Made by a program: the position numbers and the translations under genes | From: a phage | Length of the DNA: 64,000 nt | Direction: 5' to 3' (one strand) | Sequence record: PX915678.1 | Shown here: positions 1-64,000 of the stretch, piece after piece | How the letters are laid out: each line of letters begins with the position of its first letter | How positions within the stretch are numbered: the stretch's first letter is position 1 | Notes under the pieces: model-generated | What the model was told of the DNA's origin: nothing | The model's input: only the letters and a program-made list of their open reading frames with translations | The model's database searches: none

Positions 1-1108
1 CGCTCATGTTAACATCAGAAGAATCCCAAGCTTGTTTACCAACCTGTGCTGCAGTCCAAAGAACAGTTTCAGTTTCAACAGCCAGAGCACGCAATTCCTC
101 TGCGATAGCTTTAACAGTTGTGTAACTATTTTCTGAATAAACTCTGATGCGGCAAGATTTACAAATACCTAGATAGTCAACAATAATGATTGTTGGAACA
201 AAATTCTTCTTGAGCTTCAATTCGTTTAAAAGCGATCGAAATGTGTTAGCGTCTGCTCCACCAGTAGGATATTGCTTAACGATTAAACGGCCGAGAGTAG
301 ATTTCTCACGCCATTTTTCCATTTTTCCTTTATACTCAGCGTAAGAAATATGCCCGTCATCAATGTCATCAAGAGAAACATCAAGCATATTAGCGTCAAT
401 ACGCTTAGCACAGACTTCTTCTGCCATTTCCATTGAAATGTAAAGAACATTATGACCGAGCTGTAAATAATCTGCTGCCAATGAACACAATCCTAATGAC
501 TTACCAACGTTAACACCAGCCATTAAAACGTTCAGTGTTCCAGTTTCAGCTCCGCCTTTAGTAATTTTATTTAGAATTTTGAGTTTAAATGGAACCTTAC
601 GAGCTTTATTCATATAAGATAGCCAACGTGCTTCGTAGTCATCCATCCAATCATGACCAACGTAACTATCAAATGAAATTGATAATGCTTGACGCATGAT
701 GTCAGGAATAGCACCAACATCCGGCATTTTCTTATTTCGTTTTTCCGGAGGAAGCTCAGCATTGGTTTGAATTTCAATTATTTTAGACGTAGCATTAAAC
801 ATCGCTCTTTGCTGAACATATTTTTCTGTTTCTTTTACTAACCAGCTGTGGTCTTCTGGAGAATCGGCTAGTTTCGAAATAAGTGTTTTTACACCAGAAT
901 ATTCTGTTTCAGTAAATGAACTATTTTCTAATGCAACATTTAACGCATTAATAGATGGAACGCTATGGTACTCATTAACATGAGATTTAATTAATTTGAA
1001 TGTATTTTTAGCTGGACCACTTTCAAAATATTCTGAATCCATATATGGCCAAACTTTTGAAAAATAAGCTTGATCAAATATGAGATGAGAAAGAATAATT
1101 TCTACCAC
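1..1108 (-). CDS. 41: DnaB-family replicative helicase gp41, N-terminal part (gene runs past window start)
   Basis: Minus ORF open to position 1; GTG start 1106-1108 after AAGGAG; Walker A GAETGTLNVLMAGVNVGKS encoded near 480-545; N-terminus MVEIILSHLIFDQ matches T4 gp41 as recalled. Confidence 0.9.
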   Translation of the reverse strand, partial: MVEIILSHLIFDQAYFSKVWPYMDSEYFESGPAKNTFKLIKSHVNEYHSVPSINALNVALENSSFTETEYSGVKTLISKLADSPEDHSWLVKETEKYVQQRAMFNATSKIIEIQTNAELPPEKRNKKMPDVGAIPDIMRQALSISFDSYVGHDWMDDYEARWLSYMNKARKVPFKLKILNKITKGGAETGTLNVLMAGVNVGKSLGLCSLAADYLQLGHNVLYISMEMAEEVCAKRIDANMLDVSLDDIDDGHISYAEYKGKMEKWREKSTLGRLIVKQYPTGGADANTFRSLLNELKLKKNFVPTIIIVDYLGICKSCRIRVYSENSYTTVKAIAEELRALAVETETVLWTAAQVGKQAWDSSDVNMS

Positions 1109-1117
1109 ACTTACTCC

Positions 1118-1456
1118 TTAAAAGAATTTAAATTTTTTCTTTGACCTTTTATTAAATGCATCTTGCAGTTGCATTGTAATACATTTTTCTACATGAGGAG
1201 CTAACTCAGCTTTTCTTTCTTGGTCAAGAACAGCAAAGTCCATTACGACTTTTCCATCAACCCAATCTAATTTTGTCACATACACAATGTGTGTAGAACC
1301 GTCTTCTAGTTTAATGACAATCTCCTGGATAACATTTTCCATGGCAGATTTAATTATCTTAAGAGATTCATTAAAAAGACGTTCTTTTCTTTCTTCTTCC
1401 CCCTCCGAAGAGGGGGATTCATCGATAATTTCTAAATCTAAATCATCTTTATTCAT
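1118..1456 (-). CDS. 40: Small protein at the T4 gene 40 position (head vertex assembly chaperone-like)
   Basis: ORF between 41 and uvsX; ATG 1454-1456 directly after uvsX stop; track ORF extends to GTG at 1474; synteny 41-40-uvsX. Confidence 0.5.
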   Translation of the reverse strand: MNKDDLDLEIIDESPSSEGEEERKERLFNESLKIIKSAMENVIQEIVIKLEDGSTHIVYVTKLDWVDGKVVMDFAVLDQERKAELAPHVEKCITMQLQDAFNKRSKKKFKFF

Positions 1457-2630
1457 TAAATTCTTCCATATCACTTAACTGATCTAGGTCAGTTTCTAAA
1501 TCAGCAGCTGATTTACTTTTACTTTCTGGAGATTTAAATTTTTCAACCTTTGAGTTAATCAATTCATCAACTTCAGCTTCAACAATTTCATTACTATCAA
1601 TAGCACCTAACTGATAAGCGCGTTTAATAGCATCTCGGAATGGTTGATGCTTAAATAAAGGACCCCAGAATGTAGTGCAATTGGTATCTTTTGCACGCCA
1701 AGATTTTTCTTCGCGAATCATCTCGCCGGTTTCTTCATCAAGAAATTCACGAGCATACCAGCCATTTTTAGGTTTTACCACAAATCCTAATTCAAGAGCC
1801 ATATCTAACAATCCAGAATAAGGATCGATGCCACCGTCAAATTTAACATCAATAAAGAATTTACTTTTTTCTTTAACTGTACGAGATTTTTCTACATTTA
1901 GAACAAATTGATACCCCTGAAGATCGGAACCATCTTTAATCTGGCGCTTACCGATAATGAATACAGTATCAGCCGAATACATTACGCCTGTACCACCTGT
2001 CATCACGGTTTTACTAAACATTTCAATTGTTTCAATTGTATGGTTAACCGCAACACATGGAATGTTTTTAATACTAAAATAAGGAGTAACAATACGGAAT
2101 AATGACTTCAGTGATTTAGCACGAGTCATATCTGCCACAGATTTTTCATTTAAGGCATCTTCCGTTTCTTTCTTAGAAGCCATATTACCAATTGAGTCGA
2201 TGAATACAATAACTTTTTCACCGCGCTCAATAGCTTCAAGCTGATTCACCATATCAATTTTCAGCTGTTCAACTGACTGAATTGGTGTATGAATTACTCG
2301 TTCCGGGTCAACTCCCATGGATCGCAAATAAGCTGGAGTAATACCAAATTCGCTATCATAGAATAGACATACCGCGTCAGGATATTTGTTCAAATACGCC
2401 GCAACCATAGTCAAAGACATATTTGATTTAAAGTGTTTAGAAGGACCTGCAAAAATGGTTAAACCAGACTGCATACCACCATCAATCGCACCAGAAATAG
2501 CGATATTAAGCATTGGGATTTTTGTACGGATTACATCCTTTTCATTAAAGAATTTAGATGTAGTCAGTTCAGCAGTCATTTTAGAAGTGGAAGCTTTAAT
2601 CAAACGGGATTTTAAATCTGCAATAGACAT
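1449..2630 (-). CDS. uvsX: UvsX RecA-like recombinase
   Basis: 393-aa ORF; N-terminus and RecA-fold core (GPSKHFKSN) match T4 UvsX as recalled. Confidence 0.92.
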   Translation of the reverse strand: MSIADLKSRLIKASTSKMTAELTTSKFFNEKDVIRTKIPMLNIAISGAIDGGMQSGLTIFAGPSKHFKSNMSLTMVAAYLNKYPDAVCLFYDSEFGITPAYLRSMGVDPERVIHTPIQSVEQLKIDMVNQLEAIERGEKVIVFIDSIGNMASKKETEDALNEKSVADMTRAKSLKSLFRIVTPYFSIKNIPCVAVNHTIETIEMFSKTVMTGGTGVMYSADTVFIIGKRQIKDGSDLQGYQFVLNVEKSRTVKEKSKFFIDVKFDGGIDPYSGLLDMALELGFVVKPKNGWYAREFLDEETGEMIREEKSWRAKDTNCTTFWGPLFKHQPFRDAIKRAYQLGAIDSNEIVEAEVDELINSKVEKFKSPESKSKSAADLETDLDQLSDMEEFNE

Positions 2631-2707
2631 TCATTTTTTCCATAGGCATCATTATATTTTCCTCACTGGTTAAAGATAGAGTAATTATAACACAATAAAT
2701 TTAGGCA

Positions 2708-3556
2708 TTAATCAACTGCTATTGGATGAATAGCATTAAACTTATGAAACGCTTCTGATTTTTCTTTGCGCGAAACACACATGCGAAGAACCTTTAATGG
2801 CTCGTCTTCTTCACCCAACGATTTTCTCTTTTCAATATTCGATGTTTTCCAGCGAGCTTGCTCTGGAAACTCTCTATTGATTTGCTCAAGAGCTCTATTA
2901 TGTTTTGAATTACTACGAATTGAACTACATCCGCCAGGAGCTTGCGCTTTTCCGGATACAACCAGATATTTGAACAAGGCCAAATGCGGATAACCTTGAT
3001 TAATTAAATTGAGAAATGCATACATATCTTCGCATAAATCAATTTTTCCATACCCAATTTGTTCTGTTGTAAGTTTCCCGAGGTCATACCAAGTATTCGT
3101 GAATCCATATGAATTTTCACGATAATTACCCCAAGATGAAGTAATTTTAAAAATAGGCAGACGAGCATGACCATGATAATACCCGCAATCCATGGCATCT
3201 TCAACGTATTGAATCAATTCATAGAACTGTTCACGAGTTAACTGATTAATTTTATCTACGCAGCGACGATCATCTTTCTTTCGCATTGAACTCATACGAA
3301 TAGTAGTATCATCATCAATCATCCAAATTCGTTGACCTGCATACATATCAGTAATTGCTTTACGAGTACCAGCAATTCCATTAACATCATCAGGAATAGT
3401 TATAATTTTAGCTCTAGACCCGTAAGCGTCATAATAAGCTTTTTCTTCGTGTTCACGTACTACAATATGAGGTTCATAATCAGTCGGAAACATATCAAGG
3501 GCAGAAACTGCCCCTACGCGTTGATAGCTTGGAATTACGAATTGAATCATTTCCAC
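2708..3556 (-). CDS. Putative DNA-modifying glycosyltransferase at the beta-gt locus (not T4 beta-gt; possibly T2/T6-type beta-glucosyl-HMC-alpha-glucosyltransferase)
   Basis: 282-aa ORF between uvsX and 42 where T4 has 351-aa beta-gt; no resemblance to T4 beta-gt by eye; DDD motif (WMIDDDTT) typical of GT-A fold. Confidence 0.45.
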   Translation of the reverse strand: MEMIQFVIPSYQRVGAVSALDMFPTDYEPHIVVREHEEKAYYDAYGSRAKIITIPDDVNGIAGTRKAITDMYAGQRIWMIDDDTTIRMSSMRKKDDRRCVDKINQLTREQFYELIQYVEDAMDCGYYHGHARLPIFKITSSWGNYRENSYGFTNTWYDLGKLTTEQIGYGKIDLCEDMYAFLNLINQGYPHLALFKYLVVSGKAQAPGGCSSIRSNSKHNRALEQINREFPEQARWKTSNIEKRKSLGEEDEPLKVLRMCVSRKEKSEAFHKFNAIHPIAVD

Positions 3557-4287
3557 TCACCATTATAATCTTTTTTCGCAATATGAGTTTCGCCAGTTTT
3601 CCACCAATGGTCAACCAAATAAAAATGACGGGAATACACATGAAGGCTTCCGACATTCCATATAATGGAACCTGCTTTATACTGACGAGTTGAATCACCT
3701 GCATTCAAATCAGATACTAATTTATCTAGTACGTATTTTTGCCATGCATAATCATTACGGAATCCGAAGACCACGTCATTTGAACGCATGCTTACTACTG
3801 CATTGACTTTCTTATCACGAATCAGGTACTGTACTGTATTCGTACACATGAAATCTGACATACCATCTTTATTGTAGTCAAACTGCATGGATGGACGAGT
3901 ATAAATCATGATACCACGTCGAGAATCAGGATTTTGACCAAGTTCAGCTAAACACATATCATACTGGGCATAGTTATCTTCTGACCAGATGGCCCAACCA
4001 TAATTCGAGTTAATTTCGCCTTTAGAAGATGCTACCTGTTGCCAAATCTTCGGTGTTTCACCCGGAATATCTTTAACAAACAAACTTTTAGATTTATACC
4101 ATTCAAGTTCACGCTGAATGTATTCATCATTAAGAGCGCCAAAAATAAACGGTTCATCTGCTACAAATGATGCGCCAATAATTTCAATAGTTTTAACGCC
4201 AGTTTTATCAATTACGAAATCTTTTTCCTTTAACGCAATTCCCAAATGAAGACGAGTTTCTTCAACTGTCAAAGAGTCATTAATCAT
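3547..4287 (-). CDS. 42: dCMP hydroxymethylase gp42
   Basis: 246-aa ORF; near-identical to T4 gp42 as recalled; SD GAGG before ATG. Confidence 0.92.
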   Translation of the reverse strand: MINDSLTVEETRLHLGIALKEKDFVIDKTGVKTIEIIGASFVADEPFIFGALNDEYIQRELEWYKSKSLFVKDIPGETPKIWQQVASSKGEINSNYGWAIWSEDNYAQYDMCLAELGQNPDSRRGIMIYTRPSMQFDYNKDGMSDFMCTNTVQYLIRDKKVNAVVSMRSNDVVFGFRNDYAWQKYVLDKLVSDLNAGDSTRQYKAGSIIWNVGSLHVYSRHFYLVDHWWKTGETHIAKKDYNGEWK

Positions 4288-4394
4288 TTAAACCTCAATT
4301 GATACATTCATATTTAACTTGTAACAGTAATAAACCCCAACTTATAATAAGTGTCGGAATCATACAAGGAACCGTTACGCTATAGTATATACTT

Positions 4395-4421
4395 ATTATA
4401 ATCATCAAGATTAAAAGCAAT
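4395..4421 (-). promoter_or_regulatory. MotA-dependent middle promoter (TTGCTTTTA box, 11-nt spacer, TATAAT) upstream of gene 42
   Basis: Minus-strand ATTGCTTTTAatcttgatgatTATAAT fits the T4 middle promoter consensus. Confidence 0.55.
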
Positions 4422-4440
4422 ACTGTTAAAATTTTGCTTT

Positions 4441-4692
4441 TCATTCCTTCTCTCTGATGATAATTACTTGATTTGGTTGTGCGGATTTTTTAGTTTCACC
4501 CGCAATTGACCAAATAAATGTAATAAACCAACCAATAATTGACCAGTTAAACAGTAAAGATGTAAAAAAGATTCCTACTGTCGATTTTGACCCGCGCATC
4601 AAGGCGATGAACCATGGAAGCATGTATATAATAATAGCCAACACGCCTGATACTAAAACCATAAAAATTGAACCTGCTACTAAAGTTTCCAT
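4441..4692 (-). CDS. imm: Imm superinfection immunity membrane protein
   Basis: 83-aa ORF with two hydrophobic helices between 42 and 43, as in T4. Confidence 0.8.
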   Translation of the reverse strand: METLVAGSIFMVLVSGVLAIIIYMLPWFIALMRGSKSTVGIFFTSLLFNWSIIGWFITFIWSIAGETKKSAQPNQVIIIREKE

Positions 4693-4699
4693 GCTTTCC

Positions 4700-5092
4700 T
4701 CACTTAGTCAAATTTTTTACACATGAATTATAAGAATTCACTACATACTCCATCGGAGCATTTTTACCTGTGCGCCATTGGTAATTATTAGCCCAATTAG
4801 CCCAAAGTTCGGCGCAGTAGTTTTCAATTTTTTCTTCGCGTGTAATTACATCTGAATTACGATATGCTTGAGCAGATTCATCTGGACGAATAGCTTCGTC
4901 AAAATTCGCCTGCATTTGTTCTACTGTCTGTTTTGGAGCCTCTTTATAACACTTAACATTAGGATTATAAAATTTGCTTGAACAATTTACAGTTTTTCCT
5001 GCATCAGACTGATTTACTACCGGTCCTTGAGCTACACAACCAGTAAGACCCAATGCAATAACCAAAATAGCGATTTTCATTTCATTCTCCAA
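4700..5092 (-). CDS. Predicted lipoprotein, function unknown
   Basis: 130-aa ORF; signal peptide with lipobox LTGC (MKIAILVIALGLTGCVA); own early promoter upstream. Confidence 0.6.
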   Translation of the reverse strand: MENEMKIAILVIALGLTGCVAQGPVVNQSDAGKTVNCSSKFYNPNVKCYKEAPKQTVEQMQANFDEAIRPDESAQAYRNSDVITREEKIENYCAELWANWANNYQWRTGKNAPMEYVVNSYNSCVKNLTK

Positions 5093-5107
5093 ATTTGTAT
5101 TGGTTGA

Positions 5108-5150
5108 TAGTTATATAGTACCAAAGAGGAACAGTCTTGTAAACAGTTTT
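5108..5150 (-). promoter_or_regulatory. T4 early (sigma70-type) promoter
   Basis: Minus strand GTTTACA, 17 nt, GGTACTATATAA; repeated cassette also seen at 30286, 31727, 47308. Confidence 0.7.
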
Positions 5151-5227
5151 GTGAAAAATTTTTTAATGAATTCCAAAGGTCCAGAATCATCTATTTTTTC
5201 CTAAGTATAGATTTATATTACTTGTAT

Positions 5228-5250
5228 GAAAAAGGGACCCGGAGGTCCCC
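5228..5250 (-). terminator. Intrinsic terminator after gene 43
   Basis: Minus strand GGGGACCUCCGGGUCCC hairpin followed by UUUUUC, 12 nt after the gene 43 stop. Confidence 0.7.
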
Positions 5251-5262
5251 AGATTTATTCTA

Positions 5263-7959
5263 TCAGCCAAACAGGAAGTCTAACGAAGCTTTTTCCTCAT
5301 AGTCCATACCTGCCGATTCACACATACCAGCAAGAGGTTTAACAAACGATTTTTGGAACAAAGTTGAGTAGTCAATCCAAGACAGTACGTCAGAACGAAT
5401 TTCTTTTGGAAGTTCTGTACCCGACGGCCAAGCAATGCACTTGTCACCAAACGGATTTCCTTCGCGTAATGGAAGAACCATTACCTTATTTCCATCCAAA
5501 ATTGGAGCTACACCTAAACCGCTAACAGCTCGACGATAAGTTAGCACACCGCGAATATGGAACGGGCATTTAAATCCTGGCCAGCCTTTATCATCATATT
5601 TCGCTATATCGTTCGCAGTTTTTACTTCAGCAATAACTTTATAGTCAAGTTGACGATATTCTTTCTCAAAGTTCTTGTAGTATTCTTGGACAGACTCTTC
5701 ACCTTCCTGAAGAATACGACGAATACTTTCTTCGAGAGCTTCTTGTACTGCTTTTGGTGTTGAACTCTGTTGAGTTTCCATACCCATGATTTTTAAATGC
5801 GGTTCGGCAAATCGCTTATCTTCCATATCATAAACGTTCAGAGCATAACGTTTTTTCGCTTTCCAAAATCCACCAACACCCTTTGAACCAAGTGGAGGGC
5901 AAGAAATAGCTTCACGGTCCATATGCATCAGATGCTCGCGGTTATTCATATAATCACATAACTCACGATATGCAACATCAATCATAGGTTCCATCTTTTT
6001 CTTACCAAACTGATTCATGAATTCAACTAAATCATTTTGTTCTTTAAAGCGATCAAGACCTACTTTTTCAATAACTTTATCTACACAAACATATACCGAA
6101 TCAGTATCACCTGCTGCGATGAAATCTTCACCATTAGTTCCACATACTTTATTTAGATACTCATTAATTTTACGAGCAATCCATTGAATACCGACTTGAC
6201 CGAAAATTGTGATAGCAGTAGCATTTCGCAAATCATAGTAGCGAAAATGAATATTACCAAGAGCACCATAAAGACTGTTAATAAGAATTTTACGGTTCAG
6301 CTGATTTGTGTTAGCAAGCGTAGCTGCTTTTTCACATTCTTCGATCAGACTATTAAGAACAGATTCAGTGTAATTCGATAATTCGTTTAAGAAATCATCA
6401 TTGAACTTAACATATCGTTCAACTTCCGGTTTAGTTGAACAGGACCCTGCACCTTTCATAATAATCTTTTTAATAGCTTCGGCATTCATTTCTTCCGCGA
6501 ACATTTTCTTTTTCCAATCTTTACGCTGGAAAAATACTTTAGCGATTTCCTTTGGAATGATACCTTCTTGGTGCTTATCATACATCCATCCATTCGGAGA
6601 GCAAGAATATTCATCACTTGGCTTAGGAGCTGTTCCTGCGATATATTCATGAATTGGATGAACTTTAAACTGCCCGCGAATAGTCTCAGGACTAATGTTA
6701 ACCTGACGAATAATGCTAGGATACAGAGACGTCAAGTCAAAACTCATAATGTATCGACGAGCAATCGGTTTAGGTTCAAACACAAATGCACCTGGAAAAC
6801 TCTGTTTAACGTGCAAACCTTGTTGAGGAATAACCTTATGTTCACCTTTCAGTGAGTTAAAAATAATAGCATCCCAAGTTTTAATAGGACTCATTACACC
6901 AGAAAAAGGCATTTTAGCGTAATAAGACATACTTAAAACTAGATCGATAAACCCACGAATTTTATCAATTGCTTGAACTGATTCTACGTCAATGATGTTA
7001 TAACTAATGTATCGTTGATGATTAGTCTCACGAAGTTTATTAATAGGACCATCGTACGGCAATTTACCTTTTTTGGTTTCATGCTGAGCAACTGATTCCA
7101 AAGAGAACGATGGCAAATTAGTAAATGCGAATTTCTTGTACAAATCTAAATAATCAAGAATAGATACGCCATCAATAGAATAAATTTCTTTGCTACCGTA
7201 CATATTTTGAATTAGTTTAGATTTTACTCGACCGATTGGAGAGAAGCGTTTCATACTGCGTTCGCCGAGAACCATTTTAACGCGATTCATGATATACGGA
7301 ACGTCAAATCCCTCAATATTCCAACCGGTAAAAATAGCAGGTCGTTTCTGTTCCCAGAGATTAATATATTCCATGAGCATATCACGCTCATTATCAAATG
7401 GCATATAAATTACTCGGTCAAGAATTTCTTGAGGAACTTCATCACCACCTTCACAGTCAAGCTTAGCAGCTAACTTTGCATCCCATTTTGATACTGAACC
7501 GTACATTGAATTCAACAAATCAAAGACGTAAAAACGATCGTCAATTGAATCATAATGAGTGATAGCATCAATTTCATATTCTGCTTTCATTGGGTCAGGA
7601 AATTTATCACCAGTAACCTCAATGTCACAGTTAGCTACACGAACAAATTTTCGGTCATAAACAATTTCTGAACCATATGTATCACTGATATAAGCGAGTT
7701 TAAAATCGTTCATACCGAGAGCTTCGAGACCGATGTCTTCCATTCGTTTCATCCAATCTCGTGCATCTTTCATTGATGGAAATTTTTGAGGAGCGCAATT
7801 TTTACCATAAATGTCTTTGTATTTTGACTCTTCCTTACAATGCCTAAACATAGTCGGAAGATATTCTACTTCACGAGTACGTTCCTTTCCATTTTCATCA
7901 ATATAACGCTCAACAATGTTATTTCCGACTGTTTCGATAGAGATATAAAATTCTTTCAT
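5263..7959 (-). CDS. 43: DNA polymerase gp43 (family B)
   Basis: 898-aa ORF, same length as T4 gp43; MKEFYISIETVGNNI N-terminus; exonuclease and polymerase motifs present. Confidence 0.95.
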   Translation of the reverse strand: MKEFYISIETVGNNIVERYIDENGKERTREVEYLPTMFRHCKEESKYKDIYGKNCAPQKFPSMKDARDWMKRMEDIGLEALGMNDFKLAYISDTYGSEIVYDRKFVRVANCDIEVTGDKFPDPMKAEYEIDAITHYDSIDDRFYVFDLLNSMYGSVSKWDAKLAAKLDCEGGDEVPQEILDRVIYMPFDNERDMLMEYINLWEQKRPAIFTGWNIEGFDVPYIMNRVKMVLGERSMKRFSPIGRVKSKLIQNMYGSKEIYSIDGVSILDYLDLYKKFAFTNLPSFSLESVAQHETKKGKLPYDGPINKLRETNHQRYISYNIIDVESVQAIDKIRGFIDLVLSMSYYAKMPFSGVMSPIKTWDAIIFNSLKGEHKVIPQQGLHVKQSFPGAFVFEPKPIARRYIMSFDLTSLYPSIIRQVNISPETIRGQFKVHPIHEYIAGTAPKPSDEYSCSPNGWMYDKHQEGIIPKEIAKVFFQRKDWKKKMFAEEMNAEAIKKIIMKGAGSCSTKPEVERYVKFNDDFLNELSNYTESVLNSLIEECEKAATLANTNQLNRKILINSLYGALGNIHFRYYDLRNATAITIFGQVGIQWIARKINEYLNKVCGTNGEDFIAAGDTDSVYVCVDKVIEKVGLDRFKEQNDLVEFMNQFGKKKMEPMIDVAYRELCDYMNNREHLMHMDREAISCPPLGSKGVGGFWKAKKRYALNVYDMEDKRFAEPHLKIMGMETQQSSTPKAVQEALEESIRRILQEGEESVQEYYKNFEKEYRQLDYKVIAEVKTANDIAKYDDKGWPGFKCPFHIRGVLTYRRAVSGLGVAPILDGNKVMVLPLREGNPFGDKCIAWPSGTELPKEIRSDVLSWIDYSTLFQKSFVKPLAGMCESAGMDYEEKASLDFLFG

Positions 7960-7998
7960 AGATATTCCTTAGTTTATAGCCCGAGTTATTAGGCTCTT
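7960..7998 (-). promoter_or_regulatory. Gene 43 translational operator (hairpin plus SD bound by gp43)
   Basis: Minus strand GAGCCUAAUAACUCGGGCUAUAAACUAAGGAAUAUCU-AUG; short stem with 8-nt loop immediately 5' of SD, as described for T4 gp43 autoregulation. Confidence 0.65.
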
Positions 7999-8015
7999 GA
8001 TATATTATACTCCAA

Positions 8016-8036
8016 ATAAGGGGCCGAAGCCCCTTG
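8016..8036 (-). terminator. UUCG-tetraloop hairpin (terminator or 3' stabiliser)
   Basis: AAGGGGCUUCGGCCCCUU on minus strand overlapping the stop of ORF 8038-8259; weak U-run. Confidence 0.5.
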
Positions 8037-8037
8037 C

Positions 8038-8259
8038 TTAAATTAATACCAGTTGTCGGTGAAAAATTGTTAATCCATCTGCATTAATTGACTTAACCAC
8101 TGCGGTAAAGTGTTTTTGTTCTGGGTGAACTAATTTTTGAAATTCTACCTGAAATTTTAGTTGGAGGTTTTCTGGTAAATCAAAAAGTGTTTCTGTTGCA
8201 GAAAGATTATATTTTTCTTTAAGAGACGCCATGTATTCTTGCGGAGTTATAGCAGTCAT
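8038..8259 (-). CDS. Hypothetical small protein between regA and 43
   Basis: 73-codon ORF from ATG 8257-8259 (TAAtATG junction with regA stop); ends in UUCG hairpin; track ORF extends to 8271. Confidence 0.4.
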   Translation of the reverse strand: MTAITPQEYMASLKEKYNLSATETLFDLPENLQLKFQVEFQKLVHPEQKHFTAVVKSINADGLTIFHRQLVLI

Positions 8260-8260
8260 A

Positions 8261-8629
8261 TTAATTACCAATCGTATATTTAGGAACGAGTTTCCATTCG
8301 TGTTTTTGTTTAAAAGAAATAACTCGGAAGTTATTGGTCAAATCTTTCATAAAAGTTCTTTGACCAGGAACGATTTCAATCAATCCCCAATCTTCTAACA
8401 GCCACGCAATCGAATCACGACGAACTTCATCTTCTTCTGTCATTTCAACCTGACGGCCATCCATACGAAGCATTTCTTTAAAATGAACGATATAGTATAG
8501 TCCTTTTTTCTGAAGAATGTGGCAGGACTGATATAGAACTTTATCTTTATTATTAGCAATTCCCATACGAGTCAAAGTTTCTTTTACTTTCAGAAAATCT
8601 TCAGGTTTTTTAAGAGTAATTTCAATCAT
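8261..8629 (-). CDS. regA: RegA translational repressor
   Basis: 122-aa ORF; MIEITLKKPEDFLK... matches T4 RegA as recalled. Confidence 0.92.
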   Translation of the reverse strand: MIEITLKKPEDFLKVKETLTRMGIANNKDKVLYQSCHILQKKGLYYIVHFKEMLRMDGRQVEMTEEDEVRRDSIAWLLEDWGLIEIVPGQRTFMKDLTNNFRVISFKQKHEWKLVPKYTIGN

Positions 8630-8630
8630 T

Positions 8631-9194
8631 TTACCATTCCAATGCTAGTTTTTTGAGTTGTTTCTGTTCTTTTACATTCTTAGTCACTTCTTTTAAAAAA
8701 TCATCCGTGACTAAACCTTTTAGTTCTTTTAATACTAAAGGAAGTTTTCCATTTTTAGTAAGAATTGATTTATAGTTAATTGCATCATTTGTATTAACTT
8801 GATACCGCTTAGCAAGTAACTTAATAATCAATACTTCAGTAGAATCTTCGACCAGTTTTGCCCATTTACCATATCTTTTACCACGAGGAACAGCAGCCAT
8901 CAGATAATTAAAATGGGCTTCATCGCTTAAACCTGATCCAATTAAATTCATAGCATATACAGCTGGCATGCATTCAGGAAATTGTGATAATGCATTCTCA
9001 ACCATGTATTTTGAATAATCTTTTTGAGCAATAGAGCATTTAGTTTTATTATTAATAGCTCCAATTATTTCAAAAAATTCATTTTCAGCTTTTTCCTTAA
9101 AAGAATCAGCAGCAGATTGGACAGCTGTCCAATCTTTTGAATACCAAGCAACTTGATGCTCGTTTAATTGAATATCATCTTCAAATAAGCTCAT
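8631..9194 (-). CDS. 62: Clamp loader small subunit gp62
   Basis: 187-aa ORF between regA and 44; T4 synteny and length. Confidence 0.88.
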
Positions 9195-9195
9195 A

Positions 9196-10155
9196 TCACT
9201 TCCACTGCATTTCGCATGCTAATTGAATGAAAAGATATGCTAAATGTAATTCAGTATTAGCCGCAATTCCGTGATACTGGTTATTTTCACCAACAATTTC
9301 ATACATACGAATAATACTTTGCGGAGTTACGCGTGTATAGATTTCTTCGGCAAGTTTACCTACGAACCACGAATAATCAGCTGCATATTTTGGTGCTAAA
9401 GCTCTGAGATGTTTAACATCTTTATTTTTGAGAGACTCAAGAACATCATCAATAGCACCACGATCGTTAGTAACCAGTGATAAAATACCAGCATCCAAAA
9501 CACCTTTAGATGAATAACTATCGAGCTCACCAATAGTTTTACGAAAATCAGGAAAATTCTTTTTAACCAAAGCTGCTACAACTTTCATATCAGCTATAGC
9601 AATTCCTTCATGCTTGCAGATTTCAGTCAATCGACGAATCATCTGCTTCATCATTTCAATTTTATCTTCATCGGTCGGCTGACCGAACGTAATAACTCGG
9701 CAGCGTGACTGAAGCGGTTTAATAATACCATCAATATTGTTAGCAGTAATAATAATACTACAGTTTGAACTATAAGCTTCCATAAAGGAACGAAGATGTC
9801 GCTGAGACTCTGCTAACCCTGAACGGTCAAATTCATCAATAACGATTACTTTTTGACGACCATCAAATGAAGCTGCACTAGCAAAATTAGTCAAAGGACC
9901 ACGAACGAAATCAATTTTACAATCTGACCCATTCACAAACATCATATCAGCATTTACATCATGACACAATGCTTTTGCTACAGTCGTTTTACCTGTTCCT
10001 GGAGAAGGAGAATGAAGAATAATATGTGGAATCTTACCTTTACTTGTAATAGATTTAAAGGTTTCTTTATCAAAGGCGGGAAGAATACATTCATCGATAG
10101 TAGATGGACGATATTTCTGTTCAAGAATGTGTTCTTTTTCATTTACAGTAATCAT
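9196..10155 (-). CDS. 44: Clamp loader ATPase gp44 (AAA+)
   Basis: 319 aa from ATG at 10155 (SD GAGGAA); Walker [11 protein letters not shown]; track ORF extends 5 codons upstream. Confidence 0.92.
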
Positions 10156-10185
10156 AATTTCCTCATTCAAGTTTTAGTGTAAATT

Positions 10186-10206
10186 ATAAAGGGCCGAAGC
10201 CCTTTA
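10186..10206 (-). terminator. UUCG-tetraloop hairpin after gene 45
   Basis: AAAGGGCUUCGGCCCUUU directly after the gene 45 stop. Confidence 0.5.
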
Positions 10207-10893
10207 TTAAAAGTCGTGGGTAGAATCAGCTTCAAGAGCTACTACATAATTCGCGTGTTCACCTTCAAATTTAGCAGCACCCTGTTTACCTTTTGCCCAG
10301 AGCAGAAGTTTATAATTTCCTGGTTGCATTTTCATATTTGCCATATTGATAATGAAATTAAATGTATTTTCACCATCATAATCACCAAGAGTCAAAGAAT
10401 ATTTAACGCGAGTCAAAGCAGAATCTTCTACTTTATTAAAACCATTAATTACGATTTTACCTTCTTTTACTGTGATAGCAATTGTATCAATCTGCAGACC
10501 ACGAGATACACGCAACAGTTGTTGAAGGTCTTCAGCTTTAATTTCAGTAACAACAGATGCTACCGGGAATGGAATTGGTTTATTAGGAGCAACTACTGTA
10601 CTCGGATCGGCTGCTGGCCAAAAAATTGTTGAACGAGCATCAGCAATTTTAATATTTCCATCTTCTGACTGGGAAATTTCTGCATCGTCATTAACTAGAG
10701 ACAGAATACCGAGAAAACCGTTCAAATCGTAAATTGCTACATCAAAATCAATAGTGTCAGAAATATTTGCTTCTGCATAAGTTGTACCATTAACCGCGCG
10801 AGTCATAATAAATTGACCGGATTTAAGCATAATGCCAGAGTTAATAGTAGCGAAATTTTTGAGCAGAGCAGTAGTATCTTTAGACAGTTTCAT
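10207..10893 (-). CDS. 45: Sliding clamp gp45
   Basis: 228-aa ORF; matches T4 gp45 as recalled. Confidence 0.93.
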   Translation of the reverse strand: MKLSKDTTALLKNFATINSGIMLKSGQFIMTRAVNGTTYAEANISDTIDFDVAIYDLNGFLGILSLVNDDAEISQSEDGNIKIADARSTIFWPAADPSTVVAPNKPIPFPVASVVTEIKAEDLQQLLRVSRGLQIDTIAITVKEGKIVINGFNKVEDSALTRVKYSLTLGDYDGENTFNFIINMANMKMQPGNYKLLLWAKGKQGAAKFEGEHANYVVALEADSTHDF

Positions 10894-10920
10894 GTAATTT
10901 CCTTCAATTCAAATGGGATT

Positions 10921-10948
10921 TAATTTTATAACTAATTTAATAAAGCAA
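10921..10948 (-). promoter_or_regulatory. MotA-dependent middle promoter upstream of gene 45
   Basis: Minus strand TTGCTTTA, 12 nt, TAAAAT, abutting the rpbA stop. Confidence 0.5.
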
Positions 10949-11338
10949 TTAACGATTAAAATCGGCAGCAATTGTTTCCGCAACAAGTTGAGCAGCAACA
11001 ATTAGGCGTTCATCTGCATTACCGCAATAATCGTCTTCAAGGCGTTCACCACATGAAGTCATAATAAATTTAGCACCAGCATTTAAAGATTCTGTCGTAT
11101 GTTTGCGCATTAGTTCAATCCATTTATTACTTACTTCACGATCGATAGCTTCATAATACGCATGACGAGCAGGTGCAGATTTAATTTTGTTCTGAATAAC
11201 TTCCATCGCGTTATCAGAAAGAGACAAAACCCATGCTCGACGAATTTTATTTTGGTTTTGTGGATTTGAATCAGAACGCACGTGTTTTGGCTGAATATCT
11301 TTTACATCAACAGTATAATTCACAGTAATTTTAGTCAT
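10949..11338 (-). CDS. rpbA: RNA polymerase-binding protein RpbA
   Basis: 129-aa ORF upstream of 45; T4 synteny and length. Confidence 0.7.
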
Positions 11339-11347
11339 AATACACCT

Positions 11348-11536
11348 TTAGTCATAATAATCAGTAACAGTCCAAGCTTCATTTCTGTTGGACATTATTT
11401 TCGTATATTCTGCTTTAAATGCATTCTTAAGCATAGATTCAGTAACTATATGCTCTTCATTAGAAAAATTATTTCTCAGAATATATCGTTTTATTTCAGG
11501 AATAGTTAATAGATGCTGTCCAGTTGAATATTCCAT
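11348..11536 (-). CDS. Hypothetical protein (T4 45.2 position)
   Basis: 62-aa ORF between 46 and rpbA. Confidence 0.5.
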   Translation of the reverse strand: MEYSTGQHLLTIPEIKRYILRNNFSNEEHIVTESMLKNAFKAEYTKIMSNRNEAWTVTDYYD

Positions 11537-11591
11537 GTTTTTCCTCCATAGAGATTATACTCTAATAAATTAAAGCATAATCTCTTATAAA

Positions 11592-13274
11592 TTAAACCAT
11601 TACAGTAAATCGACCAACTTTCTTCATTTGAAGATGCTGACCATATGCTTGTGGGTCGTGGTCTCTATGTGAAATAACAAAAACATTAGTATTTTTTAAA
11701 CTATCTAAAATAGTTGAAATAGCTTTTACACCTTCAACATCGGTTGCTGAATCAAAAACTTCATCGAGAATTAGTGTGTTTATTTTAACACCTGAAACTT
11801 TTTCAGCAATATCACGCCAAGTAAATAGAAGAGCAATATCAATTCGTGCTTTTTCGCCTTGACTGAATGAAGCATAACTAAAATCTTCACGACCGCGGGA
11901 TTTAATTGTCTCATTAAATTCTTCATCTAATGTAAACACATAATCCGCTTCCATTATTTTAAGATAATGGTTAATCTGCTTATTAAATAATGGAATGTAC
12001 TTTTTAATAATAGCACCTTTAATACCAGAATCTTTGAGCATATCAGTCAAAATTCCTCTGTGGTATTTTTCCATTACTAAATTAGTTTTTGTCTTAACAA
12101 TTTTATCAAGTTCTTCTTGAAGCAGTGCTATTTCATCAGCATGGTCAATAAACTCAGATGATGCTTTTTCTATAGCTGCTTTAACTTTTTTAGCTTTATC
12201 TACAGTCGTGATTAGAGATTGCTTTTTATTGCGAATATCATTCGCCAACGTCTGCTGGGTTTTAATATTATCTCGGTATTCATCAACGAGAACTTTTAAA
12301 TTATCACGATGTGTTGAAAGCTGTTCAAACGAATGCGTGCATTCAGAAACTTTATCTTTAATTTTAGAAACAACTTTATCACCGGAACTTAATTGTGACA
12401 AACAGGTTGGACATAATCCACCTTCGTGATACATATTAATGACTTTATTATACGAGTCAATTTTTGATTTAATTAAAAATGCTTCTTGGCCGATTTTATT
12501 AAATGCATCAGTCGGGTCTTCATCCAAAACAATATTAACTAATCTTTCATTAGCTTCTTCTATTTCCGATTTTAGCGTTCTAGCTTCTTTTGCCAAATCA
12601 TCATACATATTCTGTAGACGAGTAAGGTTATCACCAGTTAATTTTTTCTGGCGTTCAACGTTATCATTATATATTTTAATTTGTTGGATAATACTATCTT
12701 TTTTAACATCAAGCACTTGGTTTTGTGAATTTAATTCACGTATTAGTGCTTTATTAAGCTTATCCATTTCAGCTAATGTTCCTACCTCGAGCAGGTCTTC
12801 CACAAGCTTTCTTCGTGCAGGGGTCGACAAACCCATGAAAGGGGTATACCCTGCTGTACCAAGGACAACAATCTGCTTGAAACTGGCATATGACATTCCG
12901 ATAAGCTGTTCAAATTCTGCTTGGAAATCTTTACTGCTGGCAGATTCATTAAGACGTGTACCGTTAACGGTGATTTCGAAAACGTTTGGTTTTTGTCCTC
13001 TTTTGATATAGTACTTTTTCTCATCATATTCCATCCACAGTTCAACTAAAAGTTCTTTCTTATTTGTGCTGTTTATTAATTGACCTTTCTTTACATCACG
13101 AAATGGCTTGCCAAAAAGCCCAAATGTGATGGCTTCTAACATAGTAGACTTACCACCGCCATTTCGTCCAGTAATAAGAGTTTTTTGAACCTTATCTAGT
13201 TGAATGTCAATAGGATTTCCACCTACTGACATTATATTTTGATACCTAACTCGGTTTAGTTTAAAATTCTTCAC
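11592..13274 (-). CDS. 46: Recombination nuclease subunit gp46 (SbcC/Rad50-like ATPase)
   Basis: 560-aa ORF; Walker A GRNGGGKST, central coiled coil with CxxC hook, Walker B LILDE. Confidence 0.9.
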   Translation of the reverse strand: MKNFKLNRVRYQNIMSVGGNPIDIQLDKVQKTLITGRNGGGKSTMLEAITFGLFGKPFRDVKKGQLINSTNKKELLVELWMEYDEKKYYIKRGQKPNVFEITVNGTRLNESASSKDFQAEFEQLIGMSYASFKQIVVLGTAGYTPFMGLSTPARRKLVEDLLEVGTLAEMDKLNKALIRELNSQNQVLDVKKDSIIQQIKIYNDNVERQKKLTGDNLTRLQNMYDDLAKEARTLKSEIEEANERLVNIVLDEDPTDAFNKIGQEAFLIKSKIDSYNKVINMYHEGGLCPTCLSQLSSGDKVVSKIKDKVSECTHSFEQLSTHRDNLKVLVDEYRDNIKTQQTLANDIRNKKQSLITTVDKAKKVKAAIEKASSEFIDHADEIALLQEELDKIVKTKTNLVMEKYHRGILTDMLKDSGIKGAIIKKYIPLFNKQINHYLKIMEADYVFTLDEEFNETIKSRGREDFSYASFSQGEKARIDIALLFTWRDIAEKVSGVKINTLILDEVFDSATDVEGVKAISTILDSLKNTNVFVISHRDHDPQAYGQHLQMKKVGRFTVMV

Positions 13275-13534
13275 AAAAGATTCCTTTTAATGTATCTTTT
13301 AGACCATTCTATCATATCATCATAATCTAAAAAGTATTCATCAAATTCAGCCATGCAAACAACACCTTGCGCTGCTTTTGATGTGATATAAATTATTCCA
13401 ACATATCTAGAATCTTCTTCGGTGTAATCAATATTTGCTATGAATTCATCGTTAATGTCAAATGTCGAAAACTTCACAATATGCATCCTTAATACAAGAT
13501 ACAGCCATATCTTGTAATGATTTAGGTGTGTCAT
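13271..13534 (-). CDS. Hypothetical protein; start uncertain
   Basis: ORF whose stop overlaps the gp46 start (ATGA); overlaps the next ORF by 77 nt in another frame. Confidence 0.35.
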   Translation of the reverse strand: MTHLNHYKIWLYLVLRMHIVKFSTFDINDEFIANIDYTEEDSRYVGIIYITSKAAQGVVCMAEFDEYFLDYDDMIEWSKRYIKRNLL

Positions 13535-13721
13535 TATCTAAAATGTTGAAGTTAAAAGATACAGCCCAATCAGTGCAGACCGTAACCTTTTTAATACAAT
13601 TATCTTCAACCTCTAGCGGTTCAAACCAATATTCAATAATTTCTTTATGCCCAATATCATCTTTTACTTCGCATTCAAAATGCTGACTCATCATAGCATT
13701 TTTAAATTCATCAAAAGTCAT
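13458..13721 (-). CDS. Hypothetical Cys-containing protein
   Basis: 87-aa ORF starting at an ATGA overlap with the gp47 stop. Confidence 0.4.
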   Translation of the reverse strand: MTFDEFKNAMMSQHFECEVKDDIGHKEIIEYWFEPLEVEDNCIKKVTVCTDWAVSFNFNILDNDTPKSLQDMAVSCIKDAYCEVFDI

Positions 13722-14737
13722 TGTGTTGCCTCTACATATAGCTGATTTGCATATTGAATAAGTGCTTCGCGATCAGAATCAGTGATGTCTGGAATTGCAT
13801 TAATGTATTCTTCCATCAACGTCTGAAGAGATTGAACTTCAACTTCTTCACTATCATCTGACTCAACAGAGTTATCAATCTTTGACACAACTCGTAATGA
13901 ATGCACAACTTTTTCTAGTTCAGATTCGAACTTCGTTAGATTTTTGTCTACTTCAGTTACTATAACACGCACTGATAGATTTGTAAAATCTTTATAGTCA
14001 ATTTTTCCCTTAAATGGATATTGAATTCGACGATGCCAGGTAGTGTTGTTTGGAATAAATTCCATTCGTTCTGTTTCTGTATCAAACATCCAGAACCCGC
14101 GAGGGTCATTCTCGTCACCCGCAGTTAGTGTCCATGGTGTCCCAATATATCTGACATTAGCAGCCTCAGAGATAGTATGGAAGTGACCAGACCACACCTC
14201 TTTATAAGTCTTAAGGAAATCAGGTTCAAGACCGTGAGATTTCATTCCTTTATAAAAATAAAATCCATTCAGTTCCCAGTGACCAACACAAAAAGAAGCA
14301 GATGAAGTTTTGATGTGTTCAAGAATTTCACCAGTATTTTCTTCACACATCCAAGGAATTAAATCAATCAAACATCCGTCAAAATCTACTGTAGTAGGCT
14401 TATCATATACTTTAACATTAGGATATTTAGCCAAAAGCTCAGTAGAAGCATTTGGAGTTAAAGTATTTTTAAAGTGCATATCATGGTTTCCTACAACAGT
14501 ATGTAGGGTAATACCAGCATCATCAAGCATTTGAACTATTTCACGAGCGAACTCCATAGTTTTATGTGTGATTGCTTTTCGCACATCAAAAATATCGCCG
14601 TATTGAATCCATGTAGTAATTCCATTTTTCTTAGAATATTCTATTGCTTGTTTAATTCCATCCAACTGAATGGATTGAACCCACTCATCATCGGCTTTAA
14701 CACCTAAATGCCAATCACCTAAATTTAAAATTTTCAT
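13718..14737 (-). CDS. 47: Recombination nuclease subunit gp47 (Mre11-like phosphoesterase)
   Basis: 339-aa ORF; metallophosphatase motifs (DWHLG, GDIFD, GNHD). Confidence 0.9.
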   Translation of the reverse strand: MKILNLGDWHLGVKADDEWVQSIQLDGIKQAIEYSKKNGITTWIQYGDIFDVRKAITHKTMEFAREIVQMLDDAGITLHTVVGNHDMHFKNTLTPNASTELLAKYPNVKVYDKPTTVDFDGCLIDLIPWMCEENTGEILEHIKTSSASFCVGHWELNGFYFYKGMKSHGLEPDFLKTYKEVWSGHFHTISEAANVRYIGTPWTLTAGDENDPRGFWMFDTETERMEFIPNNTTWHRRIQYPFKGKIDYKDFTNLSVRVIVTEVDKNLTKFESELEKVVHSLRVVSKIDNSVESDDSEEVEVQSLQTLMEEYINAIPDITDSDREALIQYANQLYVEATQ

Positions 14738-14895
14738 ATATCAAGAACCGTCATTGAAATGCAAAATAAAATTATTGAAATAAATCCATCTGGAGTGCTA
14801 AAGAACCCAATCCAACATGCTCTAGTGAATAGATAAAATGCGAGAAAAAGTATCACATATCCAAGAAATATCATTATATCAAACTCCGTATAAAG

Positions 14896-14916
14896 CTAAA
14901 GGGCCGAAGCCCTTTA
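14896..14916 (-). terminator. UUCG-tetraloop hairpin after agt
   Basis: AAAGGGCUUCGGCCCUUU overlapping the agt stop codon. Confidence 0.5.
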
Positions 14917-16116
14917 TTTTGTAATAATGTCAAACTGTTCTTTAAAGCAGAAGCTTGAATCTTGATGCTGATACAAAAATTCATAAGCTTTTTCGCGTTC
15001 ACGGTCATAAAGATTTCGGTCAGATGACAGTTCTTTAATACGCTCAAATGTTGATTCCATGTCATTTTCATCAAACCAAACGATACCGCTATCATGAGAA
15101 ATTAACGGAGTATTATCAACACGGAATTTTAAATTTTCGCCAGTAGATTTCCAAAATACTGGAATTGTTCCACACGCACCAAGCTCGAGATGAGTATATT
15201 CTAAAGAACGTTGTAGATATTTTTTATCCAACTTACTCAACTGATAACCAAATCCGGATTTACTCATACGTTCAAGCATTTCGCTATTTACATAACGGTC
15301 AAGAATTTGCGTTGGCAAATTAGGAGCAATTTTAATTTGGTCTACTTGATGAAGACGATAATACTCGTATGGAATTCCTTTTTCTTTAATAGGAATGAAC
15401 GCTGGAGAACGTTCCAGACCTTCCATAATAGTACTTAATCCAGCAGGTTTAAGATGTTTTTCGTGAAAATCAAACATCTGATAAAAACCTTTCCATGTAG
15501 TCGTACGACCGATCCAACGGTTGACATTCATATTAATTTCAGAAACATCTTTCCAGTAGGTTGATCGAACCTTCGCAATATCCATAGGAGGCTGAAAGTT
15601 GTATACAGTCGGTGCTTCTTCAATATCATCAAACAGAGAAACTGTTTCTGGATACCATTCTTTCATCAGAACTTTATTAAAATCACCATTATCAGAATGA
15701 CTAAAAATAACATCAGCTCGGCGAACAGTTTCTTCTAATCCCAAATTTCGACGCAAAGAAAGAGAAGAATGGTCATGTTGATAAACTACAACACGAACCG
15801 AAGGTTTAATGTTATCAATAATTTTTTTATAGTTATTAATAGTGTCTTCTTCGACTGAAGTAGCAGGAACTGAATTGATAATTAGAATATCACAATCATT
15901 TACCAGCTTAAGTGTTTTATCGTATTCTTTTGCCAATAAAACCGGAATTGAAAATGATTTATAATCATGCGCGCAATTACGGGTAAATGATTTATCTTTA
16001 GCATAAACCAAAGTTACTTCATGACCATTTTTAATAAACCAATCACGTTGCTCAAGAGAAAATTTAGTTACGCCACAACCTTCAAGACCTCGAGCCATAA
16101 AAATGCATACTTTCAT
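14914..16116 (-). CDS. agt: DNA alpha-glucosyltransferase
   Basis: 400-aa ORF; sequence matches T4 alpha-gt as recalled; position between 47 and 55. Confidence 0.88.
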   Translation of the reverse strand: MKVCIFMARGLEGCGVTKFSLEQRDWFIKNGHEVTLVYAKDKSFTRNCAHDYKSFSIPVLLAKEYDKTLKLVNDCDILIINSVPATSVEEDTINNYKKIIDNIKPSVRVVVYQHDHSSLSLRRNLGLEETVRRADVIFSHSDNGDFNKVLMKEWYPETVSLFDDIEEAPTVYNFQPPMDIAKVRSTYWKDVSEINMNVNRWIGRTTTWKGFYQMFDFHEKHLKPAGLSTIMEGLERSPAFIPIKEKGIPYEYYRLHQVDQIKIAPNLPTQILDRYVNSEMLERMSKSGFGYQLSKLDKKYLQRSLEYTHLELGACGTIPVFWKSTGENLKFRVDNTPLISHDSGIVWFDENDMESTFERIKELSSDRNLYDREREKAYEFLYQHQDSSFCFKEQFDIITK

Positions 16117-16165
16117 TTAATATCCTCATTGTTTTGGTTTATTTTACCAAAAATTTATAAAGCAA

Positions 16166-16188
16166 TATAGGAGCCGAAGCTCCTATCC
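16166..16188 (-). terminator. UUCG-tetraloop hairpin
   Basis: AGGAGCUUCGGCUCCU overlapping the stop of the 57-aa ORF. Confidence 0.45.
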
Positions 16189-16356
16189 GCATAATACACC
16201 ATACAGAGGCTCATTAGAGCTTCTAAATTTTATACGTTTATGTGTTATAGTTCCTTCTGCTTTAGCTTTATCATGAGACTCTTTAAAGCGCCTCATCATT
16301 TCTACTTTAGAGGAACGAATTTTATTATAATCTATTTCACAAGTCTGGGCGTTCAT
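16183..16356 (-). CDS. Hypothetical 57-aa protein (below track threshold)
   Basis: ATG 16354-16356 four nt after the upstream stop; ends inside a UUCG hairpin; MNAQTCEIDYNKIRSS... Confidence 0.35.
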   Translation of the reverse strand: MNAQTCEIDYNKIRSSKVEMMRRFKESHDKAKAEGTITHKRIKFRSSNEPLYGVLCG

Positions 16357-16359
16357 CTT

Positions 16360-16566
16360 TCACAGTTGCCACCATTTTTTAACTTGATAAGAATCAACCC
16401 ACACTTTCATATTAGGGTCTGCTCTTACAATAGGAGGATTAACTTCTTTAATTGAACTATCATGGTATTCTTTTTCAGAAATTTTCACACAAAGATGACC
16501 ATTCAAAGATTCAGTAAATCCTGCATTAATTTTAAGACGCTTGAATTTTACGTGTGTAAGCATCAA
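16360..16566 (-). CDS. Hypothetical protein
   Basis: 68-aa ORF in co-directional gene string downstream of 55. Confidence 0.45.
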   Translation of the reverse strand: MMLTHVKFKRLKINAGFTESLNGHLCVKISEKEYHDSSIKEVNPPIVRADPNMKVWVDSYQVKKWWQL

Positions 16567-16849
16567 TCATATCCTCAATCTGCGATCTAGTAGTCTTCCA
16601 AAGAATACTAATGAGTTCATCGTTATATGGCTGTTTTAGAATATCCCGACTTTTCTTGATAGCATATTCGTATTGAGCAAAATTATTGTTTTCAGCTGCA
16701 ATCTGAGCGTGCTTATAAAGACGGTTCAGTTCGCGTTTATTTTTAGACAATAACTTATTTGCTTTTCTTTCTGCTTCAAGACGGTTCTTTTCTTCAATAG
16801 AAGAAATAAGCTTTTCCACTTCATCATTAATTTCGGGTTTATCAGTCAT
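16532..16849 (-). CDS. Hypothetical coiled-coil protein
   Basis: 105-aa ORF rich in K/E/R/L heptads. Confidence 0.5.
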   Translation of the reverse strand: MTDKPEINDEVEKLISSIEEKNRLEAERKANKLLSKNKRELNRLYKHAQIAAENNNFAQYEYAIKKSRDILKQPYNDELISILWKTTRSQIEDMIDAYTRKIQAS

Positions 16850-16850
16850 A

Positions 16851-17069
16851 TTATTTCTCTAATATAAAATAAAAATCATCATCTGTTAAATGATACCGAT
16901 AGTTTAATTCTACACCATTAGATTTAAAAGCGGTATCATACGGATTTTCTGGATCAATATCAATGTCAAGAGCTAAAACTTCCCTGAGATACATTTTAAG
17001 TAAATAGGGAATAGCTTCAACTTCAGGTATTTCTTCCAAGAATCCGGAGAGGTTAATCGTTAGCCTCAT
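16851..17069 (-). CDS. Hypothetical protein
   Basis: 72-aa ORF immediately downstream of 55. Confidence 0.5.
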
Positions 17070-17610
17070 ATAAAAAATCCAAACTAGGAGAATCGTCTAC
17101 AACACTTTTCTTTTCAGCCCCCGGTGTTCTATAGGTTGATTCTTCGTAATGCGTCATTTTATCGTAGATGTCTTGAATAAAAGTTTCATCTACTAACGCA
17201 ACCATATCGTCGTCACGACTGTCATAGACATTGTGAACGAAGTAACTGTATTTCTTTGCAACTTCCTTACGTTCTTTTTTAATACGTTGGACGAATGCAT
17301 TAAAACAAGCTTGAGTTATATATGCATGTGGGTTTTTATATTTCGTTTCATCAAAATTATGAAGCCCCTTAATAGAAGCTTCTATACCATCTGCAATCAT
17401 TTCTTGTTTCCAGGATTGGGTGTATCCTGAAAAGTTGAAACGTTTAGATAAGCCTTCTGCAATAAGCATAATGGCTAATCCGATAGTATCATTCTGACGA
17501 ACTACTTTATTTGGGTCTTTATTATTTGCTAATTCTGTTTTCCAATCAATAATAGCTTGTAAAAGCTCTTTATTGTTTACGTAATTATATTTAGGCTTAG
17601 TTTCTGACAT
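17053..17610 (-). CDS. 55: Late sigma factor gp55
   Basis: 185 aa from [17 protein letters not shown], matching T4 gp55 as recalled; track ORF adds 2 codons. Confidence 0.9.
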
Positions 17611-17688
17611 TTTCACCTCTTAGCTCAATTCATAGATCTATTATATCATAATATTTGAAGATCTATCTTAAAGCATAGAGGATATCAG

Positions 17689-17958
17689 TTATCTAAGTAA
17701 GCAGTATGCTTGGAACACTTTTTCCATCATCTTTTTAAATTCATGAATATCTATATAATGACTAGTTAAATCAGCATGATATAAAAAGTCTAAAAACTTT
17801 TCATGTGTGCTAGCATATTCACTTTCATTTAATTCAGAAACATGGCTTTCCCAATATCCAACACCAGTCTTATTTGGGAAAAATGAAATTTTCATGTATT
17901 GATCAACATAGAAAATGCCATAATTTTCAATAGTAATAGAAATATTAATAAATTTCAT
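17689..17958 (-). CDS. Hypothetical protein
   Basis: 89-aa ORF, stop-start overlap with neighbour. Confidence 0.5.
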   Translation of the reverse strand: MKFINISITIENYGIFYVDQYMKISFFPNKTGVGYWESHVSELNESEYASTHEKFLDFLYHADLTSHYIDIHEFKKMMEKVFQAYCLLR

Positions 17959-18176
17959 GCATTCATCAACTTAGCCGCTTCAAGAGCTGCATCTAGTGAA
18001 TCAAACTGGTCAACGTATTCAATCAATTCGCCATAATTAGCGTATAACCACCATTGGCTAAATTCATACTCAAGGATGAATCCATTTCCTTCAATTTGAG
18101 TTAAACCAATGCCATTTGTATTTACTTCATATCCGGCAAGACGCAAATCGTTAATAAGAGCTTCGTTCATATTCAC
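17955..18176 (-). CDS. Hypothetical acidic protein
   Basis: 73-aa ORF with ATGA-type overlaps at both ends. Confidence 0.5.
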   Translation of the reverse strand: MNMNEALINDLRLAGYEVNTNGIGLTQIEGNGFILEYEFSQWWLYANYGELIEYVDQFDSLDAALEAAKLMNA

Positions 18177-18499
18177 ACCTTAGCAATTTTCAGATCAGCA
18201 AATTTTTTCTTGCGTTGATTTTTCATACGACGAATAGTTTTATCGGAAATTTCATGCTTTTGATAAGCTTTAGATTCTACACCAAAAGCTTTAACATCAA
18301 ATTCTGACAAGATATATTGAACCAACAATTCGCGGACAGTATTGCGTCCAATCTTCTGATCGTTCTGTTTCATCGTCTGATGAAGCTCTTTTTCCCATTT
18401 ATCCAAAATTTGAGGAGTTACAATATCACCTTTTTCTAGCAAAGAAACTACTTTATCATATGCATAAGAATTGATGGCGTTTTTAATTTGAATAGTCAT
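18173..18499 (-). CDS. Hypothetical protein
   Basis: 108-aa ORF; SD GAGGATAATGT before ATG. Confidence 0.55.
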   Translation of the reverse strand: MTIQIKNAINSYAYDKVVSLLEKGDIVTPQILDKWEKELHQTMKQNDQKIGRNTVRELLVQYILSEFDVKAFGVESKAYQKHEISDKTIRRMKNQRKKKFADLKIAKV

Positions 18500-18532
18500 A
18501 CATTATCCTCAATTACATTAAAATTTTATTAT

Positions 18533-18553
18533 CCAAAAAGGGCCGAAGCCCTT
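18533..18553 (-). terminator. Intrinsic terminator (UUCG hairpin plus U-run)
   Basis: Minus strand AAGGGCUUCGGCCCUUUUUGG overlapping the stop of ORF 18552-18752. Confidence 0.65.
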
Positions 18554-18752
18554 AGCTAAACTGTTTGGCACCCTTCCAGCCTTCGTACATCATTGCGGCT
18601 GATATTAATATTGCTCCTGCGCATTTTGAATATTTGTGATTCCAAAACCAGTTCAGAAAAACTTCGTCATCAATACCCTGGGCTATCATATTTTCAAAGA
18701 ACTGGCGACGAGCTTCAGCAATTCGTTGCGATAATTTAGATTCAGGATTCAT
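18552..18752 (-). CDS. Hypothetical protein
   Basis: 66-aa ORF. Confidence 0.5.
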   Translation of the reverse strand: MNPESKLSQRIAEARRQFFENMIAQGIDDEVFLNWFWNHKYSKCAGAILISAAMMYEGWKGAKQFS

Positions 18753-18884
18753 TTAAATTTTCCAATTACCGTTTTCATCAATAAATTTAATCCAGTCATT
18801 TACTGACCACTTGGTCGTATCGCCTTTTGGAGCAACATTTAAAGTGTATAATCCTTGTTTAAAAAGCATGCGTTTGATATTCAT
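18753..18884 (-). CDS. Hypothetical small protein
   Basis: 43 aa from ATG 18882-18884 with SD GAGGAAAAT; track ORF extends to 18968 but overlaps its neighbour. Confidence 0.35.
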   Translation of the reverse strand: MNIKRMLFKQGLYTLNVAPKGDTTKWSVNDWIKFIDENGNWKI

Positions 18885-18891
18885 ATTTTCC

Positions 18892-19185
18892 TCAGCTATA
18901 ACGATAACACTCGTTTGATTTACGCTTAGCAACTCGTTGAGAAGTATTGTAATCAAAATCATCGTCAATGTAAACTGATTTTTTCAACTTTCTTACTTCA
19001 CCACGTAATTGGCGATTTAGCTCATCTTTAACTTCTGAATCAATGCCTTTCATTCTACGCCATTTATCAGAGCGAAAAATGTTTTCGACCATATCTTTAT
19101 GACTTACACCATCAGGAGCTTTACGCTTTCCGAAATAGTCATAATCACGTACTTTTAAATCTTTACGACGATACGTTTTACCCAT
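18892..19185 (-). CDS. Hypothetical basic protein
   Basis: 97 aa from ATG 19183-19185 (SD AAGGAAA); K/R-rich. Confidence 0.5.
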   Translation of the reverse strand: MGKTYRRKDLKVRDYDYFGKRKAPDGVSHKDMVENIFRSDKWRRMKGIDSEVKDELNRQLRGEVRKLKKSVYIDDDFDYNTSQRVAKRKSNECYRYS

Positions 19186-19354
19186 GGAGTTTAATTTCCT
19201 TAGCAACTGAACTAAATACAGCACGATCGCAAATCATCTGTTTATTCCATTTAAGTACAGTATAATGAACATCTAGATCATCTACTGCTGTAACAATAAC
19301 AATATGTCCGTTAACACGATAATACTGATCTCTTTTAATCTCTTTATCAACCAT
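19178..19354 (-). CDS. Hypothetical 58-aa protein (below track threshold)
   Basis: SD TTGAGGATTTGAT-ATG; overlaps the next start by 8 nt; first gene after early promoter at 19383. Confidence 0.45.
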   Translation of the reverse strand: MVDKEIKRDQYYRVNGHIVIVTAVDDLDVHYTVLKWNKQMICDRAVFSSVAKEIKLHG

Positions 19355-19382
19355 ATCAAATCCTCAAAGGCAATTCATATGT

Positions 19383-19416
19383 TAATAATACCACAGTTTG
19401 AACTTGTTGTAAACAA
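19383..19416 (-). promoter_or_regulatory. T4 early promoter
   Basis: Minus strand GTTTACA, 17 nt, TGGTATTAT. Confidence 0.7.
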
Positions 19417-19489
19417 CTTTGTGAAAATTATTTTAGGGAACGATAAGAAGGGAACGATAGCTTAGAATGGTAATATACAGAATGTGAGA

Positions 19490-19510
19490 AAGAAAGGCCC
19501 AGAGGGCCCG
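19490..19510 (-). terminator. Intrinsic terminator after nrdH
   Basis: GGGCCCUCUGGGCC hairpin then UUUCUUUCUC on minus strand. Confidence 0.55.
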
Positions 19511-19512
19511 TC

Positions 19513-19821
19513 TTAATCTTCTATGATATCTCTATCATATCCAAGTGAAATGAGAGTTTCTTTGAAGTGTTTAATATTCTTTTGTCTAGAATCATTGATG
19601 AAAATGACTGGATAACGAATGTTAAGAGATGTGAATCCAGCGCGTTTAGCAAGAGATACAATCAGTGGACGATCATACTCAATCTTACCATTATTTGTAA
19701 GAACTTTATAGAAAGTAAAAGGAGCATTGAGCTCCTTTAGAAGTTTTGTAACTGATTGACATCCAGGACAACGACCTACTTCATCTGGAATTCCATAGAC
19801 TTCAATCTTGTTCTGTTTCAC
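19513..19821 (-). CDS. nrdH: Glutaredoxin-like protein NrdH
   Basis: 102-aa ORF with CPGC redox motif next to nrdG/nrdD. Confidence 0.75.
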   Translation of the reverse strand: MKQNKIEVYGIPDEVGRCPGCQSVTKLLKELNAPFTFYKVLTNNGKIEYDRPLIVSLAKRAGFTSLNIRYPVIFINDSRQKNIKHFKETLISLGYDRDIIED

Positions 19822-19823
19822 AA

Positions 19824-20036
19824 CTATTCCTTACTAAGAGCAGAATTCAGCTTATTAGTAATTTTATCCAGACGCTCATTGAACTCGCTAGAAGACAGTC
19901 CTTTTTCTGGAGAAATCAAACTAATCACGAAAAATATAGCAATAAAAGGAATAAGGAAAATAGCTCCAACTGCCATAAACAGAAAGAATGTTACAGTTGT
20001 AAGAAAATCAGCTAAACCTTTGCGAAATTTATACAT
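19824..20036 (-). CDS. Small membrane protein
   Basis: 70-aa ORF with one long hydrophobic helix. Confidence 0.5.
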   Translation of the reverse strand: MYKFRKGLADFLTTVTFFLFMAVGAIFLIPFIAIFFVISLISPEKGLSSSEFNERLDKITNKLNSALSKE

Positions 20037-20151
20037 ATTTTACCCTTAATTGATTAACCAAGCATTGATAAGCACTAAACTATATTGCGAATAAAATTCT
20101 GGACCAAAATGAAAAATCATATCATTTATAGTGTCCATAATATAATTCAAT

Positions 20152-20622
20152 TTAATCATGTTTCCACACCCCATCGGTATTTGACCAAAGTCGCTGATTA
20201 TCTGATCCTCGCCACAGCTTTTTAGTCGGAAGATTTTTCTCATACTTCCCATCAATAATAACATCAACATATTTAAGCATTTCTAGTTGTTTAATATCTT
20301 CAAATTTATATCCTGTCCACAACCAAATGCTTTTATTTGGATAAAGATTTTTTACTGTTTGAACAATGCAATGAACAACATCTCGGTTATCAGGATAGAG
20401 AGGGTCTCCTCCAGTTATAGTTAATCCTTCTATATAATCATTATTCAAACATTCAATTAATTGTTCCAGCGTTTCACCAGTGAATGGAACACCGTTTCTA
20501 GCATTCCATGTTGATTTATTATAACATCCTTCGCATTTATGCAAACAACCTGTAACGAAAAGAACGACCCTGCATCCAGGGCCATTCACAAAATCACAGG
20601 GATAAAATCTATCATAATTCAT
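20152..20622 (-). CDS. nrdG: Anaerobic ribonucleotide reductase activase NrdG (radical SAM)
   Basis: 156-aa ORF; CxxxCxxC cluster (GCLHKCEGC). Confidence 0.9.
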   Translation of the reverse strand: MNYDRFYPCDFVNGPGCRVVLFVTGCLHKCEGCYNKSTWNARNGVPFTGETLEQLIECLNNDYIEGLTITGGDPLYPDNRDVVHCIVQTVKNLYPNKSIWLWTGYKFEDIKQLEMLKYVDVIIDGKYEKNLPTKKLWRGSDNQRLWSNTDGVWKHD

Positions 20623-22436
20623 TGGTGTTTAACCCTATGCATGATTTCTTTATTTTTGCCGAGATTAAATCCGCGTTCATTCGGATTTCCCAAATAACCA
20701 CAAGTTCTTCTTATTGTGTTCATCTTTTTAGGATCAGTTTCTCCACAAATAGAACAAACAAACCCGTTTTCAGTAGGAGTCATTTCATGGGTACTTCCAC
20801 ACGTAAAACATTTATCTACTGGCATGTTAACACCAAAATAATCTAAATGTTGTGCAGCATAATCCCATACAGCCTCAAGACCTTTTAGGTTATTTTTCAT
20901 ATCAGGAAGTTCAACATAAGAAATGTGACCACCTGTCGCAATGAAATGATATGGAGCTTCGCGAGAAATCTTTTCAAACGGAGTAATATTTTCTTCTACT
21001 GAAACATGGAAACTATTAGTGTACCAGCCTTTATCAGTAACATCTTTTACACTTCCATATTTTTCAGTATCAAGTTTACAGAAGCGATAACAAAGGTTTT
21101 CAGCAGGAGTAGAATACAAGCTAAAAGCAAAACCGGTTCTTTCAGTCCACTGCTTAAGACGAGCATTCATTTTAGTTAAAATTTCCTGTCCAATATCACG
21201 ACCGACAAGAATATTCAATTCGTGAATACCAATGTATCCTAGGGACACTGAACTTCTACCGTTTTTAAATAACTCAATTATGTCGTCATCAGGTTTAAGA
21301 CGAACCCCGAATGCACCTTCTTGGTAAAGAATAGGAGCAACAGTCGCTTTAACTCCTTTTAAGGAACTAATTCTACACATTAAAGCTTCAAAACATAAAT
21401 CCATTCGCTCATTGAACAATTCGGCAAATTTCTGTTCATTGAATTGTGTTCCAATATAAGAATCTAACGCAATACGAGGAAGATTCAGTGTTACAACACC
21501 AAGATTATTACGTCCATCAAGAATTTCATTACCAGTCGAATCTTTCCATACGCTTAAGAAACTACGGCAACCCATTGGAGAAACAGGAATAGATGAACCA
21601 GTGATAGCTTTATTGTTCTTAGCTGAAATAATATCAGGATACATTCTTTTGCTTGCACACTCTAGAGCAAGCTGCTTAATATCATAGTTCGGATCATCTT
21701 TATAAAGATTAACACCTTCTTCAACGAACATAACAAGCTTAGGGAAAATAGGAGTTATCCCATCGCGACCAAGACCTTTAATACGATTTTTCAGAATTGC
21801 TTTCTGAATCATTCGTTCAGTCCAGTCAGTTCCCGTACCAAATGTAATTGTTACAAAAGGCGTTTGTCCGTTTGAACTAAAAAGAGTATTTAGTTCATAT
21901 TCATAAGCTTGGAATGCATCGTATACGTCTTTTTCTGTTTTAGATTGGGCATAATTCAACGCATCAGCGATTTGCCATTTTTCTGCATCCTCAATATGTT
22001 TTGCATAGGTGCGTTTAACATAAGGAGAAAGTACTTTATCTACATTCGCAAAAGTCGTTCCGCCATATTGATGGGAAGCAACCTGTGCAGTAATTTGTGC
22101 CATAATTGCAGTAGCAACGCCGATTGATTTAGGAGTTTCAATCTGTGCATTGCCGAGCTTAAATCCGTTTTCAAGCATTCCTTTTAAATCTACTAAACAA
22201 CAATTAGTAAATGGAAGAGCAGGGGAATAATCAATATCGTGGAAATGGATAATTCCGCTTTCATGCGCTTTCATAATAAAAGACGGGACCATATTTTTGG
22301 CAATGTGTTTAGACACAATACCAGCCATAAGGTCCCGTTGAGTTGGAAAAACACGAGAATCTTTATTAGCATTCTCGTTTAAAAGGTCTTTATTAGTTTT
22401 ATGAATCAATCCTTCAATTTCTTTTTCAATTGTCAT
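20619..22436 (-). CDS. nrdD: Anaerobic ribonucleotide reductase NrdD (glycyl radical enzyme), uninterrupted
   Basis: 605-aa continuous ORF; C-terminal Zn ribbon and RxxGY glycyl radical motif (RRTCGYLGNP). Confidence 0.93.
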   Translation of the reverse strand: MTIEKEIEGLIHKTNKDLLNENANKDSRVFPTQRDLMAGIVSKHIAKNMVPSFIMKAHESGIIHFHDIDYSPALPFTNCCLVDLKGMLENGFKLGNAQIETPKSIGVATAIMAQITAQVASHQYGGTTFANVDKVLSPYVKRTYAKHIEDAEKWQIADALNYAQSKTEKDVYDAFQAYEYELNTLFSSNGQTPFVTITFGTGTDWTERMIQKAILKNRIKGLGRDGITPIFPKLVMFVEEGVNLYKDDPNYDIKQLALECASKRMYPDIISAKNNKAITGSSIPVSPMGCRSFLSVWKDSTGNEILDGRNNLGVVTLNLPRIALDSYIGTQFNEQKFAELFNERMDLCFEALMCRISSLKGVKATVAPILYQEGAFGVRLKPDDDIIELFKNGRSSVSLGYIGIHELNILVGRDIGQEILTKMNARLKQWTERTGFAFSLYSTPAENLCYRFCKLDTEKYGSVKDVTDKGWYTNSFHVSVEENITPFEKISREAPYHFIATGGHISYVELPDMKNNLKGLEAVWDYAAQHLDYFGVNMPVDKCFTCGSTHEMTPTENGFVCSICGETDPKKMNTIRRTCGYLGNPNERGFNLGKNKEIMHRVKHQ

Positions 22437-22906
22437 TTTAAACTCTTTCTAAGCTGCTTCTTAAATGAAGCTATTAATTGTGTTTTGGTGTCAGATTCAT
22501 TATATTCAAATCCTCTTTGAAGCATCTCAGCCATCATTTCCTCTTTTCCTAAACGAGAAAATTCCTTTGATTTATCTCCAACGAAGTTAGGGTGAATATT
22601 ATTTTGGGTGTAATCGGATTTTAAATAAGTAAGTAAATTTTCTAGCCATTCAAGATAATCAACACCTTGTCCCTTTAAGCCAGAACGATTAAATTTGTGT
22701 TTCATTTGACCTTCCGCAGCATTGCAGAGATTACAGAGCAATCCACGTACCTTTCCTGCTTTTGGTCCATTTAATTCATGGTCATGGTCGAGGTGATTAG
22801 CTTGAACATCAGGATTTAGTTCTCGTTGGCAAATTAAGCATTTACCGTTTTGTGCATTATAAAATTTTTGTTTTTCTTCTTTGTATAATTTGCCAGTCAA
22901 TAACAT
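22433..22906 (-). CDS. 49: Endonuclease VII (Holliday junction resolvase) gp49
   Basis: 157-aa ORF; CxxC zinc motif and HxxHDH (HLDHDH) nuclease motif; matches T4 gp49 as recalled. Confidence 0.9.
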   Translation of the reverse strand: MLLTGKLYKEEKQKFYNAQNGKCLICQRELNPDVQANHLDHDHELNGPKAGKVRGLLCNLCNAAEGQMKHKFNRSGLKGQGVDYLEWLENLLTYLKSDYTQNNIHPNFVGDKSKEFSRLGKEEMMAEMLQRGFEYNESDTKTQLIASFKKQLRKSLK

Positions 22907-22907
22907 A

Positions 22908-22937
22908 ATAAAACCCTTACCTTGAATAGATAAGGGT
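22908..22937 (-). promoter_or_regulatory. Hairpin sequestering the gene 49 ribosome-binding site (also terminator-like)
   Basis: Minus strand ACCCUUA-11 nt loop-UAAGGGU followed by UUUAUUAUG; the AAGGG SD of gene 49 lies in the 3' arm; AATAAATA late-promoter-like box just upstream. Confidence 0.5.
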
Positions 22938-22948
22938 ATTTATTATTT

Positions 22949-23125
22949 TCAAGTATTGTAAAACATTCGATGCAATCGCTTATATTGCCGAATCATCTTT
23001 TTAGTAGGTCGAACATAAGTTCCTACACAAGTGGTCATATTAGAGTCGGTAGGACTTCCTTTAATAAAAAGTTTCCAAACCTTACCACCATTTAACTTTT
23101 CAGTATAAATTAATTCGGTTTTCAT
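22949..23125 (-). CDS. Hypothetical 58-aa protein (below track threshold)
   Basis: TAATG overlap with upstream stop; stop followed by the hairpin at 22908-22937. Confidence 0.35.
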   Translation of the reverse strand: MKTELIYTEKLNGGKVWKLFIKGSPTDSNMTTCVGTYVRPTKKMIRQYKRLHRMFYNT

Positions 23126-23589
23126 TAAAACGCTCGGTCAGAAAAAGAATTTTGAGTTTCAAGCCATTCAATATATTCTGCCGCAGCTTGCATTAAATTT
23201 CCTTCATAACCATCGTTATTTTCTTGTGCAGCTAATTTAGCTAATGCGTATGAAATACGTTCACCTTGAAAAGCGGCTTCAGGTTTCCGAATAACTTGAC
23301 TAGTTCGTTCTACAACTTCTTCAATTTCGCCATTTTCTACTGATTCAGTATTCCACAAGCACCAATACGTAATTGGCTTATCGTAAATGTTAATAATCTT
23401 TCCATCAGAAAGTTCAATTTCAATAATTCCAGTATCAGGTTCTATATCATCTTCGCATTCTTTTGTAAGTTCACGAACTTTAAAGACAGTACCTGCACTA
23501 AGTTCCGGCCAATAATTACACAGCCCTTTATCAGCACGATTAATTCTAAACCACTTATCTACTGTAATCATGTCCCATCTCCATATCAA
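23125..23589 (-). CDS. Hypothetical protein
   Basis: 154-aa ORF upstream of 49. Confidence 0.5.
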   Translation of the reverse strand: MIWRWDMITVDKWFRINRADKGLCNYWPELSAGTVFKVRELTKECEDDIEPDTGIIEIELSDGKIINIYDKPITYWCLWNTESVENGEIEEVVERTSQVIRKPEAAFQGERISYALAKLAAQENNDGYEGNLMQAAAEYIEWLETQNSFSDRAF

Positions 23590-23694
23590 TTAAGTCATTT
23601 ATCGTTGGTTCATTATATACTGTTTCTTCATCAGTGTAAACCGGTTCTTCCGGCTCTGGCTCTACTGTTTCCCATCTAGCCGCCCACCAAGGTT

Positions 23695-24015
23695 TTATAG
23701 CGTAATCCATTCTCGTACTGTCTGAGTTACTACACGTTCACGGGGCTCGACTAGTTCAACAGTCGGAACTGCATAATACCAGTCAGAATGGTAAGAACCT
23801 GAGCGAGTTTCATTTACAGACACATGAACGTTATGTTTTGGACTAAAATAAATGCACTGACGATATTGGCATTTACCATCTTGCACCCAGTCTTCTATTT
23901 CGATAGGTTTAAGATAATCCGAAAAATCGAAATCATAATTTTCTGAAAATGCATCATGGTCTTCGATGATTTCACTCAGAACTGCATCAACATCTAATTT
24001 ATTTTCAATAGTCAT
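23695..24015 (-). CDS. Hypothetical protein
   Basis: 106-aa ORF. Confidence 0.5.
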   Translation of the reverse strand: MTIENKLDVDAVLSEIIEDHDAFSENYDFDFSDYLKPIEIEDWVQDGKCQYRQCIYFSPKHNVHVSVNETRSGSYHSDWYYAVPTVELVEPRERVVTQTVREWITL

Positions 24016-24025
24016 TTTTCACCAA

Positions 24026-24196
24026 TTAATTTCGCAATTTATTAAGTTCTTCATAATCAATCCAGGATTCTAGTCCTGATGGCAAATCAGATTCAATTTC
24101 CCAAAGAAGTTCTTCAATTTTCTGAAGACGATCTAATTCTTCAGCAGGAATAGTAACCATTGACGGAGTTCTTGATGCACTAATATCGTAAATCAT
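24026..24196 (-). CDS. Hypothetical small acidic protein
   Basis: 56 aa from ATG 24194-24196; track ORF extends to 24235 but overlaps its neighbour. Confidence 0.35.
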   Translation of the reverse strand: MIYDISASRTPSMVTIPAEELDRLQKIEELLWEIESDLPSGLESWIDYEELNKLRN

Positions 24197-24198
24197 AT

Positions 24199-24414
24199 TT
24201 ATCCCAATTTGACCATACAATCGCCATATTTCCATTTAGAAATAGACTTTTCACCATTAGAATAATAAACTTCAAGTTTAGCACGGTTATTTTTAATTTG
24301 AATAACCTTGGCTGTCATCAAAGTTCCATACCCATAGTAAACTGCAACTTCATCACCTACATATACCGCGCTTCCGCGGTAGTCATGGATATAATCAGTT
24401 CCTTCGAGCATCAT
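24199..24414 (-). CDS. Hypothetical protein
   Basis: 71-aa ORF; ATGA overlap with nrdC stop. Confidence 0.45.
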   Translation of the reverse strand: MMLEGTDYIHDYRGSAVYVGDEVAVYYGYGTLMTAKVIQIKNNRAKLEVYYSNGEKSISKWKYGDCMVKLG

Positions 24415-24674
24415 TTAAAGTATTCCCGCAATTGGTCAAATCCGCCAATATGACTTCCACCAGGAGCAAATACTTGTGGCATCGTCAGTCCAATTTGAGT
24501 ATCACGACCTAGTTTCGTTAGAAGCTCAGCGATTTTCTCATCATCAAAAACACCTTTTTCCGGCATAATGTTGATAAATTCAAATGGCTGTTTCTTTACA
24601 GTCAAAAGACGTTTTGCATTATCGCAATACACACATTTATGGATGTTGCTATCATAACCATATACTTTAAACAT
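24411..24674 (-). CDS. nrdC: Phage thioredoxin/glutaredoxin NrdC
   Basis: 87-aa ORF with CVYC redox motif; matches T4 NrdC as recalled. Confidence 0.85.
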   Translation of the reverse strand: MFKVYGYDSNIHKCVYCDNAKRLLTVKKQPFEFINIMPEKGVFDDEKIAELLTKLGRDTQIGLTMPQVFAPGGSHIGGFDQLREYFK

Positions 24675-24675
24675 A

Positions 24676-24918
24676 TTATTCCTTAATTCCTAGTACTTGT
24701 TTAAAAGTCTCATCGTAATCAAGACTTTGGCCCGTTTGCTCTTTATGTTTGTATATAATATCACTTACTTCTGATAGCATATTTTTATATGAACGAGTTA
24801 AAGCAGATTTAAGCACGCTGTATCTATCAGGAAATTTACCATGTTCATTATAATACGCTATTGCTAATTCGCGGACTGCCTTTTCAGCAATCTCCATATA
24901 TTCTTTACGCTTTGTCAT
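24676..24918 (-). CDS. Hypothetical protein
   Basis: 80-aa ORF. Confidence 0.5.
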
Positions 24919-24920
24919 TT

Positions 24921-25310
24921 TTAATCCAAAATATTATTAGGCATTGGTTGAACACTCGCAAGTTCTTTAAAGAACTCAGTAGAGTCAGGTAATTTAACCA
25001 TTTCCGGAGCATGCTTGCTAAATTTGTGTTTACAATGACGGCATTTATATTCAAGTTCCGGTTTACGCCAGTTAATCAATTGAACCTGTTCAGTACCGCA
25101 TTCAGGACAATTAGGAACATTTTTAGAAGCCCTTTCGCGACGTTCAACCATAGCTATAATAGCATCCCAGGCTGGAGGTTTAAAGTCTAAATCATCACAA
25201 CCATGAATCTTTCCACGCATTTCTAAATCGTCTTCTTCACCAGCCATAATAATTTTAATTAGACTGGAATTACTTGAAGCTGCAATATCTTCTAATAGAC
25301 GCTTTTTCAT
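24921..25310 (-). CDS. Zinc-ribbon protein, function unknown
   Basis: 129-aa ORF with CPECG...CRHCKH four-Cys ribbon. Confidence 0.5.
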
Positions 25311-26233
25311 TTCAGTACCTCAATAGCATCACGTAAACCATTTGCTTTGGCGGTTAAAGCCTTAAGAACTTTAGTATGCTCTTCAATCTGTTTTTCAACT
25401 TCAATCAAACGGGCACTGAGATATTCGCGTTCTTCTTTCATAGTATCATTCCCATGATTGGGCTTTGGTGCAGATTTAAATTTACTAGGGTCCTTTAACT
25501 TAATAACAACTTTAGTTTCAAACAGTGAAAGACCATAATTCGTATTATCATCAAAGGATTCAACTACGTCCATTTTAGACAATAACGTACGAAGATTATA
25601 AGTCAAAGAACGAATCGTTTTATTATGTTTATTAGCTTCACGCGGTTTCATATATGGAAGATTTTTATATATTTCATGCGGAGCACAAACAATAATTGAC
25701 AATTCAAATGGTCCATTCTGTGATGATGGAATGAATTTAGCCGTAACCCAATCTTTTACATTTACATTAATAGTACGGTCATCGCCATGACAAAACAGTC
25801 TACGAGAATGCTTAAAAAGCATATTCACATTATTATTAAATTCGTGTGAAAACTCACTAGCAAATTTTTCTTTACTATTTTTAGAAAACCATTCTTCTAA
25901 ATAAGTTCTTTTCACGTCATTAATAATATTAAATGTAACAACATTAGCATTTGATACATTAGTCTCAATGTAGCTTGGATACATAAATTTTTTAACATTA
26001 TTAACAGCTATCACAGAAGATAGTAATCGGGAACGTTTGAACCACTCTAGCAAAGAACCAAGAGAATGTGAATATGCATTTTGTGTATCTTTACAAATAT
26101 GGTTTTCCCATCCAATATAGTCTAAAAAATCACGAAGAATATTATTGATTACTGCTCTGTGTCCGATCTGATAATTACGGTGTTTAGTAATAAGACTGTC
26201 AAAATAATCAATATAATGTTTACGAGTTTTCAT
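25307..26233 (-). CDS. Paralog family member A: globular domain plus C-terminal coiled coil
   Basis: 308-aa ORF, MKTR N-terminus, RSRLLS motif, C-terminal heptad segment; SD before ATG. Confidence 0.6.
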   Translation of the reverse strand: MKTRKHYIDYFDSLITKHRNYQIGHRAVINNILRDFLDYIGWENHICKDTQNAYSHSLGSLLEWFKRSRLLSSVIAVNNVKKFMYPSYIETNVSNANVVTFNIINDVKRTYLEEWFSKNSKEKFASEFSHEFNNNVNMLFKHSRRLFCHGDDRTINVNVKDWVTAKFIPSSQNGPFELSIIVCAPHEIYKNLPYMKPREANKHNKTIRSLTYNLRTLLSKMDVVESFDDNTNYGLSLFETKVVIKLKDPSKFKSAPKPNHGNDTMKEEREYLSARLIEVEKQIEEHTKVLKALTAKANGLRDAIEVLK

Positions 26234-26285
26234 GTTCTTCTCACTTGGTTAATGATTTATGCTCCGAGCCATCCTTGGCTTTAAA

Positions 26286-27287
26286 TTACTTAATTAACTG
26301 TAAAGCTTGTTCAAGACGATCCAGGCGATTAACAGATTCTTCCCAAATCCTTTTAGCCTGCTCATATTCTTTCTGCGCTTTATTAGAAATTTCTAGAACT
26401 TCTTTATAAGCCTTTTCTAGTGCAATAACTTCTGGACGAATTTCTACAGGTTCAGGCGAATCATCAAGATTATCCATTAGTTCCTCAAGTGTAATTTCTT
26501 CTTTAGGAGTATTCACAATTTCATCACATTTTTGTTGGTAAATTTCTTTATCAGTCGGTGAGTACGCACATTTCACTTCACGAAGACTAACTACAATTTT
26601 ATATCCTTCCCAACCGCATATATTCTTAAAAGGATACGTATGAATATTTTCTACTGTTTCCATACAAAGTAATGCGGTTTCTAATTGACGAGTTATAGTG
26701 CTAGCAATTGAGAAAAATTTATTAATGTTCTTTTGGTTAGTTTCTGGTGTAAAAAATCCATAATTCACAAAAATAGATACTTTATTTTTATCAAGTTCAT
26801 ATTCTTTTATGATAATCATATCAGAAGCCAAAGGATGAATTTGACGATAATCGCCATAACATAATTTAGAAGCTGATTTTAGAATCTGTCCTTTGAAAAG
26901 TCTGAAATTACTAATCCAACGACGAGTAAAAATATTCTCAGGGTCTTCTTTATTATTAAGATGATAAGAATTAACATCACCGAACCAATTATATCCTACT
27001 ACATCTTTGGTTCGTTTAATTTCTTTCCCAAAATTACCAAGAATATCCCGATTAACCAAATATGAAAGAAGACGAGACTCTTTAAAGGTTTTCTTGATAA
27101 CATCTTTATCTACACGGCTAGAAATTTTACGAATTTCATGAATAAATTTAACAGAAGAAACAATACTTGCGTCAACACTATTGAGCCATTGATTGATAAT
27201 AGAAATAACGCTATTTTGACCAAACATCGGTATAGCTTTATCATCAATAACACTATTGAATGATTTGATATATTCGTTACGAGTCAT
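26286..27287 (-). CDS. Paralog family member B
   Basis: 333 aa from ATG 27285-27287 (SD GAGGAG); MTR N-terminus, ESRLLS motif, C-terminal coiled coil. Confidence 0.6.
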   Translation of the reverse strand: MTRNEYIKSFNSVIDDKAIPMFGQNSVISIINQWLNSVDASIVSSVKFIHEIRKISSRVDKDVIKKTFKESRLLSYLVNRDILGNFGKEIKRTKDVVGYNWFGDVNSYHLNNKEDPENIFTRRWISNFRLFKGQILKSASKLCYGDYRQIHPLASDMIIIKEYELDKNKVSIFVNYGFFTPETNQKNINKFFSIASTITRQLETALLCMETVENIHTYPFKNICGWEGYKIVVSLREVKCAYSPTDKEIYQQKCDEIVNTPKEEITLEELMDNLDDSPEPVEIRPEVIALEKAYKEVLEISNKAQKEYEQAKRIWEESVNRLDRLEQALQLIK

Positions 27288-27344
27288 ATTAATCTCCTCA
27301 GTAGAAAGTAAGAACATTATACCACATCCTTGTGGCGAAGTAAA

Positions 27345-28367
27345 CTAGTTTAGTGCATTTAATGCATTGTTCAGTTTAGAACGTTGCTTCGTAAGATTTT
27401 TGACTTTTTCTTGAGCTTTTTCTAGTATCTTTTCAGCTTCTAGCACTTCATTAGTTGCTTTAACGAGTTCATCATCTACTGCCTTGATAGACTTCTCAAT
27501 CGCATCTGCATGCCATTTTTCAACAGGTTTAAGACTCGGATTTTCAACAGGAAGAAAATTCACTTTATTGAATTTCCATGAATCCTTATTACCTGAGCTA
27601 TACATCCAAAATTTAGGATCGTTTGATGAGTAATTGGATAAATTTAATTTATCTTGCACTTCTTGCTTTTTCTCTTGCGGGACTTCGTCCTTTCTCAAAA
27701 AATCGTATTTAAATGAAACGATCATATCAAGTTCATATGTTGTTGTGTCTAATTTAAATCGCTCAAAACGAGGTAAAATCTTAGACTGAACACTAGCAAC
27801 AACATCCATATACTTAAATGCTTCTGTCAACTGTGATTTAAGGCATTCACAAATTGAAAGAGAATTTTTTGTGTTAGGTTTAAAGCTAATTCGTGCAGTT
27901 CTATTATTTTCTTTTAATGGTCTTACTTCCATCTGAAGAGTATAACCATCAAATTTCAGATTCTTTAAGTTAATATCAGAACCTTTTAATCGACTCGCAG
28001 TTGATAAAATTTGCTTTAATTGTTTACGGAATAGAGCAATAAATCTCCATTCAATACGATAATGATTTGGATTGAAAAATCCAGATGATAAATCGACCTT
28101 ACTTTGACCAACGCCTTGAACAAATAAAGGATTTTTATAATCAATAGTTTTACAGAAATCGGTGAGCTGCTCACGGGCCGTCATTTGTGTAATATATCCT
28201 GCTTTACTAAAATTACGCACCCATTCACTGCTATTCGTATACTTAAAGTGATGAATAACACGATTAACTTTATCAGGGTCTAAATTATTTTCACACAAAA
28301 ATGTCATAACATCACGAGTATAGCTGGCATTACGAACCATATCTTCAATTTGAGAACGAGTTTTCAT
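27345..28367 (-). CDS. Paralog family member C
   Basis: 340-aa ORF; MKTR N-terminus; C-terminal coiled coil; SD AAGGAA. Confidence 0.6.
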   Translation of the reverse strand: MKTRSQIEDMVRNASYTRDVMTFLCENNLDPDKVNRVIHHFKYTNSSEWVRNFSKAGYITQMTAREQLTDFCKTIDYKNPLFVQGVGQSKVDLSSGFFNPNHYRIEWRFIALFRKQLKQILSTASRLKGSDINLKNLKFDGYTLQMEVRPLKENNRTARISFKPNTKNSLSICECLKSQLTEAFKYMDVVASVQSKILPRFERFKLDTTTYELDMIVSFKYDFLRKDEVPQEKKQEVQDKLNLSNYSSNDPKFWMYSSGNKDSWKFNKVNFLPVENPSLKPVEKWHADAIEKSIKAVDDELVKATNEVLEAEKILEKAQEKVKNLTKQRSKLNNALNALN

Positions 28368-28375
28368 GGTGTTCC

Positions 28376-29266
28376 TTAAGATTTAAGTAAATCAACAATT
28401 TTAATTAACTTTTCACGCTCAGATTTAGCTTTACTATTCAGTCCAGATAGTCTGAAAATTTCATCATCATATTGTTGAATAGAAATATTCAGCTCTTCAA
28501 TCTGTTTATTAAAATAATCAATTTGTTCAAAATGTTTTTCGTTACTATGAACTGGTACAGGTTTTGTAGGCAATGTAGTTGAACTGGATTCATCCGGGCG
28601 ATAAATTAAAATACAACTTGAACCAATAGGGCATTTTGCATCAGATGAATATTCTAATGTTCCAGCTTCTTTTAAAACTTCAAAAGCTAAACAGAGATGA
28701 TGACCCATATTGACATAATCTGTAGAGTGAGCTCTGATATAATAATCATCGCCACGAGTACTAAATTTAAAGCATTTAAGGTCTTCTGTATTATTGGTCT
28801 TAAAAATCATTTGTTTATCTAGACCTTTAGCTAATCGAGCGCCTAATGCTAATAATCGTCTTTGATTTTCCCACAAATCCGCAATCATTTGATCGAATGA
28901 TAATTTTGGCATTAGTCGACCATAAAGGTCATATCCTTTATTATAATTACGAAGGATTTCACTCGCGTTAATACGAGACAATGCTCCAATTTTATTAAGG
29001 GCTTTCATAATGCGATTAGATAAACTCATTCCAGACCCATTTGTTCGCTGCAAATGTTTTTCTAATCCAAATCCAATATCAACTTTAAACTTATCTAAAA
29101 TTTCTGCATGAACATCTCTGTCAATAACATTCAAATCCAAAGTTGGGTTAAATCTATGAAAAAATTTATCCGGCTCTCCACGGCGAAATACAGTCCATTC
29201 ATTCATCATTTTTTTATTAACTAAAGATTTAATTACTGCATTGACATTATTAATTACTACTGACAT
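28376..29266 (-). CDS. Paralog family member D
   Basis: 296 aa from ATG 29264-29266 (SD GAGGAAAAT); track ORF starts at TTG 29287; C-terminal coiled coil. Confidence 0.55.
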   Translation of the reverse strand: MSVVINNVNAVIKSLVNKKMMNEWTVFRRGEPDKFFHRFNPTLDLNVIDRDVHAEILDKFKVDIGFGLEKHLQRTNGSGMSLSNRIMKALNKIGALSRINASEILRNYNKGYDLYGRLMPKLSFDQMIADLWENQRRLLALGARLAKGLDKQMIFKTNNTEDLKCFKFSTRGDDYYIRAHSTDYVNMGHHLCLAFEVLKEAGTLEYSSDAKCPIGSSCILIYRPDESSSTTLPTKPVPVHSNEKHFEQIDYFNKQIEELNISIQQYDDEIFRLSGLNSKAKSEREKLIKIVDLLKS

Positions 29267-29273
29267 ATTTTCC

Positions 29274-29681
29274 TCACTCAATTTCAATTTTACTAAATAT
29301 ACAGAATAAGATGGAACAGACTATATAAGCACCACACACAGATTGAACTAATACCATTCCAAAGAACCAAACAATATTATCAAACAATGTCTGTTTTACG
29401 TCGAAAGGACGTAAACTTACAGTAATATTATCACCTTTTTCTATTGAAGAATACATCTCTGGGGAAATATATTCACTAAATCTATAACCGTCTTTAAGTT
29501 CATATACGGCAATAAACGATAAACTAGACCCTTTTCCTTGTGTTCCTGTAATGGTATTAACTACAGTAACATCATAATCTTTATAATGCATATAATCATT
29601 AATTGCGTAATAACCATATGCAACTACTACACATAAACAACATATCAATAAATTCAATCTTTTAATTATCAACTGTTTCAT
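29274..29681 (-). CDS. Membrane protein with N- and C-terminal transmembrane helices
   Basis: 135-aa ORF; hydrophobic segments at both ends. Confidence 0.5.
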   Translation of the reverse strand: MKQLIIKRLNLLICCLCVVVAYGYYAINDYMHYKDYDVTVVNTITGTQGKGSSLSFIAVYELKDGYRFSEYISPEMYSSIEKGDNITVSLRPFDVKQTLFDNIVWFFGMVLVQSVCGAYIVCSILFCIFSKIEIE

Positions 29682-29736
29682 AATAATCTCAATTAAAAGG
29701 GCTTAGAACCATTATACCATCCTTGGTATAAAGCGG

Positions 29737-30264
29737 TTATGCGAGTACCGTCTTTAACCGTTCTTCAAACTTCCGAAGAGTATTTTGGCGTTCAGCTCTT
29801 TGCTTTTTGTAAGTTTCAATACGCTCTGAAATGAGAGTGTATCGTTCATTTACCGATTCTTTCATAAAATCAGGAATTTCACGAGAAGCTTTAATCTCGT
29901 CAAATTTATCAATAACAGCTTGCTCTTCAGCAATTAAGTTATCATACATTAAAATATCTTTCTTGATGAACTCAATATCTTCTTGAGTTACACGAGATAA
30001 TTTAGATGCTTTATCCTTTTTGTACTGTTCGTTAGTATCACGAGACCAGTGCAATGTACGATTTTTATTCGTATTTTTGTAAATTTCTACAATACCGATC
30101 TCATCAATAATAACGATCCAATTCCAACGGGATTTGTAAATTTGTCCTCCATCAACAGTGATTTCACCTCCGATTGAGATGTCGTTAAAGAACTTGCTTT
30201 GCGCTTCAGATTTAAATTTACCATCGTTGTAATTTACCAAGTTGAAAATATCTTTAGCGTTCAT
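29737..30264 (-). CDS. Hypothetical protein
   Basis: 175-aa ORF, first gene after early promoter at 30286; SD GGAGG. Confidence 0.55.
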   Translation of the reverse strand: MNAKDIFNLVNYNDGKFKSEAQSKFFNDISIGGEITVDGGQIYKSRWNWIVIIDEIGIVEIYKNTNKNRTLHWSRDTNEQYKKDKASKLSRVTQEDIEFIKKDILMYDNLIAEEQAVIDKFDEIKASREIPDFMKESVNERYTLISERIETYKKQRAERQNTLRKFEERLKTVLA

Positions 30265-30285
30265 TTTGTGTTCCTCCGTAGTTGA

Positions 30286-30324
30286 TAGTTGTATAGTACC
30301 ACAGAGGAACAGTCTTGTAAACCA
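30286..30324 (-). promoter_or_regulatory. T4 early promoter
   Basis: Minus strand GTTTACA, 17 nt, GGTACTATACAA. Confidence 0.7.
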
Positions 30325-30639
30325 CTAAAAGAAACTTCTTTCACAATTTTTTCCACTGAACCAGGCGCTCACTGCTTTCTTAGTCTCAGGAGCAGTGTTA
30401 TCCATAAACCATTCAAAGGCAGCCTTTTTATGATTCTGGAGGGCTTCTCGGGCTTTAATCTGCTCACGGTCTATTAACACTAACATATGAGCCTTTCTTG
30501 TCACCATGGGCTTCTTATGATTTTTTGAATACTCCCAGTCATTTGTCCATCGCATTGTCGTTGCGAACTGAAATACTGCTTCTTTAATTTTAGTTTCGTA
30601 AATTTCACGAGCCTTTGAGTATAACATCACTACCTCCAT
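30325..30639 (-). CDS. Hypothetical protein
   Basis: 104-aa ORF. Confidence 0.5.
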   Translation of the reverse strand: MEVVMLYSKAREIYETKIKEAVFQFATTMRWTNDWEYSKNHKKPMVTRKAHMLVLIDREQIKAREALQNHKKAAFEWFMDNTAPETKKAVSAWFSGKNCERSFF

Positions 30640-30728
30640 TCACCAGTTTAATTCTAGTCATCTTTTTAATGGCAGTCCATATAATCTATTTCTGAACTGC
30701 CTTTTTGTCGTAGAAGTCCTCTTATGAA

Positions 30729-31697
30729 TTATTTCAGAAGAGTAACCTCAGCGATTTCTTCCCAACCGTTTTTGTCGGTCATAATAAAGTCAGCAAGATA
30801 AAGAGCAGTACGCAGTGAAACATTGCGTAAACGATTAACATTAACTTTCATCCATGATAATGCTTTATAAGTTTCTTCATCAGAAAGACCGCGCTTTTGC
30901 ATCATGTCAGTTGAAAGAATAACATCTTCAACCCTGACCATAATTTCTTCATTAGTGTGAACACCCAAATCTAAATAAACTGAGCGGGACACTAATGCTT
31001 GTAAATGTGGAGCAAGTTTAGTACCACGGTCTAATTCGCGGTCAATGTCAACGTTTGTGATAAAAACAATCGTTCCTTTAAATTCAAACTCACGCTCAAT
31101 GCCTTTTTCTTCTAAGTAAGAAGACGCAGTGCTCCAGCAGACTTTACGGGTCTCTCCAGTGTCCAGAGCGGCTTTTAGAAGATTAAGAATGTCCATATCA
31201 GAGAAAACATCTACATCATCAATCAAAAGGACAGAATTCTCTTCACGATTATTCCAAAGCTGCTCATAAAGACCAATACCAGAGATTTTACCATTAATGC
31301 TTTTATATTCAATGTATCCAATATCATTTGCTTTATTTAAAGCTTTATCTAAAGAATACGTTTTACCAATACCTGCTGCGCCAGAGATAATTAATGAACG
31401 AATATTTCCGTTAATAATACCATTCGTCATCATTCCCATAACATTAAATCTTTTATTAATGCGGGTTTTCATATCTTCATATGATTCTTTAACTTCTTCA
31501 ACTTTTACACCATCATATGAAATATCTGATTTGTAAACCCAAACACCGCGACGTTTACCGTCAATTTCAACAAAAACTTTACCATCTCCTTGTGCATCTA
31601 CCGGAGCATTATCTGGGAACCATTCGCCTAAGAGCTCAAAAGTTCCAGAGATTTCTTTACCGAAGTAGATACCCTTATTAATAGTTACAGTTTTCAT
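30729..31697 (-). CDS. P-loop ATPase (AAA+-like)
   Basis: 322 aa from ATG at 31697 (SD GGAGAATAAA); Walker A SGAAGIGKTYS and Walker B VLLIDDVD. Confidence 0.6.
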   Translation of the reverse strand: MKTVTINKGIYFGKEISGTFELLGEWFPDNAPVDAQGDGKVFVEIDGKRRGVWVYKSDISYDGVKVEEVKESYEDMKTRINKRFNVMGMMTNGIINGNIRSLIISGAAGIGKTYSLDKALNKANDIGYIEYKSINGKISGIGLYEQLWNNREENSVLLIDDVDVFSDMDILNLLKAALDTGETRKVCWSTASSYLEEKGIEREFEFKGTIVFITNVDIDRELDRGTKLAPHLQALVSRSVYLDLGVHTNEEIMVRVEDVILSTDMMQKRGLSDEETYKALSWMKVNVNRLRNVSLRTALYLADFIMTDKNGWEEIAEVTLLK

Positions 31698-31726
31698 TTT
31701 ATTCTCCAAATCCGTATCAGTTGATA

Positions 31727-31763
31727 GTTGTATAGTACCATAAAGCTTTATGCTTGTAAACCG
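31727..31763 (-). promoter_or_regulatory. T4 early promoter
   Basis: Minus strand GTTTACA, 17 nt, GGTACTATACAA upstream of the ATPase gene. Confidence 0.7.
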
Positions 31764-31784
31764 TTTTGTGAAAAAATTTTGAAA

Positions 31785-31810
31785 TAAAAAAGGGAGCCCG
31801 AAGGCTCCCT
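31785..31810 (-). terminator. Intrinsic terminator
   Basis: Minus strand GGGAGCCUUCGGGCUCCC then UUUUUUAUUU, right after the stop of ORF 31812-32825. Confidence 0.75.
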
Positions 31811-31811
31811 A

Positions 31812-32825
31812 TCATTTATAATAACTTCGATGGTTTTCAAGATAAACCCTCTCAAGGAAGTCATCCCAGAAACCCATGTCTACTTTTTGCTGCATACCGT
31901 TCTTAGAAGCTTCAATGGATGCTGCTTCTACTTGATCGACCACATCTTCCAAAAACTCTTGAACAGTTTTAAATGGATGTTTACCCAACTTCACGTCGAG
32001 AATAAATGGAGCGTCTTGAAGTGGATAGACTAAGTCACCAGTTTTGTAAATTTCCAATAGTTGGAGTCCACCACGGCAAGCATGACTCAGAGCTTTCCAG
32101 TCAATGCCCTCATTCGCTTCAGCCTTACGAGCACGTTCGCCGTATTCAGCATCAAGTTTATTCAAAGATTGCTTAAGCTCGATAAGAGAAAGCGTTGTTT
32201 GATATTTACGACCCAACACAGTGTAGAACGTTTGTGGGCCTGTTTTCTCATGATTATGGAATACCCATTCGCAGAACTCGTTCTCTGGAAGACGATGCTT
32301 AATATCTTCAACTTTAGTTCGACGCTGCTTAATGGAACCGTCTTCTTGGTAATCAACCCATTGCTCAGGGATTTGATTAACTACTTTCAATACATCACGT
32401 AATGCGGCCAAACGAGAACCTTTAACACCGTATTTAGAAGCTTGCTTGCGAACATATCCTAAGTAGGATTTCATGTTGGTCGTATAAAAACGAGAACGGT
32501 TGTCTTGAATAAACTTCCATACATCAGGCAAATCAGATTTAACTACTAGTTCCGGTGGAGTGTGGAGCATATCCAATGCTACAGTTTCACCATCTGCTGC
32601 TAATTTAAAGAAATACTTAAGACTGTATAGTTCATGGTCAATATCATCTTTAGTGTTTTTAGATGATGTGTTGTTAGTGTTTTTACTCATATGCTCTTTA
32701 ACATTTCCAATAAGAATATCGCGAGCAGGAGGAACAAAGATTTCTTTAAAATCTACATCAGATTCTGGAGTAGAAGTTCCATAAAGATGACTACCAAAAT
32801 AGCTTTTCATTACTGTTTTCATCAT
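31812..32825 (-). CDS. Pol-beta-superfamily nucleotidyltransferase-fold protein
   Basis: 337-aa ORF; N-terminal GS-x9-SDVD signature (YFGSHLYGTSTPESDVDF) and a downstream acidic residue (VALDMLH). Confidence 0.55.
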   Translation of the reverse strand: MMKTVMKSYFGSHLYGTSTPESDVDFKEIFVPPARDILIGNVKEHMSKNTNNTSSKNTKDDIDHELYSLKYFFKLAADGETVALDMLHTPPELVVKSDLPDVWKFIQDNRSRFYTTNMKSYLGYVRKQASKYGVKGSRLAALRDVLKVVNQIPEQWVDYQEDGSIKQRRTKVEDIKHRLPENEFCEWVFHNHEKTGPQTFYTVLGRKYQTTLSLIELKQSLNKLDAEYGERARKAEANEGIDWKALSHACRGGLQLLEIYKTGDLVYPLQDAPFILDVKLGKHPFKTVQEFLEDVVDQVEAASIEASKNGMQQKVDMGFWDDFLERVYLENHRSYYK

Positions 32826-33283
32826 TCAGCCTTATATTCAATAACAGGACATACTTTAGCTTTACGCGCTTTTAAAAATTCGACGATAATAGATTTCTTG
32901 GGTTGAATAGGAGGTAAACCTTTATACGCCCTATCAATATTTTCTACATGTAAAGCATAATCCTTTTTCCATTTATAATCTTTATATTTTTCATGCAGTT
33001 GTGCAGGAATAACAAATGAACCAATAATAAGTAAAACAAGCAAAATGGCAAGTATAAATGCTGATGGAATAAGAGTCCATAAACTACCAAAAATAAGCCA
33101 TTTCTGCATGATTTCCGCACAGATAATAGTTAGACCTGCGAGTATAGTACATCCGAAAAAAGAAACGAAAAATGTAGGGATAACAATAGACCAAAAGTAT
33201 GCACACAGTGTCTTAGGTCGTTTCCATTCATCATTAAACAGTTTGAATAATTTATAGTGCCAAGAGTTTTCATTAATAATCAT
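32822..33283 (-). CDS. Integral membrane protein
   Basis: 153-aa ORF with about three hydrophobic helices. Confidence 0.5.
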   Translation of the reverse strand: MIINENSWHYKLFKLFNDEWKRPKTLCAYFWSIVIPTFFVSFFGCTILAGLTIICAEIMQKWLIFGSLWTLIPSAFILAILLVLLIIGSFVIPAQLHEKYKDYKWKKDYALHVENIDRAYKGLPPIQPKKSIIVEFLKARKAKVCPVIEYKAE

Positions 33284-33285
33284 AA

Positions 33286-33807
33286 TTATCCTTTCATTGA
33301 AGGTGTAACAGTTGTTAAATACTTAATCATAGCTTCAGCTTCTGATTTTGATAATGAAATTTCTCCATTGTTTTGACGAATAGAAATAAAATCCGGATGA
33401 CGGTCACCACCAGCTTTTAAAATACACATATAAGTATCAGTTTCATCTTCAATATCTGAAATAATTGAAGCAGTTCCACATGAATGTGGTTTTTGATAAA
33501 TCAATGCAGCTTTTCTTCCACCGTTTGACTGTTCATAAACTTTTAACACATCAAACAAATCGCTTCTTTTATCAATAGCTAAGATGTTGTTTTCATCTTC
33601 AATGTTAAATCCTTCGGATACTTCATAAAGTGTCACCCATAAATCACCTATATCGATAGTAGCATTTCCTTTTCCACGACTTTCAAGAATATGACAAATT
33701 TTCTTGATTTCGTCATAACTCATTTTAATAATATCATCTCCTTGAATAAGGAAGATGTCATTTTTAAATTCAACGCGAATTAAACCACTTCCACTTGAAA
33801 TAAACAT
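33286..33807 (-). CDS. Hypothetical protein (paralog pair with 33814-34368)
   Basis: 173-aa ORF; C-terminus SKSEAEAMIKYLTTVTPSM resembles the neighbour's TKDEAIALKTYLDSVIPTM. Confidence 0.5.
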   Translation of the reverse strand: MFISSGSGLIRVEFKNDIFLIQGDDIIKMSYDEIKKICHILESRGKGNATIDIGDLWVTLYEVSEGFNIEDENNILAIDKRSDLFDVLKVYEQSNGGRKAALIYQKPHSCGTASIISDIEDETDTYMCILKAGGDRHPDFISIRQNNGEISLSKSEAEAMIKYLTTVTPSMKG

Positions 33808-33813
33808 ATTTCC

Positions 33814-34368
33814 TCACTTTGAAATCATAGTTGGAATGACAGAATCAAGATAAGTCTTTAGCGCAATAGCTTCGTCTTTGGTAAATGTGACAATATGCGA
33901 TCGAAAATCATCAATTTGACGAATAGTTAAGACATCTCCATCTTCATAACATTTTGATACGTTTAAAACAGTTTCATCATTCTGATTGCAAGCGTTAGTA
34001 ATAATAGCATTGCAATTTTTAAACCATTTTAAACTATGTTTTCTTTCATTAGAATAATAAAAATATTTAATCTTATCTATAAAACTGTCCCAATGAATAA
34101 CTGATAAACATATTGACTCGCTTTCAATATTAAATCCTGGGCATGAAGAATAAAAATGAATTTTATGCTCATCATTAATGCTTACAATTTTATCAGTATA
34201 AGGATTTTCAATTTGGGTTAAATGAATGATTTCACTAGGCGTAAAATACATCATATCATCTTCTTGCGTCAAACGATACATATTATTTACTTTTTCTATA
34301 GCTAATTCACCAAAAAGTGAACTAACTTCTAGTACTAATCGTTTCATATTAATCCTTTTTATTGGCAT
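33814..34368 (-). CDS. Hypothetical protein (paralog pair with 33286-33807)
   Basis: 184-aa ORF; shared C-terminal motif. Confidence 0.5.
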   Translation of the reverse strand: MPIKRINMKRLVLEVSSLFGELAIEKVNNMYRLTQEDDMMYFTPSEIIHLTQIENPYTDKIVSINDEHKIHFYSSCPGFNIESESICLSVIHWDSFIDKIKYFYYSNERKHSLKWFKNCNAIITNACNQNDETVLNVSKCYEDGDVLTIRQIDDFRSHIVTFTKDEAIALKTYLDSVIPTMISK

Positions 34369-34615
34369 GAATTTGTTTTAAAATTTTAGAGTATTCCTTT
34401 GTATCAGATTTACGTACAATCGATACACTATAAGGCATACTATCGGTGTCTTTTATAAAACGTTCCAAATGACACTCTAACAAAATTTCTGGGTTATAAA
34501 TCGTGTACATCAAATTACCTGTTGCTCCACGATATTGACAGATTTCTACTGATTGAGCGTCATTCCACAATTTTGTTAAGACTAAATCACCTACTTCTAA
34601 TTTCGGAAAGCTCAC
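34349..34615 (-). CDS. Hypothetical protein with no ATG start (possible GTG reinitiation after leader peptide)
   Basis: Track ORF begins at TTG right after an in-frame stop; first plausible start is GTG 34613-34615 within TAAUGUG of the upstream 19-codon ORF. Confidence 0.3.
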   Translation of the reverse strand: MSFPKLEVGDLVLTKLWNDAQSVEICQYRGATGNLMYTIYNPEILLECHLERFIKDTDSMPYSVSIVRKSDTKEYSKILKQIHANKKD

Positions 34616-34804
34616 ATTATTCACCAATTAAAGTTTCAATTAATTCTCTTAACTTAAAAGCTTGTTCACTTGTCATTACATACTCCTTTGAATAATATCA
34701 ATAATATTGTTCACCAGATTATAAGTAAACATTGGGTAATTATATTGAATCATCACATACACAACAAACAAAACTTTCATTCTCTTCTCCTTGGCAGTTG
34801 ACAA

Positions 34805-34840
34805 GATTACTATATCATAACCTTGCCAACTTGTAAACCA
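34805..34840 (-). promoter_or_regulatory. T4 early promoter
   Basis: Minus strand GGTTTACA, 17 nt, TGATATAGTAA. Confidence 0.6.
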
Positions 34841-35014
34841 TTAAATGACGTTTTCAATAAAATTCTGAAGCTTTGTGTGAGCATCAACCATAATTTTCAT
34901 TTCTTCCTTTGCGAAAGCTGTACCTCTTTCTCGAGCAGAATACTCATAGTCAGAAACTGCATTAGCATATTCTTCAATTAGCTTCATTAAAAACATCTGC
35001 TTTTCAGTTTTCAT
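34841..35014 (-). CDS. Hypothetical 57-aa protein (below track threshold)
   Basis: SD AGGTGGAATA before ATG; overlaps the upstream stop by 11 nt. Confidence 0.45.
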   Translation of the reverse strand: MKTEKQMFLMKLIEEYANAVSDYEYSARERGTAFAKEEMKIMVDAHTKLQNFIENVI

Positions 35015-35198
35015 TATTCCACCTAATCATTTCAAGATATTGAACTAACTTAGCTTTGGATTTATCCAAATCCTTTTTAGCTGCTTCTATACCATCGTAT
35101 GAGTATCCTTCACAATGCTCAACTGCCAATTGGTATGAATCTATTTCAATATCACGTGCTAATTTAATGATTTTTTCAAACTGTTCACGTGTTAGCAT
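35004..35198 (-). CDS. Hypothetical protein
   Basis: 64-aa ORF. Confidence 0.5.
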   Translation of the reverse strand: MLTREQFEKIIKLARDIEIDSYQLAVEHCEGYSYDGIEAAKKDLDKSKAKLVQYLEMIRWNNEN

Positions 35199-35200
35199 AC

Positions 35201-35404
35201 TTAAACTCTCGTATTATGATCGATAATTTCATCAAGAAACATATCTAAAGCTTCTACAGCATTATCAACTTTAGCTTCAAATTTTTCAATACCTTTATTT
35301 GCAATGCCTGACGAAAACCAGGCAAAGTCACTAAGTTCCTCATCTGCTTTGCGAATTAAAGCTACCAATTCTTTAATTTTATCTGCTTGTTCAATGCTAA
35401 TCAT
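35201..35404 (-). CDS. Hypothetical protein
   Basis: 67 aa from ATG 35402-35404 (TAATG overlap); track ORF extends to 35440. Confidence 0.45.
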   Translation of the reverse strand: MISIEQADKIKELVALIRKADEELSDFAWFSSGIANKGIEKFEAKVDNAVEALDMFLDEIIDHNTRV

Positions 35405-35591
35405 TATTCCACCACATATGAAAGAGAGAATATTGCACACGCCATGTGAGTTGCAGCTTCATCACACATATCATAACGTTTCTTAAGAAGTTCTACAAGT
35501 TCTTCACTAGTAACTTCATCCATGTCGACGAAAAAATCACCATTAATGATGACGTAGATATTTCCTTCTTGATTGAGTGCTTCAATTTTCA
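35404..35591 (-). CDS. Hypothetical acidic protein
   Basis: 62 aa from ATG at 35591 (SD AGGAG); first gene after early promoter at 35612. Confidence 0.5.
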
Positions 35592-35611
35592 TGATGTTCT
35601 CCTCTTTATCC

Positions 35612-35652
35612 GATAGTTGTATAGTATCACAGCACAAATGGAAAGTAAACCG
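35612..35652 (-). promoter_or_regulatory. T4 early promoter
   Basis: Minus strand GTTTAC, 17 nt, GTGATACTATACAA. Confidence 0.65.
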
Positions 35653-35659
35653 GTAAAAT

Positions 35660-35684
35660 GAAAAAAGTCTCCCGAAGGAGACTA
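35660..35684 (-). terminator. Intrinsic terminator
   Basis: Minus strand AGUCUCCUUCGGGAGACU then UUUUUUC, just after the stop of ORF 35688-36074. Confidence 0.75.
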
Positions 35685-35687
35685 ATG

Positions 35688-36074
35688 TTATTCGAGGGAA
35701 AGAAGATATTTACTCTGGTAAAACATCCCAGTAATATCATCTATCGTGCTTTGAATGGCTGGAGGCATTTCTTTATAAATGCTGTTAGATTGGTCTAGTA
35801 TGTGATCAATCATTTTAATTGTGTCAGTAGGAAGTTTACTGGCATCTGGAATAGAAGGCGTGTATTTTCTACCAGAATACCCCAAATATTGCTCACCAAA
35901 TTTATCAATCAAATCTGGCAACTCAGAGAAAATAAAATCGTATGCTTTGTGTCTAGCATAACTTTTAGTTTCAAAATGTGCAGAATGAAAATAAGCTTGT
36001 GCAGCCATTAATAAACCTAAGTATTCATCTGCCTTTGAAGGTTTTCCACTTTGTGAAAAGTCGCTGAATTTCAT
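35688..36074 (-). CDS. Hypothetical protein upstream of rI (T4 rI.-1 position)
   Basis: 128-aa ORF. Confidence 0.5.
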
Positions 36075-36364
36075 TCAGTCTCCAATTTAATGTTCATAAT
36101 TCTAGCGTATGATTGTGCCATCTCCGCGCCTCGCTCTATACATTCAAAATCGGAAGAGCACGGGTCATTTTTATAAGTCGTTCGCATAAAACTATAGAAC
36201 TGTTCAGATGATTCTACGCTTTTATTTTCAAAAAGCATATAAACATGTCTAATACCAGATTCCATAAATTTATCAAAATGAGGATCGACATTCGCTTCAA
36301 TCGGTGGAGATAAAACAAACGCTAATCCTAGCATGGCAAATAGTGCCGTTGCTTTTAAGGCCAT
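36071..36364 (-). CDS. rI: Lysis inhibition regulator rI (periplasmic antiholin)
   Basis: 97-aa ORF with signal-anchor MALKATALFAMLGLAFVL; matches T4 RI as recalled. Confidence 0.8.
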   Translation of the reverse strand: MALKATALFAMLGLAFVLSPPIEANVDPHFDKFMESGIRHVYMLFENKSVESSEQFYSFMRTTYKNDPCSSDFECIERGAEMAQSYARIMNIKLETE

Positions 36365-36376
36365 AAAGGCCTCCTA

Positions 36377-36589
36377 TCATTTTTGTCCTGTATTTACTTT
36401 ATGCCGATGCACGGCCTTAACTTTATCAAGGTATTTTTCAAAATTTCGCAATCTAGTATAGTCTGCCGGAGATTGGTTGAGTGATACTTCTCGACGCAAA
36501 GCTGAAATGATATTTCCAACTTCCCTACGAATTTCATCTAATTGAAGAACAGTAAGATTGCGAAGTTGCTTTTCAGTTAATTGTAGCAT
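36377..36589 (-). CDS. Hypothetical protein (rI.1 position)
   Basis: 70-aa ORF between tk and rI. Confidence 0.5.
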
Positions 36590-36631
36590 ATATACCCCTT
36601 TAGTTAGATAAACCTATTTATAACTTTTGCA

Positions 36632-37213
36632 CTAACCGAGCTTTTTAGTTAATTCATTCCAGTGTTTTCTACACAAAGAAACATAAATTTCATCACCAAT
36701 ACAGATTTGATTACCTTCTTTAACTGGTGTTCCATCTTCCATTAATCGAGCTGTCATAATCGCTTTTTTACCACAATGACAAACTGCTTTTAGTTCAATA
36801 AGTTTATCTGCAATCGCCAAAAGTTCTTTAGAACCTTCAAATAATTTTCCAGCGAAATCAGTCCTTAGACCATAAGCCATAACAGGAACATTATATGTAT
36901 CAACAATTCGGCTTAATTGATGCACCTGTTCAGTTTTTAAAAACTGAGCTTCATCTACAAATACACAATGAATATCTTTTTGTGCTTCAGCCCATTTATA
37001 GAACTCAAAAATATCCATATCATCCGTAATAATATTCGCTTCCTGTTTAATTCCAATGCGAGAAACGACTTCACAGACAGAATCGCGAGTATCAATAGCA
37101 GGCTTAAGAACTAATACACTCATTCCACGTTCTTTATAATTATGCGCAGCAGTCAAAAGAGAAGCAGATTTTCCAGCATTCATTGCTGCATAAGTAAAAA
37201 TTAAACTCGCCAT
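36632..37213 (-). CDS. tk: Thymidine kinase
   Basis: 193-aa ORF; P-loop AAMNAGKS; C-terminal zinc Cys pairs; T4 Tk length. Confidence 0.92.
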   Translation of the reverse strand: MASLIFTYAAMNAGKSASLLTAAHNYKERGMSVLVLKPAIDTRDSVCEVVSRIGIKQEANIITDDMDIFEFYKWAEAQKDIHCVFVDEAQFLKTEQVHQLSRIVDTYNVPVMAYGLRTDFAGKLFEGSKELLAIADKLIELKAVCHCGKKAIMTARLMEDGTPVKEGNQICIGDEIYVSLCRKHWNELTKKLG

Positions 37214-37222
37214 ATCACCTTC

Positions 37223-37408
37223 TTAAAGCGTATTCACATAAGCTATTAATTCATTTTCTTTCTTATCAAACCGATCAGCAAATTCTTCCTGCTGTTCGGG
37301 AGATAGCGGGCCGTATTCATCATAAAAGGTGTTTGCTTCTGTATGCTCATCTAGAAGTTCATGGATAAGCTCAAACAATTTATCTTTTTGTTCTTTACTC
37401 AGACTCAT
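37223..37408 (-). CDS. Hypothetical acidic protein
   Basis: 61-aa ORF. Confidence 0.5.
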   Translation of the reverse strand: MSLSKEQKDKLFELIHELLDEHTEANTFYDEYGPLSPEQQEEFADRFDKKENELIAYVNTL

Positions 37409-37578
37409 ATATTAATTTCCAGGAGTTTTAAAATAATTCGCTTTTGCTTAAATATTTCCACAGTTAAATGATCAGTATCTTTTTGACCGATTCCAATGGC
37501 AAAACCTTTATTAACAGCGAGTTCAATTAAATTATCAAGTTCACGTAACACTTCATATTGTAGCTCAGAACTATTCAT
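37405..37578 (-). CDS. Hypothetical 57-aa protein (below track threshold)
   Basis: SD GAAGG before ATG 37576-37578; ATGA overlaps at both ends. Confidence 0.45.
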   Translation of the reverse strand: MNSSELQYEVLRELDNLIELAVNKGFAIGIGQKDTDHLTVEIFKQKRIILKLLEINI

Positions 37579-37802
37579 TTCGGTTTACCTTCTTTAACGA
37601 AATCAGGATAAGGATAAAATCCTGAATAAAATCCTTCACCTTTGTGATTGGTGCATCCTTTATTAGAACAATAGCACCAATAATCGAAATCACAAGTCAT
37701 TTCATCATTACATAAAGCAAAAACAACTGGCCATTCACACTTTTCGCAGTGGGCATTTTTAAGAATACTAGTTTGGCTCATAACCATGTAACCTTTAAGC
37801 AA
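37575..37802 (-). CDS. Cys-rich small protein (likely zinc-binding)
   Basis: 75-aa ORF with 9 Cys (CEKCEW...CNDEMTCDFDYWCYCSNKGC). Confidence 0.5.
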   Translation of the reverse strand: MLKGYMVMSQTSILKNAHCEKCEWPVVFALCNDEMTCDFDYWCYCSNKGCTNHKGEGFYSGFYPYPDFVKEGKPK

Positions 37803-37990
37803 TATTCTTCTACGTGCTGTTTACGACCTTTCTTATCAATAAAGGTATATTCAACGAATGTTCCAATATAGTCTTTATCTACATCATGCGGACTATTAAT
37901 TGGGCATTTAGTACGGCAAATGCGTTCCCATTGACGAATAATTTCCACTTTGTTTTTAGGATCAAACGGATGCGGGTAATGTACTTTCAT
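37778..37990 (-). CDS. Hypothetical protein
   Basis: 70-aa ORF with Cys/His pairs. Confidence 0.45.
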   Translation of the reverse strand: MKVHYPHPFDPKNKVEIIRQWERICRTKCPINSPHDVDKDYIGTFVEYTFIDKKGRKQHVEEYCLKVTWL

Positions 37991-38441
37991 AATCCACCAC
38001 TATTAAATCAATATCAAGAGTAAACATGTCGATTAATTTAGAAACCTTATCCCAATCACCACCAGCAATACCGCAACCTATGCGTGGAATGTAAATTACT
38101 GGTTTAAACAAAAGGGTTTCTGCCTGTAGATTTAATTCTATCATGCAGTTTACTAAAGCACCATAATCAAGATTAGGACCCGGTTCATATTGCGTATACA
38201 GGTTATAGCATATACCAAATCCTGTAGGATTATGTTTAAAAACAATAGACATATCGCCTAATTTATCACGAGAACCGTACTCGGTAGTGGTTTTATCTAT
38301 TTCTAAAATTTTGGGATAGGCTCTTGCTAATTGACCTGCTACGCCAGAGCCCATTGTGTGGAAGCAATTACACCCGTGCGCAATAATATTACCTTGAAGA
38401 AATAGGGCGACAATATCGCCCTTGATATATTTTACAATCAT
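37962..38441 (-). CDS. Macro-domain protein (ADP-ribose binding or hydrolysing fold)
   Basis: 159-aa ORF; macro signatures GDIVAL...HGCNCFHTMGSGVAGQL and IGCGIAGGDW. Confidence 0.65.
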   Translation of the reverse strand: MIVKYIKGDIVALFLQGNIIAHGCNCFHTMGSGVAGQLARAYPKILEIDKTTTEYGSRDKLGDMSIVFKHNPTGFGICYNLYTQYEPGPNLDYGALVNCMIELNLQAETLLFKPVIYIPRIGCGIAGGDWDKVSKLIDMFTLDIDLIVVDYESTLPASV

Positions 38442-38785
38442 CTAGTACTCAATCCTCGATTATAAGAATCTACTAAACGGTCAACCATTGAATGACAAGC
38501 GGCTTTATCTTTCTCCTCCGCAACTGAACATTCTAAGGTATTCCACTTTTTAGCATATCGTTTTAACAATGTATCATTTTTGTATCTGCTTGATTTATCT
38601 CTTTCTCCGTCTTTATATGCATATATTAATTTCTGCGCAAATTCAGCTTGGCATGCTTTATTTTTCCCGCAATAATCCGCGGCAGTACGATTTACATACT
38701 CTCTAATTTCAGTATATGATGTATCTGCTGATGCAGAAGCAGAAAATGAAATTAATCCTATACATAAAACCAAAATTTTAGTCAT
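38438..38785 (-). CDS. Secreted protein, function unknown
   Basis: 115-aa ORF with cleavable signal peptide MTKILVLCIGLISFSASASA and Cys pairs. Confidence 0.5.
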   Translation of the reverse strand: MTKILVLCIGLISFSASASADTSYTEIREYVNRTAADYCGKNKACQAEFAQKLIYAYKDGERDKSSRYKNDTLLKRYAKKWNTLECSVAEEKDKAACHSMVDRLVDSYNRGLSTR

Positions 38786-39323
38786 TTACTATTTCCAAAA
38801 GTTTATTATTTTTAAGGTAATTAGCCTTTTCTAGGACTTCAGAAGCATATTTAGAACCTGCTTTAACATTCCATCCCGAATTATAAGAGGATATTGCTTT
38901 TCTTATATCGCCCTTATGTATATTTAACCAATAAGAAAGTTCAATGTACGCCCAGGAAGCTGAATTGGACCGTTTATTCAACATTCTTTTTATTTCAGCA
39001 TCGGTCATATTATAACCAAGTTCCTTAACTCTTGCTCGCATAGTTGGCAAATAATTTTGGAACATTCCATAGGCATGATGCTTTGGTTTAGATTTTAAAT
39101 TAACTCCGGCAGAGCTTTCTTGCCACAAAATAGCAGCCATTATATGACCCAATCCGCTCTTGTGGATATTTTTGTGTGTTTTATATTTTCCATCCTTAGA
39201 AAATTGTTCCCCGAATTGATATGCGTAACGCATGTTATCGAGTTGGACATTACTGAAAGTATGCTCGGAGCTATGCGCCATCATTGAAATGGCCAATAGA
39301 CCAGCGAGTAGTGCTTTTCTCAT
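38778..39323 (-). CDS. Secreted lytic transglycosylase-like (SLT domain) protein
   Basis: 181-aa ORF; signal peptide; SLT-like motifs ES...GMFQ and YNSG. Confidence 0.6.
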   Translation of the reverse strand: MRKALLAGLLAISMMAHSSEHTFSNVQLDNMRYAYQFGEQFSKDGKYKTHKNIHKSGLGHIMAAILWQESSAGVNLKSKPKHHAYGMFQNYLPTMRARVKELGYNMTDAEIKRMLNKRSNSASWAYIELSYWLNIHKGDIRKAISSYNSGWNVKAGSKYASEVLEKANYLKNNKLLEIVND

Positions 39324-39330
39324 GCTTACC

Positions 39331-39792
39331 TCATTGAGTTTTAATTACTGCTTTAGAAGCCTTTCCTGGTAAACGACGACTGTTGATAATTGCCATCCTG
39401 CATTGAAGCGACGGGTCTTTGAACTTCGCATTAGGTTTACAAACTGTAAATCCAAGCCAAAGATTTCCATCTGTAATTTCTAAACGTCCAGGACGGTATT
39501 CAACCCCATCAATAAAATCCTCGTCAATGTCAGGACGCGGAGGCATACTCAGGAATTCATTAACTTCTAAAACATGGTCTTTTATTTTGTGGAATAATTC
39601 AAAAACATATGTCTCATCAATCTCCCGTTGAATTGCACGATCAAGAAGATGCTGAGAATATTTTAGATGAAACGATGAGACCCCTGCTGCTTTTGATGCC
39701 TCACGAATCTCATTGTTAATTTGACGAAACTCCGACTCAAAGTGACGACGAAGCTTATTTCGACGGATAAAAACTTCTGTGTTGATAGTCAT
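39331..39792 (-). CDS. regB: RegB sequence-specific endoribonuclease
   Basis: 153-aa ORF; matches T4 RegB as recalled; early promoter upstream. Confidence 0.85.
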   Translation of the reverse strand: MTINTEVFIRRNKLRRHFESEFRQINNEIREASKAAGVSSFHLKYSQHLLDRAIQREIDETYVFELFHKIKDHVLEVNEFLSMPPRPDIDEDFIDGVEYRPGRLEITDGNLWLGFTVCKPNAKFKDPSLQCRMAIINSRRLPGKASKAVIKTQ

Positions 39793-39814
39793 GTTATTCT
39801 CCTCTTAACTGATA

Positions 39815-39851
39815 GAAAAATTATACCACAGTCAAGAGGAAAAGTAAACAG
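39815..39851 (-). promoter_or_regulatory. T4 early promoter of regB
   Basis: Minus strand GTTTAC, 16 nt, TGGTATAAT. Confidence 0.7.
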
Positions 39852-40130
39852 TTATTCTTTAAATCTAATCAATTTATTCATAGACTTTGAAACTTCTGCA
39901 CGGACCTCATGTAGGTTTTTAAGCTGTTCAAGACGTTGCTCATAGTAAGCAATTTCATCTTCTTCAAGACAGTCCTGTGAATCTTCTTTAAGATAACGTG
40001 CATAGTCCTGGAAAGCTTTACGGACTACTTCTTGGAAGTCATCAAGACTTTGAATTTTCTTAGGAGCAACAGATACACGACGAGGGGCAGTATAATACTC
40101 GTAACCAAACCCTGCGCTTAATTGAGCCAT
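39852..40130 (-). CDS. Hypothetical protein
   Basis: 92 aa from ATG at 40130 (SD GAGGAAAAA); track ORF extends to 40172. Confidence 0.45.
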
Positions 40131-40396
40131 TAATATTTTTCCTCTGGTTGGAACACAGCACGACAAGCCCACATACTGGCTTCTTTGAGTTTCGTTTTAG
40201 CAATAGTTAACTGATCGAGGCTTTCAGCATAATTCTTCGCGAATTCGCAGTCTTCACAATTATCTAGTGCTTCCCAGAATTCGTCATATAAAGCGTCAAA
40301 GATAAGTCCTAAACGAACTTCAGCATCTTTGATAGCATTCACTTTACCAATTTTCTCTTCAGTATGTGGCTTATAACCTTTAATATCTTCAATCAT
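40130..40396 (-). CDS. Hypothetical protein
   Basis: 88 aa from ATG at 40396 (SD GTGAGGAAG); track ORF extends to 40432. Confidence 0.45.
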
Positions 40397-40610
40397 ATTT
40401 GACTTCCTCACCAGTACATAAATCATATTCAACTAAACGAATAGGTTCATGAATGCCATATCCTTGAACAGAAATTTCTGTCGTAGGATAAATTCCATCA
40501 ATATCACCCATGGTCCACGCTTCATTAAATTGCTGTTCGCCTGAATTACTAAACCACTCGGCGAAAGCATTTAACACATCTTTAGAACCTTCAATAATTA
40601 TCTTTGCCAT
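40389..40610 (-). CDS. Hypothetical protein
   Basis: 73-aa ORF; 1-nt overlap with the upstream stop. Confidence 0.45.
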   Translation of the reverse strand: MAKIIIEGSKDVLNAFAEWFSNSGEQQFNEAWTMGDIDGIYPTTEISVQGYGIHEPIRLVEYDLCTGEEVKYD

Positions 40611-40972
40611 TACAAGCTCTCAGTAAAGGTACGAGCGATAACGTCGCGCTGCTGTTCCGGTGTCAGAGAGTTAAAGCGAACTGCATAACCGGATACACGG
40701 ATGGTCAGCTGCGGATATTTTTCCGGATGCTTAACTGCATCTTCCAGAGTTTCACGACGCAGAACGTTAACGTTCAGGTGTTGACCACCTTCAATTTTGA
40801 CTGTAGGCTGTGATTCAATTTCAATTTCACGGGTGTGCAAACCGTAGAAAATTTCTGGGTCTACAAAAGAGTCCTCTTTAAAGGTTTTAGAAACAATAAT
40901 TCGTGCTTGAATACCATCTTCAAAATAAATAGTACCTTTATGTGTGCCTTCAAGAATTTGATATGCTTTCAT
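40610..40972 (-). CDS. Autonomous glycyl radical cofactor (GrcA/YfiD-like spare-part protein)
   Basis: 120-aa ORF ending ...[61 protein letters not shown] with RVSGY glycyl radical motif; C-terminal half looks like E. coli GrcA as recalled. Confidence 0.8.
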
Positions 40973-40978
40973 ATAACC

Positions 40979-41359
40979 TCAATTAGAAAATAAATTTATC
41001 CAAGACTGTTCTTTAATTAAAAATGGCTCAGAATCATATGCCATTAAACTTTGGGTGATTAGTCCTTTAAAAGGTCCATCAATAAATTCCATGGTAAAAT
41101 ATGGAATTTTATTCATTAATCTTGCATTAGGAGCAGTACACAAAACTCTGCATCCTTTGAATACACCTTTTTGTAATTTGTATTGCTTAGGATAAAATTC
41201 GCTCAAGACGTTGTTATTTGCCAAAATTTCAAAATGATTCACCAATTTATTTTTAATAGTTTTTGGCGAAAAATAAAGATATTCGAAAAGCTGTGTGTCT
41301 GTCATCATTGCATTCCGATTACGAAAAACTGCGGACGAGTAATACCACCAGTGCAACAT
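40979..41359 (-). CDS. Hypothetical protein
   Basis: 126-aa ORF. Confidence 0.5.
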   Translation of the reverse strand: MLHWWYYSSAVFRNRNAMMTDTQLFEYLYFSPKTIKNKLVNHFEILANNNVLSEFYPKQYKLQKGVFKGCRVLCTAPNARLMNKIPYFTMEFIDGPFKGLITQSLMAYDSEPFLIKEQSWINLFSN

Positions 41360-41892
41360 TTACTATTGCAACAGTATTGTACAGTTTCAATATGAATATC
41401 GTAAATTTTATCCATATCGGGAGATTTAACCGGCTCATCGATTATATACAAAATCCGCGAAAGCGATAAACCTCTGAACTTGCTGCCTCTATTACCAACA
41501 AAACTACGGACAGAATCAGTAAATAAGCGGAATCGAATATCGTCACTAGAATAACGAGAAAATTCTTTTTTAATGTGGCCTGCAGAAATTTTAGCGTAAG
41601 CTGAAGTATTAGAAAGAACAATAACTGTTCCACCATCATACAGCCAATTAGCAGCAAAGTTAGTCACAGCAGTTGATTTACCGGATTGACGTCCACCATC
41701 TAGTCGAAGTGTACAATATTGTTTAAGCAAGTCTTCAAATGGTGGAATATAATCGTTTTTACAAATTTCTTCTACTCTAGCATCAGAATGGTGTGTAAAA
41801 GCATTCATCAGGGATAGATAAGGACCAGTTAAAAATGTTCTCATTTTATTCTCTCTAAATTTGGGCCATTCCATGGCGCATGAATTGTCCAT
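41305..41892 (-). CDS. P-loop NTPase, function unknown; start uncertain
   Basis: Walker A GGRQSGKST; several candidate ATGs, best SD before MRTFLT at about 41844. Confidence 0.5.
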   Translation of the reverse strand: MDNSCAMEWPKFRENKMRTFLTGPYLSLMNAFTHHSDARVEEICKNDYIPPFEDLLKQYCTLRLDGGRQSGKSTAVTNFAANWLYDGGTVIVLSNTSAYAKISAGHIKKEFSRYSSDDIRFRLFTDSVRSFVGNRGSKFRGLSLSRILYIIDEPVKSPDMDKIYDIHIETVQYCCNSKCCTGGITRPQFFVIGMQ

Positions 41893-41997
41893 TTCTGTAT
41901 TTACCCATTACCGCACTTGGGCTCGACCTTATTACAGGTTGGCGGGAATCCCTCATAGAATCATGAGGTCCAGCTTGTTCCCATATTTCTTATTTGC

Positions 41998-42471
41998 TTA
42001 TTTGAATGATTTGACGTACTGAATAGAGCCTTTGCTATTCACGAAAGCGATTTTACCATTTTTGTTATACATGGTAGCAGTACGCTGATAACCATAAGTT
42101 TGTTTACCAGATTGATAACCAACTAATGCGAAATTATCTTCACCCATTTTATTCTGCTTAGCGCGGATACGTTCATGACCGTGTGCCATAAGAACCTTAG
42201 CGTCGCCAGTTGCAATGGATCTACGAGTTTTTTCATCTTCAACTGTATTAACAAAATCGTCAAATGAATCAAATTTAGCATGAGATTTATTATACAGTTT
42301 TCCATCTACTGCATAATTATATCCCTGTACATCCATCTCAACTTCTGTACCATCATCCAATACAGCAGTGATTTTTTGACCTTTTTTAAATTTCAAAAGA
42401 TCAGTAAAAGATTCAGCGATAATTTGAGAATTAATAGCTGCTTCAGTGATAAATTCTTGATATGTTTTCAT
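41998..42471 (-). CDS. Internal head protein (IPII/IPIII-like) with capsid-targeting sequence
   Basis: 157-aa ORF starting MKTYQEFITEA, the T4 CTS cleaved by head protease; late promoter at 42506. Confidence 0.7.
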   Translation of the reverse strand: MKTYQEFITEAAINSQIIAESFTDLLKFKKGQKITAVLDDGTEVEMDVQGYNYAVDGKLYNKSHAKFDSFDDFVNTVEDEKTRRSIATGDAKVLMAHGHERIRAKQNKMGEDNFALVGYQSGKQTYGYQRTATMYNKNGKIAFVNSKGSIQYVKSFK

Positions 42472-42480
42472 GTGTTTCCT

Positions 42481-42897
42481 TTAAATGTAAATAGTTTTAC
42501 CGTAGTATTTATACCAGTATGGCTTCATTAAAATTTTTTCATCGAGTCGTTGTTGACTCAACTTAATAGCTGATTTGCATGGATTATAATCATTTTTCCA
42601 TTCTGCTGGAATATCGCTGATGTCAGGAACTTCAGTATCTTTTATACTAAACCCACGTTTTAAGCATTCCGTTATAATGTCTGATTGACGCTTTCGCAAA
42701 AATTCTAACTTATCGTAAAAGAACGTGACATGACCAGAACCTAAAATAAACTCGGAAGATATTTTAAAATCTTTAACCCGCTTACCATTTGCAACATGTT
42801 TACGAACTATACCAAAAACACGTGGCAATTCACGGTATTCTGCGATTAAATGTTGATCAGCAAGTTCAGATACTAAAGTCAAATTAATACGAGTCAT
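42481..42897 (-). CDS. denV: Endonuclease V (pyrimidine dimer DNA glycosylase)
   Basis: 138 aa from [17 protein letters not shown], matching T4 DenV as recalled; track ORF adds 12 codons. Confidence 0.88.
42506..42513 (-). promoter_or_regulatory. Late promoter (TATAAATA) for the internal protein gene
   Basis: Exact TATAAATA on minus strand about 35 nt upstream of ATG 42471. Confidence 0.6.
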
Positions 42898-42917
42898 TTT
42901 ATCCCTCCAAGTAACTG

Positions 42918-42955
42918 TGAATAATACTATCACAATTCTAGGAGAAAGTAAACAA
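42918..42955 (-). promoter_or_regulatory. T4 early promoter of denV
   Basis: Minus strand GTTTAC, 17 nt, TGATAGTATTAT. Confidence 0.6.
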
Positions 42956-42957
42956 CT

Positions 42958-43488
<531 letters not shown>

Positions 43489-43929
43489 TTAAAAGAGGCT
43501 GTTCATTATTCGGTAAAGTGAAGGACCCATCACATATTGCCACTGAGTACGAGGAATAAGGGCAAAAGCATCCATCTCTGGAATCATAACACCATCTTTA
43601 TTTTCAAAATAAGACTCGCAATGGCAATTTCTAAACATCTCATGCTCTACTGGAATCGTATAATAAAATAACTGCAAGTCTTTATTACTAGAATATTTAA
43701 ATACACCTAGGTCTTCTAGAAGGTCTGAATTATAATCGATAAAACCAGTCTCTTCTGAGCATTCTCTTTTTGCAGCTTCCAGTGCATTCAAATCAAAACT
43801 TTCTACACGGCCCTTTGGAATATCCCAGCGATGTGCCATCATTCCAGGTTTACGAGAACCAGTAACTCGTCCCATAAATAAATCTTTATCTTCTGTCATA
43901 AAGATAATACCAGCTGATAGTGTTTTCAT
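43489..43929 (-). CDS. nudE: Nudix hydrolase NudE
   Basis: 146 aa from ATG at 43929 (ATGA overlap); Nudix box GRVESFDLNALEAAKRECSEETGF. Confidence 0.7.
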   Translation of the reverse strand: MKTLSAGIIFMTEDKDLFMGRVTGSRKPGMMAHRWDIPKGRVESFDLNALEAAKRECSEETGFIDYNSDLLEDLGVFKYSSNKDLQLFYYTIPVEHEMFRNCHCESYFENKDGVMIPEMDAFALIPRTQWQYVMGPSLYRIMNSLF

Positions 43930-44414
43930 TTTAATTTCCTGCATTCAGTGATAAAGTTATTTAAATTTTGGGTATATTTCTTTTCATCAAAAATCTTTTG
44001 CTGCCTACGTAACCGCCATGGCATTTCAATGAACACGCACCATATTCCTGATATTACTGCTGTTATAAAAATATTAACAAGCAGAGTAAAAAGAGTCCAA
44101 TCTCCTATTCTATCCATTGGATTTTTTCCAAAGAAATAAAATACGAATGATGACACAGGAAGACTAATGATATACCATAAAAGCATATTCTTGCCTGTAA
44201 ACCAATCAGCGTTCGTTAACTTAGCACGACCGTTTTGAATACATACGAACTTATCATCTGTTACAGTAGATGGCTTAGCTGCTTGATATCCCATTCTAAA
44301 CTCCCTAATTAATCGTTTCTTTGTATCTTCAGAACAGCCGCTCCAGTCAACTCTATCAACTGAAATGCCATCGTCCCCATCATCTAAATCATACCAGCGA
44401 GTTTTTAAAATCAT
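43926..44414 (-). CDS. Membrane protein, paralog family (1 of 3)
   Basis: 162 aa from ATG at 44414; two hydrophobic helices then basic tail ending FITECRKLK. Confidence 0.5.
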   Translation of the reverse strand: MILKTRWYDLDDGDDGISVDRVDWSGCSEDTKKRLIREFRMGYQAAKPSTVTDDKFVCIQNGRAKLTNADWFTGKNMLLWYIISLPVSSFVFYFFGKNPMDRIGDWTLFTLLVNIFITAVISGIWCVFIEMPWRLRRQQKIFDEKKYTQNLNNFITECRKLK

Positions 44415-44785
44415 TTGATTTTCCTGCAATCACTCACAAACTCTTTCATTGATTCATTTTCAATATAAGATATGTAGTTATTATATTCTTTTAATTGTAT
44501 TTTGTAATCCTTTTTTCTTTGCCAATTTATTTTAAAATTATCATAATGAAAATATAAAATGATACTAAAGAATGAAAATAATGAAATTGCTATAGTATAA
44601 TGAAGTTCACTCCAAACTTCTATTATATCTACTATACCGCTGACGTTACTGCGGATGTTTAAAATAATACAGTCAATCGTTAATCCAATAAGACTACCAG
44701 CAAGAGCTGCAGCCAACGCCACAGCAAAAATTAAAAATGACTCATAAAAAGAATATTTGACTTTATTTAGTTTTGGCTTTTGCAT
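44411..44785 (-). CDS. Membrane protein, paralog family (2 of 3)
   Basis: 124-aa ORF; two TM helices; tail ends FVSDCRKIK. Confidence 0.5.
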   Translation of the reverse strand: MQKPKLNKVKYSFYESFLIFAVALAAALAGSLIGLTIDCIILNIRSNVSGIVDIIEVWSELHYTIAISLFSFFSIILYFHYDNFKINWQRKKDYKIQLKEYNNYISYIENESMKEFVSDCRKIK

Positions 44786-45180
44786 CGTGATTCCTTAACA
44801 AATTTCATAATTTCATCAAATTCATACGCAGCAAGTTTAAGCTGATGTTCTTTTTTAATCTTTTTGCACTGGGCTTTCCAATCACGTACACGTTTACGAT
44901 AGTGTCTTCCTTGATACCAGTATCCTACCCAATTTACAGGTACTAATAAAAACGGAACTACCAATGGAAGAATTAGTGTTGCTCCAAATATTACACCAGA
45001 TTCAATATCAGTCATAACGTCTATAACCATTCCAGCAATCAGCAGAATCACAAATGATACAGCTACCACAGGACCTATTAATACATCAGTAGGAATTAGC
45101 TGACGCTTTGGTTCATACTTCACAGGTTTACTTGGAAGGTATAGTGATGGCTTTGACATATTCTCTACATTCCTTAACAA
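44767..45180 (-). CDS. Membrane protein, paralog family (3 of 3)
   Basis: 137-aa ORF; two TM helices; tail ends FVKESRCKSQN. Confidence 0.5.
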   Translation of the reverse strand: MLRNVENMSKPSLYLPSKPVKYEPKRQLIPTDVLIGPVVAVSFVILLIAGMVIDVMTDIESGVIFGATLILPLVVPFLLVPVNWVGYWYQGRHYRKRVRDWKAQCKKIKKEHQLKLAAYEFDEIMKFVKESRCKSQN

Positions 45181-45742
45181 ATTTTTCTAATAATAAATCG
45201 CTTTCAAAATTGGGATTTTCCACGAATTTATCAAAAAGATCATCAACAGTAGTTAAGATATTCTTTTTGCTAAGAATACGTTTATTTTCATGCTTTGTTT
45301 CAGAATCAACTATAAGAGTAAAGAAATATTTCTTTCCCTGAAATTTTACCGTAGTATCAATATAGAACAAATTTGACTTTTGTAAATTACGTTTAAACCA
45401 TGCATCACTTAAACTATAAACGCCAAGATAATCATAATCGTCGTTTAAATAACAAACCGTCCATTCAGGAGAAATGAAATCAGTAAATTCAACATCAAAA
45501 TCACATGTCAATGAATGAATTGATTCAATACTGTTAATGAGTATTCCAGGACGTATTAAAGACTTTTTACCTCTAGAAAATCTTCCGGAAAGGCTTTCAT
45601 CAGTTTCGTATGAAGACCCCCAATAGTAATTACGTCCTTCTGCCATGCGTTTAAGAGCATTTAGTAATTGGTCTGGAACATCAACCTGTCTTTGGAACTC
45701 TTCAAACATTGAATTGAAATCACTTTGCATTTTCATTTTCAT
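45128..45742 (-). CDS. Hypothetical protein
   Basis: 204-aa ORF. Confidence 0.5.
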   Translation of the reverse strand: MKMKMQSDFNSMFEEFQRQVDVPDQLLNALKRMAEGRNYYWGSSYETDESLSGRFSRGKKSLIRPGILINSIESIHSLTCDFDVEFTDFISPEWTVCYLNDDYDYLGVYSLSDAWFKRNLQKSNLFYIDTTVKFQGKKYFFTLIVDSETKHENKRILSKKNILTTVDDLFDKFVENPNFESDLLLEKFVKECREYVKAITIPSK

Positions 45743-45757
45743 TCCTATTTACTCCAA

Positions 45758-45781
45758 GTATAAGGGGCCGAAGCCCCTTAT
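45758..45781 (-). terminator. UUCG-tetraloop hairpin
   Basis: UAAGGGGCUUCGGCCCCUUA just after the stop of ORF 45784-46377. Confidence 0.55.
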
Positions 45782-45783
45782 CA

Positions 45784-46377
45784 TTATTTCAGAGAATTAA
45801 TGTATTCCTGAACATCGGCAGAGGTAGTTTCAACCCCAGAAATATTACCGTTAAAGGTTTCAACTCGAGCAAGGGTATCTTCAATATCAACCTTAGTCAG
45901 TGCTGCAATTTCAACTACATCATCGGCAGTACTAATTCCAAGGGCATTTGCTGCACGAGTTTCACGGATATATTCCAATTTAACCGCAAGTTCTTGGCGA
46001 GCATCATCTAACTCAACTACTTTCTTGGCGATTTCAATTCGCATTTCAGCATAACCGTCAGCCTTAGTAGTCAACTGCTCAGCTGTTCGACGATATAGTA
46101 AACCGAGTTTAGCATGCATTGTTACATCTTGACCTTCGGAAAGAAGTTTACGAATTTCACGCTCTTTTGATTCGGCCTGTCGATTCTTTTCGACAATAAG
46201 TTCACGAATACGTTTTTCTTCATTAATAGATTTAACAGAAGCAGTTTTTAGATCTTTAATTTTATCAAGTAGTTTTGCTGCTGCAGCAGTATACTGTTCT
46301 TCAACAGATAAATTTTTAGCCATAGCAGAACCAAGTTTAGTGCGAATAAATTCAACAATTTTCTTCAGTGTGTTCAT
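45784..46377 (-). CDS. Coiled-coil protein, tentatively PspA/IM30-like
   Basis: 197-aa ORF, long amphipathic helices rich in A/E/K/R/L; resemblance to PspA is by eye only. Confidence 0.45.
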
Positions 46378-46419
46378 AGTATTTCCTTAGGTTGATTAAA
46401 AATAAAATCTGTGGAAGAA

Positions 46420-46965
46420 TTATATCATACTATTTAAGAGATGTAAACTATTTTTAATTTTACAAATTCGTTCAGCTTCTTCAACGGCGGCGGCGATAAT
46501 GCTTTTAGCTATAGGAGTACTAATACTAGTAGCTTTTACACTTAACACGATTTCTTTATCTTTACTAGGCCAACCCCATGATTTTTCACCATGAGTGCCT
46601 TTAATTACAGCAGACACCTCAAGTGAGCATCCACTGTCACATGTTTTTACATTAACAACCCAAGGGTCACTTTTCTCAACCGATTTCTCAGCCGGTTTAT
46701 CCCAGTAAATATTAAGAATACGTGGGACATCAAATTTAGCAGGGCAAATCTTAACTGTAAGACCTTCGCTTTCTAGCCAATTAATAAGAGGGCGTTCATA
46801 CATGCGGCGATGTGGGCTTTGGACTCGACAAGCCTTGTGCCCATTGCTTGCGGCTTCACTAAGCTGTTCTAATACCTGTTTTTGCATTATTGATAAGATA
46901 TCATCAAAAGATTTTTCGGAAGTTTCATTCAGTTCGGTATAAAGAGACATAACGGTTTTCCTCAA
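46420..46965 (-). CDS. Hypothetical protein
   Basis: 181-aa ORF. Confidence 0.5.
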   Translation of the reverse strand: MRKTVMSLYTELNETSEKSFDDILSIMQKQVLEQLSEAASNGHKACRVQSPHRRMYERPLINWLESEGLTVKICPAKFDVPRILNIYWDKPAEKSVEKSDPWVVNVKTCDSGCSLEVSAVIKGTHGEKSWGWPSKDKEIVLSVKATSISTPIAKSIIAAAVEEAERICKIKNSLHLLNSMI

Positions 46966-47006
46966 GTTACAGGCTCATAATATCTCAATCATGAGCCTAT
47001 ATAAAC

Positions 47007-47324
47007 TTATTTCATATTATTGAAATATTCTTCTGCGATTTCGTCGTTATCGTGGTAAACTTTAGAAGACAGTTTAACATAACCTTCTGCTGTGAACATA
47101 TTAATCACAACCTTTACAGTATACCACTGTCCGTCTTCATTACCCATTACTGCGTAAGTTTCAAACATCGGATGGTCAGGACCGATAACTTTAATATCAT
47201 TCACTGTACGACCGAAATCTTCTGAAACGCATTTCATAAAGAAGTTGAACAGTTCGCCGTAATTATCCATTTCATTCTCCAAGTTGTTTTTCTGTATCAG
47301 TAGTTGATAGTTATATAGTACCAT
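47007..47324 (-). CDS. Hypothetical protein
   Basis: 105-aa ORF, first gene after early promoter at 47308. Confidence 0.5.
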   Translation of the reverse strand: MVLYNYQLLIQKNNLENEMDNYGELFNFFMKCVSEDFGRTVNDIKVIGPDHPMFETYAVMGNEDGQWYTVKVVINMFTAEGYVKLSSKVYHDNDEIAEEYFNNMK

Positions 47325-47346
47325 GGAAGAACAGGGATGTAAATAG
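47308..47346 (-). promoter_or_regulatory. T4 early promoter
   Basis: Minus strand ATTTACA, 17 nt, GGTACTATATAA. Confidence 0.6.
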
Positions 47347-47475
47347 TTTTGTGAAAAAATTTTTAAAAATTTTTAGGGAATTCTAGGGCAGGGAGGGGCA
47401 ATTAAAAGATAGGATAATATATTATAAAGGGTATAAACTAAATGATGCCTAGAGAGGTCCAGAAAGGCCTAGATA

Positions 47476-47506
47476 CCAAAAAGCCCCAACCTTTCGGCTG
47501 GGGCTA
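47476..47506 (-). terminator. Intrinsic terminator
   Basis: Minus strand AGCCCCAGCCGAAAGGUUGGGGCU then UUUUUGG, just after the stop of ORF 47513-47986. Confidence 0.7.
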
Positions 47507-47512
47507 AGAATG

Positions 47513-47986
47513 TTATTTGATTTGTTTAGCAGACCAAATGCGGTCTTTAATAATTTTTTGGATGTCTTCAACATACTCAAGAGAGTGAGCATGTGGGTTA
47601 TCTTTGAAACTATAAGCACGAGCTAGCTTTTGACCTTCGGTTTTGATTACTAAAAGCTCTTTAAGGATAGCTTCATATTTAGCGATAATTCCTTTAACGA
47701 TATTTTTTTCTTGTGCAGCTTTAGGATCTGCTTTAGGAGCAGGTTTACCCGAAGCCTTTGCAAAAGCAGCTCCAGTAGCAACTAAACTTTTCCAGGCCAT
47801 ACTAACTGCATTTCCCGTAAATCCTTCTGCTTTCATGTCGCGAGCAAATTGGAATCGTGATTCGTCAGAAGCATCTTTATAGGAATATTTACCCGCTGCA
47901 ATGGCTGCTTTTGCGACAGCTTGAATTTCGGTGCTAGATGCTTCATTTAACACCGCTTCATTTAAAAATTGAGCATATGATTTCAT
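47513..47986 (-). CDS. Internal head protein-like (capsid-targeting N-terminus)
   Basis: 157-aa ORF starting MKSYAQFLNEA (CTS-like); Ala/Lys-rich; late promoter at 48027. Confidence 0.6.
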   Translation of the reverse strand: MKSYAQFLNEAVLNEASSTEIQAVAKAAIAAGKYSYKDASDESRFQFARDMKAEGFTGNAVSMAWKSLVATGAAFAKASGKPAPKADPKAAQEKNIVKGIIAKYEAILKELLVIKTEGQKLARAYSFKDNPHAHSLEYVEDIQKIIKDRIWSAKQIK

Positions 47987-48026
47987 CTTATTTCCTGTTT
48001 TAATTCGTGGATTTAATATACTACTA

Positions 48027-48034
48027 TATTTATA
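48027..48034 (-). promoter_or_regulatory. Late promoter (TATAAATA)
   Basis: Exact TATAAATA on minus strand about 40 nt upstream of ATG 47986. Confidence 0.6.
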
Positions 48035-48037
48035 CTA

Positions 48038-48068
48038 AAAAGCCCCAACCTTTCGGTCGGGGCTAAGC
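48038..48068 (-). terminator. Intrinsic terminator closing the tRNA/stable-RNA transcription unit
   Basis: Near-copy of the 47476 hairpin (AGCCCCGACCGAAAGGUUGGGGCU) followed by UUUUUAG. Confidence 0.65.
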
Positions 48069-48371
48069 CTTGCGGCAACCTTGTCGGGGTTCCACCTGCT
48101 AAGGCAAGTGTTTGTACGAAACGCCGGGATTCGAACCCGGTTATTAAGCAGTTGACGCTACTCAATATTTTTTAAAAGGCCATATCTCGACCATATCCGA
48201 ACGTTCCGTCAAAAACGCTACTCGGCTTACGGCAAAGATATTTCCTCGAATCGATAATTCGGTGCGCCGTTTCAGCTGTGATAGTAAAGAACCAGAACAC
48301 AGTAAAACTGTGGGAGGAACTATACTCCAGGGAGCATCAATCCGACGACTTACCGGTAGCGACCCGGTTTC
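48068..48371 (-). ncRNA. Candidate stable structured RNA(s) (T4 rnaC/rnaD-like position)
   Basis: About 300 nt with no credible minus-strand ORF, tRNA-like T-arm CCGGGUUCGAAUCCCGG, bounded by the tRNA cluster side and a terminator. Confidence 0.3.
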
Positions 48372-48722
48372 TTAATATTCTTTTAAAGCATCAATCTGTT
48401 CACGGCGTTTACGCCATAAATCAATTGCTTCATACGCAGATTCAGCATTTCGAATTAGTCGGCATTTGTGTAAAGACTTGTGATTTTGATATTGTGTAGA
48501 TAACGAAATTTTATCTAAAAGGTCTTTACGTTCAAAGTATTCGTAACCATCTAAGCCAAATGAACGATTTTTGAGAAATTGCCAATGACCATATTCGTTT
48601 TCGACATAAACATAATCCGCGTGTTGATAAAGCAAATTAATTACACGTTCAGAAATAACAGTGTCATTGTGATTAAAATAGAATGTTAAATCATGAACTA
48701 CTAAATAAACATTACCTTTCAT
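48372..48722 (-). CDS. Hypothetical protein
   Basis: 116-aa ORF; SD GTGAGGAAAAT before ATG; starts 17 nt downstream of tRNA-Arg. Confidence 0.5.
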   Translation of the reverse strand: MKGNVYLVVHDLTFYFNHNDTVISERVINLLYQHADYVYVENEYGHWQFLKNRSFGLDGYEYFERKDLLDKISLSTQYQNHKSLHKCRLIRNAESAYEAIDLWRKRREQIDALKEY

Positions 48723-48738
48723 ATTTTCCTCACTTAAT

Positions 48739-48814
48739 TGGTCGAGGCAGTAGGGATCGAACCTACGACCTAGGACTTAGAAGGTCCTTGCTCTTCCTTC
48801 TGAGCTATGCCTCG
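48739..48814 (-). tRNA. tRNA-Arg (anticodon UCU)
   Basis: Hand-folded cloverleaf; acceptor CGAGGCA/UGCCUCG; anticodon loop CUUCUAA; encoded CCA. Confidence 0.8.
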
Positions 48815-48818
48815 TATT

Positions 48819-48893
48819 TGGCGGACGTGATAGGATTCGAACCTATAACCAATCGCTTAACAGGCGATCGCTCTGCCATTGAGCTACACATCC
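48819..48893 (-). tRNA. tRNA-Asn (anticodon GUU)
   Basis: Acceptor GGAUGUG/CACGUCC; anticodon stem AUCGC/GCGAU with loop CUGUUAA; T-loop UUCGAAU; encoded CCA. Confidence 0.75.
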
Positions 48894-48897
48894 AAAT

Positions 48898-48984
48898 TGG
48901 TGGGGAGTGATGGAGTCGAACCACCCGAGTCGCAATGACAATGAATTTACAGTCCACACCGCTACCTCTACGGGATAACTCCCC
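48898..48984 (-). tRNA. tRNA-Tyr (anticodon GUA), class II with long variable arm
   Basis: Acceptor GGGGAGU/ACUCCCC; loop CUGUAAA on a stem with two G-U pairs; variable arm UGUCAUUGCGACUCG; encoded CCA. Confidence 0.6.
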
Positions 48985-48997
48985 TTAATTCTTAATT

Positions 48998-49072
48998 TGG
49001 TGGCCCTGGGTGGAATTGAACCACCATCTGGCGATTATGAGTCGCTTGCTTGAACCTTCCAGCTACAGGGCC
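48998..49072 (-). tRNA. tRNA with CAU anticodon (Ile2-type if lysidine-modified, otherwise Met)
   Basis: Acceptor GGCCCUG/CAGGGCC; anticodon loop CUCAUAA; encoded CCA. Confidence 0.7.
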
Positions 49073-49073
49073 T

Positions 49074-49149
49074 TGGTGCTGATTGACGGAATCGAACCGC
49101 CGACCTTCTCATTACAAGTGAGTTGCTCTACCTACTGAGCTAAATCAGC
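49074..49149 (-). tRNA. tRNA-Thr (anticodon UGU)
   Basis: Acceptor GCUGAUU/AAUCAGC; anticodon loop CUUGUAA; encoded CCA. Confidence 0.8.
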
Positions 49150-49154
49150 AAAAC

Positions 49155-49244
49155 TGGCGGAGGCGATAGGATTTGAACCTATGAGTCGCCGGAGCGACTG
49201 CCGGTTTTCAAGACCGGTGCATTAAACCACTCTGCCACGCCTCC
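49155..49244 (-). tRNA. tRNA-Ser (anticodon UGA), class II
   Basis: Acceptor GGAGGCG/CGCCUCC; anticodon stem CCGGU/ACCGG with loop CUUGAAA; long variable arm; encoded CCA. Confidence 0.8.
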
Positions 49245-49246
49245 AG

Positions 49247-49320
49247 TCTCCATACAAGGATTTGAACCTTGGACCTCCTGATCCCAAATCAGGCGCTCTA
49301 CCAAACTGAGCTACACGGAG
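49247..49320 (-). tRNA. tRNA-Pro (anticodon UGG), CCA not encoded
   Basis: Acceptor CUCCGUG/UAUGGAG; anticodon loop UUUGGGA; 3' end runs A-C-U straight into tRNA-Ser. Confidence 0.75.
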
Positions 49321-49330
49321 TAAATTAAAT

Positions 49331-49404
<74 letters not shown>

Positions 49405-49409
49405 AAATT

Positions 49410-49496
49410 TGGTGCGAGAAGTGGGACTCGAACCCACAAGGAAATCATTCCGCAGCATTTTAAGTGCTGTGCCTTTACCAATTTGACCATTCTCGC
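49410..49496 (-). tRNA. tRNA-Leu (anticodon UAA), class II
   Basis: Acceptor GCGAGAA/UUCUCGC; anticodon stem CAGCA/UGCUG with loop CUUAAAA; encoded CCA. Confidence 0.8.
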
Positions 49497-49497
49497 G

Positions 49498-49570
49498 CTG
49501 GGAATAAAGGACTCGAACCTTTGCATCTAGCAGTCAAAGTGCTATGCCTTACCAACTTGGCTAATTCCCA
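49498..49570 (-). tRNA. tRNA-Gln (anticodon UUG), CCA not encoded
   Basis: Acceptor UGGGAAU/AUUCCCA; anticodon stem UAGCA/UGCUA with loop CUUUGAC; 3' end G-C then tRNA-Leu. Confidence 0.75.
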
Positions 49571-49656
49571 ATTATTAACAAAGGCTCTCAAACAAGAACC
49601 CTTGATGATAGAGGGTATTAATCAGTGCGATATGAGTTAATAATAACAAATAATTC

Positions 49657-50172
49657 TTAAAGCAAATTAAACATTTTAACGGTCGGCAAAACAATTTCTT
49701 CTTCGATATAAGCAAATTCTACATGTTCAACTACACGCAAGAAATCATATTCATAGTATTCAGAAGCATGACCAAGAATATCAATGAGGCCTTCAGATAT
49801 CTTATTACCATTCACAAAGAATAAGTCAAATACACGTTCTTCATCTTCTTCGGATTTATTACCAAGGTCAACTTCTATATCAAAAACTTTTTTAATGAAT
49901 TCTGGATAAAGTTGGTCTGAGAACAGTCCTTCAACCAAATATTCATATATAAAAAGCTCCTGCTCGCTGAACAAACCATTACCACAATAACGGTCAGCTT
50001 TAGTGCTAGAATGACGACTCTTAAACTTCTTCAAGAGATATTTAAATTGCTGGAGCTCATGCTCTTCTACACCAAATAGTGTTTTGGTTTTATAGTTGTC
50101 ACCATCATTTTCATAGGTAGTGACATCAATTACGTAGCCCTTAGGAATTGTGCTGCCTAAACGAATATACAT
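49657..50172 (-). CDS. Hypothetical protein
   Basis: 171-aa ORF upstream of the tRNA cluster. Confidence 0.5.
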   Translation of the reverse strand: MYIRLGSTIPKGYVIDVTTYENDGDNYKTKTLFGVEEHELQQFKYLLKKFKSRHSSTKADRYCGNGLFSEQELFIYEYLVEGLFSDQLYPEFIKKVFDIEVDLGNKSEEDEERVFDLFFVNGNKISEGLIDILGHASEYYEYDFLRVVEHVEFAYIEEEIVLPTVKMFNLL

Positions 50173-50468
50173 TTGCTCACCATATTAATGTAAGTATATT
50201 TAATACATTCAAGATCCAAAGGATTCTTGAAAATATCATATTCAAGAGGACCTTTTTCTGTTTCAATAAAGAAATCAAAATTTACTGTATTAAATTTACG
50301 GTCTTCCTTTACTAATTTAACTTGAGAAGATGAACGGTCAATGTAAACCTTTTCAACTTCAAAATATGTTAAAATACCATAATCATCAATCAAGGATTTA
50401 GCTGCTTCTTGATCATATTTATATCCATTTTCAATGGATGATACTTTCGCATAAAGAATCATTATCAA
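50157..50468 (-). CDS. Hypothetical protein
   Basis: 103-aa ORF. Confidence 0.5.
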   Translation of the reverse strand: MIMILYAKVSSIENGYKYDQEAAKSLIDDYGILTYFEVEKVYIDRSSSQVKLVKEDRKFNTVNFDFFIETEKGPLEYDIFKNPLDLECIKYTYINMVSKCIFV

Positions 50469-50854
50469 CCTTCATCAACAATAGTGTGCGTATTGGCATT
50501 AACTATTTGCCACCAATCAAAGCGATTAGAACCATACATCGGTTTGTTTTCATTTTCTTTGATAATGTCACGGAGTTCATCTTCGGTAGCGGCTTTCGCT
50601 ATTAAATCAGCATATCCACCACGAGGATAATAATTATCACCTGCAAAAAGTAAAAAGTTTGGTTTAATGTTATTGAACTCTTCAAGAGTAATAACTTTTC
50701 CTGACGGTTGAACAATCTCTACATATTTATATCCCAATTTTTGAGCAGCATCTACTGCTTCAAGCAAAGTATCATGAGCCCATCCAATTTGACAACCTGG
50801 CTTTTCAGATGGATTAGCCTGATAATCCGCATACACTTTATACATTCTATTCAC
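50465..50854 (-). CDS. Hypothetical protein
   Basis: 129-aa ORF; ATGA overlap. Confidence 0.5.
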   Translation of the reverse strand: MNRMYKVYADYQANPSEKPGCQIGWAHDTLLEAVDAAQKLGYKYVEIVQPSGKVITLEEFNNIKPNFLLFAGDNYYPRGGYADLIAKAATEDELRDIIKENENKPMYGSNRFDWWQIVNANTHTIVDEG

Positions 50855-51032
50855 CTTTAGAAATTTTATCCATAACGATAGCGATTAAACCAATTAAAAA
50901 TGCTACTACAAGTGAAAACACATTTTCTGCTGTAGTTAATAATCCGCATATAAATCCAACAAACATTGAAAAACTAAAAGCGGAAGCAGAAATTGCAATA
51001 GCAACATTTCGAATTAATTCACAACGTTTCAT
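50847..51032 (-). CDS. Small membrane protein
   Basis: 61-aa ORF with two hydrophobic helices; after early promoter at 51055. Confidence 0.45.
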   Translation of the reverse strand: MKRCELIRNVAIAISASAFSFSMFVGFICGLLTTAENVFSLVVAFLIGLIAIVMDKISKGE

Positions 51033-51054
51033 TTTATTCTCCTCAGTAGTTGAT

Positions 51055-51092
51055 AGGGTAATAGTATCACAACTAAAACCCTATGTAAACAA
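51055..51092 (-). promoter_or_regulatory. T4 early promoter
   Basis: Minus strand GTTTACAUAGGG..., TGATACTATTA; shares a 30-nt upstream block with the promoter at 51385. Confidence 0.6.
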
Positions 51093-51102
51093 CTTTGTGA
51101 AA

Positions 51103-51360
51103 TTATTTTAAATCTTCTAATCGTTTCTTCATCTTAGAACCGTTCTTAGCGATTTCGCCTGCATCTGAGCATAATGCTAAAAGTGCTTTAACTTTAGTTT
51201 GGTCTCCTTTAAAAGATGAAGGATCGACTGCAGCAGCAAGTTCTTTAATACGAGAGAAAAGACGCTCAGCTTCAGCTAAAGCCATTCCAAGCTTTACTTC
51301 CATACCGTGGGAAGATTCAGTGATAGTAGTTTTTGTAGCAAACTCTTTGAAAGTTTTCAT
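51103..51360 (-). CDS. Internal protein I-like small protein (candidate injected anti-restriction protein)
   Basis: 85-aa ORF starting MKTFKEFATK (CTS-like) at the T4 ipI position between tRNAs and 57B. Confidence 0.5.
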   Translation of the reverse strand: MKTFKEFATKTTITESSHGMEVKLGMALAEAERLFSRIKELAAAVDPSSFKGDQTKVKALLALCSDAGEIAKNGSKMKKRLEDLK

Positions 51361-51384
51361 TTTATTTTCCTAATTAATTTTGAT

Positions 51385-51422
51385 GAGATAATAGTATCAC
51401 TACCTCATCAGCATGTAAACAA
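51385..51422 (-). promoter_or_regulatory. T4 early promoter
   Basis: Minus strand GTTTACATGCTGATGAGGTAGTGATACTATTA. Confidence 0.6.
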
Positions 51423-51432
51423 CTTTGTGAAA

Positions 51433-52129
<697 letters not shown>

Positions 52130-52130
<1 letters not shown>

Positions 52131-52843
52131 TATAGTACCTTTAGTGTATTTTCAATTTTAGAAAAAAGTTCTTCAAGAGAACCATCGTTTGTAATTACTA
52201 AATCGCCATCACGAATTGGCAATCCAGCTTCTGTAATATGTGTATCATTGGATTTTTGACCAGGACGAACTACATGAATTACTGTAGCACCCATCGCCCT
52301 AGCCGCATCCATTTCATGATCTTGACGAGTATCAGGAACGATATAGTAATCATAACCTGAGTTAAATTTATCAAGATAATCTAAAGCAAATAATTTTACC
52401 CAATACATGCGGTCGAAGTTATTAACAATCAAATCCGTACCTAGGGCTTGCATCAGACGACGGACTGACCATTGATCTTCAATATTATTTATAACGTCAG
52501 CAATCTTGTTAAATGCTACGAAATTAACTGCGTCATCAAAAACAAACACGCCTTTAATTGGGCTTTTACTATTAAGATAGCAAAATGCTTGTTCCATAAT
52601 CGTAATTACTTCTAATTTAGTCAGATTTAAATTAGTCTCACGATCATAGTCAATTCCTTCAAACTCTTTACGAGTTAAGCAAGGATAGTCAGTGCTTGCT
52701 GCAAATACACCCCATGCATAAGCCAATGCATCTTTAATAGGACCAGCAAGTTGATATTTAACTGCAGAATAATTTTCCATGATAAAATCTGCAGTAGTAT
52801 CTTTTCCACTACGCTTTACACCACTTAAAAAGATTAGTTTCAT
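52130..52843 (-). CDS. 1: dNMP kinase gp1
   Basis: 237-aa ORF; P-loop SGVKRSGKDT. Confidence 0.9.
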
Positions 52844-52892
52844 ATGTTTCTCCTCAAATTTAGTTAAGATTATAACACATGAAACTGAAGCA

Positions 52893-53423
52893 TTAAACTT
52901 CTGCTATAATTTTGCCATCTTTTTCTACTTGAAAATACGTATAAGGAATCGTTGCTGTGCATACTAAGGCTGGGTCTGAATCTTCCGTGTAGCTAAATTC
53001 TACTTCAGAGAGGTCAGAAACCCAAGGCTTATAAAAATTTATTGACATCACGATTTCAGTTTTACTATTATCTAAAATGTAAAGCGTAATGTATTCAGGA
53101 CCTGTTTTTTGGGCAGTATTTTCGCCTGTAAGATAGTTACTAGTTCCTAGCATCCATTCATACATTCCTATCCATGACTTAAGCTCTTCATCAACTATAA
53201 ATCTCACGATGAGTGGATCATACTCAAATGTAACTCCTGGACGCTGTGCTCGGCCTAGTCCAAACGGCCCAGTCACGGTATCAGTAACAGGTATCCTAAT
53301 TCCTGGAATAGGAACTGACTGAGCATTTAAAGTAAAAGCAGATGTAGTATTACTATGTGGTATTGATACTACAAAGTTAGTTGTATTTGCTTGGTTAAAA
53401 ATTTGTTGTAGTGCTTGCGACAT
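52893..53423 (-). CDS. 3: Tail tube terminator protein gp3
   Basis: 176 aa from MSQALQQIFNQ (SD GAGGAA); track ORF extends 27 codons upstream. Confidence 0.85.
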   Translation of the reverse strand: MSQALQQIFNQANTTNFVVSIPHSNTTSAFTLNAQSVPIPGIRIPVTDTVTGPFGLGRAQRPGVTFEYDPLIVRFIVDEELKSWIGMYEWMLGTSNYLTGENTAQKTGPEYITLYILDNSKTEIVMSINFYKPWVSDLSEVEFSYTEDSDPALVCTATIPYTYFQVEKDGKIIAEV

Positions 53424-53529
53424 ATATTCCTCATAATGCTTCATAAATGTTGGTGGTATAATGGGTCTAAGTCCCTTCCATTCAATTCCAATTAGAACAA
53501 ACAATAGAAAAGAATGGAAGATAATAGAA

Positions 53530-54204
53530 TTAATTTATTAGACTTCTTAAACGAGCAGAAGTCATAAATGGAAATTTTTCTAAAGTTGGCTTTCGCCAAT
53601 ATCTTGGATGACAAGTTGATTTAAAATCAAGAACAATTTTCTTTGCTTCATCAATAGTGTTAACTCCAAAGTTATCTAACATTATTTTCTTTTCTTTTTC
53701 CCACCGTTTATTAGCTAAAGCAGATTGAAGCTTTTTGTTTTTAAATGTGTCATTTTTTCTAGAATGAGTTGTGCCTTGTGTCGGACTCCATCCTCTTCCT
53801 AAAATAAATCCCTCAGGAATTATATCTCCATCATGTAATTTTATACATCTTTTACCATTATTATAATATTTTCGTCCAGTTTGTGTATTTGAAATATTAT
53901 TTGCATGTTTTCTTTTTAACCAACCATAAACTTTATTATTTCTCCTAACATATTTAGTTGAAACCGTCATTTTTATGGCTGCATAAGATAATTTTAAAGA
54001 ATTTGGGTGTATTTTTACTAATAGCTGATGTGCAACATAATGCTCTTCTGGAGTTAAATCAACCAAGTTAGAAGCATCATTACTACCGCCTAAACATTTC
54101 GGAATAATATGATGTCTTTCTTTATATCCAGTAAGGGCTCTATTGCGAGCCCTATCAATTAGTGAATTATAAATTTTTTCATAATTCATCGTACATTGCT
54201 CCAA
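53530..54204 (-). mobile_element. HNH homing endonuclease gene inserted between genes 2 and 3
   Basis: 224-aa ORF with HNH motif ERHHIIPKCLGGSNDASNLVDLTPEEHYVAH; start overlaps the gp2 3' end. Confidence 0.8.
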
Positions 54205-55013
54205 ACTTTGTTTGCAGAGAAACGTTTTCCTTTGGAGTAGAAGCTTTGGAGTGGCATTAACACAACGTTCGCCCAGTCTTTCGGGGCGATTTCAACAAGG
54301 CTACCCATAATATTACCAGGTATATATGCCTTAATCATTTGGTCTGCACCCCTAAATCCTTTCACTTGACTCCAATCAATTTTTAATTTCGTTTTATTAG
54401 TAATAGTAGGTGTATTTGAATATTGCTTTAAAAGCTCTTCTAGAAATTGCTGACGAGCTTTAGGTGGAATATAGTGCAAGTTCAATCCGTACATTAAATT
54501 ATGTTTACCTAAACCAAGGTAAATTATCAAAGGAAATTTATCCCAGTAAGGAAGAGTTTCCTTGTGTTTAGCATCATAAGCAAAAGCATATATTCGTCCC
54601 GGCTGCGGGCGAACAACTTTATGTCCTTTTACTTGTTTAATAGTTTCAGCAAACCACTTTTTGGTTTTATTATTAATTGCTGCACCTTCATTACGAATTT
54701 TATCACGCAATGTTTGCCTGAATGAATTTATCATAAGCAGTTGTCTTTCTTGCTTATTGAGTTTATTCATTGGTTTTGATTCAAGCTTTTGAATCTTTTC
54801 AGCTGTTTTAATTCCTGAAGAATATTTTGACATTGCTGAAGTAAACGTAGAGTATTTGATTCCTCTTTCTTCAGCAAATTGCTTTCCTGTCATTCCTTTT
54901 GCTTTGGCCTTTTTGTATTCAAGACCTATCTGAATCCATTTCTTTTCGTTTAATGATTGCTTAACCTTTGGAACTTGGGGAGTGCTTTCATTAATTATTT
55001 GAAAAATAGCCAT
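54186..55013 (-). CDS. 2: DNA end protector protein gp2
   Basis: 275-aa ORF; position and length as T4 gp2. Confidence 0.85.
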
Positions 55014-55465
55014 TATGCCCCCTTAAAGCCAAGAGCTCGTAATCCATCTTCTGTTAGAATTCTAAATTTTATTCCACGCTTTTCAGCTAAAGCTTGCGCT
55101 GCTTTCCATTTGTCAGTATTAACGGAATATGTATAAATTTCATTCATAAATCTTTTCTTCGCTGCAGTTGTTAGATGTGCCGGTTTAACTGGTGGTTGTG
55201 TTTCTTTTTTAGGTTTTATTTCAATAAAAAATTCTTGTCCAGAAGAATCTTTCATCCAAATATCCATGAAGTATCTACGTTTTTTCCCTTCTGCATTACA
55301 AAAATAAGGAATTACTGCTGTTTCACTACCCCATGCAATAATTTCTGGATTTTTATCTAACCATTCAAAAAAGAATTTTTCCCAATTTGATCTATACGTA
55401 ATTTTTTTAGGGTCACCTCTATATTTTGATATATTTTTAGGAACCCATTTTCCAGAATATGCCAT
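55013..55465 (-). CDS. 4: Head completion protein gp4
   Basis: 150-aa ORF; divergent from 53; late promoter upstream. Confidence 0.85.
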
Positions 55466-55476
55466 TGGATTCTCCT

Positions 55477-55484
55477 TATAAATA
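55477..55484 (+). promoter_or_regulatory. Late promoter (TATAAATA) for gene 53 operon
   Basis: Exact plus-strand TATAAATA 29 nt before ATG 55513. Confidence 0.65.
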
Positions 55485-55491
55485 GATAATA

Positions 55492-55499
55492 TATTTATA
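55492..55499 (-). promoter_or_regulatory. Late promoter (TATAAATA) for gene 4
   Basis: Exact minus-strand TATAAATA about 27 nt before ATG 55465. Confidence 0.65.
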
Positions 55500-55512
55500 A
55501 ACAGGAGGGCCC

Positions 55513-56103
55513 ATGCTCTTTACATTTTTTGATCCGATTGAATATGCGGCCAAAACGGTGAATAAAAACGCGCCGACTATTCCTATGACAGATATTTTTA
55601 GAAACTATAAAGACTATTTCAAACGTGCTCTTGCGGGATACCGCTTACGTACTTATTATATTAAAGGTTCACCACGCCCGGAAGAATTAGCAAATGCTAT
55701 ATATGGAAATCCGCAGTTGTATTGGGTTTTATTGATGTGTAATGATAATTATGATCCGTATTATGGATGGATTACTTCGCAAGAAGCTGCTTATCAAGCA
55801 TCTATACAAAAATACAAAAACGTAGGTGGAGACCAAATAGTATATCATGTGAATGAGAATGGTGAAAAATTTTATAATTTAGTATCATATGATGATAATC
55901 CATATGTTTGGTATGACAAAGGCGATAAAGCTAGAAAATATCCTCAATATGAAGGAGCACTTGCTGCGGTCGATACGTATGAAGCTGCTGTTCTTGAAAA
56001 TGAAAAACTTCGTCAAATAAAAATAATAGCAAAATCAGACATCAATTCATTTATGAACGACCTTATACGTATAATGGAGAAATCTTATGGAAATGATAAG
56101 TAA
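55513..56103 (+). CDS. 53: Baseplate wedge protein gp53
   Basis: 196-aa ORF; SD GGAGG. Confidence 0.9.
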   Translation: MLFTFFDPIEYAAKTVNKNAPTIPMTDIFRNYKDYFKRALAGYRLRTYYIKGSPRPEELANAIYGNPQLYWVLLMCNDNYDPYYGWITSQEAAYQASIQKYKNVGGDQIVYHVNENGEKFYNLVSYDDNPYVWYDKGDKARKYPQYEGALAAVDTYEAAVLENEKLRQIKIIAKSDINSFMNDLIRIMEKSYGNDK

Positions 56104-57814
56104 TAACCTTAATTGGTTTGTTGGTGTTGTTGAAGATAGAATGGACCCATTAAAATTAGGTCGTGTTCGTGTTCGTGTGGTTGGTCTGCATCCACCTCAA
56201 AGAGCACAAGGCGACGTAATGGGTATTCCAACTGATAAATTACCATGGATGTCAGTTATTCAACCTATAACTTCTGCAGCAATGTCTGGAATTGGAGGCT
56301 CCGTTACTGGTCCGGTAGAAGGAACTAGAGTTTATGGTCATTTTTTAGACAAATGGAAAACTAACGGAATTGTCCTTGGCACGTATGGTGGAATAGTTCG
56401 CGAAAAACCGAATAGACTTGAAGGATTTTCTGACCCGACTGGACAGTATCCTAGACGTCTAGGAAATGATACTAATGTATTAAACCAAGGCGGAGAAGTA
56501 GGATATGATTCGTCTTCTAATATTATCCAAGACAGTAATCTAGACACTGCGATAAATCCCGATGATAGACCGCTATCAGAGATTCCAACTGATGATAATC
56601 CAAATATGTCAATGGCTGAAATGCTTCGCCGTGATGAAGGATTAAGACTAAAAGTTTATTGGGATACTGAAGGATATCCGACAATTGGCATTGGTCATCT
56701 TATCATGAAGCAGCCAGTTCGTGATATGACTCAAATTAATAAAGTTTTATCAAAACAAGTTGGTCGTGAAATTACCGGAAATCCAGGTTCTATTACAATG
56801 GAAGAAGCGGTAACTTTATTTGAACGTGATTTGGCTGATATGCAACGTGACATTAAATCACATTCTAAAGTTGGCCCAGTTTGGCAAGCAGTTAATCGTT
56901 CTCGTCAAATGGCATTAGAAAATATGGCATTTCAGATGGGTGTTGGCGGTGTAGCTAAATTTAACACAATGTTAACTGCTATGTTAGCCGGAGATTGGGA
57001 AAAAGCATATAAAGCTGGTCGTGATTCATTGTGGTATCAACAAACAAAAGGCCGTGCATCCCGTGTTACCATGATTATTCTTACGGGTAATTTGGAATCA
57101 TACGGTATTGAAGTGAAAACACCGGCTAGGTCTTTGTCAGCAATGGCTGCTACTGTAGCAAAGTCTTCTGATCCAGCTGACCCTCCTATTCCAAATGATT
57201 CGAGAATTTTATTTAAAGAACCTGTTTCTTCATATAAAGGCGAATATCCGTATGTTCACACAATGGAAACTGAAAGCGGTCATATTCAGGAATTTGATGA
57301 TACCCCGGGGCAAGAACGATACAGATTAGTTCATCCGACTGGAACATACGAGGAAGTATCACCGTCAGGAAGAAGAACAAGAAAAACTGTTGATAATTTG
57401 TATGATATAACAAATGCTGATGGTAATTTTTTGGTAGCCGGCGATAAAAAGACTAACGTCGGTGGATCAGAAATTTATTACAACATGGATAATCGTCTCC
57501 ACCAAATAGATGGAAGCAATACAATATTTGTGCGTGGCGATGAAACTAAGACGGTTGAAGGTAATGGAACTATCCTAGTCAAAGGTAATGTTACTATTGT
57601 AGTTGAAGGTAATGCTGACATTACAGTTAAAGGAGATGCTACCACTTTAGTTGAAGGAAATCAGACTAATACAGTAAATGGAAATCTTTCTTGGAAAGTT
57701 GCTGGGACAGTTGATTGGGACGTTGGCGGTGATTGGACAGAAAAAATGGCATCTATGAGTTCTATTTCATCTGGTCAATACACAATTGATGGATCGAGGA
57801 TTGACATTGGCTAA
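56087..57814 (+). CDS. 5: Baseplate hub/cell-puncturing protein gp5 with lysozyme domain
   Basis: 575-aa ORF; internal lysozyme domain resembling gene e; C-terminal VxGxxxxx beta-helix repeats. Confidence 0.93.
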   Translation: MEMISNNLNWFVGVVEDRMDPLKLGRVRVRVVGLHPPQRAQGDVMGIPTDKLPWMSVIQPITSAAMSGIGGSVTGPVEGTRVYGHFLDKWKTNGIVLGTYGGIVREKPNRLEGFSDPTGQYPRRLGNDTNVLNQGGEVGYDSSSNIIQDSNLDTAINPDDRPLSEIPTDDNPNMSMAEMLRRDEGLRLKVYWDTEGYPTIGIGHLIMKQPVRDMTQINKVLSKQVGREITGNPGSITMEEAVTLFERDLADMQRDIKSHSKVGPVWQAVNRSRQMALENMAFQMGVGGVAKFNTMLTAMLAGDWEKAYKAGRDSLWYQQTKGRASRVTMIILTGNLESYGIEVKTPARSLSAMAATVAKSSDPADPPIPNDSRILFKEPVSSYKGEYPYVHTMETESGHIQEFDDTPGQERYRLVHPTGTYEEVSPSGRRTRKTVDNLYDITNADGNFLVAGDKKTNVGGSEIYYNMDNRLHQIDGSNTIFVRGDETKTVEGNGTILVKGNVTIVVEGNADITVKGDATTLVEGNQTNTVNGNLSWKVAGTVDWDVGGDWTEKMASMSSISSGQYTIDGSRIDIG

Positions 57815-57848
57815 TATACTTCCAATGAGCGCTGATTTAGGAGAATCC

Positions 57849-58343
57849 ATGGAAGGTTCTTCTATCGACGTCACCTTTACCGCTCAATTAGAAACAGGTG
57901 AAACGTTAGTATCTATAAATATAACTAGTTACGAAGAAACTCCTGGGGTTTTAGTAGAAGAAAATCGTTTATATGGAACGTATGAATCTGTGTTTGGATT
58001 TGGAAATGATGCGTTGAAATATCGTTTAGATAATGAATTTAAAACTGCTGCTTCATGGGAAGACCTTCCAACTGATTCTAATACTCAGTTATATTTATGG
58101 AAAGCTCCTCAGAACCTCCAGAAGACATTCACTTACGAAGTAACATTAATATATGACTACCAAGAACAAAGTGAATCTGGAGGTTCTGGCAGTAATTCTA
58201 GGTCATCTTCTGATACCACTGAACCAACTAATCCTCCAGCTCCAATAAGAAAAACTCTTGTTAAAAATTATACAAAAACTATAGTTGGAAATTGGAGTCG
58301 TTGGGCTAATAAATTGAGAAGCTACGTGTATGAGAGGCCATAA
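57849..58343 (+). CDS. 5.1: gp5.1-like protein
   Basis: 164 aa from ATG 57849 (SD AGGAGAATCC); track ORF starts at 57786 inside gene 5. Confidence 0.55.
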
Positions 58344-58637
58344 ATGTCAGGATTAAGTTATGATAAGTGTGTTACTGCCGGCCATGAAGCATGGCCTCCA
58401 ACAGTTGTGAATGCTACACAAAGTAAAGTATTCACTGGAGGAATTGCTGTTCTCGTAGCAGGCGATCCAATTACAGAACACACAGAAATTAAAAAGCCAT
58501 ATGAAACACATGGCGGAGTGACACAACCTAGAACTTCTAAGGTATATGTCACTGGAAAGAAAGCTGTTCAAATGGCTGATCCAATATCATGCGGTGATAC
58601 AGTGGCTCAGGCATCATCTAAAGTATTCATTAAATAG
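58344..58637 (+). CDS. 5.4: PAAR-repeat spike tip protein gp5.4
   Basis: 97-aa ORF after 5.1. Confidence 0.8.
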
Positions 58638-58645
58638 GATTTAAA

Positions 58646-60628
58646 ATGGCAAATACCCCTGTAAATTATCAATTAACAAGAACAGCAAATGCTATTCCCG
58701 AGATATTCGTCGGGGGTACATTTGCTGAAATAAAACAAAACCTCATTGAATGGCTTAATGGCCAAAATGAATTTTTGGATTATGATTTTGAAGGCTCAAG
58801 ATTAAACGTTCTGTGCGACCTTTTGGCTTATAATACATTATACATTCAGCAGTTTGGTAATGCTGCCTTGTACGAAAGCTTTATGCGTACTGCTAATTTG
58901 CGTAGTTCAGTAGTTCAAGCTGCACAAGATAATGGATATTTACCTACTTCAAAATCAGCTGCTCAAACTGAAATTATGCTAACTTGCACAGACGCATTGA
59001 ATAGAAATTACATTACTATTCCTCGTGGTACTCGCTTTTTAGCATATGCAAAGGATACTTCCGTTAATCCTTACAACTTTGTATCTACCGAAGATGTTAT
59101 TGCTATTCGTGATAAAAATAACCAATATTTTCCGCGTTTAAAATTAGCCCAGGGGCGTATAGTAAGAACTGAAATCATCTATGATAAATTAACACCTATT
59201 ATCATTTATGACAAAAATATAGATAGAAATCAAGTTAAACTATACGTTGATGGAGCAGAATGGATTAACTGGACAAGAAAGTCAATGGTTCATGCTGGTT
59301 CTACATCGACAATTTACTACATGCGTGAAACTATTGATGGAAATACTGAGTTTTATTTTGGTGAAGGTGAGATTTCTGTTAATGCGGCAGAAGGAGCATT
59401 GACTGCTAATTATATTGGAGGTCTTAAACCTACTCAGAACTCTACGATTGTTATTGAGTACATCAGTACTAACGGTGCGGATGCGAATGGCGCAGTCGGA
59501 TTTTCATATGCAGATACATTAACAAATATAACTGTCATCAATATTAATGAAAATCCAAACGATGACCCAGATTTTGTTGGGGCAGATGGCGGCGGTGATC
59601 CAGAAGATATTGAACGTATTCGTGAATTGGGTACTATTAAACGCGAGACCCAGCAACGCTGCGTAACTGCGACGGATTATGATACATTCGTTTCAGAGAG
59701 ATTTGGTTCTATTATTCAAGCAGTTCAGACTTTCACTGATTCTACTAAACCTGGTTATGCATTTATTGCTGCTAAACCTAAATCAGGTCTGTATTTAACT
59801 ACCGTACAGCGCGAAGATATTAAAAATTATCTCAAAGACTATAATTTAGCTCCTATTACACCATCAATTATTTCTCCTAATTATCTTTTTATTAAGACTA
59901 ATTTAAAGGTCACATATGCTTTAAATAAGCTACAAGAATCTGAGCAGTGGCTCGAAGGTCAAATAATTGATAAAATTGATCGTTATTATACCGAAGATGT
60001 AGAAATTTTTAACTCATCTTTCGCTAAATCTAAGATGTTGACATATGTAGATGATGCAGATCATTCTATCATTGGCTCATCAGCGACAATTCAAATTGTT
60101 CGTGAAGTACAAAACTTCTATAAAACGCCTGAAGCAGGTATTAAATACAATAATCAAATAAAAGATCGTTCTATGGAATCTAATACGTTTTCATTTAATT
60201 CTGGACGAAAGGTTGTAAATCATGATACTGGTTTAGAAGAAGATGTATTATATGACGTTCGCATAGTATCAACAGACCGAGATTCTAAAGGAATTGGTAA
60301 AGTTATTATTGGTCCATTTGCTTCTGGCGATGTTACAGAAAATGAAAACATTCAGCCATATTCAGGCAACGATTTTAACAAATTAGCAAATTCTGATGGA
60401 CGCGACAAATACTATGTTATCGGTGAAATAAATTATCCAGCTGATGTGATTTATTGGAATATCGCTAAAATTAATTTAACATCTGAAAAATTTGAAGTTC
60501 AGACTATTGAATTATATTCTGACCCAACCGATGATGTTATTTTTACTCGCGACGGTTCACTGATTGTATTTGAAAATGACTTACGTCCACAATACTTAAC
60601 TATCGATTTGGAGCCTATATCACAATGA
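58646..60628 (+). CDS. 6: Baseplate wedge protein gp6
   Basis: 660-aa ORF, T4 gp6 length. Confidence 0.92.
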   Translation: MANTPVNYQLTRTANAIPEIFVGGTFAEIKQNLIEWLNGQNEFLDYDFEGSRLNVLCDLLAYNTLYIQQFGNAALYESFMRTANLRSSVVQAAQDNGYLPTSKSAAQTEIMLTCTDALNRNYITIPRGTRFLAYAKDTSVNPYNFVSTEDVIAIRDKNNQYFPRLKLAQGRIVRTEIIYDKLTPIIIYDKNIDRNQVKLYVDGAEWINWTRKSMVHAGSTSTIYYMRETIDGNTEFYFGEGEISVNAAEGALTANYIGGLKPTQNSTIVIEYISTNGADANGAVGFSYADTLTNITVININENPNDDPDFVGADGGGDPEDIERIRELGTIKRETQQRCVTATDYDTFVSERFGSIIQAVQTFTDSTKPGYAFIAAKPKSGLYLTTVQREDIKNYLKDYNLAPITPSIISPNYLFIKTNLKVTYALNKLQESEQWLEGQIIDKIDRYYTEDVEIFNSSFAKSKMLTYVDDADHSIIGSSATIQIVREVQNFYKTPEAGIKYNNQIKDRSMESNTFSFNSGRKVVNHDTGLEEDVLYDVRIVSTDRDSKGIGKVIIGPFASGDVTENENIQPYSGNDFNKLANSDGRDKYYVIGEINYPADVIYWNIAKINLTSEKFEVQTIELYSDPTDDVIFTRDGSLIVFENDLRPQYLTIDLEPISQ

Positions 60629-63600
60629 CAGTAAAAGCACCTTCAGTCACTAGTCTCAGAATTTCCAAGTTATCCGCAAATCAGGTGCAAGTACGCTGGG
60701 ATGACGTTGGTGCTAATTTCTACTATTTTGTAGAAATCGCTGAGACAAAAACAAACTCGGGGGAAAATCTCCCGAGTGATCAATACCGTTGGATTAACTT
60801 AGGATATACTGCAAATAACAGCTTCTTTTTTGATGATGCTGACCCATTGACATCATATGTTATTAGAGTAGCTACAGCTGCACAAGATTTTGAGCAGTCT
60901 GATTGGATTTATACCGAAGAGTTTGAAACTTTTGCTACAAATGCTTATACATTTCAAAACATGATTGAAATGCAATTAGCCAATAAATTCATTCAGGAAA
61001 AATTTACTCTTAATAATTCTAACTATGTTAATTTTAATAATGACACTATAATGGCTGCATTGATGAATGAATCGTTCCAATTCAGCCCATCATACGTTGA
61101 CGTTTCATCAATAAGTAATTTTATTATTGGTGAAAATGAATATCATGAAATACAAGGTTCTATTCAGCAAGTATGTAAGGATATTAACCGAGTTTATTTG
61201 ATGGAATCAGAAGGGATTCTATATCTTTTTGAGCGCTATCAGCCTGTAGTTAAAGTATCCAATGATAAAGGACAAACATGGAAAGCTGTAAAGCTCTTCA
61301 ATGACCGCGTAGGATATCCTTTATCTAAGACGGTATATTACCAATCTGCGAACACAACATACGTTCTAGGATACGACAAGATTTTCTATGGCCGCAAATC
61401 TACTGATGTCAGATGGTCAGCTGACGATGTCAGATTTAGTTCGCAGGATATAACATTCGCTAAACTTGGCGATCAATTACATTTAGGATTTGATGTAGAA
61501 ATTTTTGCCACTTACGCGACTTTACCAGCGAATGTATATCGCATTGCAGAAGCTATTACTTGCACCGATGATTACATTTACGTTGTCGCCAGAGACAAAG
61601 TTAGATACATAAAAACGAGTAATGCGCCTATAGATTCTGATCCATTATCTCCAACATATTCGGAAAGGCTTTTTGAACCTGATACTATGACTATAACTGG
61701 AAATCCTAAAGCAGTATGCTATAAAATGGATTCTATCGGTGATAAAGTTTTTGCTCTTATTATTGGTGAAGTTGAAACATTAAATGCTAATCCTAGAACA
61801 TCAAAAATAATTGATTCTGCTGATAAAGGAATATATGTTTTAAATCATGACACAAAAACGTGGAAAAGAGTTTTTGGCAATACTGAAGAAGAAAGAAGAC
61901 GTATTCAACCAGGGTATGCGAATATGTCAACTGACGGTAAATTAGTTTCGCTATCTTCGAGTAATTTTAAATTTTTAAGTGATAATATTGTTAATGACCC
62001 TGAAACTGCATCAAAATACCAGTTAATCGGTGCCGTTAAATATGAATTTCCTCGTGAATGGTTAGCTGATAAGCATTATCATATGATGGCATTTATAGCA
62101 GATGAAAAATCTGATTGGGAAACTTTTACGCCTCAGCCAATGAAATACTATGCAGAACCATTCTTTAATTGGTCTAAAAAATCTAACACACGATGTTGGA
62201 TAAACAACTCTGATAGAGCTGTAGTAGTTTATGCTGATTTAAAATACACTAAAGTTATTGAAAATTTTCCAGAAACATCTCCAGATAGATTAGTTCATGA
62301 ATACTGGGATGACGGCGATTGCACTATAGTAATGCCAAATGTTAAATTCACTGGATTTAAAAAATATGCATCTGGGATGCTTTTTTATAAGTCTTCTGGT
62401 GAAATAATTTCTTACTACGATTTTAACTATCGTGTTAGAGACACTGTCGAAATTATTTGGAAGCCAACTGGAGTATTTTTAAAAGCATTTTTACAAAACC
62501 AAGAACATGAAACTCCTTGGTCGCCTGAAGAAGAGCGTGGATTAGCTGACCCTGATTTAAGACCATTGATTGGCACAATGATGCCTGATTCTTATTTGTT
62601 ACAGGATTCGAATTTTGAAGCATTTTGCGAAGCATATATTCAATATCTTTCTGATGGATATGGAACTCAGTATAATAATTTACGAAATTTAATTCGTAAC
62701 AAATATCCACGAGAAGAGCATGCATGGGAATATTTGTGGTCAGAGATATATAAAAGAAACATTTATTTAAATGCTGACAAACGTGATGCTGTTGCAAGAT
62801 TTTTCGAATCACGTAGCTATGATTTTTATTCTACTAAAGGAATTGAAGCATCATACAAATTTCTTTTTAAAGTTCTTTATAATGAAGAGGTTGAAATTGA
62901 AATTGAATCTGGGGCTGGTACTGAATATGATATAATCGTTCAATCTGATTCTTTGACTGAAGACTTAGTAGGACAAACGATTTATACAGCTACAGGAAGA
63001 TGTAATGTTACTTATATAGAAAGAAGCTATTCTAATGGTAAATTGCAATGGACCGTAACTATTCATAATCTTTTGGGAAGATTAATTGCTGGTCAAGAAG
63101 TTAAAGCAGAAAGACTTCCTAGTTTTGAAGGCGAAATTATTCGTGGAGTTAAAGGAAAGGATTTGCTTCAAAATAATATAGACTATATTAATAGAAGTCG
63201 ATCATATTATGTAATGAAAATTAAATCCAATTTGCCTTCTTCCCGCTGGAAATCTGACGTTATTCGTTTTGTTCATCCAGTAGGATTTGGATTTATAGCA
63301 ATTACCCTTTTAACGATGTTTATTAATGTTGGTTTAACTCTTAAACATACAGAGACTATAATTAATAAATACAAAAACTACAAATGGGATTCTGGATTGC
63401 CTACCGAATATGCTGATAGAGTAGCTAAATTGACTCCGACTGGTGAAATTGAGCATGATTCGGTAACAGGCGAAGCAATTTATGAACCTGGCCCAATGGC
63501 TGGCGTAGAATATCCTCTTCCTGATGACTATAATGCTGAAAATAACAATTCAATATTTCAAGGTCAATTGCCGTCTGAACGACGCAAATTAATGAGTCCT

Positions 63601-63723
63601 TTATTTGATGCATCTGGAACAACATTTGCACAATTTAGAGATTTAGTTAATAAACGTCTAAAAGATAATATAGGAAATCCAAGAGACCCTGAAAATCCAA
63701 CACAGGTTAAAATAGATGAATGA
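60625..63723 (+). CDS. 7: Baseplate wedge protein gp7
   Basis: 1032-aa ORF, T4 gp7 length. Confidence 0.92.
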   Translation: MTVKAPSVTSLRISKLSANQVQVRWDDVGANFYYFVEIAETKTNSGENLPSDQYRWINLGYTANNSFFFDDADPLTSYVIRVATAAQDFEQSDWIYTEEFETFATNAYTFQNMIEMQLANKFIQEKFTLNNSNYVNFNNDTIMAALMNESFQFSPSYVDVSSISNFIIGENEYHEIQGSIQQVCKDINRVYLMESEGILYLFERYQPVVKVSNDKGQTWKAVKLFNDRVGYPLSKTVYYQSANTTYVLGYDKIFYGRKSTDVRWSADDVRFSSQDITFAKLGDQLHLGFDVEIFATYATLPANVYRIAEAITCTDDYIYVVARDKVRYIKTSNAPIDSDPLSPTYSERLFEPDTMTITGNPKAVCYKMDSIGDKVFALIIGEVETLNANPRTSKIIDSADKGIYVLNHDTKTWKRVFGNTEEERRRIQPGYANMSTDGKLVSLSSSNFKFLSDNIVNDPETASKYQLIGAVKYEFPREWLADKHYHMMAFIADEKSDWETFTPQPMKYYAEPFFNWSKKSNTRCWINNSDRAVVVYADLKYTKVIENFPETSPDRLVHEYWDDGDCTIVMPNVKFTGFKKYASGMLFYKSSGEIISYYDFNYRVRDTVEIIWKPTGVFLKAFLQNQEHETPWSPEEERGLADPDLRPLIGTMMPDSYLLQDSNFEAFCEAYIQYLSDGYGTQYNNLRNLIRNKYPREEHAWEYLWSEIYKRNIYLNADKRDAVARFFESRSYDFYSTKGIEASYKFLFKVLYNEEVEIEIESGAGTEYDIIVQSDSLTEDLVGQTIYTATGRCNVTYIERSYSNGKLQWTVTIHNLLGRLIAGQEVKAERLPSFEGEIIRGVKGKDLLQNNIDYINRSRSYYVMKIKSNLPSSRWKSDVIRFVHPVGFGFIAITLLTMFINVGLTLKHTETIINKYKNYKWDSGLPTEYADRVAKLTPTGEIEHDSVTGEAIYEPGPMAGVEYPLPDDYNAENNNSIFQGQLPSERRKLMSPLFDASGTTFAQFRDLVNKRLKDNIGNPRDPENPTQVKIDE

Positions 63724-64000
63724 TTCAAGTGTTATCTATCGTGCGATAGTTACTTCAAAATTTAGAACAGAAAAAATGTTGAATTTTTATAATTCAATTG
63801 GAAGTGGTTCGGATAAAAACACTATCTTTATCACATTTGGAAGATCAGAACCGTGGTCATCAAATGAAAATGAGGTGGGCTTTGCTCCACCTTATCCAAC
63901 TGATTCTGTATTGGGTGTAACTGACATGTGGACTCATATGATGGGAACTGTAAAGGTTCTTCCATCTATGCTTGATGCAGTTATTCCTCGTAGAGATTGG
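63716..64000 (+). CDS. 8: Baseplate wedge protein gp8, N-terminal 95 codons (partial)
   Basis: ATG 63716 overlapping gp7 stop; MNDSSVIYRAIVTSKFRTEKMLNFYNSIG matches T4 gp8 as recalled. Confidence 0.9.
   Translation, partial: MNDSSVIYRAIVTSKFRTEKMLNFYNSIGSGSDKNTIFITFGRSEPWSSNENEVGFAPPYPTDSVLGVTDMWTHMMGTVKVLPSMLDAVIPRRDW

Follow-up and report, generated by a model that had tools for sequence, protein, structure and literature searches.

Which glucosyltransferase does a T4-like phage encode when the site of the T4 beta-glucosyltransferase gene, between uvsX and gene 42, is occupied by a different gene? The question is raised by a 64,000-nucleotide stretch of phage DNA (record PX915678.1; the whole stretch analyzed is referred to below as the window). 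An earlier note, made from the letters alone, had likened the gene found at this site to the enzyme with which T2/T6-type phages add a second glucose to alpha-glucosyl-hmC. The results described below indicate that the window gene very probably encodes the T2/T6-type beta-glucosyl-HMC-alpha-glucosyltransferase (beta-alpha-GT, also named ba-gt, ggt or TAGT), which we take to correspond to EC 2.4.1.28. Gene, product and distribution are all already published, and nothing about this widely annotated textbook gene is new. The present analysis covers sequence identity with T2 and T6, family membership, fold class, residue conservation, gene neighbourhood and the presence of alpha-gt; the pathway chemistry and the T6 deletion phenotypes are taken from the literature.

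Gene position, start codon and overlap with gene 42

The mechanical list of open reading frames places the candidate on the minus strand at 2708..3556, with a GTG start and 282 aa, and confirms that it is flanked by uvsX and gene 42, as the earlier note had described; gene 43 lies further along at 5263..7959. The presence of the frame at this site is secure; its strand, which is minus, has to be added to the earlier description, and its length calls for revision, probably to 280 aa. An ATG at 3550 (3550-3548) opens the same frame, which closes with the stop codon at 2708-2710. This ATG and the gene 42 TGA (3549-3547) overlap in an ATGA, and a Shine-Dalgarno-like GGTGAG lies 5 nt before the ATG, abutting the upstream GTG. 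The N-termini of all homologues read MIQF.. or M(K/Q)(Y/H)IQF.., and both T2 annotations of the gene give a 280-aa product that starts with MIQF. Taken together, the overlap, the spacing of GGTGAG, the homologous N-termini and the T2 annotations make the ATG at 3550 the most likely start, and the GTG start was rejected in its favour.

The ATGA overlap further implies co-transcription of beta-alpha-GT with gene 42, the dCMP hydroxymethylase gene, and the translation of the two is probably coupled. The annotations of homologous records agree on the identity of gene 42, whose matches to the thymidylate-synthase family are weak. A scan of positions 2400-4800 for promoter and terminator consensus sequences, with the T4 middle and early promoter types outside its scope, returned 13 sites, no excess over the 10.3 +/- 3.4 of shuffled sequence, and it supports no regulatory conclusion.

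Between gene 42 and imm, a minus-strand ORF at 4295-4444 encodes a hydrophobic product of 49 aa that belongs with PHROG 3610, a group of unknown function (E=5e-25). NC_000866 shows no gene annotation in the homologous interval of T4, 26220-26372.

Table 1. Coordinates of the features discussed in the text, in window numbering.
Feature	Position	Strand	Basis or remark
uvsX recombinase, downstream neighbour defining the locus	1449..2630	-	ORF; homology to T4 uvsX
Segment without T4 DNA homology, 946 bp	2619..3564		blastn; stands for T4 23556-25496 (segA + beta-gt, 1941 bp)
beta-glucosyl-HMC-alpha-glucosyltransferase CDS	2708..3550	-	280 aa
E174-D175 'ED' motif codons	3026..3031	-	D175 in 85/85, E174 in 66/85
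DDD (D79-D81), GT-A DxD motif	3308..3316	-	sequence; conservation; follows strand E74-79 of the model
R11 codon, N-terminal IPSYQR motif	3518..3520	-	Arg in 85/85; His in all T2 records
ATGA overlap of beta-alpha-GT and gene 42	3547..3550	-	read from sequence
In-frame upstream GTG, source of the 282-aa ORF	3554..3556	-	probably not the true start
Gene 42, dCMP hydroxymethylase	3547..4287	-	ORF; ~95% DNA identity to T4 gene 42
alpha-gt	14914..16116	-	Pfam AGT PF11440, 781 bits, profile 1-354/355
Internal virion protein, 157 aa, upstream of denV	41998..42471	-	PHROG 3155; leader-bearing
Internal head protein, 85 aa, ipI locus	51103..51360	-	PHROG 3499; leader-bearing

Replacement of T4 segA and beta-gt

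The window was compared by blastn with T4 20000-79000, a stretch beyond which window positions 57129-64000 fall. On either side of the beta-alpha-GT locus the two sequences are 92-95% identical. T4 homology ends at window position 2618 and restarts at 3565, so that one breakpoint lies in the opening codons of uvsX and the other in the closing codons of gene 42. Judged from this alignment, the beta-alpha-GT segment stands in for T4 segA and beta-gt as a clean cassette replacement without homology. At the same site T4 carries segA besides beta-gt, whereas in the window only a 77-bp spacer separates beta-alpha-GT from uvsX.

The earlier note had seen no similarity to T4 beta-gt, and alignment bore this out. 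BLASTP against the 351-aa T4 protein (NC_000866) returned chance fragments (best E=3.4), and tblastn found no relative of T4 beta-gt anywhere in the 64-kb window (best E=8.4). PF09198, the family of T4 beta-gt, is not among the Pfam matches of the 280-aa protein, of which PF20691 is the only significant one. The two enzymes are nevertheless analogous in position and in function, since they share the same genomic site and the window enzyme, like T4 beta-gt, is predicted to attach glucose from UDP-glucose to modified phage DNA through a beta-glucosidic bond. They differ in acceptor, which is hmC for T4 beta-gt and, by prediction, alpha-glucosyl-hmC for beta-alpha-GT, and in fold, T4 beta-gt being a GT-B enzyme (PMC13216743) and the beta-alpha-GT model a single-domain GT-A.

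Across the window, no counterparts were found of the T4 homing-endonuclease genes segA, mobB and mobC or of the nrdD group I intron with I-TevII. T4 homology simply closes up at 2631-2707 (where the 77-bp spacer takes the place of segA), 16107-16132, ~20602-20622 and 21898-21901. Seven further stretches of the window have no blastn match to T4 20000-79000, namely 32827-33788, 37214-37776, 46395-46954, 47508-48031, 48373-49052, 49677-50196 and 53533-54200.

Identity with the T2 and T6 enzymes

The window protein is nearly indistinguishable from the second glucosyltransferase of T2 and T6. A tblastn search gives 98.2% identity to T2 (AP018813) and 97.5% to T6 (MH550421, gene 'ggt'), each at 100% coverage; compared residue by residue, 276 of 280 and 274 of 280 are identical. 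The identity with the T2/T6-type enzyme that the earlier note had left unverified is now verified by sequence, the alignment it called for having revealed 4 differences in 280 positions from T2 and 6 in 280 from T6. The substitutions relative to T2 (window/T2) are R11/H, K92/R, I101/V and P251/S; those relative to T6 MH550421 (window/T6) are Q10/stop, Y40/N, D55/G, K92/R, I101/V and R106/H. R11 is the sole conserved position among all these differences, and the window carries the family-consensus residue there. T2 and T6 also have the same uvsX, beta-alpha-GT and gene 42 arrangement, the same ATGA overlap and the same partner alpha-gt; DNA identity with them is ~95%, leaving allelic differences only. 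Cloning and sequencing of the gene from both phages dates from 1993 (Winkler & Ruger, NAR 21:1500, as cited in PMC11946311).

The same gene is widespread. A megablast search with positions 2600-3700 returned 545 phage records, of which 473 cover the locus DNA to 80% or more, and many of these records annotate the ORF as 'beta-glucosyl-HMC-alpha-glucosyltransferase'. PHROG 842, which bears the same name, matches the window protein with E=1.9e-89. With the beta-alpha-GT protein as query, tblastn returned 690 records, among them hundreds of natural isolates at 95-100% identity; a second tier, at 63-66%, comprises T4-like phages of Klebsiella, Enterobacter and Salmonella, in which the gene always adjoins the dCMP hydroxymethylase gene. 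Five related loci in IMG/VR are all 98-99% identical and confirm the presence of R11 and the DDD motif in natural sequences. The first 25 kb of the window share ~98% identity with many Tequatrovirus isolates, among them Sfk20, ADUt, pSs-1 and ime09.

The partner enzyme is likewise in place. The canonical alpha-gt reported by the earlier note proved to be a full-length PF11440 match (Table 1), 90.5% identical to T4 alpha-gt. Among published genomes, alpha-GT or beta-GT together with TAGT is the usual pairing, the T4 pair of alpha- and beta-GT occurring in only 6 of 753, and alpha-gt with TAGT is the common state in Tequatrovirus (PMC13216743).

Family, fold and conserved residues

The window protein belongs to Pfam family PF20691, the TET-associated glycosyltransferases (TAGT), with a score of 38.8 bits where the cut-off is 27.5, E=1.2e-9 and a match that extends over profile positions 2-205 of 205. 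Its homologues bear precomputed PF20691 assignments. The modest score marks beta-alpha-GT as a divergent member of the family, one that nonetheless passes the gathering cut-off over the full profile and shares the family-invariant residues. The window enzyme has no TET/JBP dioxygenase beside it and represents the Tequatrovirus branch, which acts after alpha-gt and a hydroxymethylase of the thymidylate-synthase-like kind (gene 42). NCBIfam lacks a model for beta-alpha-GT and its family. A word-indexed protein search recovered 11 relatives only, and an exhaustive profile search was needed to gauge the true size of the family: 2146 clusters at 50% identity have E<=1e-3 and 738 have E<=1e-10, nearly all members being 250-310 aa long.

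Conservation was evaluated by aligning 85 diverse members of the family with 19-64% identity to the query. Five residues (R11, D80, D175, G186 and G207) are invariant in 85 of 85 sequences, and 90% or more of the sequences share I6, P7, R63, D79, D81, L180, G206 and R212; all of these residues are present in the window copy. The GT-A-like motif WMIDDDTT, to which the earlier note had drawn attention, is there with its DDD intact and is conserved as a DxD motif (D79 in 84 of 85 sequences, D80 in 85 of 85 and D81 in 84 of 85). The DDD is the predicted site for a divalent metal and the UDP-glucose diphosphate. By analogy with GT2 enzymes, D175 of the 'ED' motif is a candidate for the catalytic base in an inverting GT-A reaction, and an inverting mechanism fits a beta product formed from UDP-alpha-glucose.

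A structural model was computed with AlphaFold2 from 10 homologues and has moderate overall confidence (pTM 0.75, mean pLDDT 70.9), pLDDT falling below 50 in four segments (residues 87-100, 130-149, 194-210 and 278-280). The N-terminal half is confident and Rossmann-like, with alternating strands and helices up to strand 74-79, after which comes the DDD. The earlier note had allowed for a protein without any glycosyltransferase fold; the model instead matches GT-A folds. It has the single Rossmann-like domain of a GT-A enzyme, with the DxD at the end of a central beta-strand, and not the two-domain arrangement of a GT-B enzyme. A Foldseek search against viral models (BFVD) returned a Klebsiella phage beta-alpha-GT as the best match, followed by TAGT-domain proteins and GT2 enzymes. 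A published AF3 model of the T6 TAGT is also a GT-A, sister to GT2, and the same study equates the enzyme with PF20691/TAGT (PMC13216743).

Comparison with solved structures gives fainter signals. The single protein, searched against the PDB, produced chance matches only (best E=0.76), and no family relative with a solved structure was found there. With the 85-sequence profile, the GT2 beta-1,3-glucosyltransferase 9jma was the single meaningful hit, and a weak one (E=0.046), IPSY.R pairing with IPTYNR and DDD with DDDD. In that profile search a de novo TIM barrel outscored 9jma and was rejected, no stretch passing by itself. Inverting GT-A enzymes of the GT2 family (AvpGT 9jma, BcsA 9fmv and SpsA 1h7l) are only 7-15% identical to beta-alpha-GT. 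They act on lipid-linked or polysaccharide acceptors, whereas beta-alpha-GT would act on DNA-linked glucose, and they have no confident counterpart of its C-terminal third, which contains the conserved GGCS..R at residues 206-212.

Proposed pathway and specificity

Together, the genes of the window outline a three-step route to a disaccharide on DNA. Gene 42 would first produce hm-dCMP, and hmC would enter the phage DNA during replication. The alpha-gt product would then use UDP-glucose to glucosylate hmC in alpha linkage, giving alpha-glucosyl-hmC, to whose glucosyl group beta-alpha-GT would add a second glucose, again donated by UDP-glucose and joined in beta-1,6 linkage, giving gentiobiosyl-hmC. 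We infer from the gene content that the DNA of the window phage contains gentiobiosyl-hmC. HPLC/MS of Tequatrovirus phages in which alpha-gt is accompanied by a TAGT syntenic with T4 beta-gt detected hmdC, alpha-glucosyl-hmdC and alpha-gentiobiosyl-hmdC, and no beta-glucosyl form (PMC13390438). A T6 delta-ba-gt mutant contains alpha-glucosyl-hmC only (PMC11078745). The most likely decoration of the window phage is accordingly a mixture of free hmC, alpha-glucosyl-hmC and gentiobiosyl-hmC that is devoid of beta-glucosyl-hmC.

The occupation of the T4 beta-gt position could also be read to mean that the enzyme differs in specificity from its T2 and T6 counterparts, either beta-glucosylating hmC directly, as a GT-A substitute for T4 beta-gt, or using another sugar donor. 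Specificity is indeed not uniform across the wider family, given that TAGT homologues occur with alpha-GT, with beta-GT or alone (PMC13216743). A changed specificity is, however, highly improbable for a protein that differs by 4-6 residues from the genetically characterised T2 and T6 enzymes, the differences from T6 being at no conserved position. It would also conflict with the bases found in phages with the same gene set, which are alpha-linked mono-glucosyl and gentiobiosyl forms and include no beta-glucosyl-hmC (PMC13390438). The T2/T6-type activity thus remains the preferred assignment for the window enzyme.

Alleles in T2 and T6 stocks and the level of gentiobiosylation

Carriers of the gene differ widely in how much of their hmC is gentiobiosylated: the values are 5% for T2, 72% for T6 and ~40% for the Durham phages (PMC13390438, PMC11078745). 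With carriers ranging from ~5% in T2 to 72% in T6, the gentiobiosyl fraction of the window phage cannot be read from its sequence.

Several sequenced stocks bear changes at critical positions of the gene. R11H, a single G>A change (CGT>CAT), is present in all T2 records, including AP018813 (L003:4007-4849) and MH751506 (L006:4286-5128), and in the T2-like SV76; it amounts to 8 of 50,697 records, with no others, and the window has R11 at the corresponding codon (3518-3520). In T6 MH550421 (L002:4001-4849), codon 10 of 'ggt' is an in-frame amber (CAG>TAG). This amber accounts for the 261-aa annotation of that gene, which begins at an internal Met and is without the first beta-strand and IPSYQR. 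In a second, independent T6 record, AP018814 (L005:4135-4974), one GAT of GATGATGAT is lost, converting DDD to DD (DD-T) in a product of 279 aa. The occurrence of different changes at critical positions in two T6 stocks suggests that selection on the gene was relaxed or negative while the phage was passaged in the laboratory; an error of sequencing or assembly is a possible alternative. The T6 sequence that served as the TAGT query in the published survey was the RefSeq protein YP_010067197.1 (PMC13216743).

None of these three changes (R11H, the codon-10 amber and the loss of one Asp from the DDD) occurs in the window copy or in the five IMG/VR relatives. Since it has the consensus arginine of the family at position 11, keeps its DDD and is free of premature stops, the window copy would be expected to be active. 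Lesions are common enough in sequenced stocks, as the T2 R11H, the MH550421 amber and the AP018814 Asp loss attest, and T2 DNA is gentiobiosylated to such a low level (~5%), that a weak or dead gene deserves consideration for the window phage as well. Its DNA would then contain essentially alpha-glucosyl-hmC and unmodified hmC, as may be the case in some T2 and T6 laboratory stocks. We regard such a state as very unlikely, because the window gene is full length, retains R11, DDD, D175, G186, G206-G207 and R212, and has a sequence typical of natural isolates, hundreds of which match it at 95-100% identity. With all invariant residues intact, a pseudogene or inactive copy was rejected for the window in favour of an active beta-alpha-GT.

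The R11H substitution could, on the strength of the conservation of this position, explain the low gentiobiosyl content of T2. A broader proposition is that the allelic state of beta-alpha-GT, rather than other features of the genome, sets the level of gentiobiosylation in T-even phages, T2 being low through R11H and the window phage high, in the manner of T6. We consider this proposition tentative and rather doubtful.

Defence systems

A bearing of this gene on evasion of restriction and defence, which the earlier note had anticipated, is documented in the literature (PMC13390438, PMC13216743, PMC11078745, bioRxiv 10.64898/2026.02.25.707755), and the likely hmC decoration allows predictions about defences that depend on DNA modification. 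In vitro, gentiobiosyl-hmC is resistant to the glycosylase Brig1; the T6 delta-ba-gt mutant is more sensitive to Brig1, and its DNA is a Brig1 substrate in vitro (PMC11078745). Gentiobiosyl-hmC likewise withstands the deglucosylating enzyme BapA, which releases glucose from T6 delta-g-gt DNA and not from wild-type T6 DNA (bioRxiv 10.64898/2026.02.25.707755). If beta-alpha-GT alleles did set the level of gentiobiosylation, the window phage would have T6-like in vitro resistance to Brig1 and BapA, with the enzyme itself no different from the known one.

The reported targets of GmrSD are the two stereoisomers of glucosyl-hmC as well as gentiobiosyl-hmC, and the T4 internal proteins IPI, IPII and IPIII are reported GmrSD inhibitors (PMC13216743). 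T4-type IPI, IPII and IPIII were not found in the window, where the only matches were to the MKT(F/Y).EF capsid-targeting leader, carried by the two internal proteins of Table 1. Because the T4 proteins are reported to inhibit GmrSD, their absence is as relevant to type IV restriction as the glucosyltransferase is. The site of T4 ipII and ipIII corresponds to window positions ~42901-42908.

Follow-up and report, generated by a model that had tools for sequence, protein, structure and literature searches.

What four adjacent, similarly sized genes of a T4-like phage encode, and what they contribute to infection, is the question raised by the locus considered here. Studies of phage-host arms races use T4 as their reference phage, and most of its ~130 accessory ORFs are without a known role. 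The genes lie in a 64,000-nucleotide stretch of phage DNA (sequence record PX915678.1; hereafter, the window) and were described in the first-pass annotation as an array of paralogs that has no assignable function and matches no characterised T4 protein. The ORF listing confirms four genes of similar size and common direction, which are given below together with a promoter-like site:

25307..26233, minus strand: nrdC.3 ortholog, 308 aa, nrdC.3/4 type of the superfamily
26286..27287, minus strand: nrdC.4 ortholog, 333 aa, nrdC.3/4 type; a longer ORF extends to 27317 (343 aa)
27316..27344, minus strand: sigma-70 or T4-early-type promoter-like site between nrdC.5 and nrdC.4, upstream of nrdC.4; consensus match only
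27345..28367, minus strand: nrdC.5 ortholog, DUF7235, 340 aa; the T4 ortholog is a published anti-Dsr1 counter-defence gene
28376..29266, minus strand: nrdC.6 ortholog, 296 aa; a longer ORF extends to 29287 (303 aa)

In a megablast search, ~500 Tequatrovirus genomes match the window at 91-97% identity, and the gene order is the same as in the T4 annotation (NC_000866). The nrdC.3 product, in the same synteny, shows 95.5% amino acid identity to T4 NrdC.3, the nrdC.4 product 96.7% to T4 NrdC.4, and the nrdC.6 product 96.9% to T4 NrdC.6 over 259 aa; the nrdC.5 product is 95.6% identical to T4 NrdC.5 (15 of the 340 residues differ) and its gene is located between nrdC.6 and nrdC.4, as orthology requires. 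Based on synteny and ~96% protein identity, we identify the four genes as T4 nrdC.3, nrdC.4, nrdC.5 and nrdC.6, so that T4 counterparts do exist. Profile matches agree: phrog_1435 covers both nrdC.3 (E 1e-100) and nrdC.4 (E 6e-168) over the full length; nrdC.5 matches PF23882 (DUF7235) with 428 bits against a cut-off of 30 (residues 1-340, profile positions 1-307) and phrog_2351 with E 9e-170; and nrdC.6 matches phrog_2257 with E 1e-150 (residues 1-296). Precomputed PF26897 assignments are available for homologs 95% identical to nrdC.4 and for a fusion protein (P0056) whose C-terminal half is of the nrdC.3 type, and nrdC.6 homologs at 96-97% identity carry PF26899. For nrdC.4 and nrdC.6, the shorter starts carry an upstream Shine-Dalgarno sequence (GAGGAG and GAGG, respectively). 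In the T4 reference, a frameshift deletes the tail of nrdC.6, which is intact here and includes the coiled coil. The promoter-like site (GTTTACT-N17-(TG)TATAAT) fits the consensus at 10 of 12 positions and has an extended -10 element, with the regional number of such sites equal to the shuffle expectation; nrdC.5 is termed an early gene in PMC9391042.

The four ORFs are real genes under purifying selection, with gene-wide dN/dS of 0.05-0.31 in comparisons with T4 and a second Tequatrovirus; neighbouring genes change more slowly (dN/dS 0-0.1). The diversifying selection proposed earlier is not borne out by these values, which are above those of the neighbours and well below 1, and an arms race gains no positive support from dN/dS below 1. 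Between genera, head identity is 22-56%, compared to ~78% for NrdC.10.

The proteins share a layout that consists of a variable head of ~230-280 residues, a variable linker and a coiled-coil tail of 45-60 residues. The N-termini noted previously (MKTRK, MTRNE, MKTRS) are present and belong to a motif conserved across the superfamily, M(K)TRxE[YF]I, and the SRLLS-type motif is likewise found, as KRSRLLS or KESRLLS. The heads are alpha/beta, evolve fast and are built on a few conserved structural blocks, among them block A, [FK]xxx[RG]xLSxxxAxxxLxxF, and block B, FxxNxxxLLxxAxRLxxGxxR, which is followed by a beta-hairpin. The heptad-like C-terminal segments are real in all four proteins according to a heptad scan and, for nrdC.5 and nrdC.6, AlphaFold2 (AF2) models. 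The crude heptad scan used to locate the tails marks residues 263-298 of nrdC.3, 286-320 of nrdC.4, 282-340 of nrdC.5 and 246-274 of nrdC.6, and the tails, which finish in L..AL..LK, are placed as follows:

25310..25450, minus strand: nrdC.3 coiled-coil tail, ~residues 262-308 (heptad scan)
26289..26438, minus strand: nrdC.4 coiled-coil tail, ~residues 284-333 (heptad scan)
27348..27527, minus strand: nrdC.5 coiled-coil tail, ~residues 281-340 (AF2 and heptad scan)
28379..28543, minus strand: nrdC.6 helical tail, ~residues 242-296 (AF2)

The AF2 model of nrdC.5 is poor as a whole (pLDDT 47.8) and shows the tail as a single helix, 281-339, along which the block-mean pLDDT climbs from ~56 to 90; the nrdC.6 model (pLDDT 75.9) has helices at 242-272 and 278-295. 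Secondary-structure order is collinear between the two models, the nrdC.5 one being poor. All ortholog pairs tested show higher conservation in the tail than in the head: 67% versus 56% identity for nrdC.3 and its Mosigvirus ortholog, 62-66% versus 26-51% for nrdC.4 and distant orthologs, and 60-67% versus 31-54% for nrdC.6 and its orthologs. The superfamily alignment contains no conserved catalytic residues, in agreement with the first-pass annotation, and no enzymatic, DNA-binding or nucleotide-binding domain is detectable in any of the four proteins with Pfam or NCBIfam. A search of all PDB chains, using phmmer with NrdC.5 and profiles of the nrdC.6 family (A4) and of all four families (A5), found no relative of solved structure.

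The kinship among the four families is uneven. The nrdC.3 and nrdC.4 families are linked with 98.3% probability by hhalign (E 1.4e-14), and this pair is the only one with significant similarity in direct BLASTP among the four. Head-only hhalign yields E values of 3e-4 for nrdC.4-nrdC.5, 1e-3 for nrdC.3-nrdC.5 and 8e-3 for nrdC.5-nrdC.6, against 0.16-0.47 for reversed controls; the head of nrdC.6 compared directly with the other heads is not significant alone (E 0.008-0.2). Intermediates from other T4-like genera bridge all four families. The heads of P0209 and P0216 match the HMMs of nrdC.6 (1e-13 and 1e-12, respectively) and nrdC.5 (1e-5), that of P0218 matches nrdC.5 at 1e-8 and nrdC.4 at 9e-4, and P0238 matches nrdC.4 at 6e-6 and, in the tail, nrdC.5 at 2e-8. 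An iterative profile search initiated with nrdC.6 alone gained nrdC.3 and nrdC.5 in its third round and nrdC.4 one round later; of the reversed and shuffled decoys among the 1372 database sequences, not one was recruited. Independent PHROG profiles also cross-link the families, and the alignment places blocks A and B in one consistent order across all of them. The common ancestry of the four proteins is supported, mostly indirectly; nrdC.6 is joined to the others through transitive matches and one AF2 model. The paralogy claimed at the outset can be maintained with respect to common ancestry and shared layout, whereas a strong direct link holds for nrdC.3 and nrdC.4 only, and nrdC.5 and nrdC.6 need intermediates.

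Judged by profile searches, the four genes belong to a small superfamily that appears confined to T4-like phages (Straboviridae): among 1.84e9 representative proteins there are 34 matches, and the attributable ones all come from T4-like phages (165-175 kb contigs). The superfamily genes are scattered over at least 8 separate 'unknown' Pfam/PHROG families, with the four array proteins kept as three separate families by both resources. A genome has 1-4 members at a fixed locus: four in Tequatrovirus (a superfamily HMM scan of the window finds exactly four), three in Mosigvirus and Dhakavirus, and one in Jiaodavirus, Karamvirus, Moonvirus and Tegunavirus, with single-copy paralogs occurring in T4-like phages of Klebsiella, Enterobacter, Citrobacter and Yersinia. 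All four genes are present in ~465-502 of ~503 Tequatrovirus genomes, and the order nrdC.6-type, nrdC.5-type, nrdC.3/4-type is kept in Tequatrovirus, Mosigvirus and Dhakavirus. For a block that is near-universal in one genus and keeps its order in two more, the earlier label of plasticity zone is overstated. As a separate observation, recombination between copies is seen in the P0056 fusion and in an internal duplication in Sf25.

With regard to function, an accessory housekeeping role would likewise fit the near-universality of the four genes in Tequatrovirus, and paralogs may have unrelated roles. For one member, experimental evidence has been published, which makes the verdict of no assignable function obsolete: Dsr1, a defence protein of the SIR2 type, is counteracted by T4 nrdC.5 (Srikant, Guegler & Laub, eLife 2022, PMC9391042). 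There, a T4 deletion mutant regains the ability to plate on Dsr1 cells when nrdC.5 alone is expressed from a plasmid, the region is non-essential, and the defect caused by nrdC.5 loss is strictly host-specific and cured by deletion of dsr1; the experimental basis is one complementation experiment with the T4 allele in one paper (PMC9391042). The trigger of Dsr1 in a Drexlerviridae phage is the major capsid protein. The gene for gp49.2, a published inhibitor of OLD, is located 1.3 kb from the array in the window. We found no mention of a function for nrdC.3, nrdC.4 or nrdC.6 in the searchable literature; these genes are good anti-immunity candidates because their paralog nrdC.5 lets T4 escape Dsr1. 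We favour, with a probability of about 0.6, the reading that the array encodes early, dispensable, non-enzymatic inhibitors of host immunity, a role that is published for nrdC.5 and extrapolated to the other three.

Under this reading, binding to a particular host immune protein would fall to the variable head, and oligomerisation to the tail. NrdC.5, made early, would bind Dsr1 before the late trigger appears and hold the NADase off, by analogy with DSAD1 and DSR2, and nrdC.3, nrdC.4 and nrdC.6 might each neutralise a different defence system. We more tentatively propose, at somewhat less than even odds, that the Straboviridae family as a whole, with its 1-4 homologs per genome, consists of modular immune antagonists, in which the conserved, family-specific tail oligomerises or docks and the rapidly diverging head has been retargeted again and again to different bacterial immune sensors, such that nrdC.3, nrdC.4 and nrdC.6 each disable a distinct, as yet unmatched, defence system.

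A rather unlikely alternative is a role other than counter-defence, such as early takeover of the host or control over transcription, replication or nucleotide metabolism, with the effect of nrdC.5 on Dsr1 being indirect, for example via timing or level of the trigger or via NAD+ metabolism. The location of the array among nucleotide-metabolism genes (nrdC, nrdD, nrdG, tk) and the purifying selection on near-universal Tequatrovirus genes are in line with such a role, and the published nrdC.5 evidence is genetic (PMC9391042); conversely, the host-specific, dsr1-dependent phenotype in a non-essential region argues against it, as do the lack of a detectable DNA-binding, nucleotide-binding or enzymatic domain and the heads that change much faster than neighbouring housekeeping genes (22-56% versus ~78% for NrdC.10). 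It is less probable still that the four proteins are subunits of a tail-assembled hetero-oligomer with one function, in which the anti-Dsr1 activity would belong to the complex as a whole and not to four independent inhibitors. A C-terminal coiled coil with the common L..AL..LK motif in every member, the gene order kept in three genera and the co-conservation of the four genes in ~500 Tequatrovirus genomes would fit such a complex; however, several genera have a single member, and the ancestral state therefore works alone, the tails are family-specific, being conserved within ortholog groups and not shared between paralogs, T4 nrdC.5 is functional despite the frameshift that removed the nrdC.6 tail in the T4 reference, and nrdC.5 alone rescues the mutant in trans (PMC9391042).

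We consider it very improbable that nrdC.6, and perhaps nrdC.5, are unrelated to the rest and that the profile links reflect drift through a low-complexity helix. The non-significant BLASTP outside the nrdC.3/nrdC.4 pair, the head-only E values for nrdC.6 and the division into three Pfam/PHROG families would be expected in this case, but the bridging matches span the head (HMM positions ~30-250) and not the tail alone, decoys are not recruited, and blocks A and B keep their order in all families. Structure comparison bears on the same point: besides the collinearity of the nrdC.5 and nrdC.6 models, a Foldseek search of BFVD with the nrdC.6 model retrieves uncharacterised T4-like phage proteins of ~300-335 residues (TM 0.38-0.49), the two checked for locus being Acj61 p121, in the nrdC.10-nrdC interval, and fHe-Yen9-01 gp111, elsewhere. 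Finally, there is the barely credible scenario of capsid-packaged proteins co-injected with DNA, like the T4 internal proteins, with M(K)TRxE[YF]I as a capsid-targeting sequence. This motif is conserved superfamily-wide and resembles the MKTYQEFITE leader of an internal protein encoded at 41998-42471 of the window; the likeness, however, extends over only ~5 residues, and the I/L-x-E cleavage site is absent at the expected position, where the four proteins read YIDY, YIKS, QIED and none. We know of no virion proteomics that reports NrdC.x proteins. Internal proteins are known anti-defence factors (IPIII, PMC9391042), but nrdC.5 is described as an early gene and works when expressed from a plasmid in the host (PMC9391042).

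The interpretation of the array as immunity inhibitors bears on several problems. Few inhibitors of a SIR2/NADase defence protein have been reported, NrdC.5 being one of them, and what is new here is the assignment of the three adjacent ORFs, and of single-copy genes of other T4-like phages, as NrdC.5 paralogs. This yields three cheaply testable candidates for new anti-defence functions (nrdC.3, nrdC.4 and nrdC.6) and a set of natural variants that differ in the head but share a scaffold, with which the determinants of target specificity could be mapped. It is also relevant when T4-like phages are selected or engineered for therapy with a wider range of hosts. If the modular-antagonist proposal is true, the family is a ready-made probe set for the defence systems hit by nrdC.3, nrdC.4 and nrdC.6.

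Among known systems, the closest is T4 NrdC.5 (DUF7235, PF23882) itself, whose ortholog is the third gene in the array, at the corresponding locus and matching DUF7235 over the full length; nrdC.3, nrdC.4 and nrdC.6 are its distant paralogs. PMC9391042 treats nrdC.5 as a single uncharacterised early gene and covers neither its kinship to nrdC.3, nrdC.4 and nrdC.6, nor the superfamily across Straboviridae, nor a mechanism. DSAD1 binds the sensor region of another SIR2 defence protein, DSR2, and thereby inhibits it (PMC10973363, PMC11087589, PMC11290490). The likeness of NrdC.5 to DSAD1 is functional: it has no enzymatic motif and counters a SIR2-NADase that senses a late structural protein, but its target is Dsr1, not DSR2, and it has a coiled-coil tail. 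As for sequence homology to DSAD1, the search of all PDB chains, which we presume from the structure papers to include the DSR2-DSAD1 complexes, returned only noise (E up to 1 for NrdC.5 phmmer; profiles A4 and A5). A different solution is offered by the NAD+ reconstitution enzymes of NARP1 and NARP2, namely ADPR-pyrophosphokinase and Namat, or Nampt and Nmnat. We rejected NAD+ rebuilding of this type for the array, given that the four proteins have no Pfam/NCBIfam enzyme domain and no conserved catalytic residues. Like the array, the T4 anti-defence genes directed at host systems, which are located in the same early region and elsewhere (gp49.2/OLD, TifA/ToxN, Dmd/RnlA, AdfA/DarTG, IPI/IPIII), are early or accessory, determine host range, are dispensable on laboratory hosts and cluster in non-essential genome arms; unlike the array, which is a multi-copy family of ~300-340 aa proteins with a common tail, they are single and mostly encode proteins of <150 aa. 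Multigene families of viral immune antagonists that grow by tandem duplication, such as the poxvirus K3L 'accordion' and the segmental amplifications of T4 tifA and gp49.2, likewise have tandem paralogs at a single locus, lineages that differ in copy number and copies that recombine, but these are recent dosage amplifications, whereas the duplications in the array are ancient (copies less than 25% identical) and inherited stably.

The four consecutive, co-directional open reading frames (ORFs) that the first-pass annotation had described as a tandem array were all recovered in the ORF listing:

25307-26233, minus strand, nrdC.3, 308 aa
26286-27287, minus strand, nrdC.4, 333 aa (343 aa from an upstream ATG at 27317)
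27345-28367, minus strand, nrdC.5, 340 aa
28376-29266, minus strand, nrdC.6, 296 aa (303 aa from a TTG at 29287)

The shorter starts originally chosen for nrdC.4 and nrdC.6 are both preceded by a Shine-Dalgarno sequence (GAGGAG and GAGG, respectively). Because the ORFs, the MKTR/MTR N-termini, the SRLLS motif (as KRSRLLS or KESRLLS), the C-terminal heptads and the helices modeled by AlphaFold2 (AF2) were all found, the array stands as described. A megablast search of the block against 50,697 phage genomes matched 503 records at 91-97% identity, almost all of them Escherichia, Shigella or Yersinia T4-like phages. The T4 annotation (NC_000866) has the same order, namely nrdC, nrdC.1, nrdC.2, nrdC.3 (308 aa), nrdC.4 (333 aa), nrdC.5 (340 aa), nrdC.6 and nrdC.7 through nrdC.11, and the proteins encoded in the window are 95.5, 96.7, 95.6 and 96.9% identical to T4 NrdC.3, NrdC.4, NrdC.5 and NrdC.6, respectively; therefore, the four genes map exactly to these named T4 ORFs, an assignment that we consider virtually certain. 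Homologs of NrdC.3-NrdC.6 and NrdC.10 are often labelled 'thioredoxin' in GenBank and UniRef; none of the proteins so labelled contains a thioredoxin domain, and the label seems to have spread from the gene symbol nrdC.x.

Contrary to the initial assessment that the block had no assignable function and corresponded to no characterised T4 protein, T4 nrdC.5, the ortholog of the third gene, counteracts the bacterial SIR2-type defence protein Dsr1 (Srikant, Guegler & Laub, eLife 2022; PMC9391042). In that study, an evolved T4 clone with compensatory deletions no longer plated on E. coli ECOR17, deletion of the SIR2-domain defence gene dsr1 from this strain allowed the mutant to plate again, dsr1 on a plasmid shielded MG1655 from the mutant, and expression of T4 nrdC.5 alone brought back infection; no mechanism was given. 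Literature searches found no later paper on the mechanism of nrdC.5 and no functional data on nrdC.3, nrdC.4, nrdC.6 or DUF7235. A 2026 preprint describes E. coli Dsr1 as containing an Avs7-type TPR sensor, with the major capsid protein of a Drexlerviridae phage as the trigger.

Curated libraries place the four proteins in three families: nrdC.3 and nrdC.4 in phrog_1435 (close homologs carry PF26897), nrdC.5 in phrog_2351 and Pfam DUF7235 (428 bits), and nrdC.6 in phrog_2257 (homologs carry PF26899). Scans of the block with Pfam, NCBIfam and PADLOC yielded nothing beyond DUF7235 and noise. Among neighbours, BLASTP was significant solely for nrdC.3 versus nrdC.4 (24% identity, E 6e-5), and hhalign comparison of per-family alignments (10-74 non-identical sequences each) linked this pair with 98.3% probability (E 1.4e-14). 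The full-length hhalign match between nrdC.3 and nrdC.5 (95% probability) was set aside as homology evidence because it is mostly driven by the C-terminal coiled-coil tails: for the N-terminal variable heads alone, the probability is 19%. Without the tails, the E-values were 3e-4 for nrdC.4-nrdC.5 (147 collinear columns), 1e-3 for nrdC.3-nrdC.5, 8e-3 for nrdC.5-nrdC.6, 0.1 for nrdC.4-nrdC.6 and 0.2 for nrdC.3-nrdC.6, compared with 0.16-0.47 for column-reversed controls. Profile and pairwise alignment, which had been proposed as a check, is thus strong for nrdC.3-nrdC.4 and not significant for the nrdC.6 heads (E 8e-3 to 0.2); by direct comparisons alone, nrdC.6 is not callable as a homolog.

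The connection is provided by intermediates from other genera. Mosigvirus and Dhakavirus encode three members, in the order nrdC.6-type, nrdC.5-type and nrdC.3- or nrdC.4-type, and Jiaodavirus, Karamvirus, Moonvirus and Tegunavirus encode one protein of ~290-336 aa with the same tail, within the nrdC.10-nrdC interval; in the first three of these genera, it is located directly upstream of a gene annotated as nrdC.2-like, 'thioredoxin' or 'T4-like'. Several intermediate proteins match the HMMs of two families via the head region; individual double matches are as follows:

P0209 and P0216: nrdC.6 (1e-13 and 1e-12) and nrdC.5 (1e-5, head positions 30-174)
P0218: nrdC.5 (1e-8) and nrdC.4 (9e-4)
P0238: nrdC.4 (6e-6, positions 1-247) and nrdC.5 (2e-8, tail positions 242-315)

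When only nrdC.6-family sequences were used to start an iterative hmmsearch of 1372 sequences, a set that included six-frame ORFs of all loci and, as decoys, each member in reversed and in shuffled form, the single-copy proteins joined in rounds 2-3. Round 3 brought in nrdC.3 (E 9e-9) and nrdC.5 (E about 1e-7), and round 4 added nrdC.4; every one of these alignments was near-full-length, and not one of the decoys was picked up. Independently built PHROG profiles cross-link phrog_1435, 2351, 2257, 26858, 33957, 31182, 23608 and 12512, all eight labelled 'unknown function'. Given the two-family bridging matches, the decoy-free recruitment and the PHROG cross-links, it is highly probable that nrdC.3-nrdC.6 are ancient paralogs comprising one superfamily, so that the original description of four divergent paralogs is borne out via intermediates, with direct comparison strong for nrdC.3/nrdC.4 alone. 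As members of a single superfamily, nrdC.3, nrdC.4 and nrdC.6 would therefore be paralogs of a known counter-defence gene.

When 1.84 billion representative proteins were searched exhaustively with an HMM combining the four families, 34 proteins in all were retrieved (E <= 1e-3); the new full-length matches are 284-364 aa long, and those with a name or on a long contig derive from T4-like phage contigs of 165-175 kb (e.g., Klebsiella phage F48-like and Escherichia phage EcS1). The superfamily HMM detects exactly four members in the window. In IMG/VR, the search for related loci returned only 10, from genera already represented, and the Aeromonas Tulanevirus locus, with its different synteny, contains no array. 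Acj61 p120 and p121 and fHe-Yen9-01 gp111 were left out as borderline (sequence E 1e-4 to 0.9); p121 and gp111 are Foldseek matches of the nrdC.6 model. Also excluded was nrdC.8 (29737-30264), which has a charged, K/E/R-rich C-terminal helix, yet scores E 0.07 against the superfamily HMM. In a 2026 paper on DRT1, nrdC.8 is listed with the T4 transcripts that are downregulated when cells express DRT1 and is described as a nucleotide reductase, a label that seems to derive from the gene name alone.

In an alignment of 30 representatives, the order of the elements is fixed, starting with the N-terminal motif M(K)TRxE[YF]I and a helical region that varies. Block A, [FK]xxx[RG]xLSxxxAxxxLxxF, which includes the SRLLS motif, comes next and is separated by a variable loop from block B, FxxNxxxLLxxAxRLxxGxxR. 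A beta-hairpin, the helix QLxxALxxMxxV and more strands follow, then a linker that is variable, often acidic and marked by a single invariant Pro, and finally the coiled-coil tail with L..AL..LK at the C-terminus. The columns conserved in at least 60% of the representatives contain A, L, F, R, G, P, I, V and M, with T and K at single positions; no His, Asp, Glu, Cys or Ser suggestive of catalysis is conserved in this alignment, in agreement with the earlier remark that no catalytic motif is apparent. The heptad-like tails proposed for all four proteins were recovered by a crude heptad scan as C-terminal a/d hydrophobic periodicity without Pro or Gly (residues 263-298 of NrdC.3, 286-320 of NrdC.4, 282-340 of NrdC.5 and 246-274 of NrdC.6), and AF2 predicts a single long helix (281-339) in NrdC.5 and two helices (242-272 and 278-295) in NrdC.6. 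Conservation is higher in the tail than in the head within each of the ortholog groups (64% versus 26% identity between NrdC.4 and P0201; 60% versus 31% between NrdC.6 and its Mosigvirus ortholog), and the tails of the four paralogs differ from one another.

The AF2 model of nrdC.6 (pLDDT 75.9, pTM 0.64) shows the superfamily layout; that of nrdC.5 (57 sequences) is poor (pLDDT 47.8, weak in the middle), with the helices and hairpin in the same order. Against BFVD, Foldseek matched the nrdC.6 model to orthologs first and next to uncharacterised ~300-335 aa proteins (TM 0.38-0.49) from Enterobacter, Pectobacterium, Acinetobacter and Yersinia T4-like phages. Foldseek against PDB found nothing at E <= 0.001, the recurrent weak matches to H-NOX, BcsD and TRAPP (TM about 0.2) were judged not meaningful, and phmmer and profile searches of all PDB sequences produced no matches.

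Nei-Gojobori dN/dS values, calculated against T4 and a second Tequatrovirus, are 0.05-0.31 for the four genes and 0-0.10 for the conserved neighbours nrdC and nrdC.8-nrdC.11. Thus, nrdC.3-nrdC.6 are genuine coding genes under purifying selection, their protein evolution is several-fold faster than that of the neighbours, and these values provide no evidence for the gene-wide diversifying selection that had been invoked. As to presence across T-even genomes, NrdC.4, NrdC.5 and NrdC.6 are nearly universal (~465, ~496 and ~502 genomes, respectively, at >=80% identity, compared with 503 for NrdC.10 at >=95%). In many Tequatrovirus genomes, the match to the block begins only at query nt 438 or 661; therefore, the C-terminal part of nrdC.3 (25307-25967, the 3' two-thirds of the gene) seemingly has a second, divergent allele. 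P0056 (299 aa, from a 167 kb contig; cf. window 25307-27930) is an in-frame fusion of NrdC.5 ~146-270 with NrdC.3 ~138-308, which implies that nrdC.4 was lost through recombination between paralogs at a short common ..(K/N)VN.. sequence. The nrdC.3-type half of this protein looks like the divergent allele and appears similar to its nrdC.3-type counterpart in Mosigvirus, a similarity that would point to inter-genus exchange. The nrdC.6 homolog of Shigella phage Sf25 (P0095, 378 aa) contains an internal partial duplication, with profile positions 1-244 matched and then 159-281 again. The T4 reference itself (L001, 12067-12170) carries a 1-nt deletion relative to window 28460-28480 (GAGCTG-ATATT versus GAGCTGAATATT) that frameshifts nrdC.6 to 275 aa with loss of the coiled-coil tail; the gene is intact in the window and two other Tequatroviruses, and the deletion is either a laboratory-strain mutation or a reference sequencing error.

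Several neighbouring genes deserve mention. The end of nrdC.3 is overlapped by 4 nt by nrdC.2 (24921-25310; 129 aa versus 104 aa in T4, 81% identity over 97 aligned residues; dN/dS 0.23), which contains a zinc-ribbon-like CxxC…CxxC motif (CPECG…CRHCKH). A 106-aa ORF at 23695-24015 appears, from its length and synteny, to be gp49.2, an inhibitor of the OLD defence nuclease published in 2026 (PMC13096335); if so, the pin-nrdC.11 early region would encompass at least two counter-defence genes. A conserved ~260-aa protein, without a counterpart in the window, is encoded at four of the related loci (L015, 11257-12045; L016, 11683-12456; L019, 11845-12636; L018, 11037-11850). In Jiaodavirus and Karamvirus, its gene is located a short way upstream of the one family member, in Tegunavirus it occupies the same interval, and in Citrobacter phage Moon it is divided between the ORFs Moon91 and Moon90.

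We propose, with a probability of roughly 0.6, that the array encodes inhibitors of immune proteins. NrdC.3-NrdC.6 would be binders rather than enzymes, the head serving as the specificity module and the tail as the oligomerisation module. NrdC.5 would be made early, bind Dsr1 ahead of the accumulation of the late trigger and keep the NADase inactive; NrdC.3, NrdC.4 and NrdC.6 would act in the same manner on other defence proteins. A T4-early-type promoter-like sequence, GTTTACT-N17-TG-TATAAT, is located between nrdC.5 and nrdC.4. For nrdC.3, nrdC.4 and nrdC.6, we put the chances of an anti-defence role at even, and direct binding, suggested by analogy, is a somewhat more tentative proposition.

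Other explanations seem less probable. The possibility that the four proteins are not homologous is disfavoured by the bridging matches in the head region and by the decoy controls. A single hetero-oligomeric complex of all four is improbable in view of the genera that have a single copy, the family specificity of the tails, and the T4 reference, where the NrdC.6 tail is lost and yet nrdC.5 is functional. It is unlikely that the family acts outside defence, with the effect of nrdC.5 on Dsr1 being indirect. Packaging into the capsid via the N-terminus seems highly improbable: M(K)TRxE[YF]I resembles MKTYQEFITE, the T4 capsid-targeting sequence, over about 5 residues only, lacks an I/L-x-E cleavage site, and the likeness is probably coincidental. 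An internal-protein-like gene of the window (41998-42471, minus strand) starts with MKTYQEFITE.

The block is not categorically new, because the genes have long been annotated and one of them has a published function. Measured against Pfam, PHROGs and the searched literature, what appears to be new is the unification of the four genes in a single superfamily that is confined to Straboviridae, combines a variable head with a constant tail and has 1-4 copies in each genome. The precedent for the proposed inhibition of immune proteins is DSAD1, the phage inhibitor of another SIR2 defence protein, DSR2; the PDB sequence searches revealed no sequence similarity of NrdC.5 to DSAD1.

What the first reader, a model, noticed from the sequence alone, without database searches (positions are those of the whole stretch)
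37962..38441. Early-expressed macro-domain protein beside Cys-rich mini-proteins
The 159-aa product carries macro-domain hallmarks (N-terminal GD-hydrophobic strand, MGSGVAGQL glycine loop, distal IGCGIAGGDW). Macro domains bind or hydrolyse ADP-ribose conjugates and related NAD-derived nucleotides. In a phage that itself ADP-ribosylates host proteins, such a protein could tune its own modifications, or remove defence-derived ADP-ribose marks or signals. It is flanked by Cys-rich small proteins (37575-37802, 37778-37990) that may be zinc-binding partners.
Basis: partly seen in the sequence, partly recalled or inferred. Interest (0 to 1): 0.5.

Follow-up and report, generated by a model that had tools for sequence, protein, structure and literature searches.

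The report
Phage macrodomain that undoes DNA ADP-ribosylation
This is gene tk.4 (adfM) of a T4-like phage, a small macrodomain enzyme whose T4 counterpart was recently shown to protect the phage from the bacterial DarTG2 defence; the gene is real and intact but its kind and role are already known.

Summary
Window 37962-38441 (minus strand) encodes a 159-aa protein that passes Pfam's Macro threshold. Its model is confident (pLDDT 94). The best structural matches are TARG1, Poa1p, BT1257 and the DarG macrodomain.

The window is a Tequatrovirus (T4-like) genome, and the gene lies between vs and tk.3, where tk.4 lies in T4. It has carried an A1pp/macro annotation for about 20 years.

A November 2025 preprint (HIDEN-SEQ) found tk.4 to be the single T4 gene needed to resist DarTG2, and a clean knockout sensitised T4. 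The authors renamed it adfM (anti-DarT factor Macrodomain).

New here, and minor:
- This allele is only 58% identical to the tested T4 allele, although its flanks are 93-100% identical to T4.
- It keeps every residue invariant in the family, including Gln84 where TARG1 and DarG have the catalytic lysine. That matches SCO6735.

Not supported: the Cys-rich neighbours as partners. T4 lacks one of them, and more than 2000 phage records have the macrodomain without either. The idea that the protein tunes the phage's own ADP-ribosylation also has no support.

Verdict: already known, low interest.

The parts
37962..38441 (-). tk.4 / adfM: 159-aa stand-alone macrodomain of the ALC1-like (TARG1/DarG/SCO6735) class. 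Family-invariant residues are H22, G23, N25, C26, G33, A35, D49, N80, Y82, Q84, P119 and W130.
   Evidence: ORF. Pfam Macro, 33.1 bits. Model pLDDT 94.1. Foldseek hits to TARG1, Poa1p, BT1257 and DarG. 58% identity to T4 Tk.4, E=3e-70. Same position between vs and tk.3 as in T4. Invariant residues.
38438..38785 (-). vs (valyl-tRNA synthetase modifier), the upstream gene. Its stop overlaps the tk.4 start as ATGA, which suggests co-transcription and coupled translation. It is not functionally part of the macrodomain.
   Evidence: 100% amino-acid identity to T4 Vs. Overlap read directly from the sequence.
37778..37990 (-). tk.3 (DUF7202, 70 aa, 3 Cys), the downstream neighbour. It overlaps the tk.4 3' end by 29 nt. 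Function unknown; not shown to be a partner.
   Evidence: Pfam PF23832, E=1.2e-37. 93% identity to T4 Tk.3. Found in 838 phage records against 2854 for the macrodomain.
37575..37781 (-). 68-aa Cys-rich ORF (Pfam 'Phage zinc binding domain'). It is a syntenic resident of the tk.4-to-tk interval in several Straboviridae genera but is absent from T4. Not shown to be a partner.
   Evidence: Pfam PF23895, E=2.5e-29. Start as annotated in teqskov. Absent from the T4 locus. Present near tk.4 in W115, ZX14, IT22, KP15, JC03 and T2.
39820..39848 (-). Early-type sigma-70 promoter-like site (TTTACT, 17 nt, TG-extended TATAAT) upstream of regB. It is the likely source of an early transcript running regB, vs.1, vs, tk.4.
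   Evidence: Scan hit with 10 of 12 matches plus TG. Sequence read directly. Function is inferred, and promoter-like sites are not enriched in the region overall (19 found against 19.8 expected).

Best explanation
The gene is the tk.4/adfM orthologue of a T4-like phage. It encodes a stand-alone macrodomain ADP-ribosyl glycohydrolase, made early in infection.

Proposed mechanism: the enzyme strips the ADP-ribose that the host toxin DarT2 (DarTG2 defence) attaches to thymidine in single-stranded phage DNA, so replication can proceed. It corresponds to the N-terminal catalytic domain of the DarG antitoxin without the C-terminal DarT-binding domain, so it is an orphan antitoxin. Its active site is of the SCO6735 type, with an invariant Gln84 where TARG1 and DarG have the catalytic lysine. 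This implies a water-mediated mechanism without a Schiff base, not TARG1's Lys/Asp chemistry.

What is shown and what is inferred:
- Shown here: fold, family, orthology by position, and conservation of the active-site residues.
- Shown by others: the T4 allele (58% identical) is required for DarTG2 resistance.
- Inferred: that this allele does the same, that the activity is enzymatic removal from DNA, and the catalytic role of Gln84.
For: Fold and family:
- Pfam Macro above threshold.
- Confident model whose best PDB matches are TARG1, Poa1p, BT1257 and DarG from Thermus and Mycobacterium.
- A profile of 118 homologues hits BT1257 (9e-18), TARG1 (9e-16), SCO6735 (1e-14), Mtb DarG (3e-12) and Taq DarG (2e-10).
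- The best NCBIfam hit and the only PADLOC hit are DarG, aligned to its N-terminal macrodomain only: positions 2-138 of 338 and 3-143 of 329.

Orthology:
- Same slot between vs and tk.3 as T4 tk.4, with flanking proteins 93-100% identical to T4.
- 58% identity to T4 Tk.4, E=3e-70.

Function of the orthologue:
- T4 tk.4 was the single hit in a DarTG2 challenge, and a clean knockout was sensitised.
- T4 lacking adfA and adfN stays DarTG2-resistant, which had predicted such a factor.

Enzymology of relatives:
- SCO6735 removes thymidine-linked ADP-ribose and needs Gln85 at the lysine-equivalent position.
- PhiKZ gp104, a macrodomain also named AdfM, removes DarT2 marks from TNTC DNA in vitro, and N23A lowers its activity. 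N23 aligns with the invariant N25 here.

Active site: Q84 aligns with TARG1 K84 and A126 with TARG1 D125. Every residue that is invariant in the family is present in both the T4 allele and this one.
Against: - No experiment exists on this allele. It is 58% identical to the tested T4 allele overall, and only 38-51% beyond residue 48.
- The T4 result is a preprint and is genetic only. Enzymatic removal of ADP-ribose from DNA by Tk.4 has not been shown.
- The DNA-contacting lysines described for SCO6735 (Lys34, Lys89) have no counterpart here, and the loop after Gln84 is short.
- SCO6735 also inhibits DarT by binding, so protection need not be purely catalytic.
- A comparative-genomics survey argued that phage macrodomains mostly act on soluble ADP-ribose derivatives.
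Confidence: 0.8

Rival explanations
1. It is an ADP-ribose-1''-phosphate phosphatase (Poa1p-like, the 'phosphatase' of RefSeq annotation) that clears a by-product of RNA 2'-phosphate removal or RNA repair during infection.
For: - Yeast Poa1p is among the best sequence and structure matches.
- Tk.4 shares Poa1p's H-x-CNC motif (HGCNC against HSCNC), including the His that was mutated in the Poa1p H23A structure.
- T4 and many RefSeq records name the product 'phosphatase; contains A1pp phosphatase motif'. One record says 'Poa1p_like'.
Against: - The annotation is domain-derived and was never tested.
- The only phenotype known for tk.4 is DarTG2 sensitivity.
- Weak A1pp phosphatase activity is, to my knowledge, common among macrodomains and rarely their physiological role.
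Confidence: 0.05
2. It reverses protein or RNA ADP-ribosylation. The marks would be either the phage's own (Alt, ModA, ModB) or those written by host defence ADP-ribosyltransferases other than DarT2.
For: - The relatives TARG1 and SCO6735 also cleave protein-linked (Glu/Asp) ADP-ribose.
- T4-like phages encode ADP-ribosyltransferases (background knowledge).
- Authors of the AdfN study suggest that some counter-defences may also detoxify RNA ADP-ribosylation.
Against: - Alt and Mod enzymes make arginine-linked ADP-ribose, which is not a known substrate of ALC1-like macrodomains (background knowledge, not tested here).
- T4 carrying tk.4 is still strongly restricted by the mRNA ADP-ribosyltransferase system CmdTAC.
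- tk.4 is non-essential without DarTG2.
Confidence: 0.05
3. It binds or degrades soluble ADP-ribose-derived immune signals (for example Thoeris cyclic ADPR isomers or His-ADPR), acting as a sponge or hydrolase.
For: - A survey of viral NAD/ADPr systems proposed that phage macrodomains mainly target low-molecular-weight ADP-ribose derivatives.
- The family is very widespread in phages: 2854 records.
Against: - No experimental support for this family.
- The closest characterised relatives (DarG, SCO6735, TARG1, PhiKZ AdfM) act on macromolecule-linked ADP-ribose.
- The DarTG2 phenotype explains why the gene is retained.
Confidence: 0.04
4. Protection is mainly non-catalytic: the macrodomain binds DarT2 and blocks it, as SCO6735 and DarG can.
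For: - Catalytically dead SCO6735 (Q85A), DarG and TARG1 still inhibit DarT in vitro, and SCO6735 does so most strongly.
- Other phage anti-DarT factors (AdfA, AdfB) act by binding the toxin.
Against: - The protein lacks the C-terminal DarT-binding domain of DarG.
- The strict invariance of the active-site residues N25, Q84 and the glycine loops across 118 homologues argues for selection on catalysis.
- The N23A mutation reduced de-ADP-ribosylating activity of the PhiKZ macrodomain in vitro.
Confidence: 0.06

Closest known systems
T4 Tk.4 = AdfM (anti-DarT factor Macrodomain; bioRxiv 10.1101/2025.11.20.689424)
   Same: - Same genomic slot between vs and tk.3.
- Same length class (159 against 155 aa).
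- 58% identity, E=3e-70.
- All family-invariant residues shared.
   Different: - A diverged allele: 83% identity in residues 1-48 but 38-51% beyond that.
- The second glycine loop reads IGCGIAGGDW against IGAGIGKGNW in T4.
- Four extra C-terminal residues.
- This allele has not been tested.
Streptomyces coelicolor SCO6735 (PDB 5E3B) and Bacteroides BT1257 (2FG1/2AFC)
   Same: - Stand-alone ALC1-like macrodomains not linked to a DarT gene.
- Gln at the position of the catalytic lysine.
- PRIGCG(I/L)AGGxW loop.
- SCO6735 removes thymidine-linked ADP-ribose.
   Different: - About 25% identity.
- Tk.4 lacks the longer mobile loop (BT1257 has a 6-residue insertion after the Gln).
- Tk.4 lacks the Lys34 and Lys89 DNA contacts.
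- Bacterial housekeeping context rather than phage.
DarG antitoxin macrodomain (Thermus 5M31/5M3E, M. tuberculosis 5M3I)
   Same: - Same fold: TM 0.74-0.78.
- DarG is the best NCBIfam hit and the only PADLOC hit.
- Same biological target, DarT2-made ADP-ribosyl-thymidine.
   Different: - No C-terminal DarT-binding domain.
- Gln84 instead of catalytic Lys80.
- Not encoded beside a DarT.
- Score far below the DarG equivalog cut-off (27.6 against 250 bits).
PhiKZ gp104 AdfM (Cell Rep 2026, PMC13309987)
   Same: - Phage stand-alone macrodomain that counters DarTG2.
- Its conserved Asn (N23) aligns with N25 here.
   Different: - Only distantly related: BLASTP E=0.004 over 23 residues, profile E=5e-13.
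- Carries the DarG-like FPTK lysine motif rather than Gln.
- Imported into the phage nucleus.
Human TARG1/OARD1 (4J5R/4J5S) and yeast Poa1p (6LFQ-6LFU)
   Same: Top structural matches (E about 1e-9, TM up to 0.83). Shared His-x-C/x-N and glycine loops.
   Different: The TARG1 Lys84/Asp125 dyad is replaced by Gln84/Ala126. These are eukaryotic proteins with protein or metabolite substrates.

Membership tests
Macro domain (Pfam PF01661) | Profile score above Pfam's gathering cut-off over most of the domain | tested here: met
   33.1 bits against a cut-off of 22, covering profile positions 2-117 of 118.
Macro domain (Pfam PF01661) | Three-layer alpha/beta macro fold | tested here: met
   AF2 model with pLDDT 94.1 and pTM 0.89. 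156 PDB matches at E<=0.001; every listed hit is a macrodomain or a protein designed on one, and the top ones are TARG1, Poa1p, BT1257 and DarG.
ALC1-like macrodomain class (TARG1 / DarG / SCO6735 / Poa1p) | Closest sequence and structure relatives belong to this class rather than to the MacroD, PARG or viral Mac1 classes | tested here: met
   Profile hits run from 9e-18 to 2e-10 for class members, against 5e-3 for coronavirus Mac1. The Foldseek ranking agrees.
T4 Tk.4 / AdfM orthologous group | Positional orthology between vs and tk.3, with significant full-length similarity | tested here: met
   Gene order regB, vs.1, vs, tk.4, tk.3 is identical to T4, and the flanks are 93-100% identical. 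58% identity over 155 aa, E=3e-70.
T4 Tk.4 / AdfM orthologous group | Confers resistance to DarTG2 | not testable with these tools
   Shown only for the T4 allele. T2, which is also DarTG2-resistant, carries the T4 allele and not this one.
DarG antitoxin (NCBIfam NF048014, equivalog) | Full-length match above the curated cut-off, including the C-terminal DarT-binding domain | tested here: not met
   27.6 bits against a cut-off of 250. Only profile positions 2-138 of 338 align, and the protein ends at residue 159. PADLOC DarG aligns at 3-143 of 329.
DarG antitoxin | Catalytic lysine (Lys80 in Thermus DarG, Lys84 in TARG1) | tested here: not met
   The aligned residue is Gln84, invariant in 118 homologues.
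DarG antitoxin | Encoded next to a DarT toxin gene | tested here: not met
   The neighbours are vs and tk.3. Neither neighbour tested, tk.3 or the zinc-binding ORF, matches any PADLOC model. A bacterial homologue is also stand-alone.
SCO6735-type hydrolase | Gln at the lysine-equivalent catalytic position (Gln85, essential in SCO6735) | tested here: met
   Q84 aligns with TARG1 K84 and with the Gln of BT1257. The paper states that Gln85 is equivalent to the catalytic lysine. The direct Tk.4-SCO6735 alignment over this residue was not printed; it is inferred from a constant offset.
SCO6735-type hydrolase | Extended mobile loop with DNA-contacting lysines (Lys89, Lys93/94) | tested here: not met
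   The loop between Q84 and Y93 has 8 residues (YEPGPNLD), the same length as in TARG1, and contains no Lys. BT1257 shows a 6-residue insertion there.
TARG1 | Lys84/Asp125 catalytic dyad | tested here: not met
   Gln84 and Ala126 occupy the aligned positions.
Poa1p-like ADP-ribose-1''-phosphate phosphatase | Appr-1''-p phosphatase activity | not testable with these tools
   Sequence similarity in the N-terminal half only (E=2.8e-9) and a shared H-x-CNC motif. No assay is available.

The most novel reading that the evidence does not exclude
The sharply diverged tk.4 alleles that circulate among otherwise near-identical T4-like phages are functionally different. There are at least three discrete classes: this one, the T4/T2 type, and a class 80-90% identical to T4. 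They could differ in the DarT variants countered, in the ADP-ribose linkage cleaved (another base, RNA or protein), or in sensitivity to a host factor that senses or inhibits the macrodomain. The syntenic zinc-binding mini-protein, present with this allele but absent from T4, could contribute. On this reading the locus would be an arms-race hot spot and not a single fixed function.
Probability: 0.1. Interest if true: 0.5.

Novelty: already known. Interest (0 to 1): 0.15.

Why it matters
It matters little as a discovery. The gene has been annotated as an A1pp/macro-domain protein since the T4 genome annotation and a 2006 comparative paper. Its anti-DarTG2 role was reported in 2025.

The useful residue is practical:
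- The allele in this window is the commonest one in sequenced T4-like phages (313 records at >=90% identity), and it is not the one that was tested.
- The family has glutamine, not lysine, at the catalytic position.
- Anyone generalising AdfM function, or using DarTG2 sensitivity to predict phage host range, should test this allele. Structural work on the Gln-type mechanism could use it.

Tried and rejected
- Zinc-binding partners. I compared the distribution of tk.3 (838 records), the zinc-binding ORF (778) and the macrodomain (2854), and inspected 12 loci from 11 genera. The zinc-binding ORF keeps its place in the tk.4-to-tk interval in six Straboviridae genera. It is absent from T4, pKp20 and all four loci outside the tk-vs synteny block (three non-Straboviridae phages and one unclassified Acinetobacter phage). 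I rejected it as an obligate partner. Conserved synteny of T4-like genomes explains the adjacency equally well.
- Base rate of Cys-rich small ORFs. Only 1 of 48 small ORFs in the window has >=4 Cys, so the adjacency is not trivially expected. This was judged post hoc and is not decisive.
- Direct alignment to SCO6735 over Gln85. A sub-sequence query returned only the PRIGCG loop. The equivalence rests on the TARG1 and BT1257 profile alignment plus the paper.
- Generic promoter scan. Sites are not enriched (19 against 19.8 expected). Only the site upstream of regB looks like a T4 early promoter. The potential promoter annotated in the old T4 record just upstream of tk.4 has, in this window, a 14-nt spacer by my own reading of the sequence, and I did not count it.
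- MotA-box (middle promoter) search. A match lies inside tk.4 at 38135-38160, but it is not conserved in the T4 allele, so I do not claim it is functional.
- Bacterial origin beside a DarT. A 40%-identical Pelagimonas homologue sits among housekeeping genes with no DarT.
- CmdTAC (mRNA ADP-ribosylation) as a target. T4 is strongly restricted by it although it carries tk.4.

Full report
**What is there**

Window 37962-38441 holds a 159-aa ORF on the minus strand. The ATG overlaps the stop codon of the upstream gene as ATGA. The 3' end overlaps the next ORF by 29 nt.

The surrounding genes identify the window as a Tequatrovirus (T4-like) genome:
- thymidine kinase at 36632-37213;
- the valyl-tRNA synthetase modifier vs at 38438-38785;
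- the SLT-domain protein vs.1 at 38778-39323;
- RegB at 39331-39792.

In T4 itself the gene between vs and tk.3 is tk.4, product 'phosphatase; contains A1pp phosphatase motif'. Nearly identical copies of the window's gene are deposited in hundreds of phage genomes as 'macro domain protein', 'phosphatase' or 'hypothetical protein'.

**Is it a macrodomain?**

Yes, by every test available.
- Pfam Macro scores 33.1 bits against a cut-off of 22 and covers nearly the whole profile.
- A direct search of PDB sequences finds BT1257 (1.6e-10), yeast Poa1p, SCO6735 (8.5e-8), M. tuberculosis DarG (3.7e-4) and TARG1.
- A profile of 118 homologues raises these to between 9e-18 and 2e-10. Coronavirus Mac1 is left at 5e-3.
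- The AlphaFold2 model built on that alignment is confident: pLDDT 94.1, pTM 0.89.
- Its best Foldseek matches are TARG1, Poa1p, BT1257 and the DarG macrodomains, with TM 0.72-0.83.
- DarG is the best NCBIfam hit and the only PADLOC hit. The alignment covers only the N-terminal macrodomain of DarG, and the score is far below the equivalog cut-off.

The protein is therefore a stand-alone macrodomain of the ALC1-like class. It is not a DarG.

**What is already known**

- The A1pp/macro domain of tk.4 was noted in the T4 annotation and in a 2006 comparison of T4-like phages.
- In 2025 Johannesman et al. showed that T4 lacking both adfA and adfN still resists DarTG2, and they predicted a further factor.
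- The HIDEN-SEQ preprint (bioRxiv 10.1101/2025.11.20.689424) then challenged a saturated T4 transposon library with DarTG2. [quoted passage not shown] A clean knockout sensitised T4, and the gene was renamed adfM. That work is genetic, and enzymatic removal of ADP-ribose by Tk.4 was inferred.
- Biochemical support comes from relatives. SCO6735 removes thymidine-linked ADP-ribose and rescues cells from DarT. An unrelated-lineage phage macrodomain, PhiKZ gp104, also named AdfM, removes DarT2 marks from TNTC DNA in vitro.

**Active site**

Across 118 homologues the invariant residues are H22, G23, N25, C26, G33, A35, D49, N80, Y82, Q84, P119 and W130.

- In the profile alignment to TARG1, Q84 sits at catalytic Lys84 and A126 at Asp125. 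BT1257 also has Gln at this position.
- The SCO6735 study reports that Gln85 occupies the lysine-equivalent position and is essential. It proposes a water-mediated mechanism.
- Tk.4 shares the PRIGCG(I/L)AGGxW loop with SCO6735 and BT1257.
- Tk.4 lacks their longer mobile loop and its lysines. Its loop after Gln84 has the TARG1/DarG length.
- PhiKZ AdfM carries the DarG-like FPTK lysine motif instead. Its mutated Asn23 aligns with N25 here.

The T4-type AdfM family is thus a Gln-type enzyme, mechanistically nearer to SCO6735 than to DarG. This is inference from alignment and has not been assayed.

**This allele is not the tested one**

- The window's protein is only 58% identical to T4 Tk.4.
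- The neighbouring proteins are 93-100% identical to T4: Tk 99.5%, Tk.3 93%, Vs 100%, Vs.1 99.4%, RegB 99.3%.
- DNA identity to T4 is 98-100% in vs, falls to 37-70% across about 37960-38300, and returns to 90-98% in tk.3.
- By segment, residues 1-48 are 83% identical to T4, residues 49-118 are 51%, and residues 119-155 are 38%. The C-terminal part resembles the Kanagawavirus ZX14 protein more closely, at 65%.
- In the phage collection, 313 records carry this allele at >=90% identity. 224 carry the T4 allele, T2 among them. 159 carry a class 80-90% identical to T4. Few records are intermediate.
- All residues invariant in the family are the same in both alleles. Differences in the second glycine loop bring this allele closer to the family consensus than T4 is.

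I therefore expect the same function, but that is inference. The pattern fits recombinational allele exchange at an anti-defence locus.

**The neighbours**

- ORF 37778-37990 is tk.3 (DUF7202) with 3 Cys.
- ORF 37575-37781 is a 68-aa member of Pfam's 'Phage zinc binding domain'.
- T4 lacks the zinc-binding ORF at this locus.
- The macrodomain occurs in 2854 phage records, against 838 and 778 for the two small proteins.
- Macro loci in Jiaodavirus, Felixounavirus, Certrevirus, Pakpunavirus and an Acinetobacter phage have neither small protein.
- The zinc-binding ORF does keep a place between tk.4 and tk in Tequatrovirus, Krischvirus, Kanagawavirus, Roskildevirus, Slopekvirus and Pseudotevenvirus.
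- Cys-rich small ORFs are otherwise rare in this window: 1 of 48 has >=4 Cys.

The adjacency is not meaningless. Conserved synteny explains it, though, and the DarTG2 screen found only tk.4. The caveat is that very small genes with few TA sites were not classified in that screen. A partnership is not supported, but it is not excluded.

**Expression**

- A textbook T4 early-type promoter, TTTACT-17-TGgTATAAT, precedes regB at 39848-39820.
- regB, vs.1, vs, tk.4 and tk.3 are tightly packed or overlapping on one strand.
- The homologous T4 segment was published as an 'early region'.
- Tk.4 protein was detected in T2-infected cells.

'Early-expressed' is reasonable but not shown here.

**Rivals**

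- Poa1p-like Appr-1''-p phosphatase. This is the historical annotation, and it shares the HxCNC motif.
- Reversal of protein or RNA ADP-ribosylation.
- Action on soluble ADP-ribose signals, as proposed generally for phage macrodomains.
- Toxin binding without catalysis, which SCO6735 can do.

None has direct support for tk.4. Together I give them about 0.2.

**Verdict**

- Novelty: already known.
- Interest: 0.15. What remains is the untested, commonest allele and the Gln-type active site.

Noticed in passing
window 37960-38300 (inside tk.4), compared with T4 NC_000866 60922-61389: There is a divergence island. DNA identity to T4 drops to 37-70% inside tk.4, while vs upstream is 98-100% and tk.3 downstream is 90-98% identical. 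At least three discrete tk.4 allele classes circulate among T4-like phages, with 313, 224 and 159 records.
   Followed up: yes
window 37223-37781, compared with T4 tk.1-tk.2: The segment between tk.3 and tk is a different gene set from T4. It holds a tk.2-like 61-aa ORF (54% identical), a 57-aa ORF (PHROG 3452) and the 68-aa zinc-binding ORF. T4 has tk.1 and tk.2 there. T2 carries the window-like gene set plus a further ORF in the tk.1 position, but the T4 tk.4 allele, so the two variable modules assort independently.
   Followed up: partly
L011 (Klebsiella phage KP15) 3001-3186; L012 (Cronobacter phage JC03) 3001-3189: Homologues of the zinc-binding mini-protein are detectable by tblastn just upstream of tk, but they are not annotated as genes in these records.
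   Followed up: no
window 38404-38422: A perfect 7-bp inverted repeat (AGGGCGA TATTG TCGCCCT) lies within tk.4 codons 7-13. The terminator scan flagged it on both strands. The sequence is identical in T4 tk.4. It could be an mRNA hairpin near the start codon or just conserved coding sequence.
   Followed up: partly
window 38135-38160 (minus strand): A MotA-box-like middle-promoter match (TGCTTTA, 12 nt, TAGAAT) lies inside tk.4 codons 94-103 and points towards tk.3. The T4 allele lacks it (CGCTTTA...).
   Followed up: partly
whole window: The middle-promoter pattern TGCTTYA-N11-13-TANNNT occurs 16 times, 13 of them on the minus strand, against 2.5 expected from shuffles. This fits a T4-type MotA regulon across the window.
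   Followed up: no
L006 (Felixounavirus Alf5) 1794-2780: The macro homologue is a 261-aa protein with a C-terminal extension of about 100 aa of unknown nature. An unrelated 66-aa ORF with 7 Cys lies directly upstream. Krischvirus W115 likewise has an unrelated 64-aa ORF with 5 Cys directly after its macro gene.
   Followed up: no
window 38438-38785 (vs): The gene upstream of tk.4, vs, is 100% identical to T4 Vs. The HIDEN-SEQ preprint reports vs as the most strongly depleted gene in minimal medium compared with LB, a conditional phenotype unrelated to tk.4.
   Followed up: no
L014 (Pelagimonas phthalicica chromosome) 5001-5459: A 40%-identical bacterial homologue of Tk.4 is a stand-alone chromosomal gene among housekeeping genes with no DarT nearby. 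This resembles the orphan status of SCO6735.
   Followed up: partly

Follow-up and report, generated by a model that had tools for sequence, protein, structure and literature searches.

The open reading frame located between genes 2 and 3 of the T4-like phage studied here is, with good confidence, a free-standing homing endonuclease gene of the T4 Mob type. The stretch analyzed, hereafter called the window, comprises the 64,000 nt of sequence record PX915678.1. The gene itself is already known, its GenBank annotation going back to the RB32 genome of 2006: it is the same gene as RB32ORF146c of Escherichia phage RB32 (ABI94970.1), which is 100% identical over 219 AA, is likewise placed between genes 2 and 3 and shows the same ATGA overlap. 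Further copies are present in RB33, HY03, vB_EcoM_112, fPS-2, a51 and other phages. Among the T-even phages, free-standing endonuclease genes of the HNH and GIY-YIG families are well documented as a source of differing gene content and of local exclusion of markers. The finding is therefore an ordinary one, and its significance beyond bookkeeping is small. What our analysis adds is the delimitation of the cassette to the base, including its own recoded gene 2 tail with ribosome-binding and coupling signals, a concrete candidate target and immunity site, and the recognition of an endonuclease lineage tied to gene 2 across genera; some of the existing labels ('mobB', 'hypothetical protein') can be corrected as well.

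The mechanical ORF list contains a minus-strand frame of 224 AA at 53530..54204, which starts with TTG and includes ERHHIIPKCLGGSNDASNLVDLTPEEHYVAH, so that the 224-AA frame with an HNH motif placed by an earlier note between genes 2 and 3 is indeed present. The ATG at 54189..54187 is a likelier start than the TTG at 54204. Read from this codon, the gene extends over 53530..54189 on the minus strand (219 AA plus stop; PHROG 655), and its length and sequence are those of RB32ORF146c. The ATG overlaps the TGA stop codon of gene 2 (54188..54186) as ATGA and is preceded by GGAG 9 nt upstream; the claimed overlap of the start with the coding end of gene 2 was thus borne out, with the start refined to 54189. 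The upstream host gene is gene 2, encoding the DNA end protector of 275 AA (54186..55013, minus strand; ORF list, PF26869 on homologues), with gene 4 (55013..55465, minus strand) located upstream of it. Downstream lies gene 3, which encodes the tail completion or sheath stabilizer protein of 176 AA read from the ATG at 53423 (52893..53423, minus strand; Pfam PF06841, E 1.5e-12), followed by gene 1 (52130..52843, minus strand) and then by 57A and 57B. Beside this minus-strand 4-2-endonuclease-3-1 block, genes 53 and 5 run divergently on the plus strand. The endonuclease gene is free-standing and leaves both of its host genes intact, being placed between the stop codon of gene 2 and the spacer that precedes gene 3.

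Pairwise junction alignments with T4, together with a junction alignment of 12 genomes, delimit an inserted cassette of 668 bp (53533..54200, minus strand), which takes the place of 9 bp in T4, TCAAATATC, corresponding to the last three codons of gene 2. T4 homology stops at the TGG codon of gene 2 (54203..54201) and restarts at a TAA triplet (53532..53530), which is the gene 2 stop codon in T4 and the endonuclease stop codon here. The cassette flanks are collinear with T4 at 95.6-97.5% identity in the junction alignments, and the 106-bp spacer before gene 3 (53424..53529, minus strand) is collinear with the T4 spacer between genes 2 and 3. In agreement with the earlier note, T4 carries no gene at this position, only the 106-bp spacer. 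The recoded gene 2 tail (54186..54203, minus strand) reads TGG AGC AAT GTA CGA TGA (W-SNVR, then stop) vs. TGG TCA AAT ATC TAA (W-SNI, then stop) in T4, and it provides both the GGAG, formed at the TGG-AGC junction, and the ATGA overlap of start and stop. At the 3' end of the endonuclease gene, AAGTCTAATAAATTAA resembles AAGTCTGGTCAAATATCTAA at the 3' end of gene 2, and the version found in Salmonella phage Manna is T4-like. Such a resemblance may hint at an origin of the endonuclease 3' end by duplication and degeneration of that of gene 2.

The encoded protein matches the PHROG 655 'homing endonuclease' profile over residues 1-199 (E 9.9e-59), and 2933 database proteins match at E<=1e-5. Its HNH catalytic motif, ERHHIIPKCLGGSNDASNLVDLTPEEHYVAH (residues 24-54; 54028..54120, minus strand), is predicted to adopt a beta-beta-alpha arrangement and is supported by an alignment of 44 homologues and by a match of the family profile to McrA. 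The HNH residues are retained on this alignment: H26, H27, N41, H50 and H54 are invariant in all 44 homologues, which share 36-64% identity. When the family profile was compared with the HNH domain of EcoKMcrA (E 0.0026), residues 21-50 were matched and the HH..N..H residues aligned. Pfam matches stay below the gathering score (17.8 bits vs. 27.5 for HNH_5, 16.5 vs. 21.4 for HNH), and this is a matter of model sensitivity, the Mob-type domain diverging from the Pfam seeds, and no defining biological feature. NCBIfam gave only a sub-threshold IscB HNH match, and the PDB sequence search with the single protein gave one spurious match only (E 0.28). Homologues of the HNH domain from ICP1 were among the tblastn matches.

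The AlphaFold (AF2) model, with a pLDDT of 88.4, places strands at residues 24-27 and 42-45 and a helix at 47-60, so that a beta-beta-alpha element is seen at 24-60; further on it shows a beta-hairpin at 107-118, a disordered linker at 135-149 and then four C-terminal helices. A Foldseek search against the PDB returned HNH domains as the top matches, all with E > 0.5, and no significant fold match. The N-terminal, Mob-like nuclease domain comprises residues 1-114 (53848..54189, minus strand) and is defined by its similarity to MobB and MobE. The C-terminal half, residues 115-219 (53533..53847, minus strand), is conserved only in homologues adjoining gene 2 and is presumably the DNA-binding and specificity region.

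The distribution of the gene was examined by megablast with positions 52800..55100 as the query against 50,697 phage records, of which 513 matched, almost all of them from Tequatrovirus. The gene is not universal at the 2-3 junction. A full-length insert is present in 37 of the 513 matching records (about 7%) and a deletion remnant in one more, counts in which certain phages appear twice (GenBank and RefSeq records) and the database records are non-independent samples. Non-carrier records, which cover about 71% of the query and are T4-like without the insert, make up about 93% of close relatives. By tblastn, the protein is at least 99% identical in 35 records and 95-99% identical in 3 records. 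The carriers have E. coli, Shigella, Yersinia and Salmonella as their hosts. Presence of the gene does not track the relatedness of the flanks, since those of the empty phage LF73P3 are 98.9% identical to the window and thus closer to it than those of the carrier RB32 (97.7%).

Four copies are decayed: two are frameshifted (FL23 and FL44), one is fused to gene 3 (Manna) and one is reduced to a remnant (CT01). In both FL23 and FL44 a 1-nt deletion splits the endonuclease ORF. Salmonella phage Manna has an altered 3' end, and the ORF continues into gene 3 and is annotated as a hypothetical protein of 431 AA. The Manna 3' end (about 1755..1775 of its locus) is AGAAGTCAAATATCTAA, equal to the T4 gene 2 tail GTCTGGTCAAATATCTAA minus 5 nt, where the window has AGAAGTCTAATAAATTAA; this hints that the last codons of the endonuclease gene may be derived from a duplicated gene 2 tail. 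Shigella phage CT01 (1112..1285 of its locus) retains a 174-bp remnant ORF of 57 AA that lacks the HNH domain; its 486-bp internal deletion apparently occurred between short ATTGAT repeats, and the ATGA coupling to gene 2 is kept.

Among carriers, the cassette diverges by 0.3-0.9% vs. 1.6-2.8% for the adjacent 1100 nt (the end of gene 4 plus gene 2), and is thus 3-6 times less divergent than the flanking genes. Fisher tests of cassette vs. flank gave p values of 0.001 for the window-RB32 pair, 0.006 for window-FL23 and 0.08-0.09 for two other pairs. The window and RB32 differ at only 2 nt across the 668-bp cassette. Such low diversity, as read from the alignments, fits a recent spread of the cassette; it could also have come about if a single recent ancestor carried the gene at this locus and the flanks recombined afterwards. 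In the 12 genomes aligned, the left flank is a mosaic in which polymorphisms are shared with empty genomes in all combinations, and, the cassette aside, perfect agreement with presence of the gene is seen at a single flank position, 4 nt from the boundary (GTT vs. GTC). Overall, sporadic presence, invariant HNH residues, sharp cassette edges and decayed copies support the claim of the earlier note that the gene is a free-standing homing endonuclease. Neither presence of the gene in all relatives nor loss of the HNH residues was observed, and both results favor this interpretation.

Full-length homologues with 46-63% identity occur outside Tequatrovirus, and every one examined lies directly after gene 2. 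The gene 2-linked loci are those of P479, Konradin, Serratia phages SP1 and 4S and four metagenomic contigs; the homologue from Gaprivervirus P479 is 60% identical and that from the Acinetobacter Lazarusvirus Konradin (subfamily Twarogvirinae) 54% identical. In 9 of 9 homologous loci the start codon overlaps the gene 2 stop codon or is no more than 3 nt away from it. Metagenomic contig SRR13090265_42399 (92..2221) carries gene 2, the endonuclease gene, a gp4-like gene with a TnsA-like N domain and then unrelated genes. As the downstream neighbor is here gp4-like rather than gene 3, the constant partner of the endonuclease is gene 2. The 4-2-3-1 block is rearranged in this contig, and the endonuclease gene remains joined to gene 2; translation of the gene at this locus does not reproduce the query protein exactly. 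A separate observation concerns P479 (1033..1680 of its locus) and Konradin (1018..1668 of its locus), in which a second, unrelated endonuclease gene is located between genes 4 and 2; its N-terminus, YTVYQITNKINNKIYIGV, has a GIY-YIG seg-type look, and gene 2 of these two phages is bracketed by two selfish genes.

We infer that the target of the endonuclease is the 3' end of gene 2. A polymorphic cluster of 9 substitutions in 16 nt (54234..54249, minus strand), with CTCCAAAGCTTCTACTCC here vs. CTTCAGCAGTTCGTTTCA in T4, is found 30-50 nt upstream of the cassette boundary. It recodes LQQFVS of T4 to LQSFYS, whereas identity to the T4 counterpart is 97.5% in the rest of the gene. Between the cluster and the cassette, the junction alignments show a conserved 29-nt block, AAAGGAAAACGTTTCTCTGCAAACAAAGT (54205..54233, minus strand), which encodes the C-terminus of gp2, is identical in all Tequatrovirus alleles, both carrier and empty, and is nearly identical in two distant phages. 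The window-type cluster sequence (at least 95% identity) is present in 53 of 539 records, namely all 38 carriers and about 15 empty genomes, the latter otherwise keeping a T4-type gene 2 end; the T4-type cluster occurs in none of the Tequatrovirus carriers. By analogy, we consider the cluster a candidate nicking or immunity site and the conserved block a candidate binding site, assignments to which we give close to an even chance. The association of cluster and gene is equally compatible with plain linkage over 27 bp. A role of the cluster as a universal immunity determinant was ruled out, as carrier P479 has a T4-like sequence there.

The broader proposition would be that of an old homing endonuclease lineage dedicated to the 3' end of gene 2 across genera and subfamilies of Straboviridae, which recognizes the KGKRFSA-coding block, and for which the change from LQQFVS to LQSFYS is the Tequatrovirus immunity allele, also circulating alone as a resistant empty site. 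We advance it tentatively, thinking it somewhat more apt to be wrong than right. If true, it would offer a natural three-haplotype system (susceptible-empty, resistant-empty and carrier) for the homing cycle in phage populations.

A T4-type late promoter box, TATAAATA, located upstream of gene 4 (55492..55499, minus strand), is the only promoter consensus upstream of the endonuclease gene on its strand. It is one of two back-to-back TATAAATA boxes between genes 4 and 53, the other being on the plus strand at 55477..55484. In a sigma-70 promoter scan of 52800..55600 the sites were not in excess of shuffled sequences, and a terminator scan of the same interval revealed none in or after the endonuclease gene on its strand. 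No MotA-box middle-promoter pattern was found upstream of the endonuclease gene, the nearest one (52892..52867) being upstream of gene 1. In the whole window, the MotA-box-like pattern TGCTTYA-N11-13-TANNNT occurs 16 times vs. 2.5 expected, mostly on the minus strand, an abundance that is as expected for T4 middle promoters. Because the late box before gene 4 is the only promoter found, with no MotA or sigma-70 promoter and no terminator detected, the endonuclease gene is probably carried, together with genes 4 and 2, on a late 4-2-3 transcript, its translation being coupled to that of gene 2. An RNA hairpin over the start codon and the GGAG was considered as a regulatory element and rejected, since it has z = -1.98 in the window but 9 homologous loci show no structure conserved among them, and a hairpin in the spacer before gene 3 was not significant (z = -0.98).

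In the mechanism that we propose, the protein would combine an N-terminal HNH nuclease domain, a flexible linker and a lineage-specific C-terminal region that presumably binds DNA. With no promoter of its own, the gene would depend on late transcription that starts at the promoter upstream of gene 4 and also covers genes 4 and 2, and its translation would be coupled to that of gene 2 by the ATGA overlap and the GGAG of the recoded tail. During co-infection with a relative that lacks the gene, the enzyme would bind the conserved gene 2 3' end and nick or cut nearby, as MobA and MobE suggest by analogy; recombinational repair would then copy the 668-bp cassette and a little of its flanks from the carrier, resulting in local marker exclusion. 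Gene 2 of the carrier would be shielded by the insertion itself and possibly also by the 9-substitution cluster. Enzymatic activity, nicking or double-strand cleavage, the target site, expression timing, homing and marker exclusion are all features that we infer, and in a limited literature search we found no biochemical, genetic or functional study of the protein.

A different account would be that the gene is a now-immobile relic, which has kept its HNH fold and lost homing, as exemplified by I-TevIII in T4, and which is maintained through hitch-hiking or through its linkage to essential late genes. Decay is visible in some copies (FL23, FL44, Manna and CT01), as this account would have it, and MobB, MobC and MobD of T4 are likewise without demonstrated activity (PMC2988022). 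Against it, 35 of 38 copies encode an intact protein of at least 99% identity, homologues of 36-64% identity all keep the catalytic residues, the lineage is present at the same site in several genera, and the cassette is less diverse than its flanks, which points to a recent spread and not to an ancient residence. We consider loss of mobility unlikely. The idea of a spurious or mis-called frame that happens to contain an HNH-like string draws on the mechanical TTG start and on the sub-threshold Pfam HNH matches; it is refuted by the PHROG 655 match (E 1e-58), thousands of homologues and the invariant catalytic residues, as well as being at odds with the AF2 pLDDT of 88 and with independent annotation in dozens of genomes, and we give it practically no weight.

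The tight, conserved link to gene 2 with translational coupling would also be expected of a domesticated nuclease, serving either in genome-wide exclusion of competing phages or in DNA processing together with gp2. Homing endonuclease-like genes are known to act in phage-parasite conflicts, which lends this explanation some credit, and the presumed late expression would coincide with packaging. However, about 93% of close relatives do without the gene, frameshifted or deleted copies are found in phages that were isolated and propagated, and a site conserved beside a conserved coding block is what homing predicts. Domestication thus seems to us improbable, more so than the persistence of an immobile relic, and a mobile, free-standing homing endonuclease gene of the Mob type remains the preferred reading.

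Elsewhere in the window, no paralogue of the HNH domain was found by tblastn. The ORF map of 1..45000 contains no ORF of at least 200 AA at the positions of T4 segA, mobB, mobC, mobD and segB, and an nrdD-sized ORF of 605 AA (20619..22436) is uninterrupted, so that there is no I-TevII intron; gene identities over 1..45000, for example that of an alpha-gt-sized ORF at 14914..16116, were assigned by size and order only. From the empty T4 sites and the uninterrupted nrdD-sized ORF, the phage seems to be without T4's endonuclease genes over 1..45000 while carrying one that is absent from T4. The tRNA array at 48739..49570 contains 10 tRNAs (Arg, Asn, Tyr, Met/Ile-CAT, Thr, Ser, Pro, Gly, Leu and Gln) vs. 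8 in T4. The Asn and Tyr tRNAs lie between the Arg and CAT tRNAs, which is the position of segB in T4 according to the table in PMC2988022. An additional ARAGORN call at 48114..48209 (96 nt, two-base anticodon) has no Rfam support. In a51, a carrier and close relative, a further HNH endonuclease gene (15835..16443 of its locus) abuts the tRNA array, and there is an extra tRNA-His; the window has neither.

The RB32 record of 2006 describes the gene as 'putative site-specific intron-like DNA endonuclease; similar to mobB; not conserved from T4 position'. A review from 2010 tallies two mob-like HNH genes in RB32 without naming them (PMC2993671), and the RB32 copy is presumably one of these. Over residues 1-114, identity to MobB of RB59 (species Tequatrovirus T4; E 2e-30) amounts to 45%. 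Both genes are free-standing and neither has demonstrated activity; they differ in that the C-terminal halves are unrelated, that MobB is located between alpha-gt and alpha-gt.2 and the window gene between genes 2 and 3, and that an upstream promoter of its own has been reported for MobB (PMC2988022), whereas none was found for the window gene. Orthology to T4 mobB was therefore ruled out, since the similarity ends at residue 114 and the location is not alpha-gt. Database labels for the gene include 'mobB' (CAM-21, OP611477.1), 'hypothetical protein', 'HNH endonuclease' and 'homing endonuclease'; because the C-terminus and the site differ from those of MobB, the CAM-21 label reflects family resemblance and not orthology.

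A parallel in anatomy is offered by MobE, an HNH endonuclease encoded between nrdA and nrdB with nrdB as its target, to which the window protein is about 45% identical over residues 1-111, the HNH domain. MobE is promoterless and reliant on upstream transcription (PMC2790892), and the window gene is likewise without a promoter that we could find. In phages lacking MobE, the enzyme nicks a polymorphic stretch beside a conserved coding block in the neighboring gene, and carriers differ from empty genomes by clustered substitutions at the nick site (PMC2790892). The three-haplotype pattern described here parallels this model, in which a conserved block is bound, a polymorphic stretch is nicked and substitutions protect the carrier. 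The two systems differ in their host genes and C-terminal domains, and MobE has an internal terminator, whereas none was found in the window gene; nicking and homing were shown for MobE and are proposed for the window gene by analogy.

In general, mob genes combine an HNH domain with a distinct C-terminal region, and MobA and MobE nick a single strand (PMC2988022, PMC2790892). The window gene agrees with this class in its homologous N-terminal HNH domain, distinct C-terminus, free-standing site and sporadic presence. A similar plan, with an HNH nuclease followed by an extended DNA-binding region, is shared with I-HmuI of Bacillus phage SPO1, a nicking enzyme of solved structure (PMC2988022). 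Unlike the window gene, I-HmuI is intron-encoded, and no similarity between the two was detected when the PDB was searched by sequence, profile and fold.
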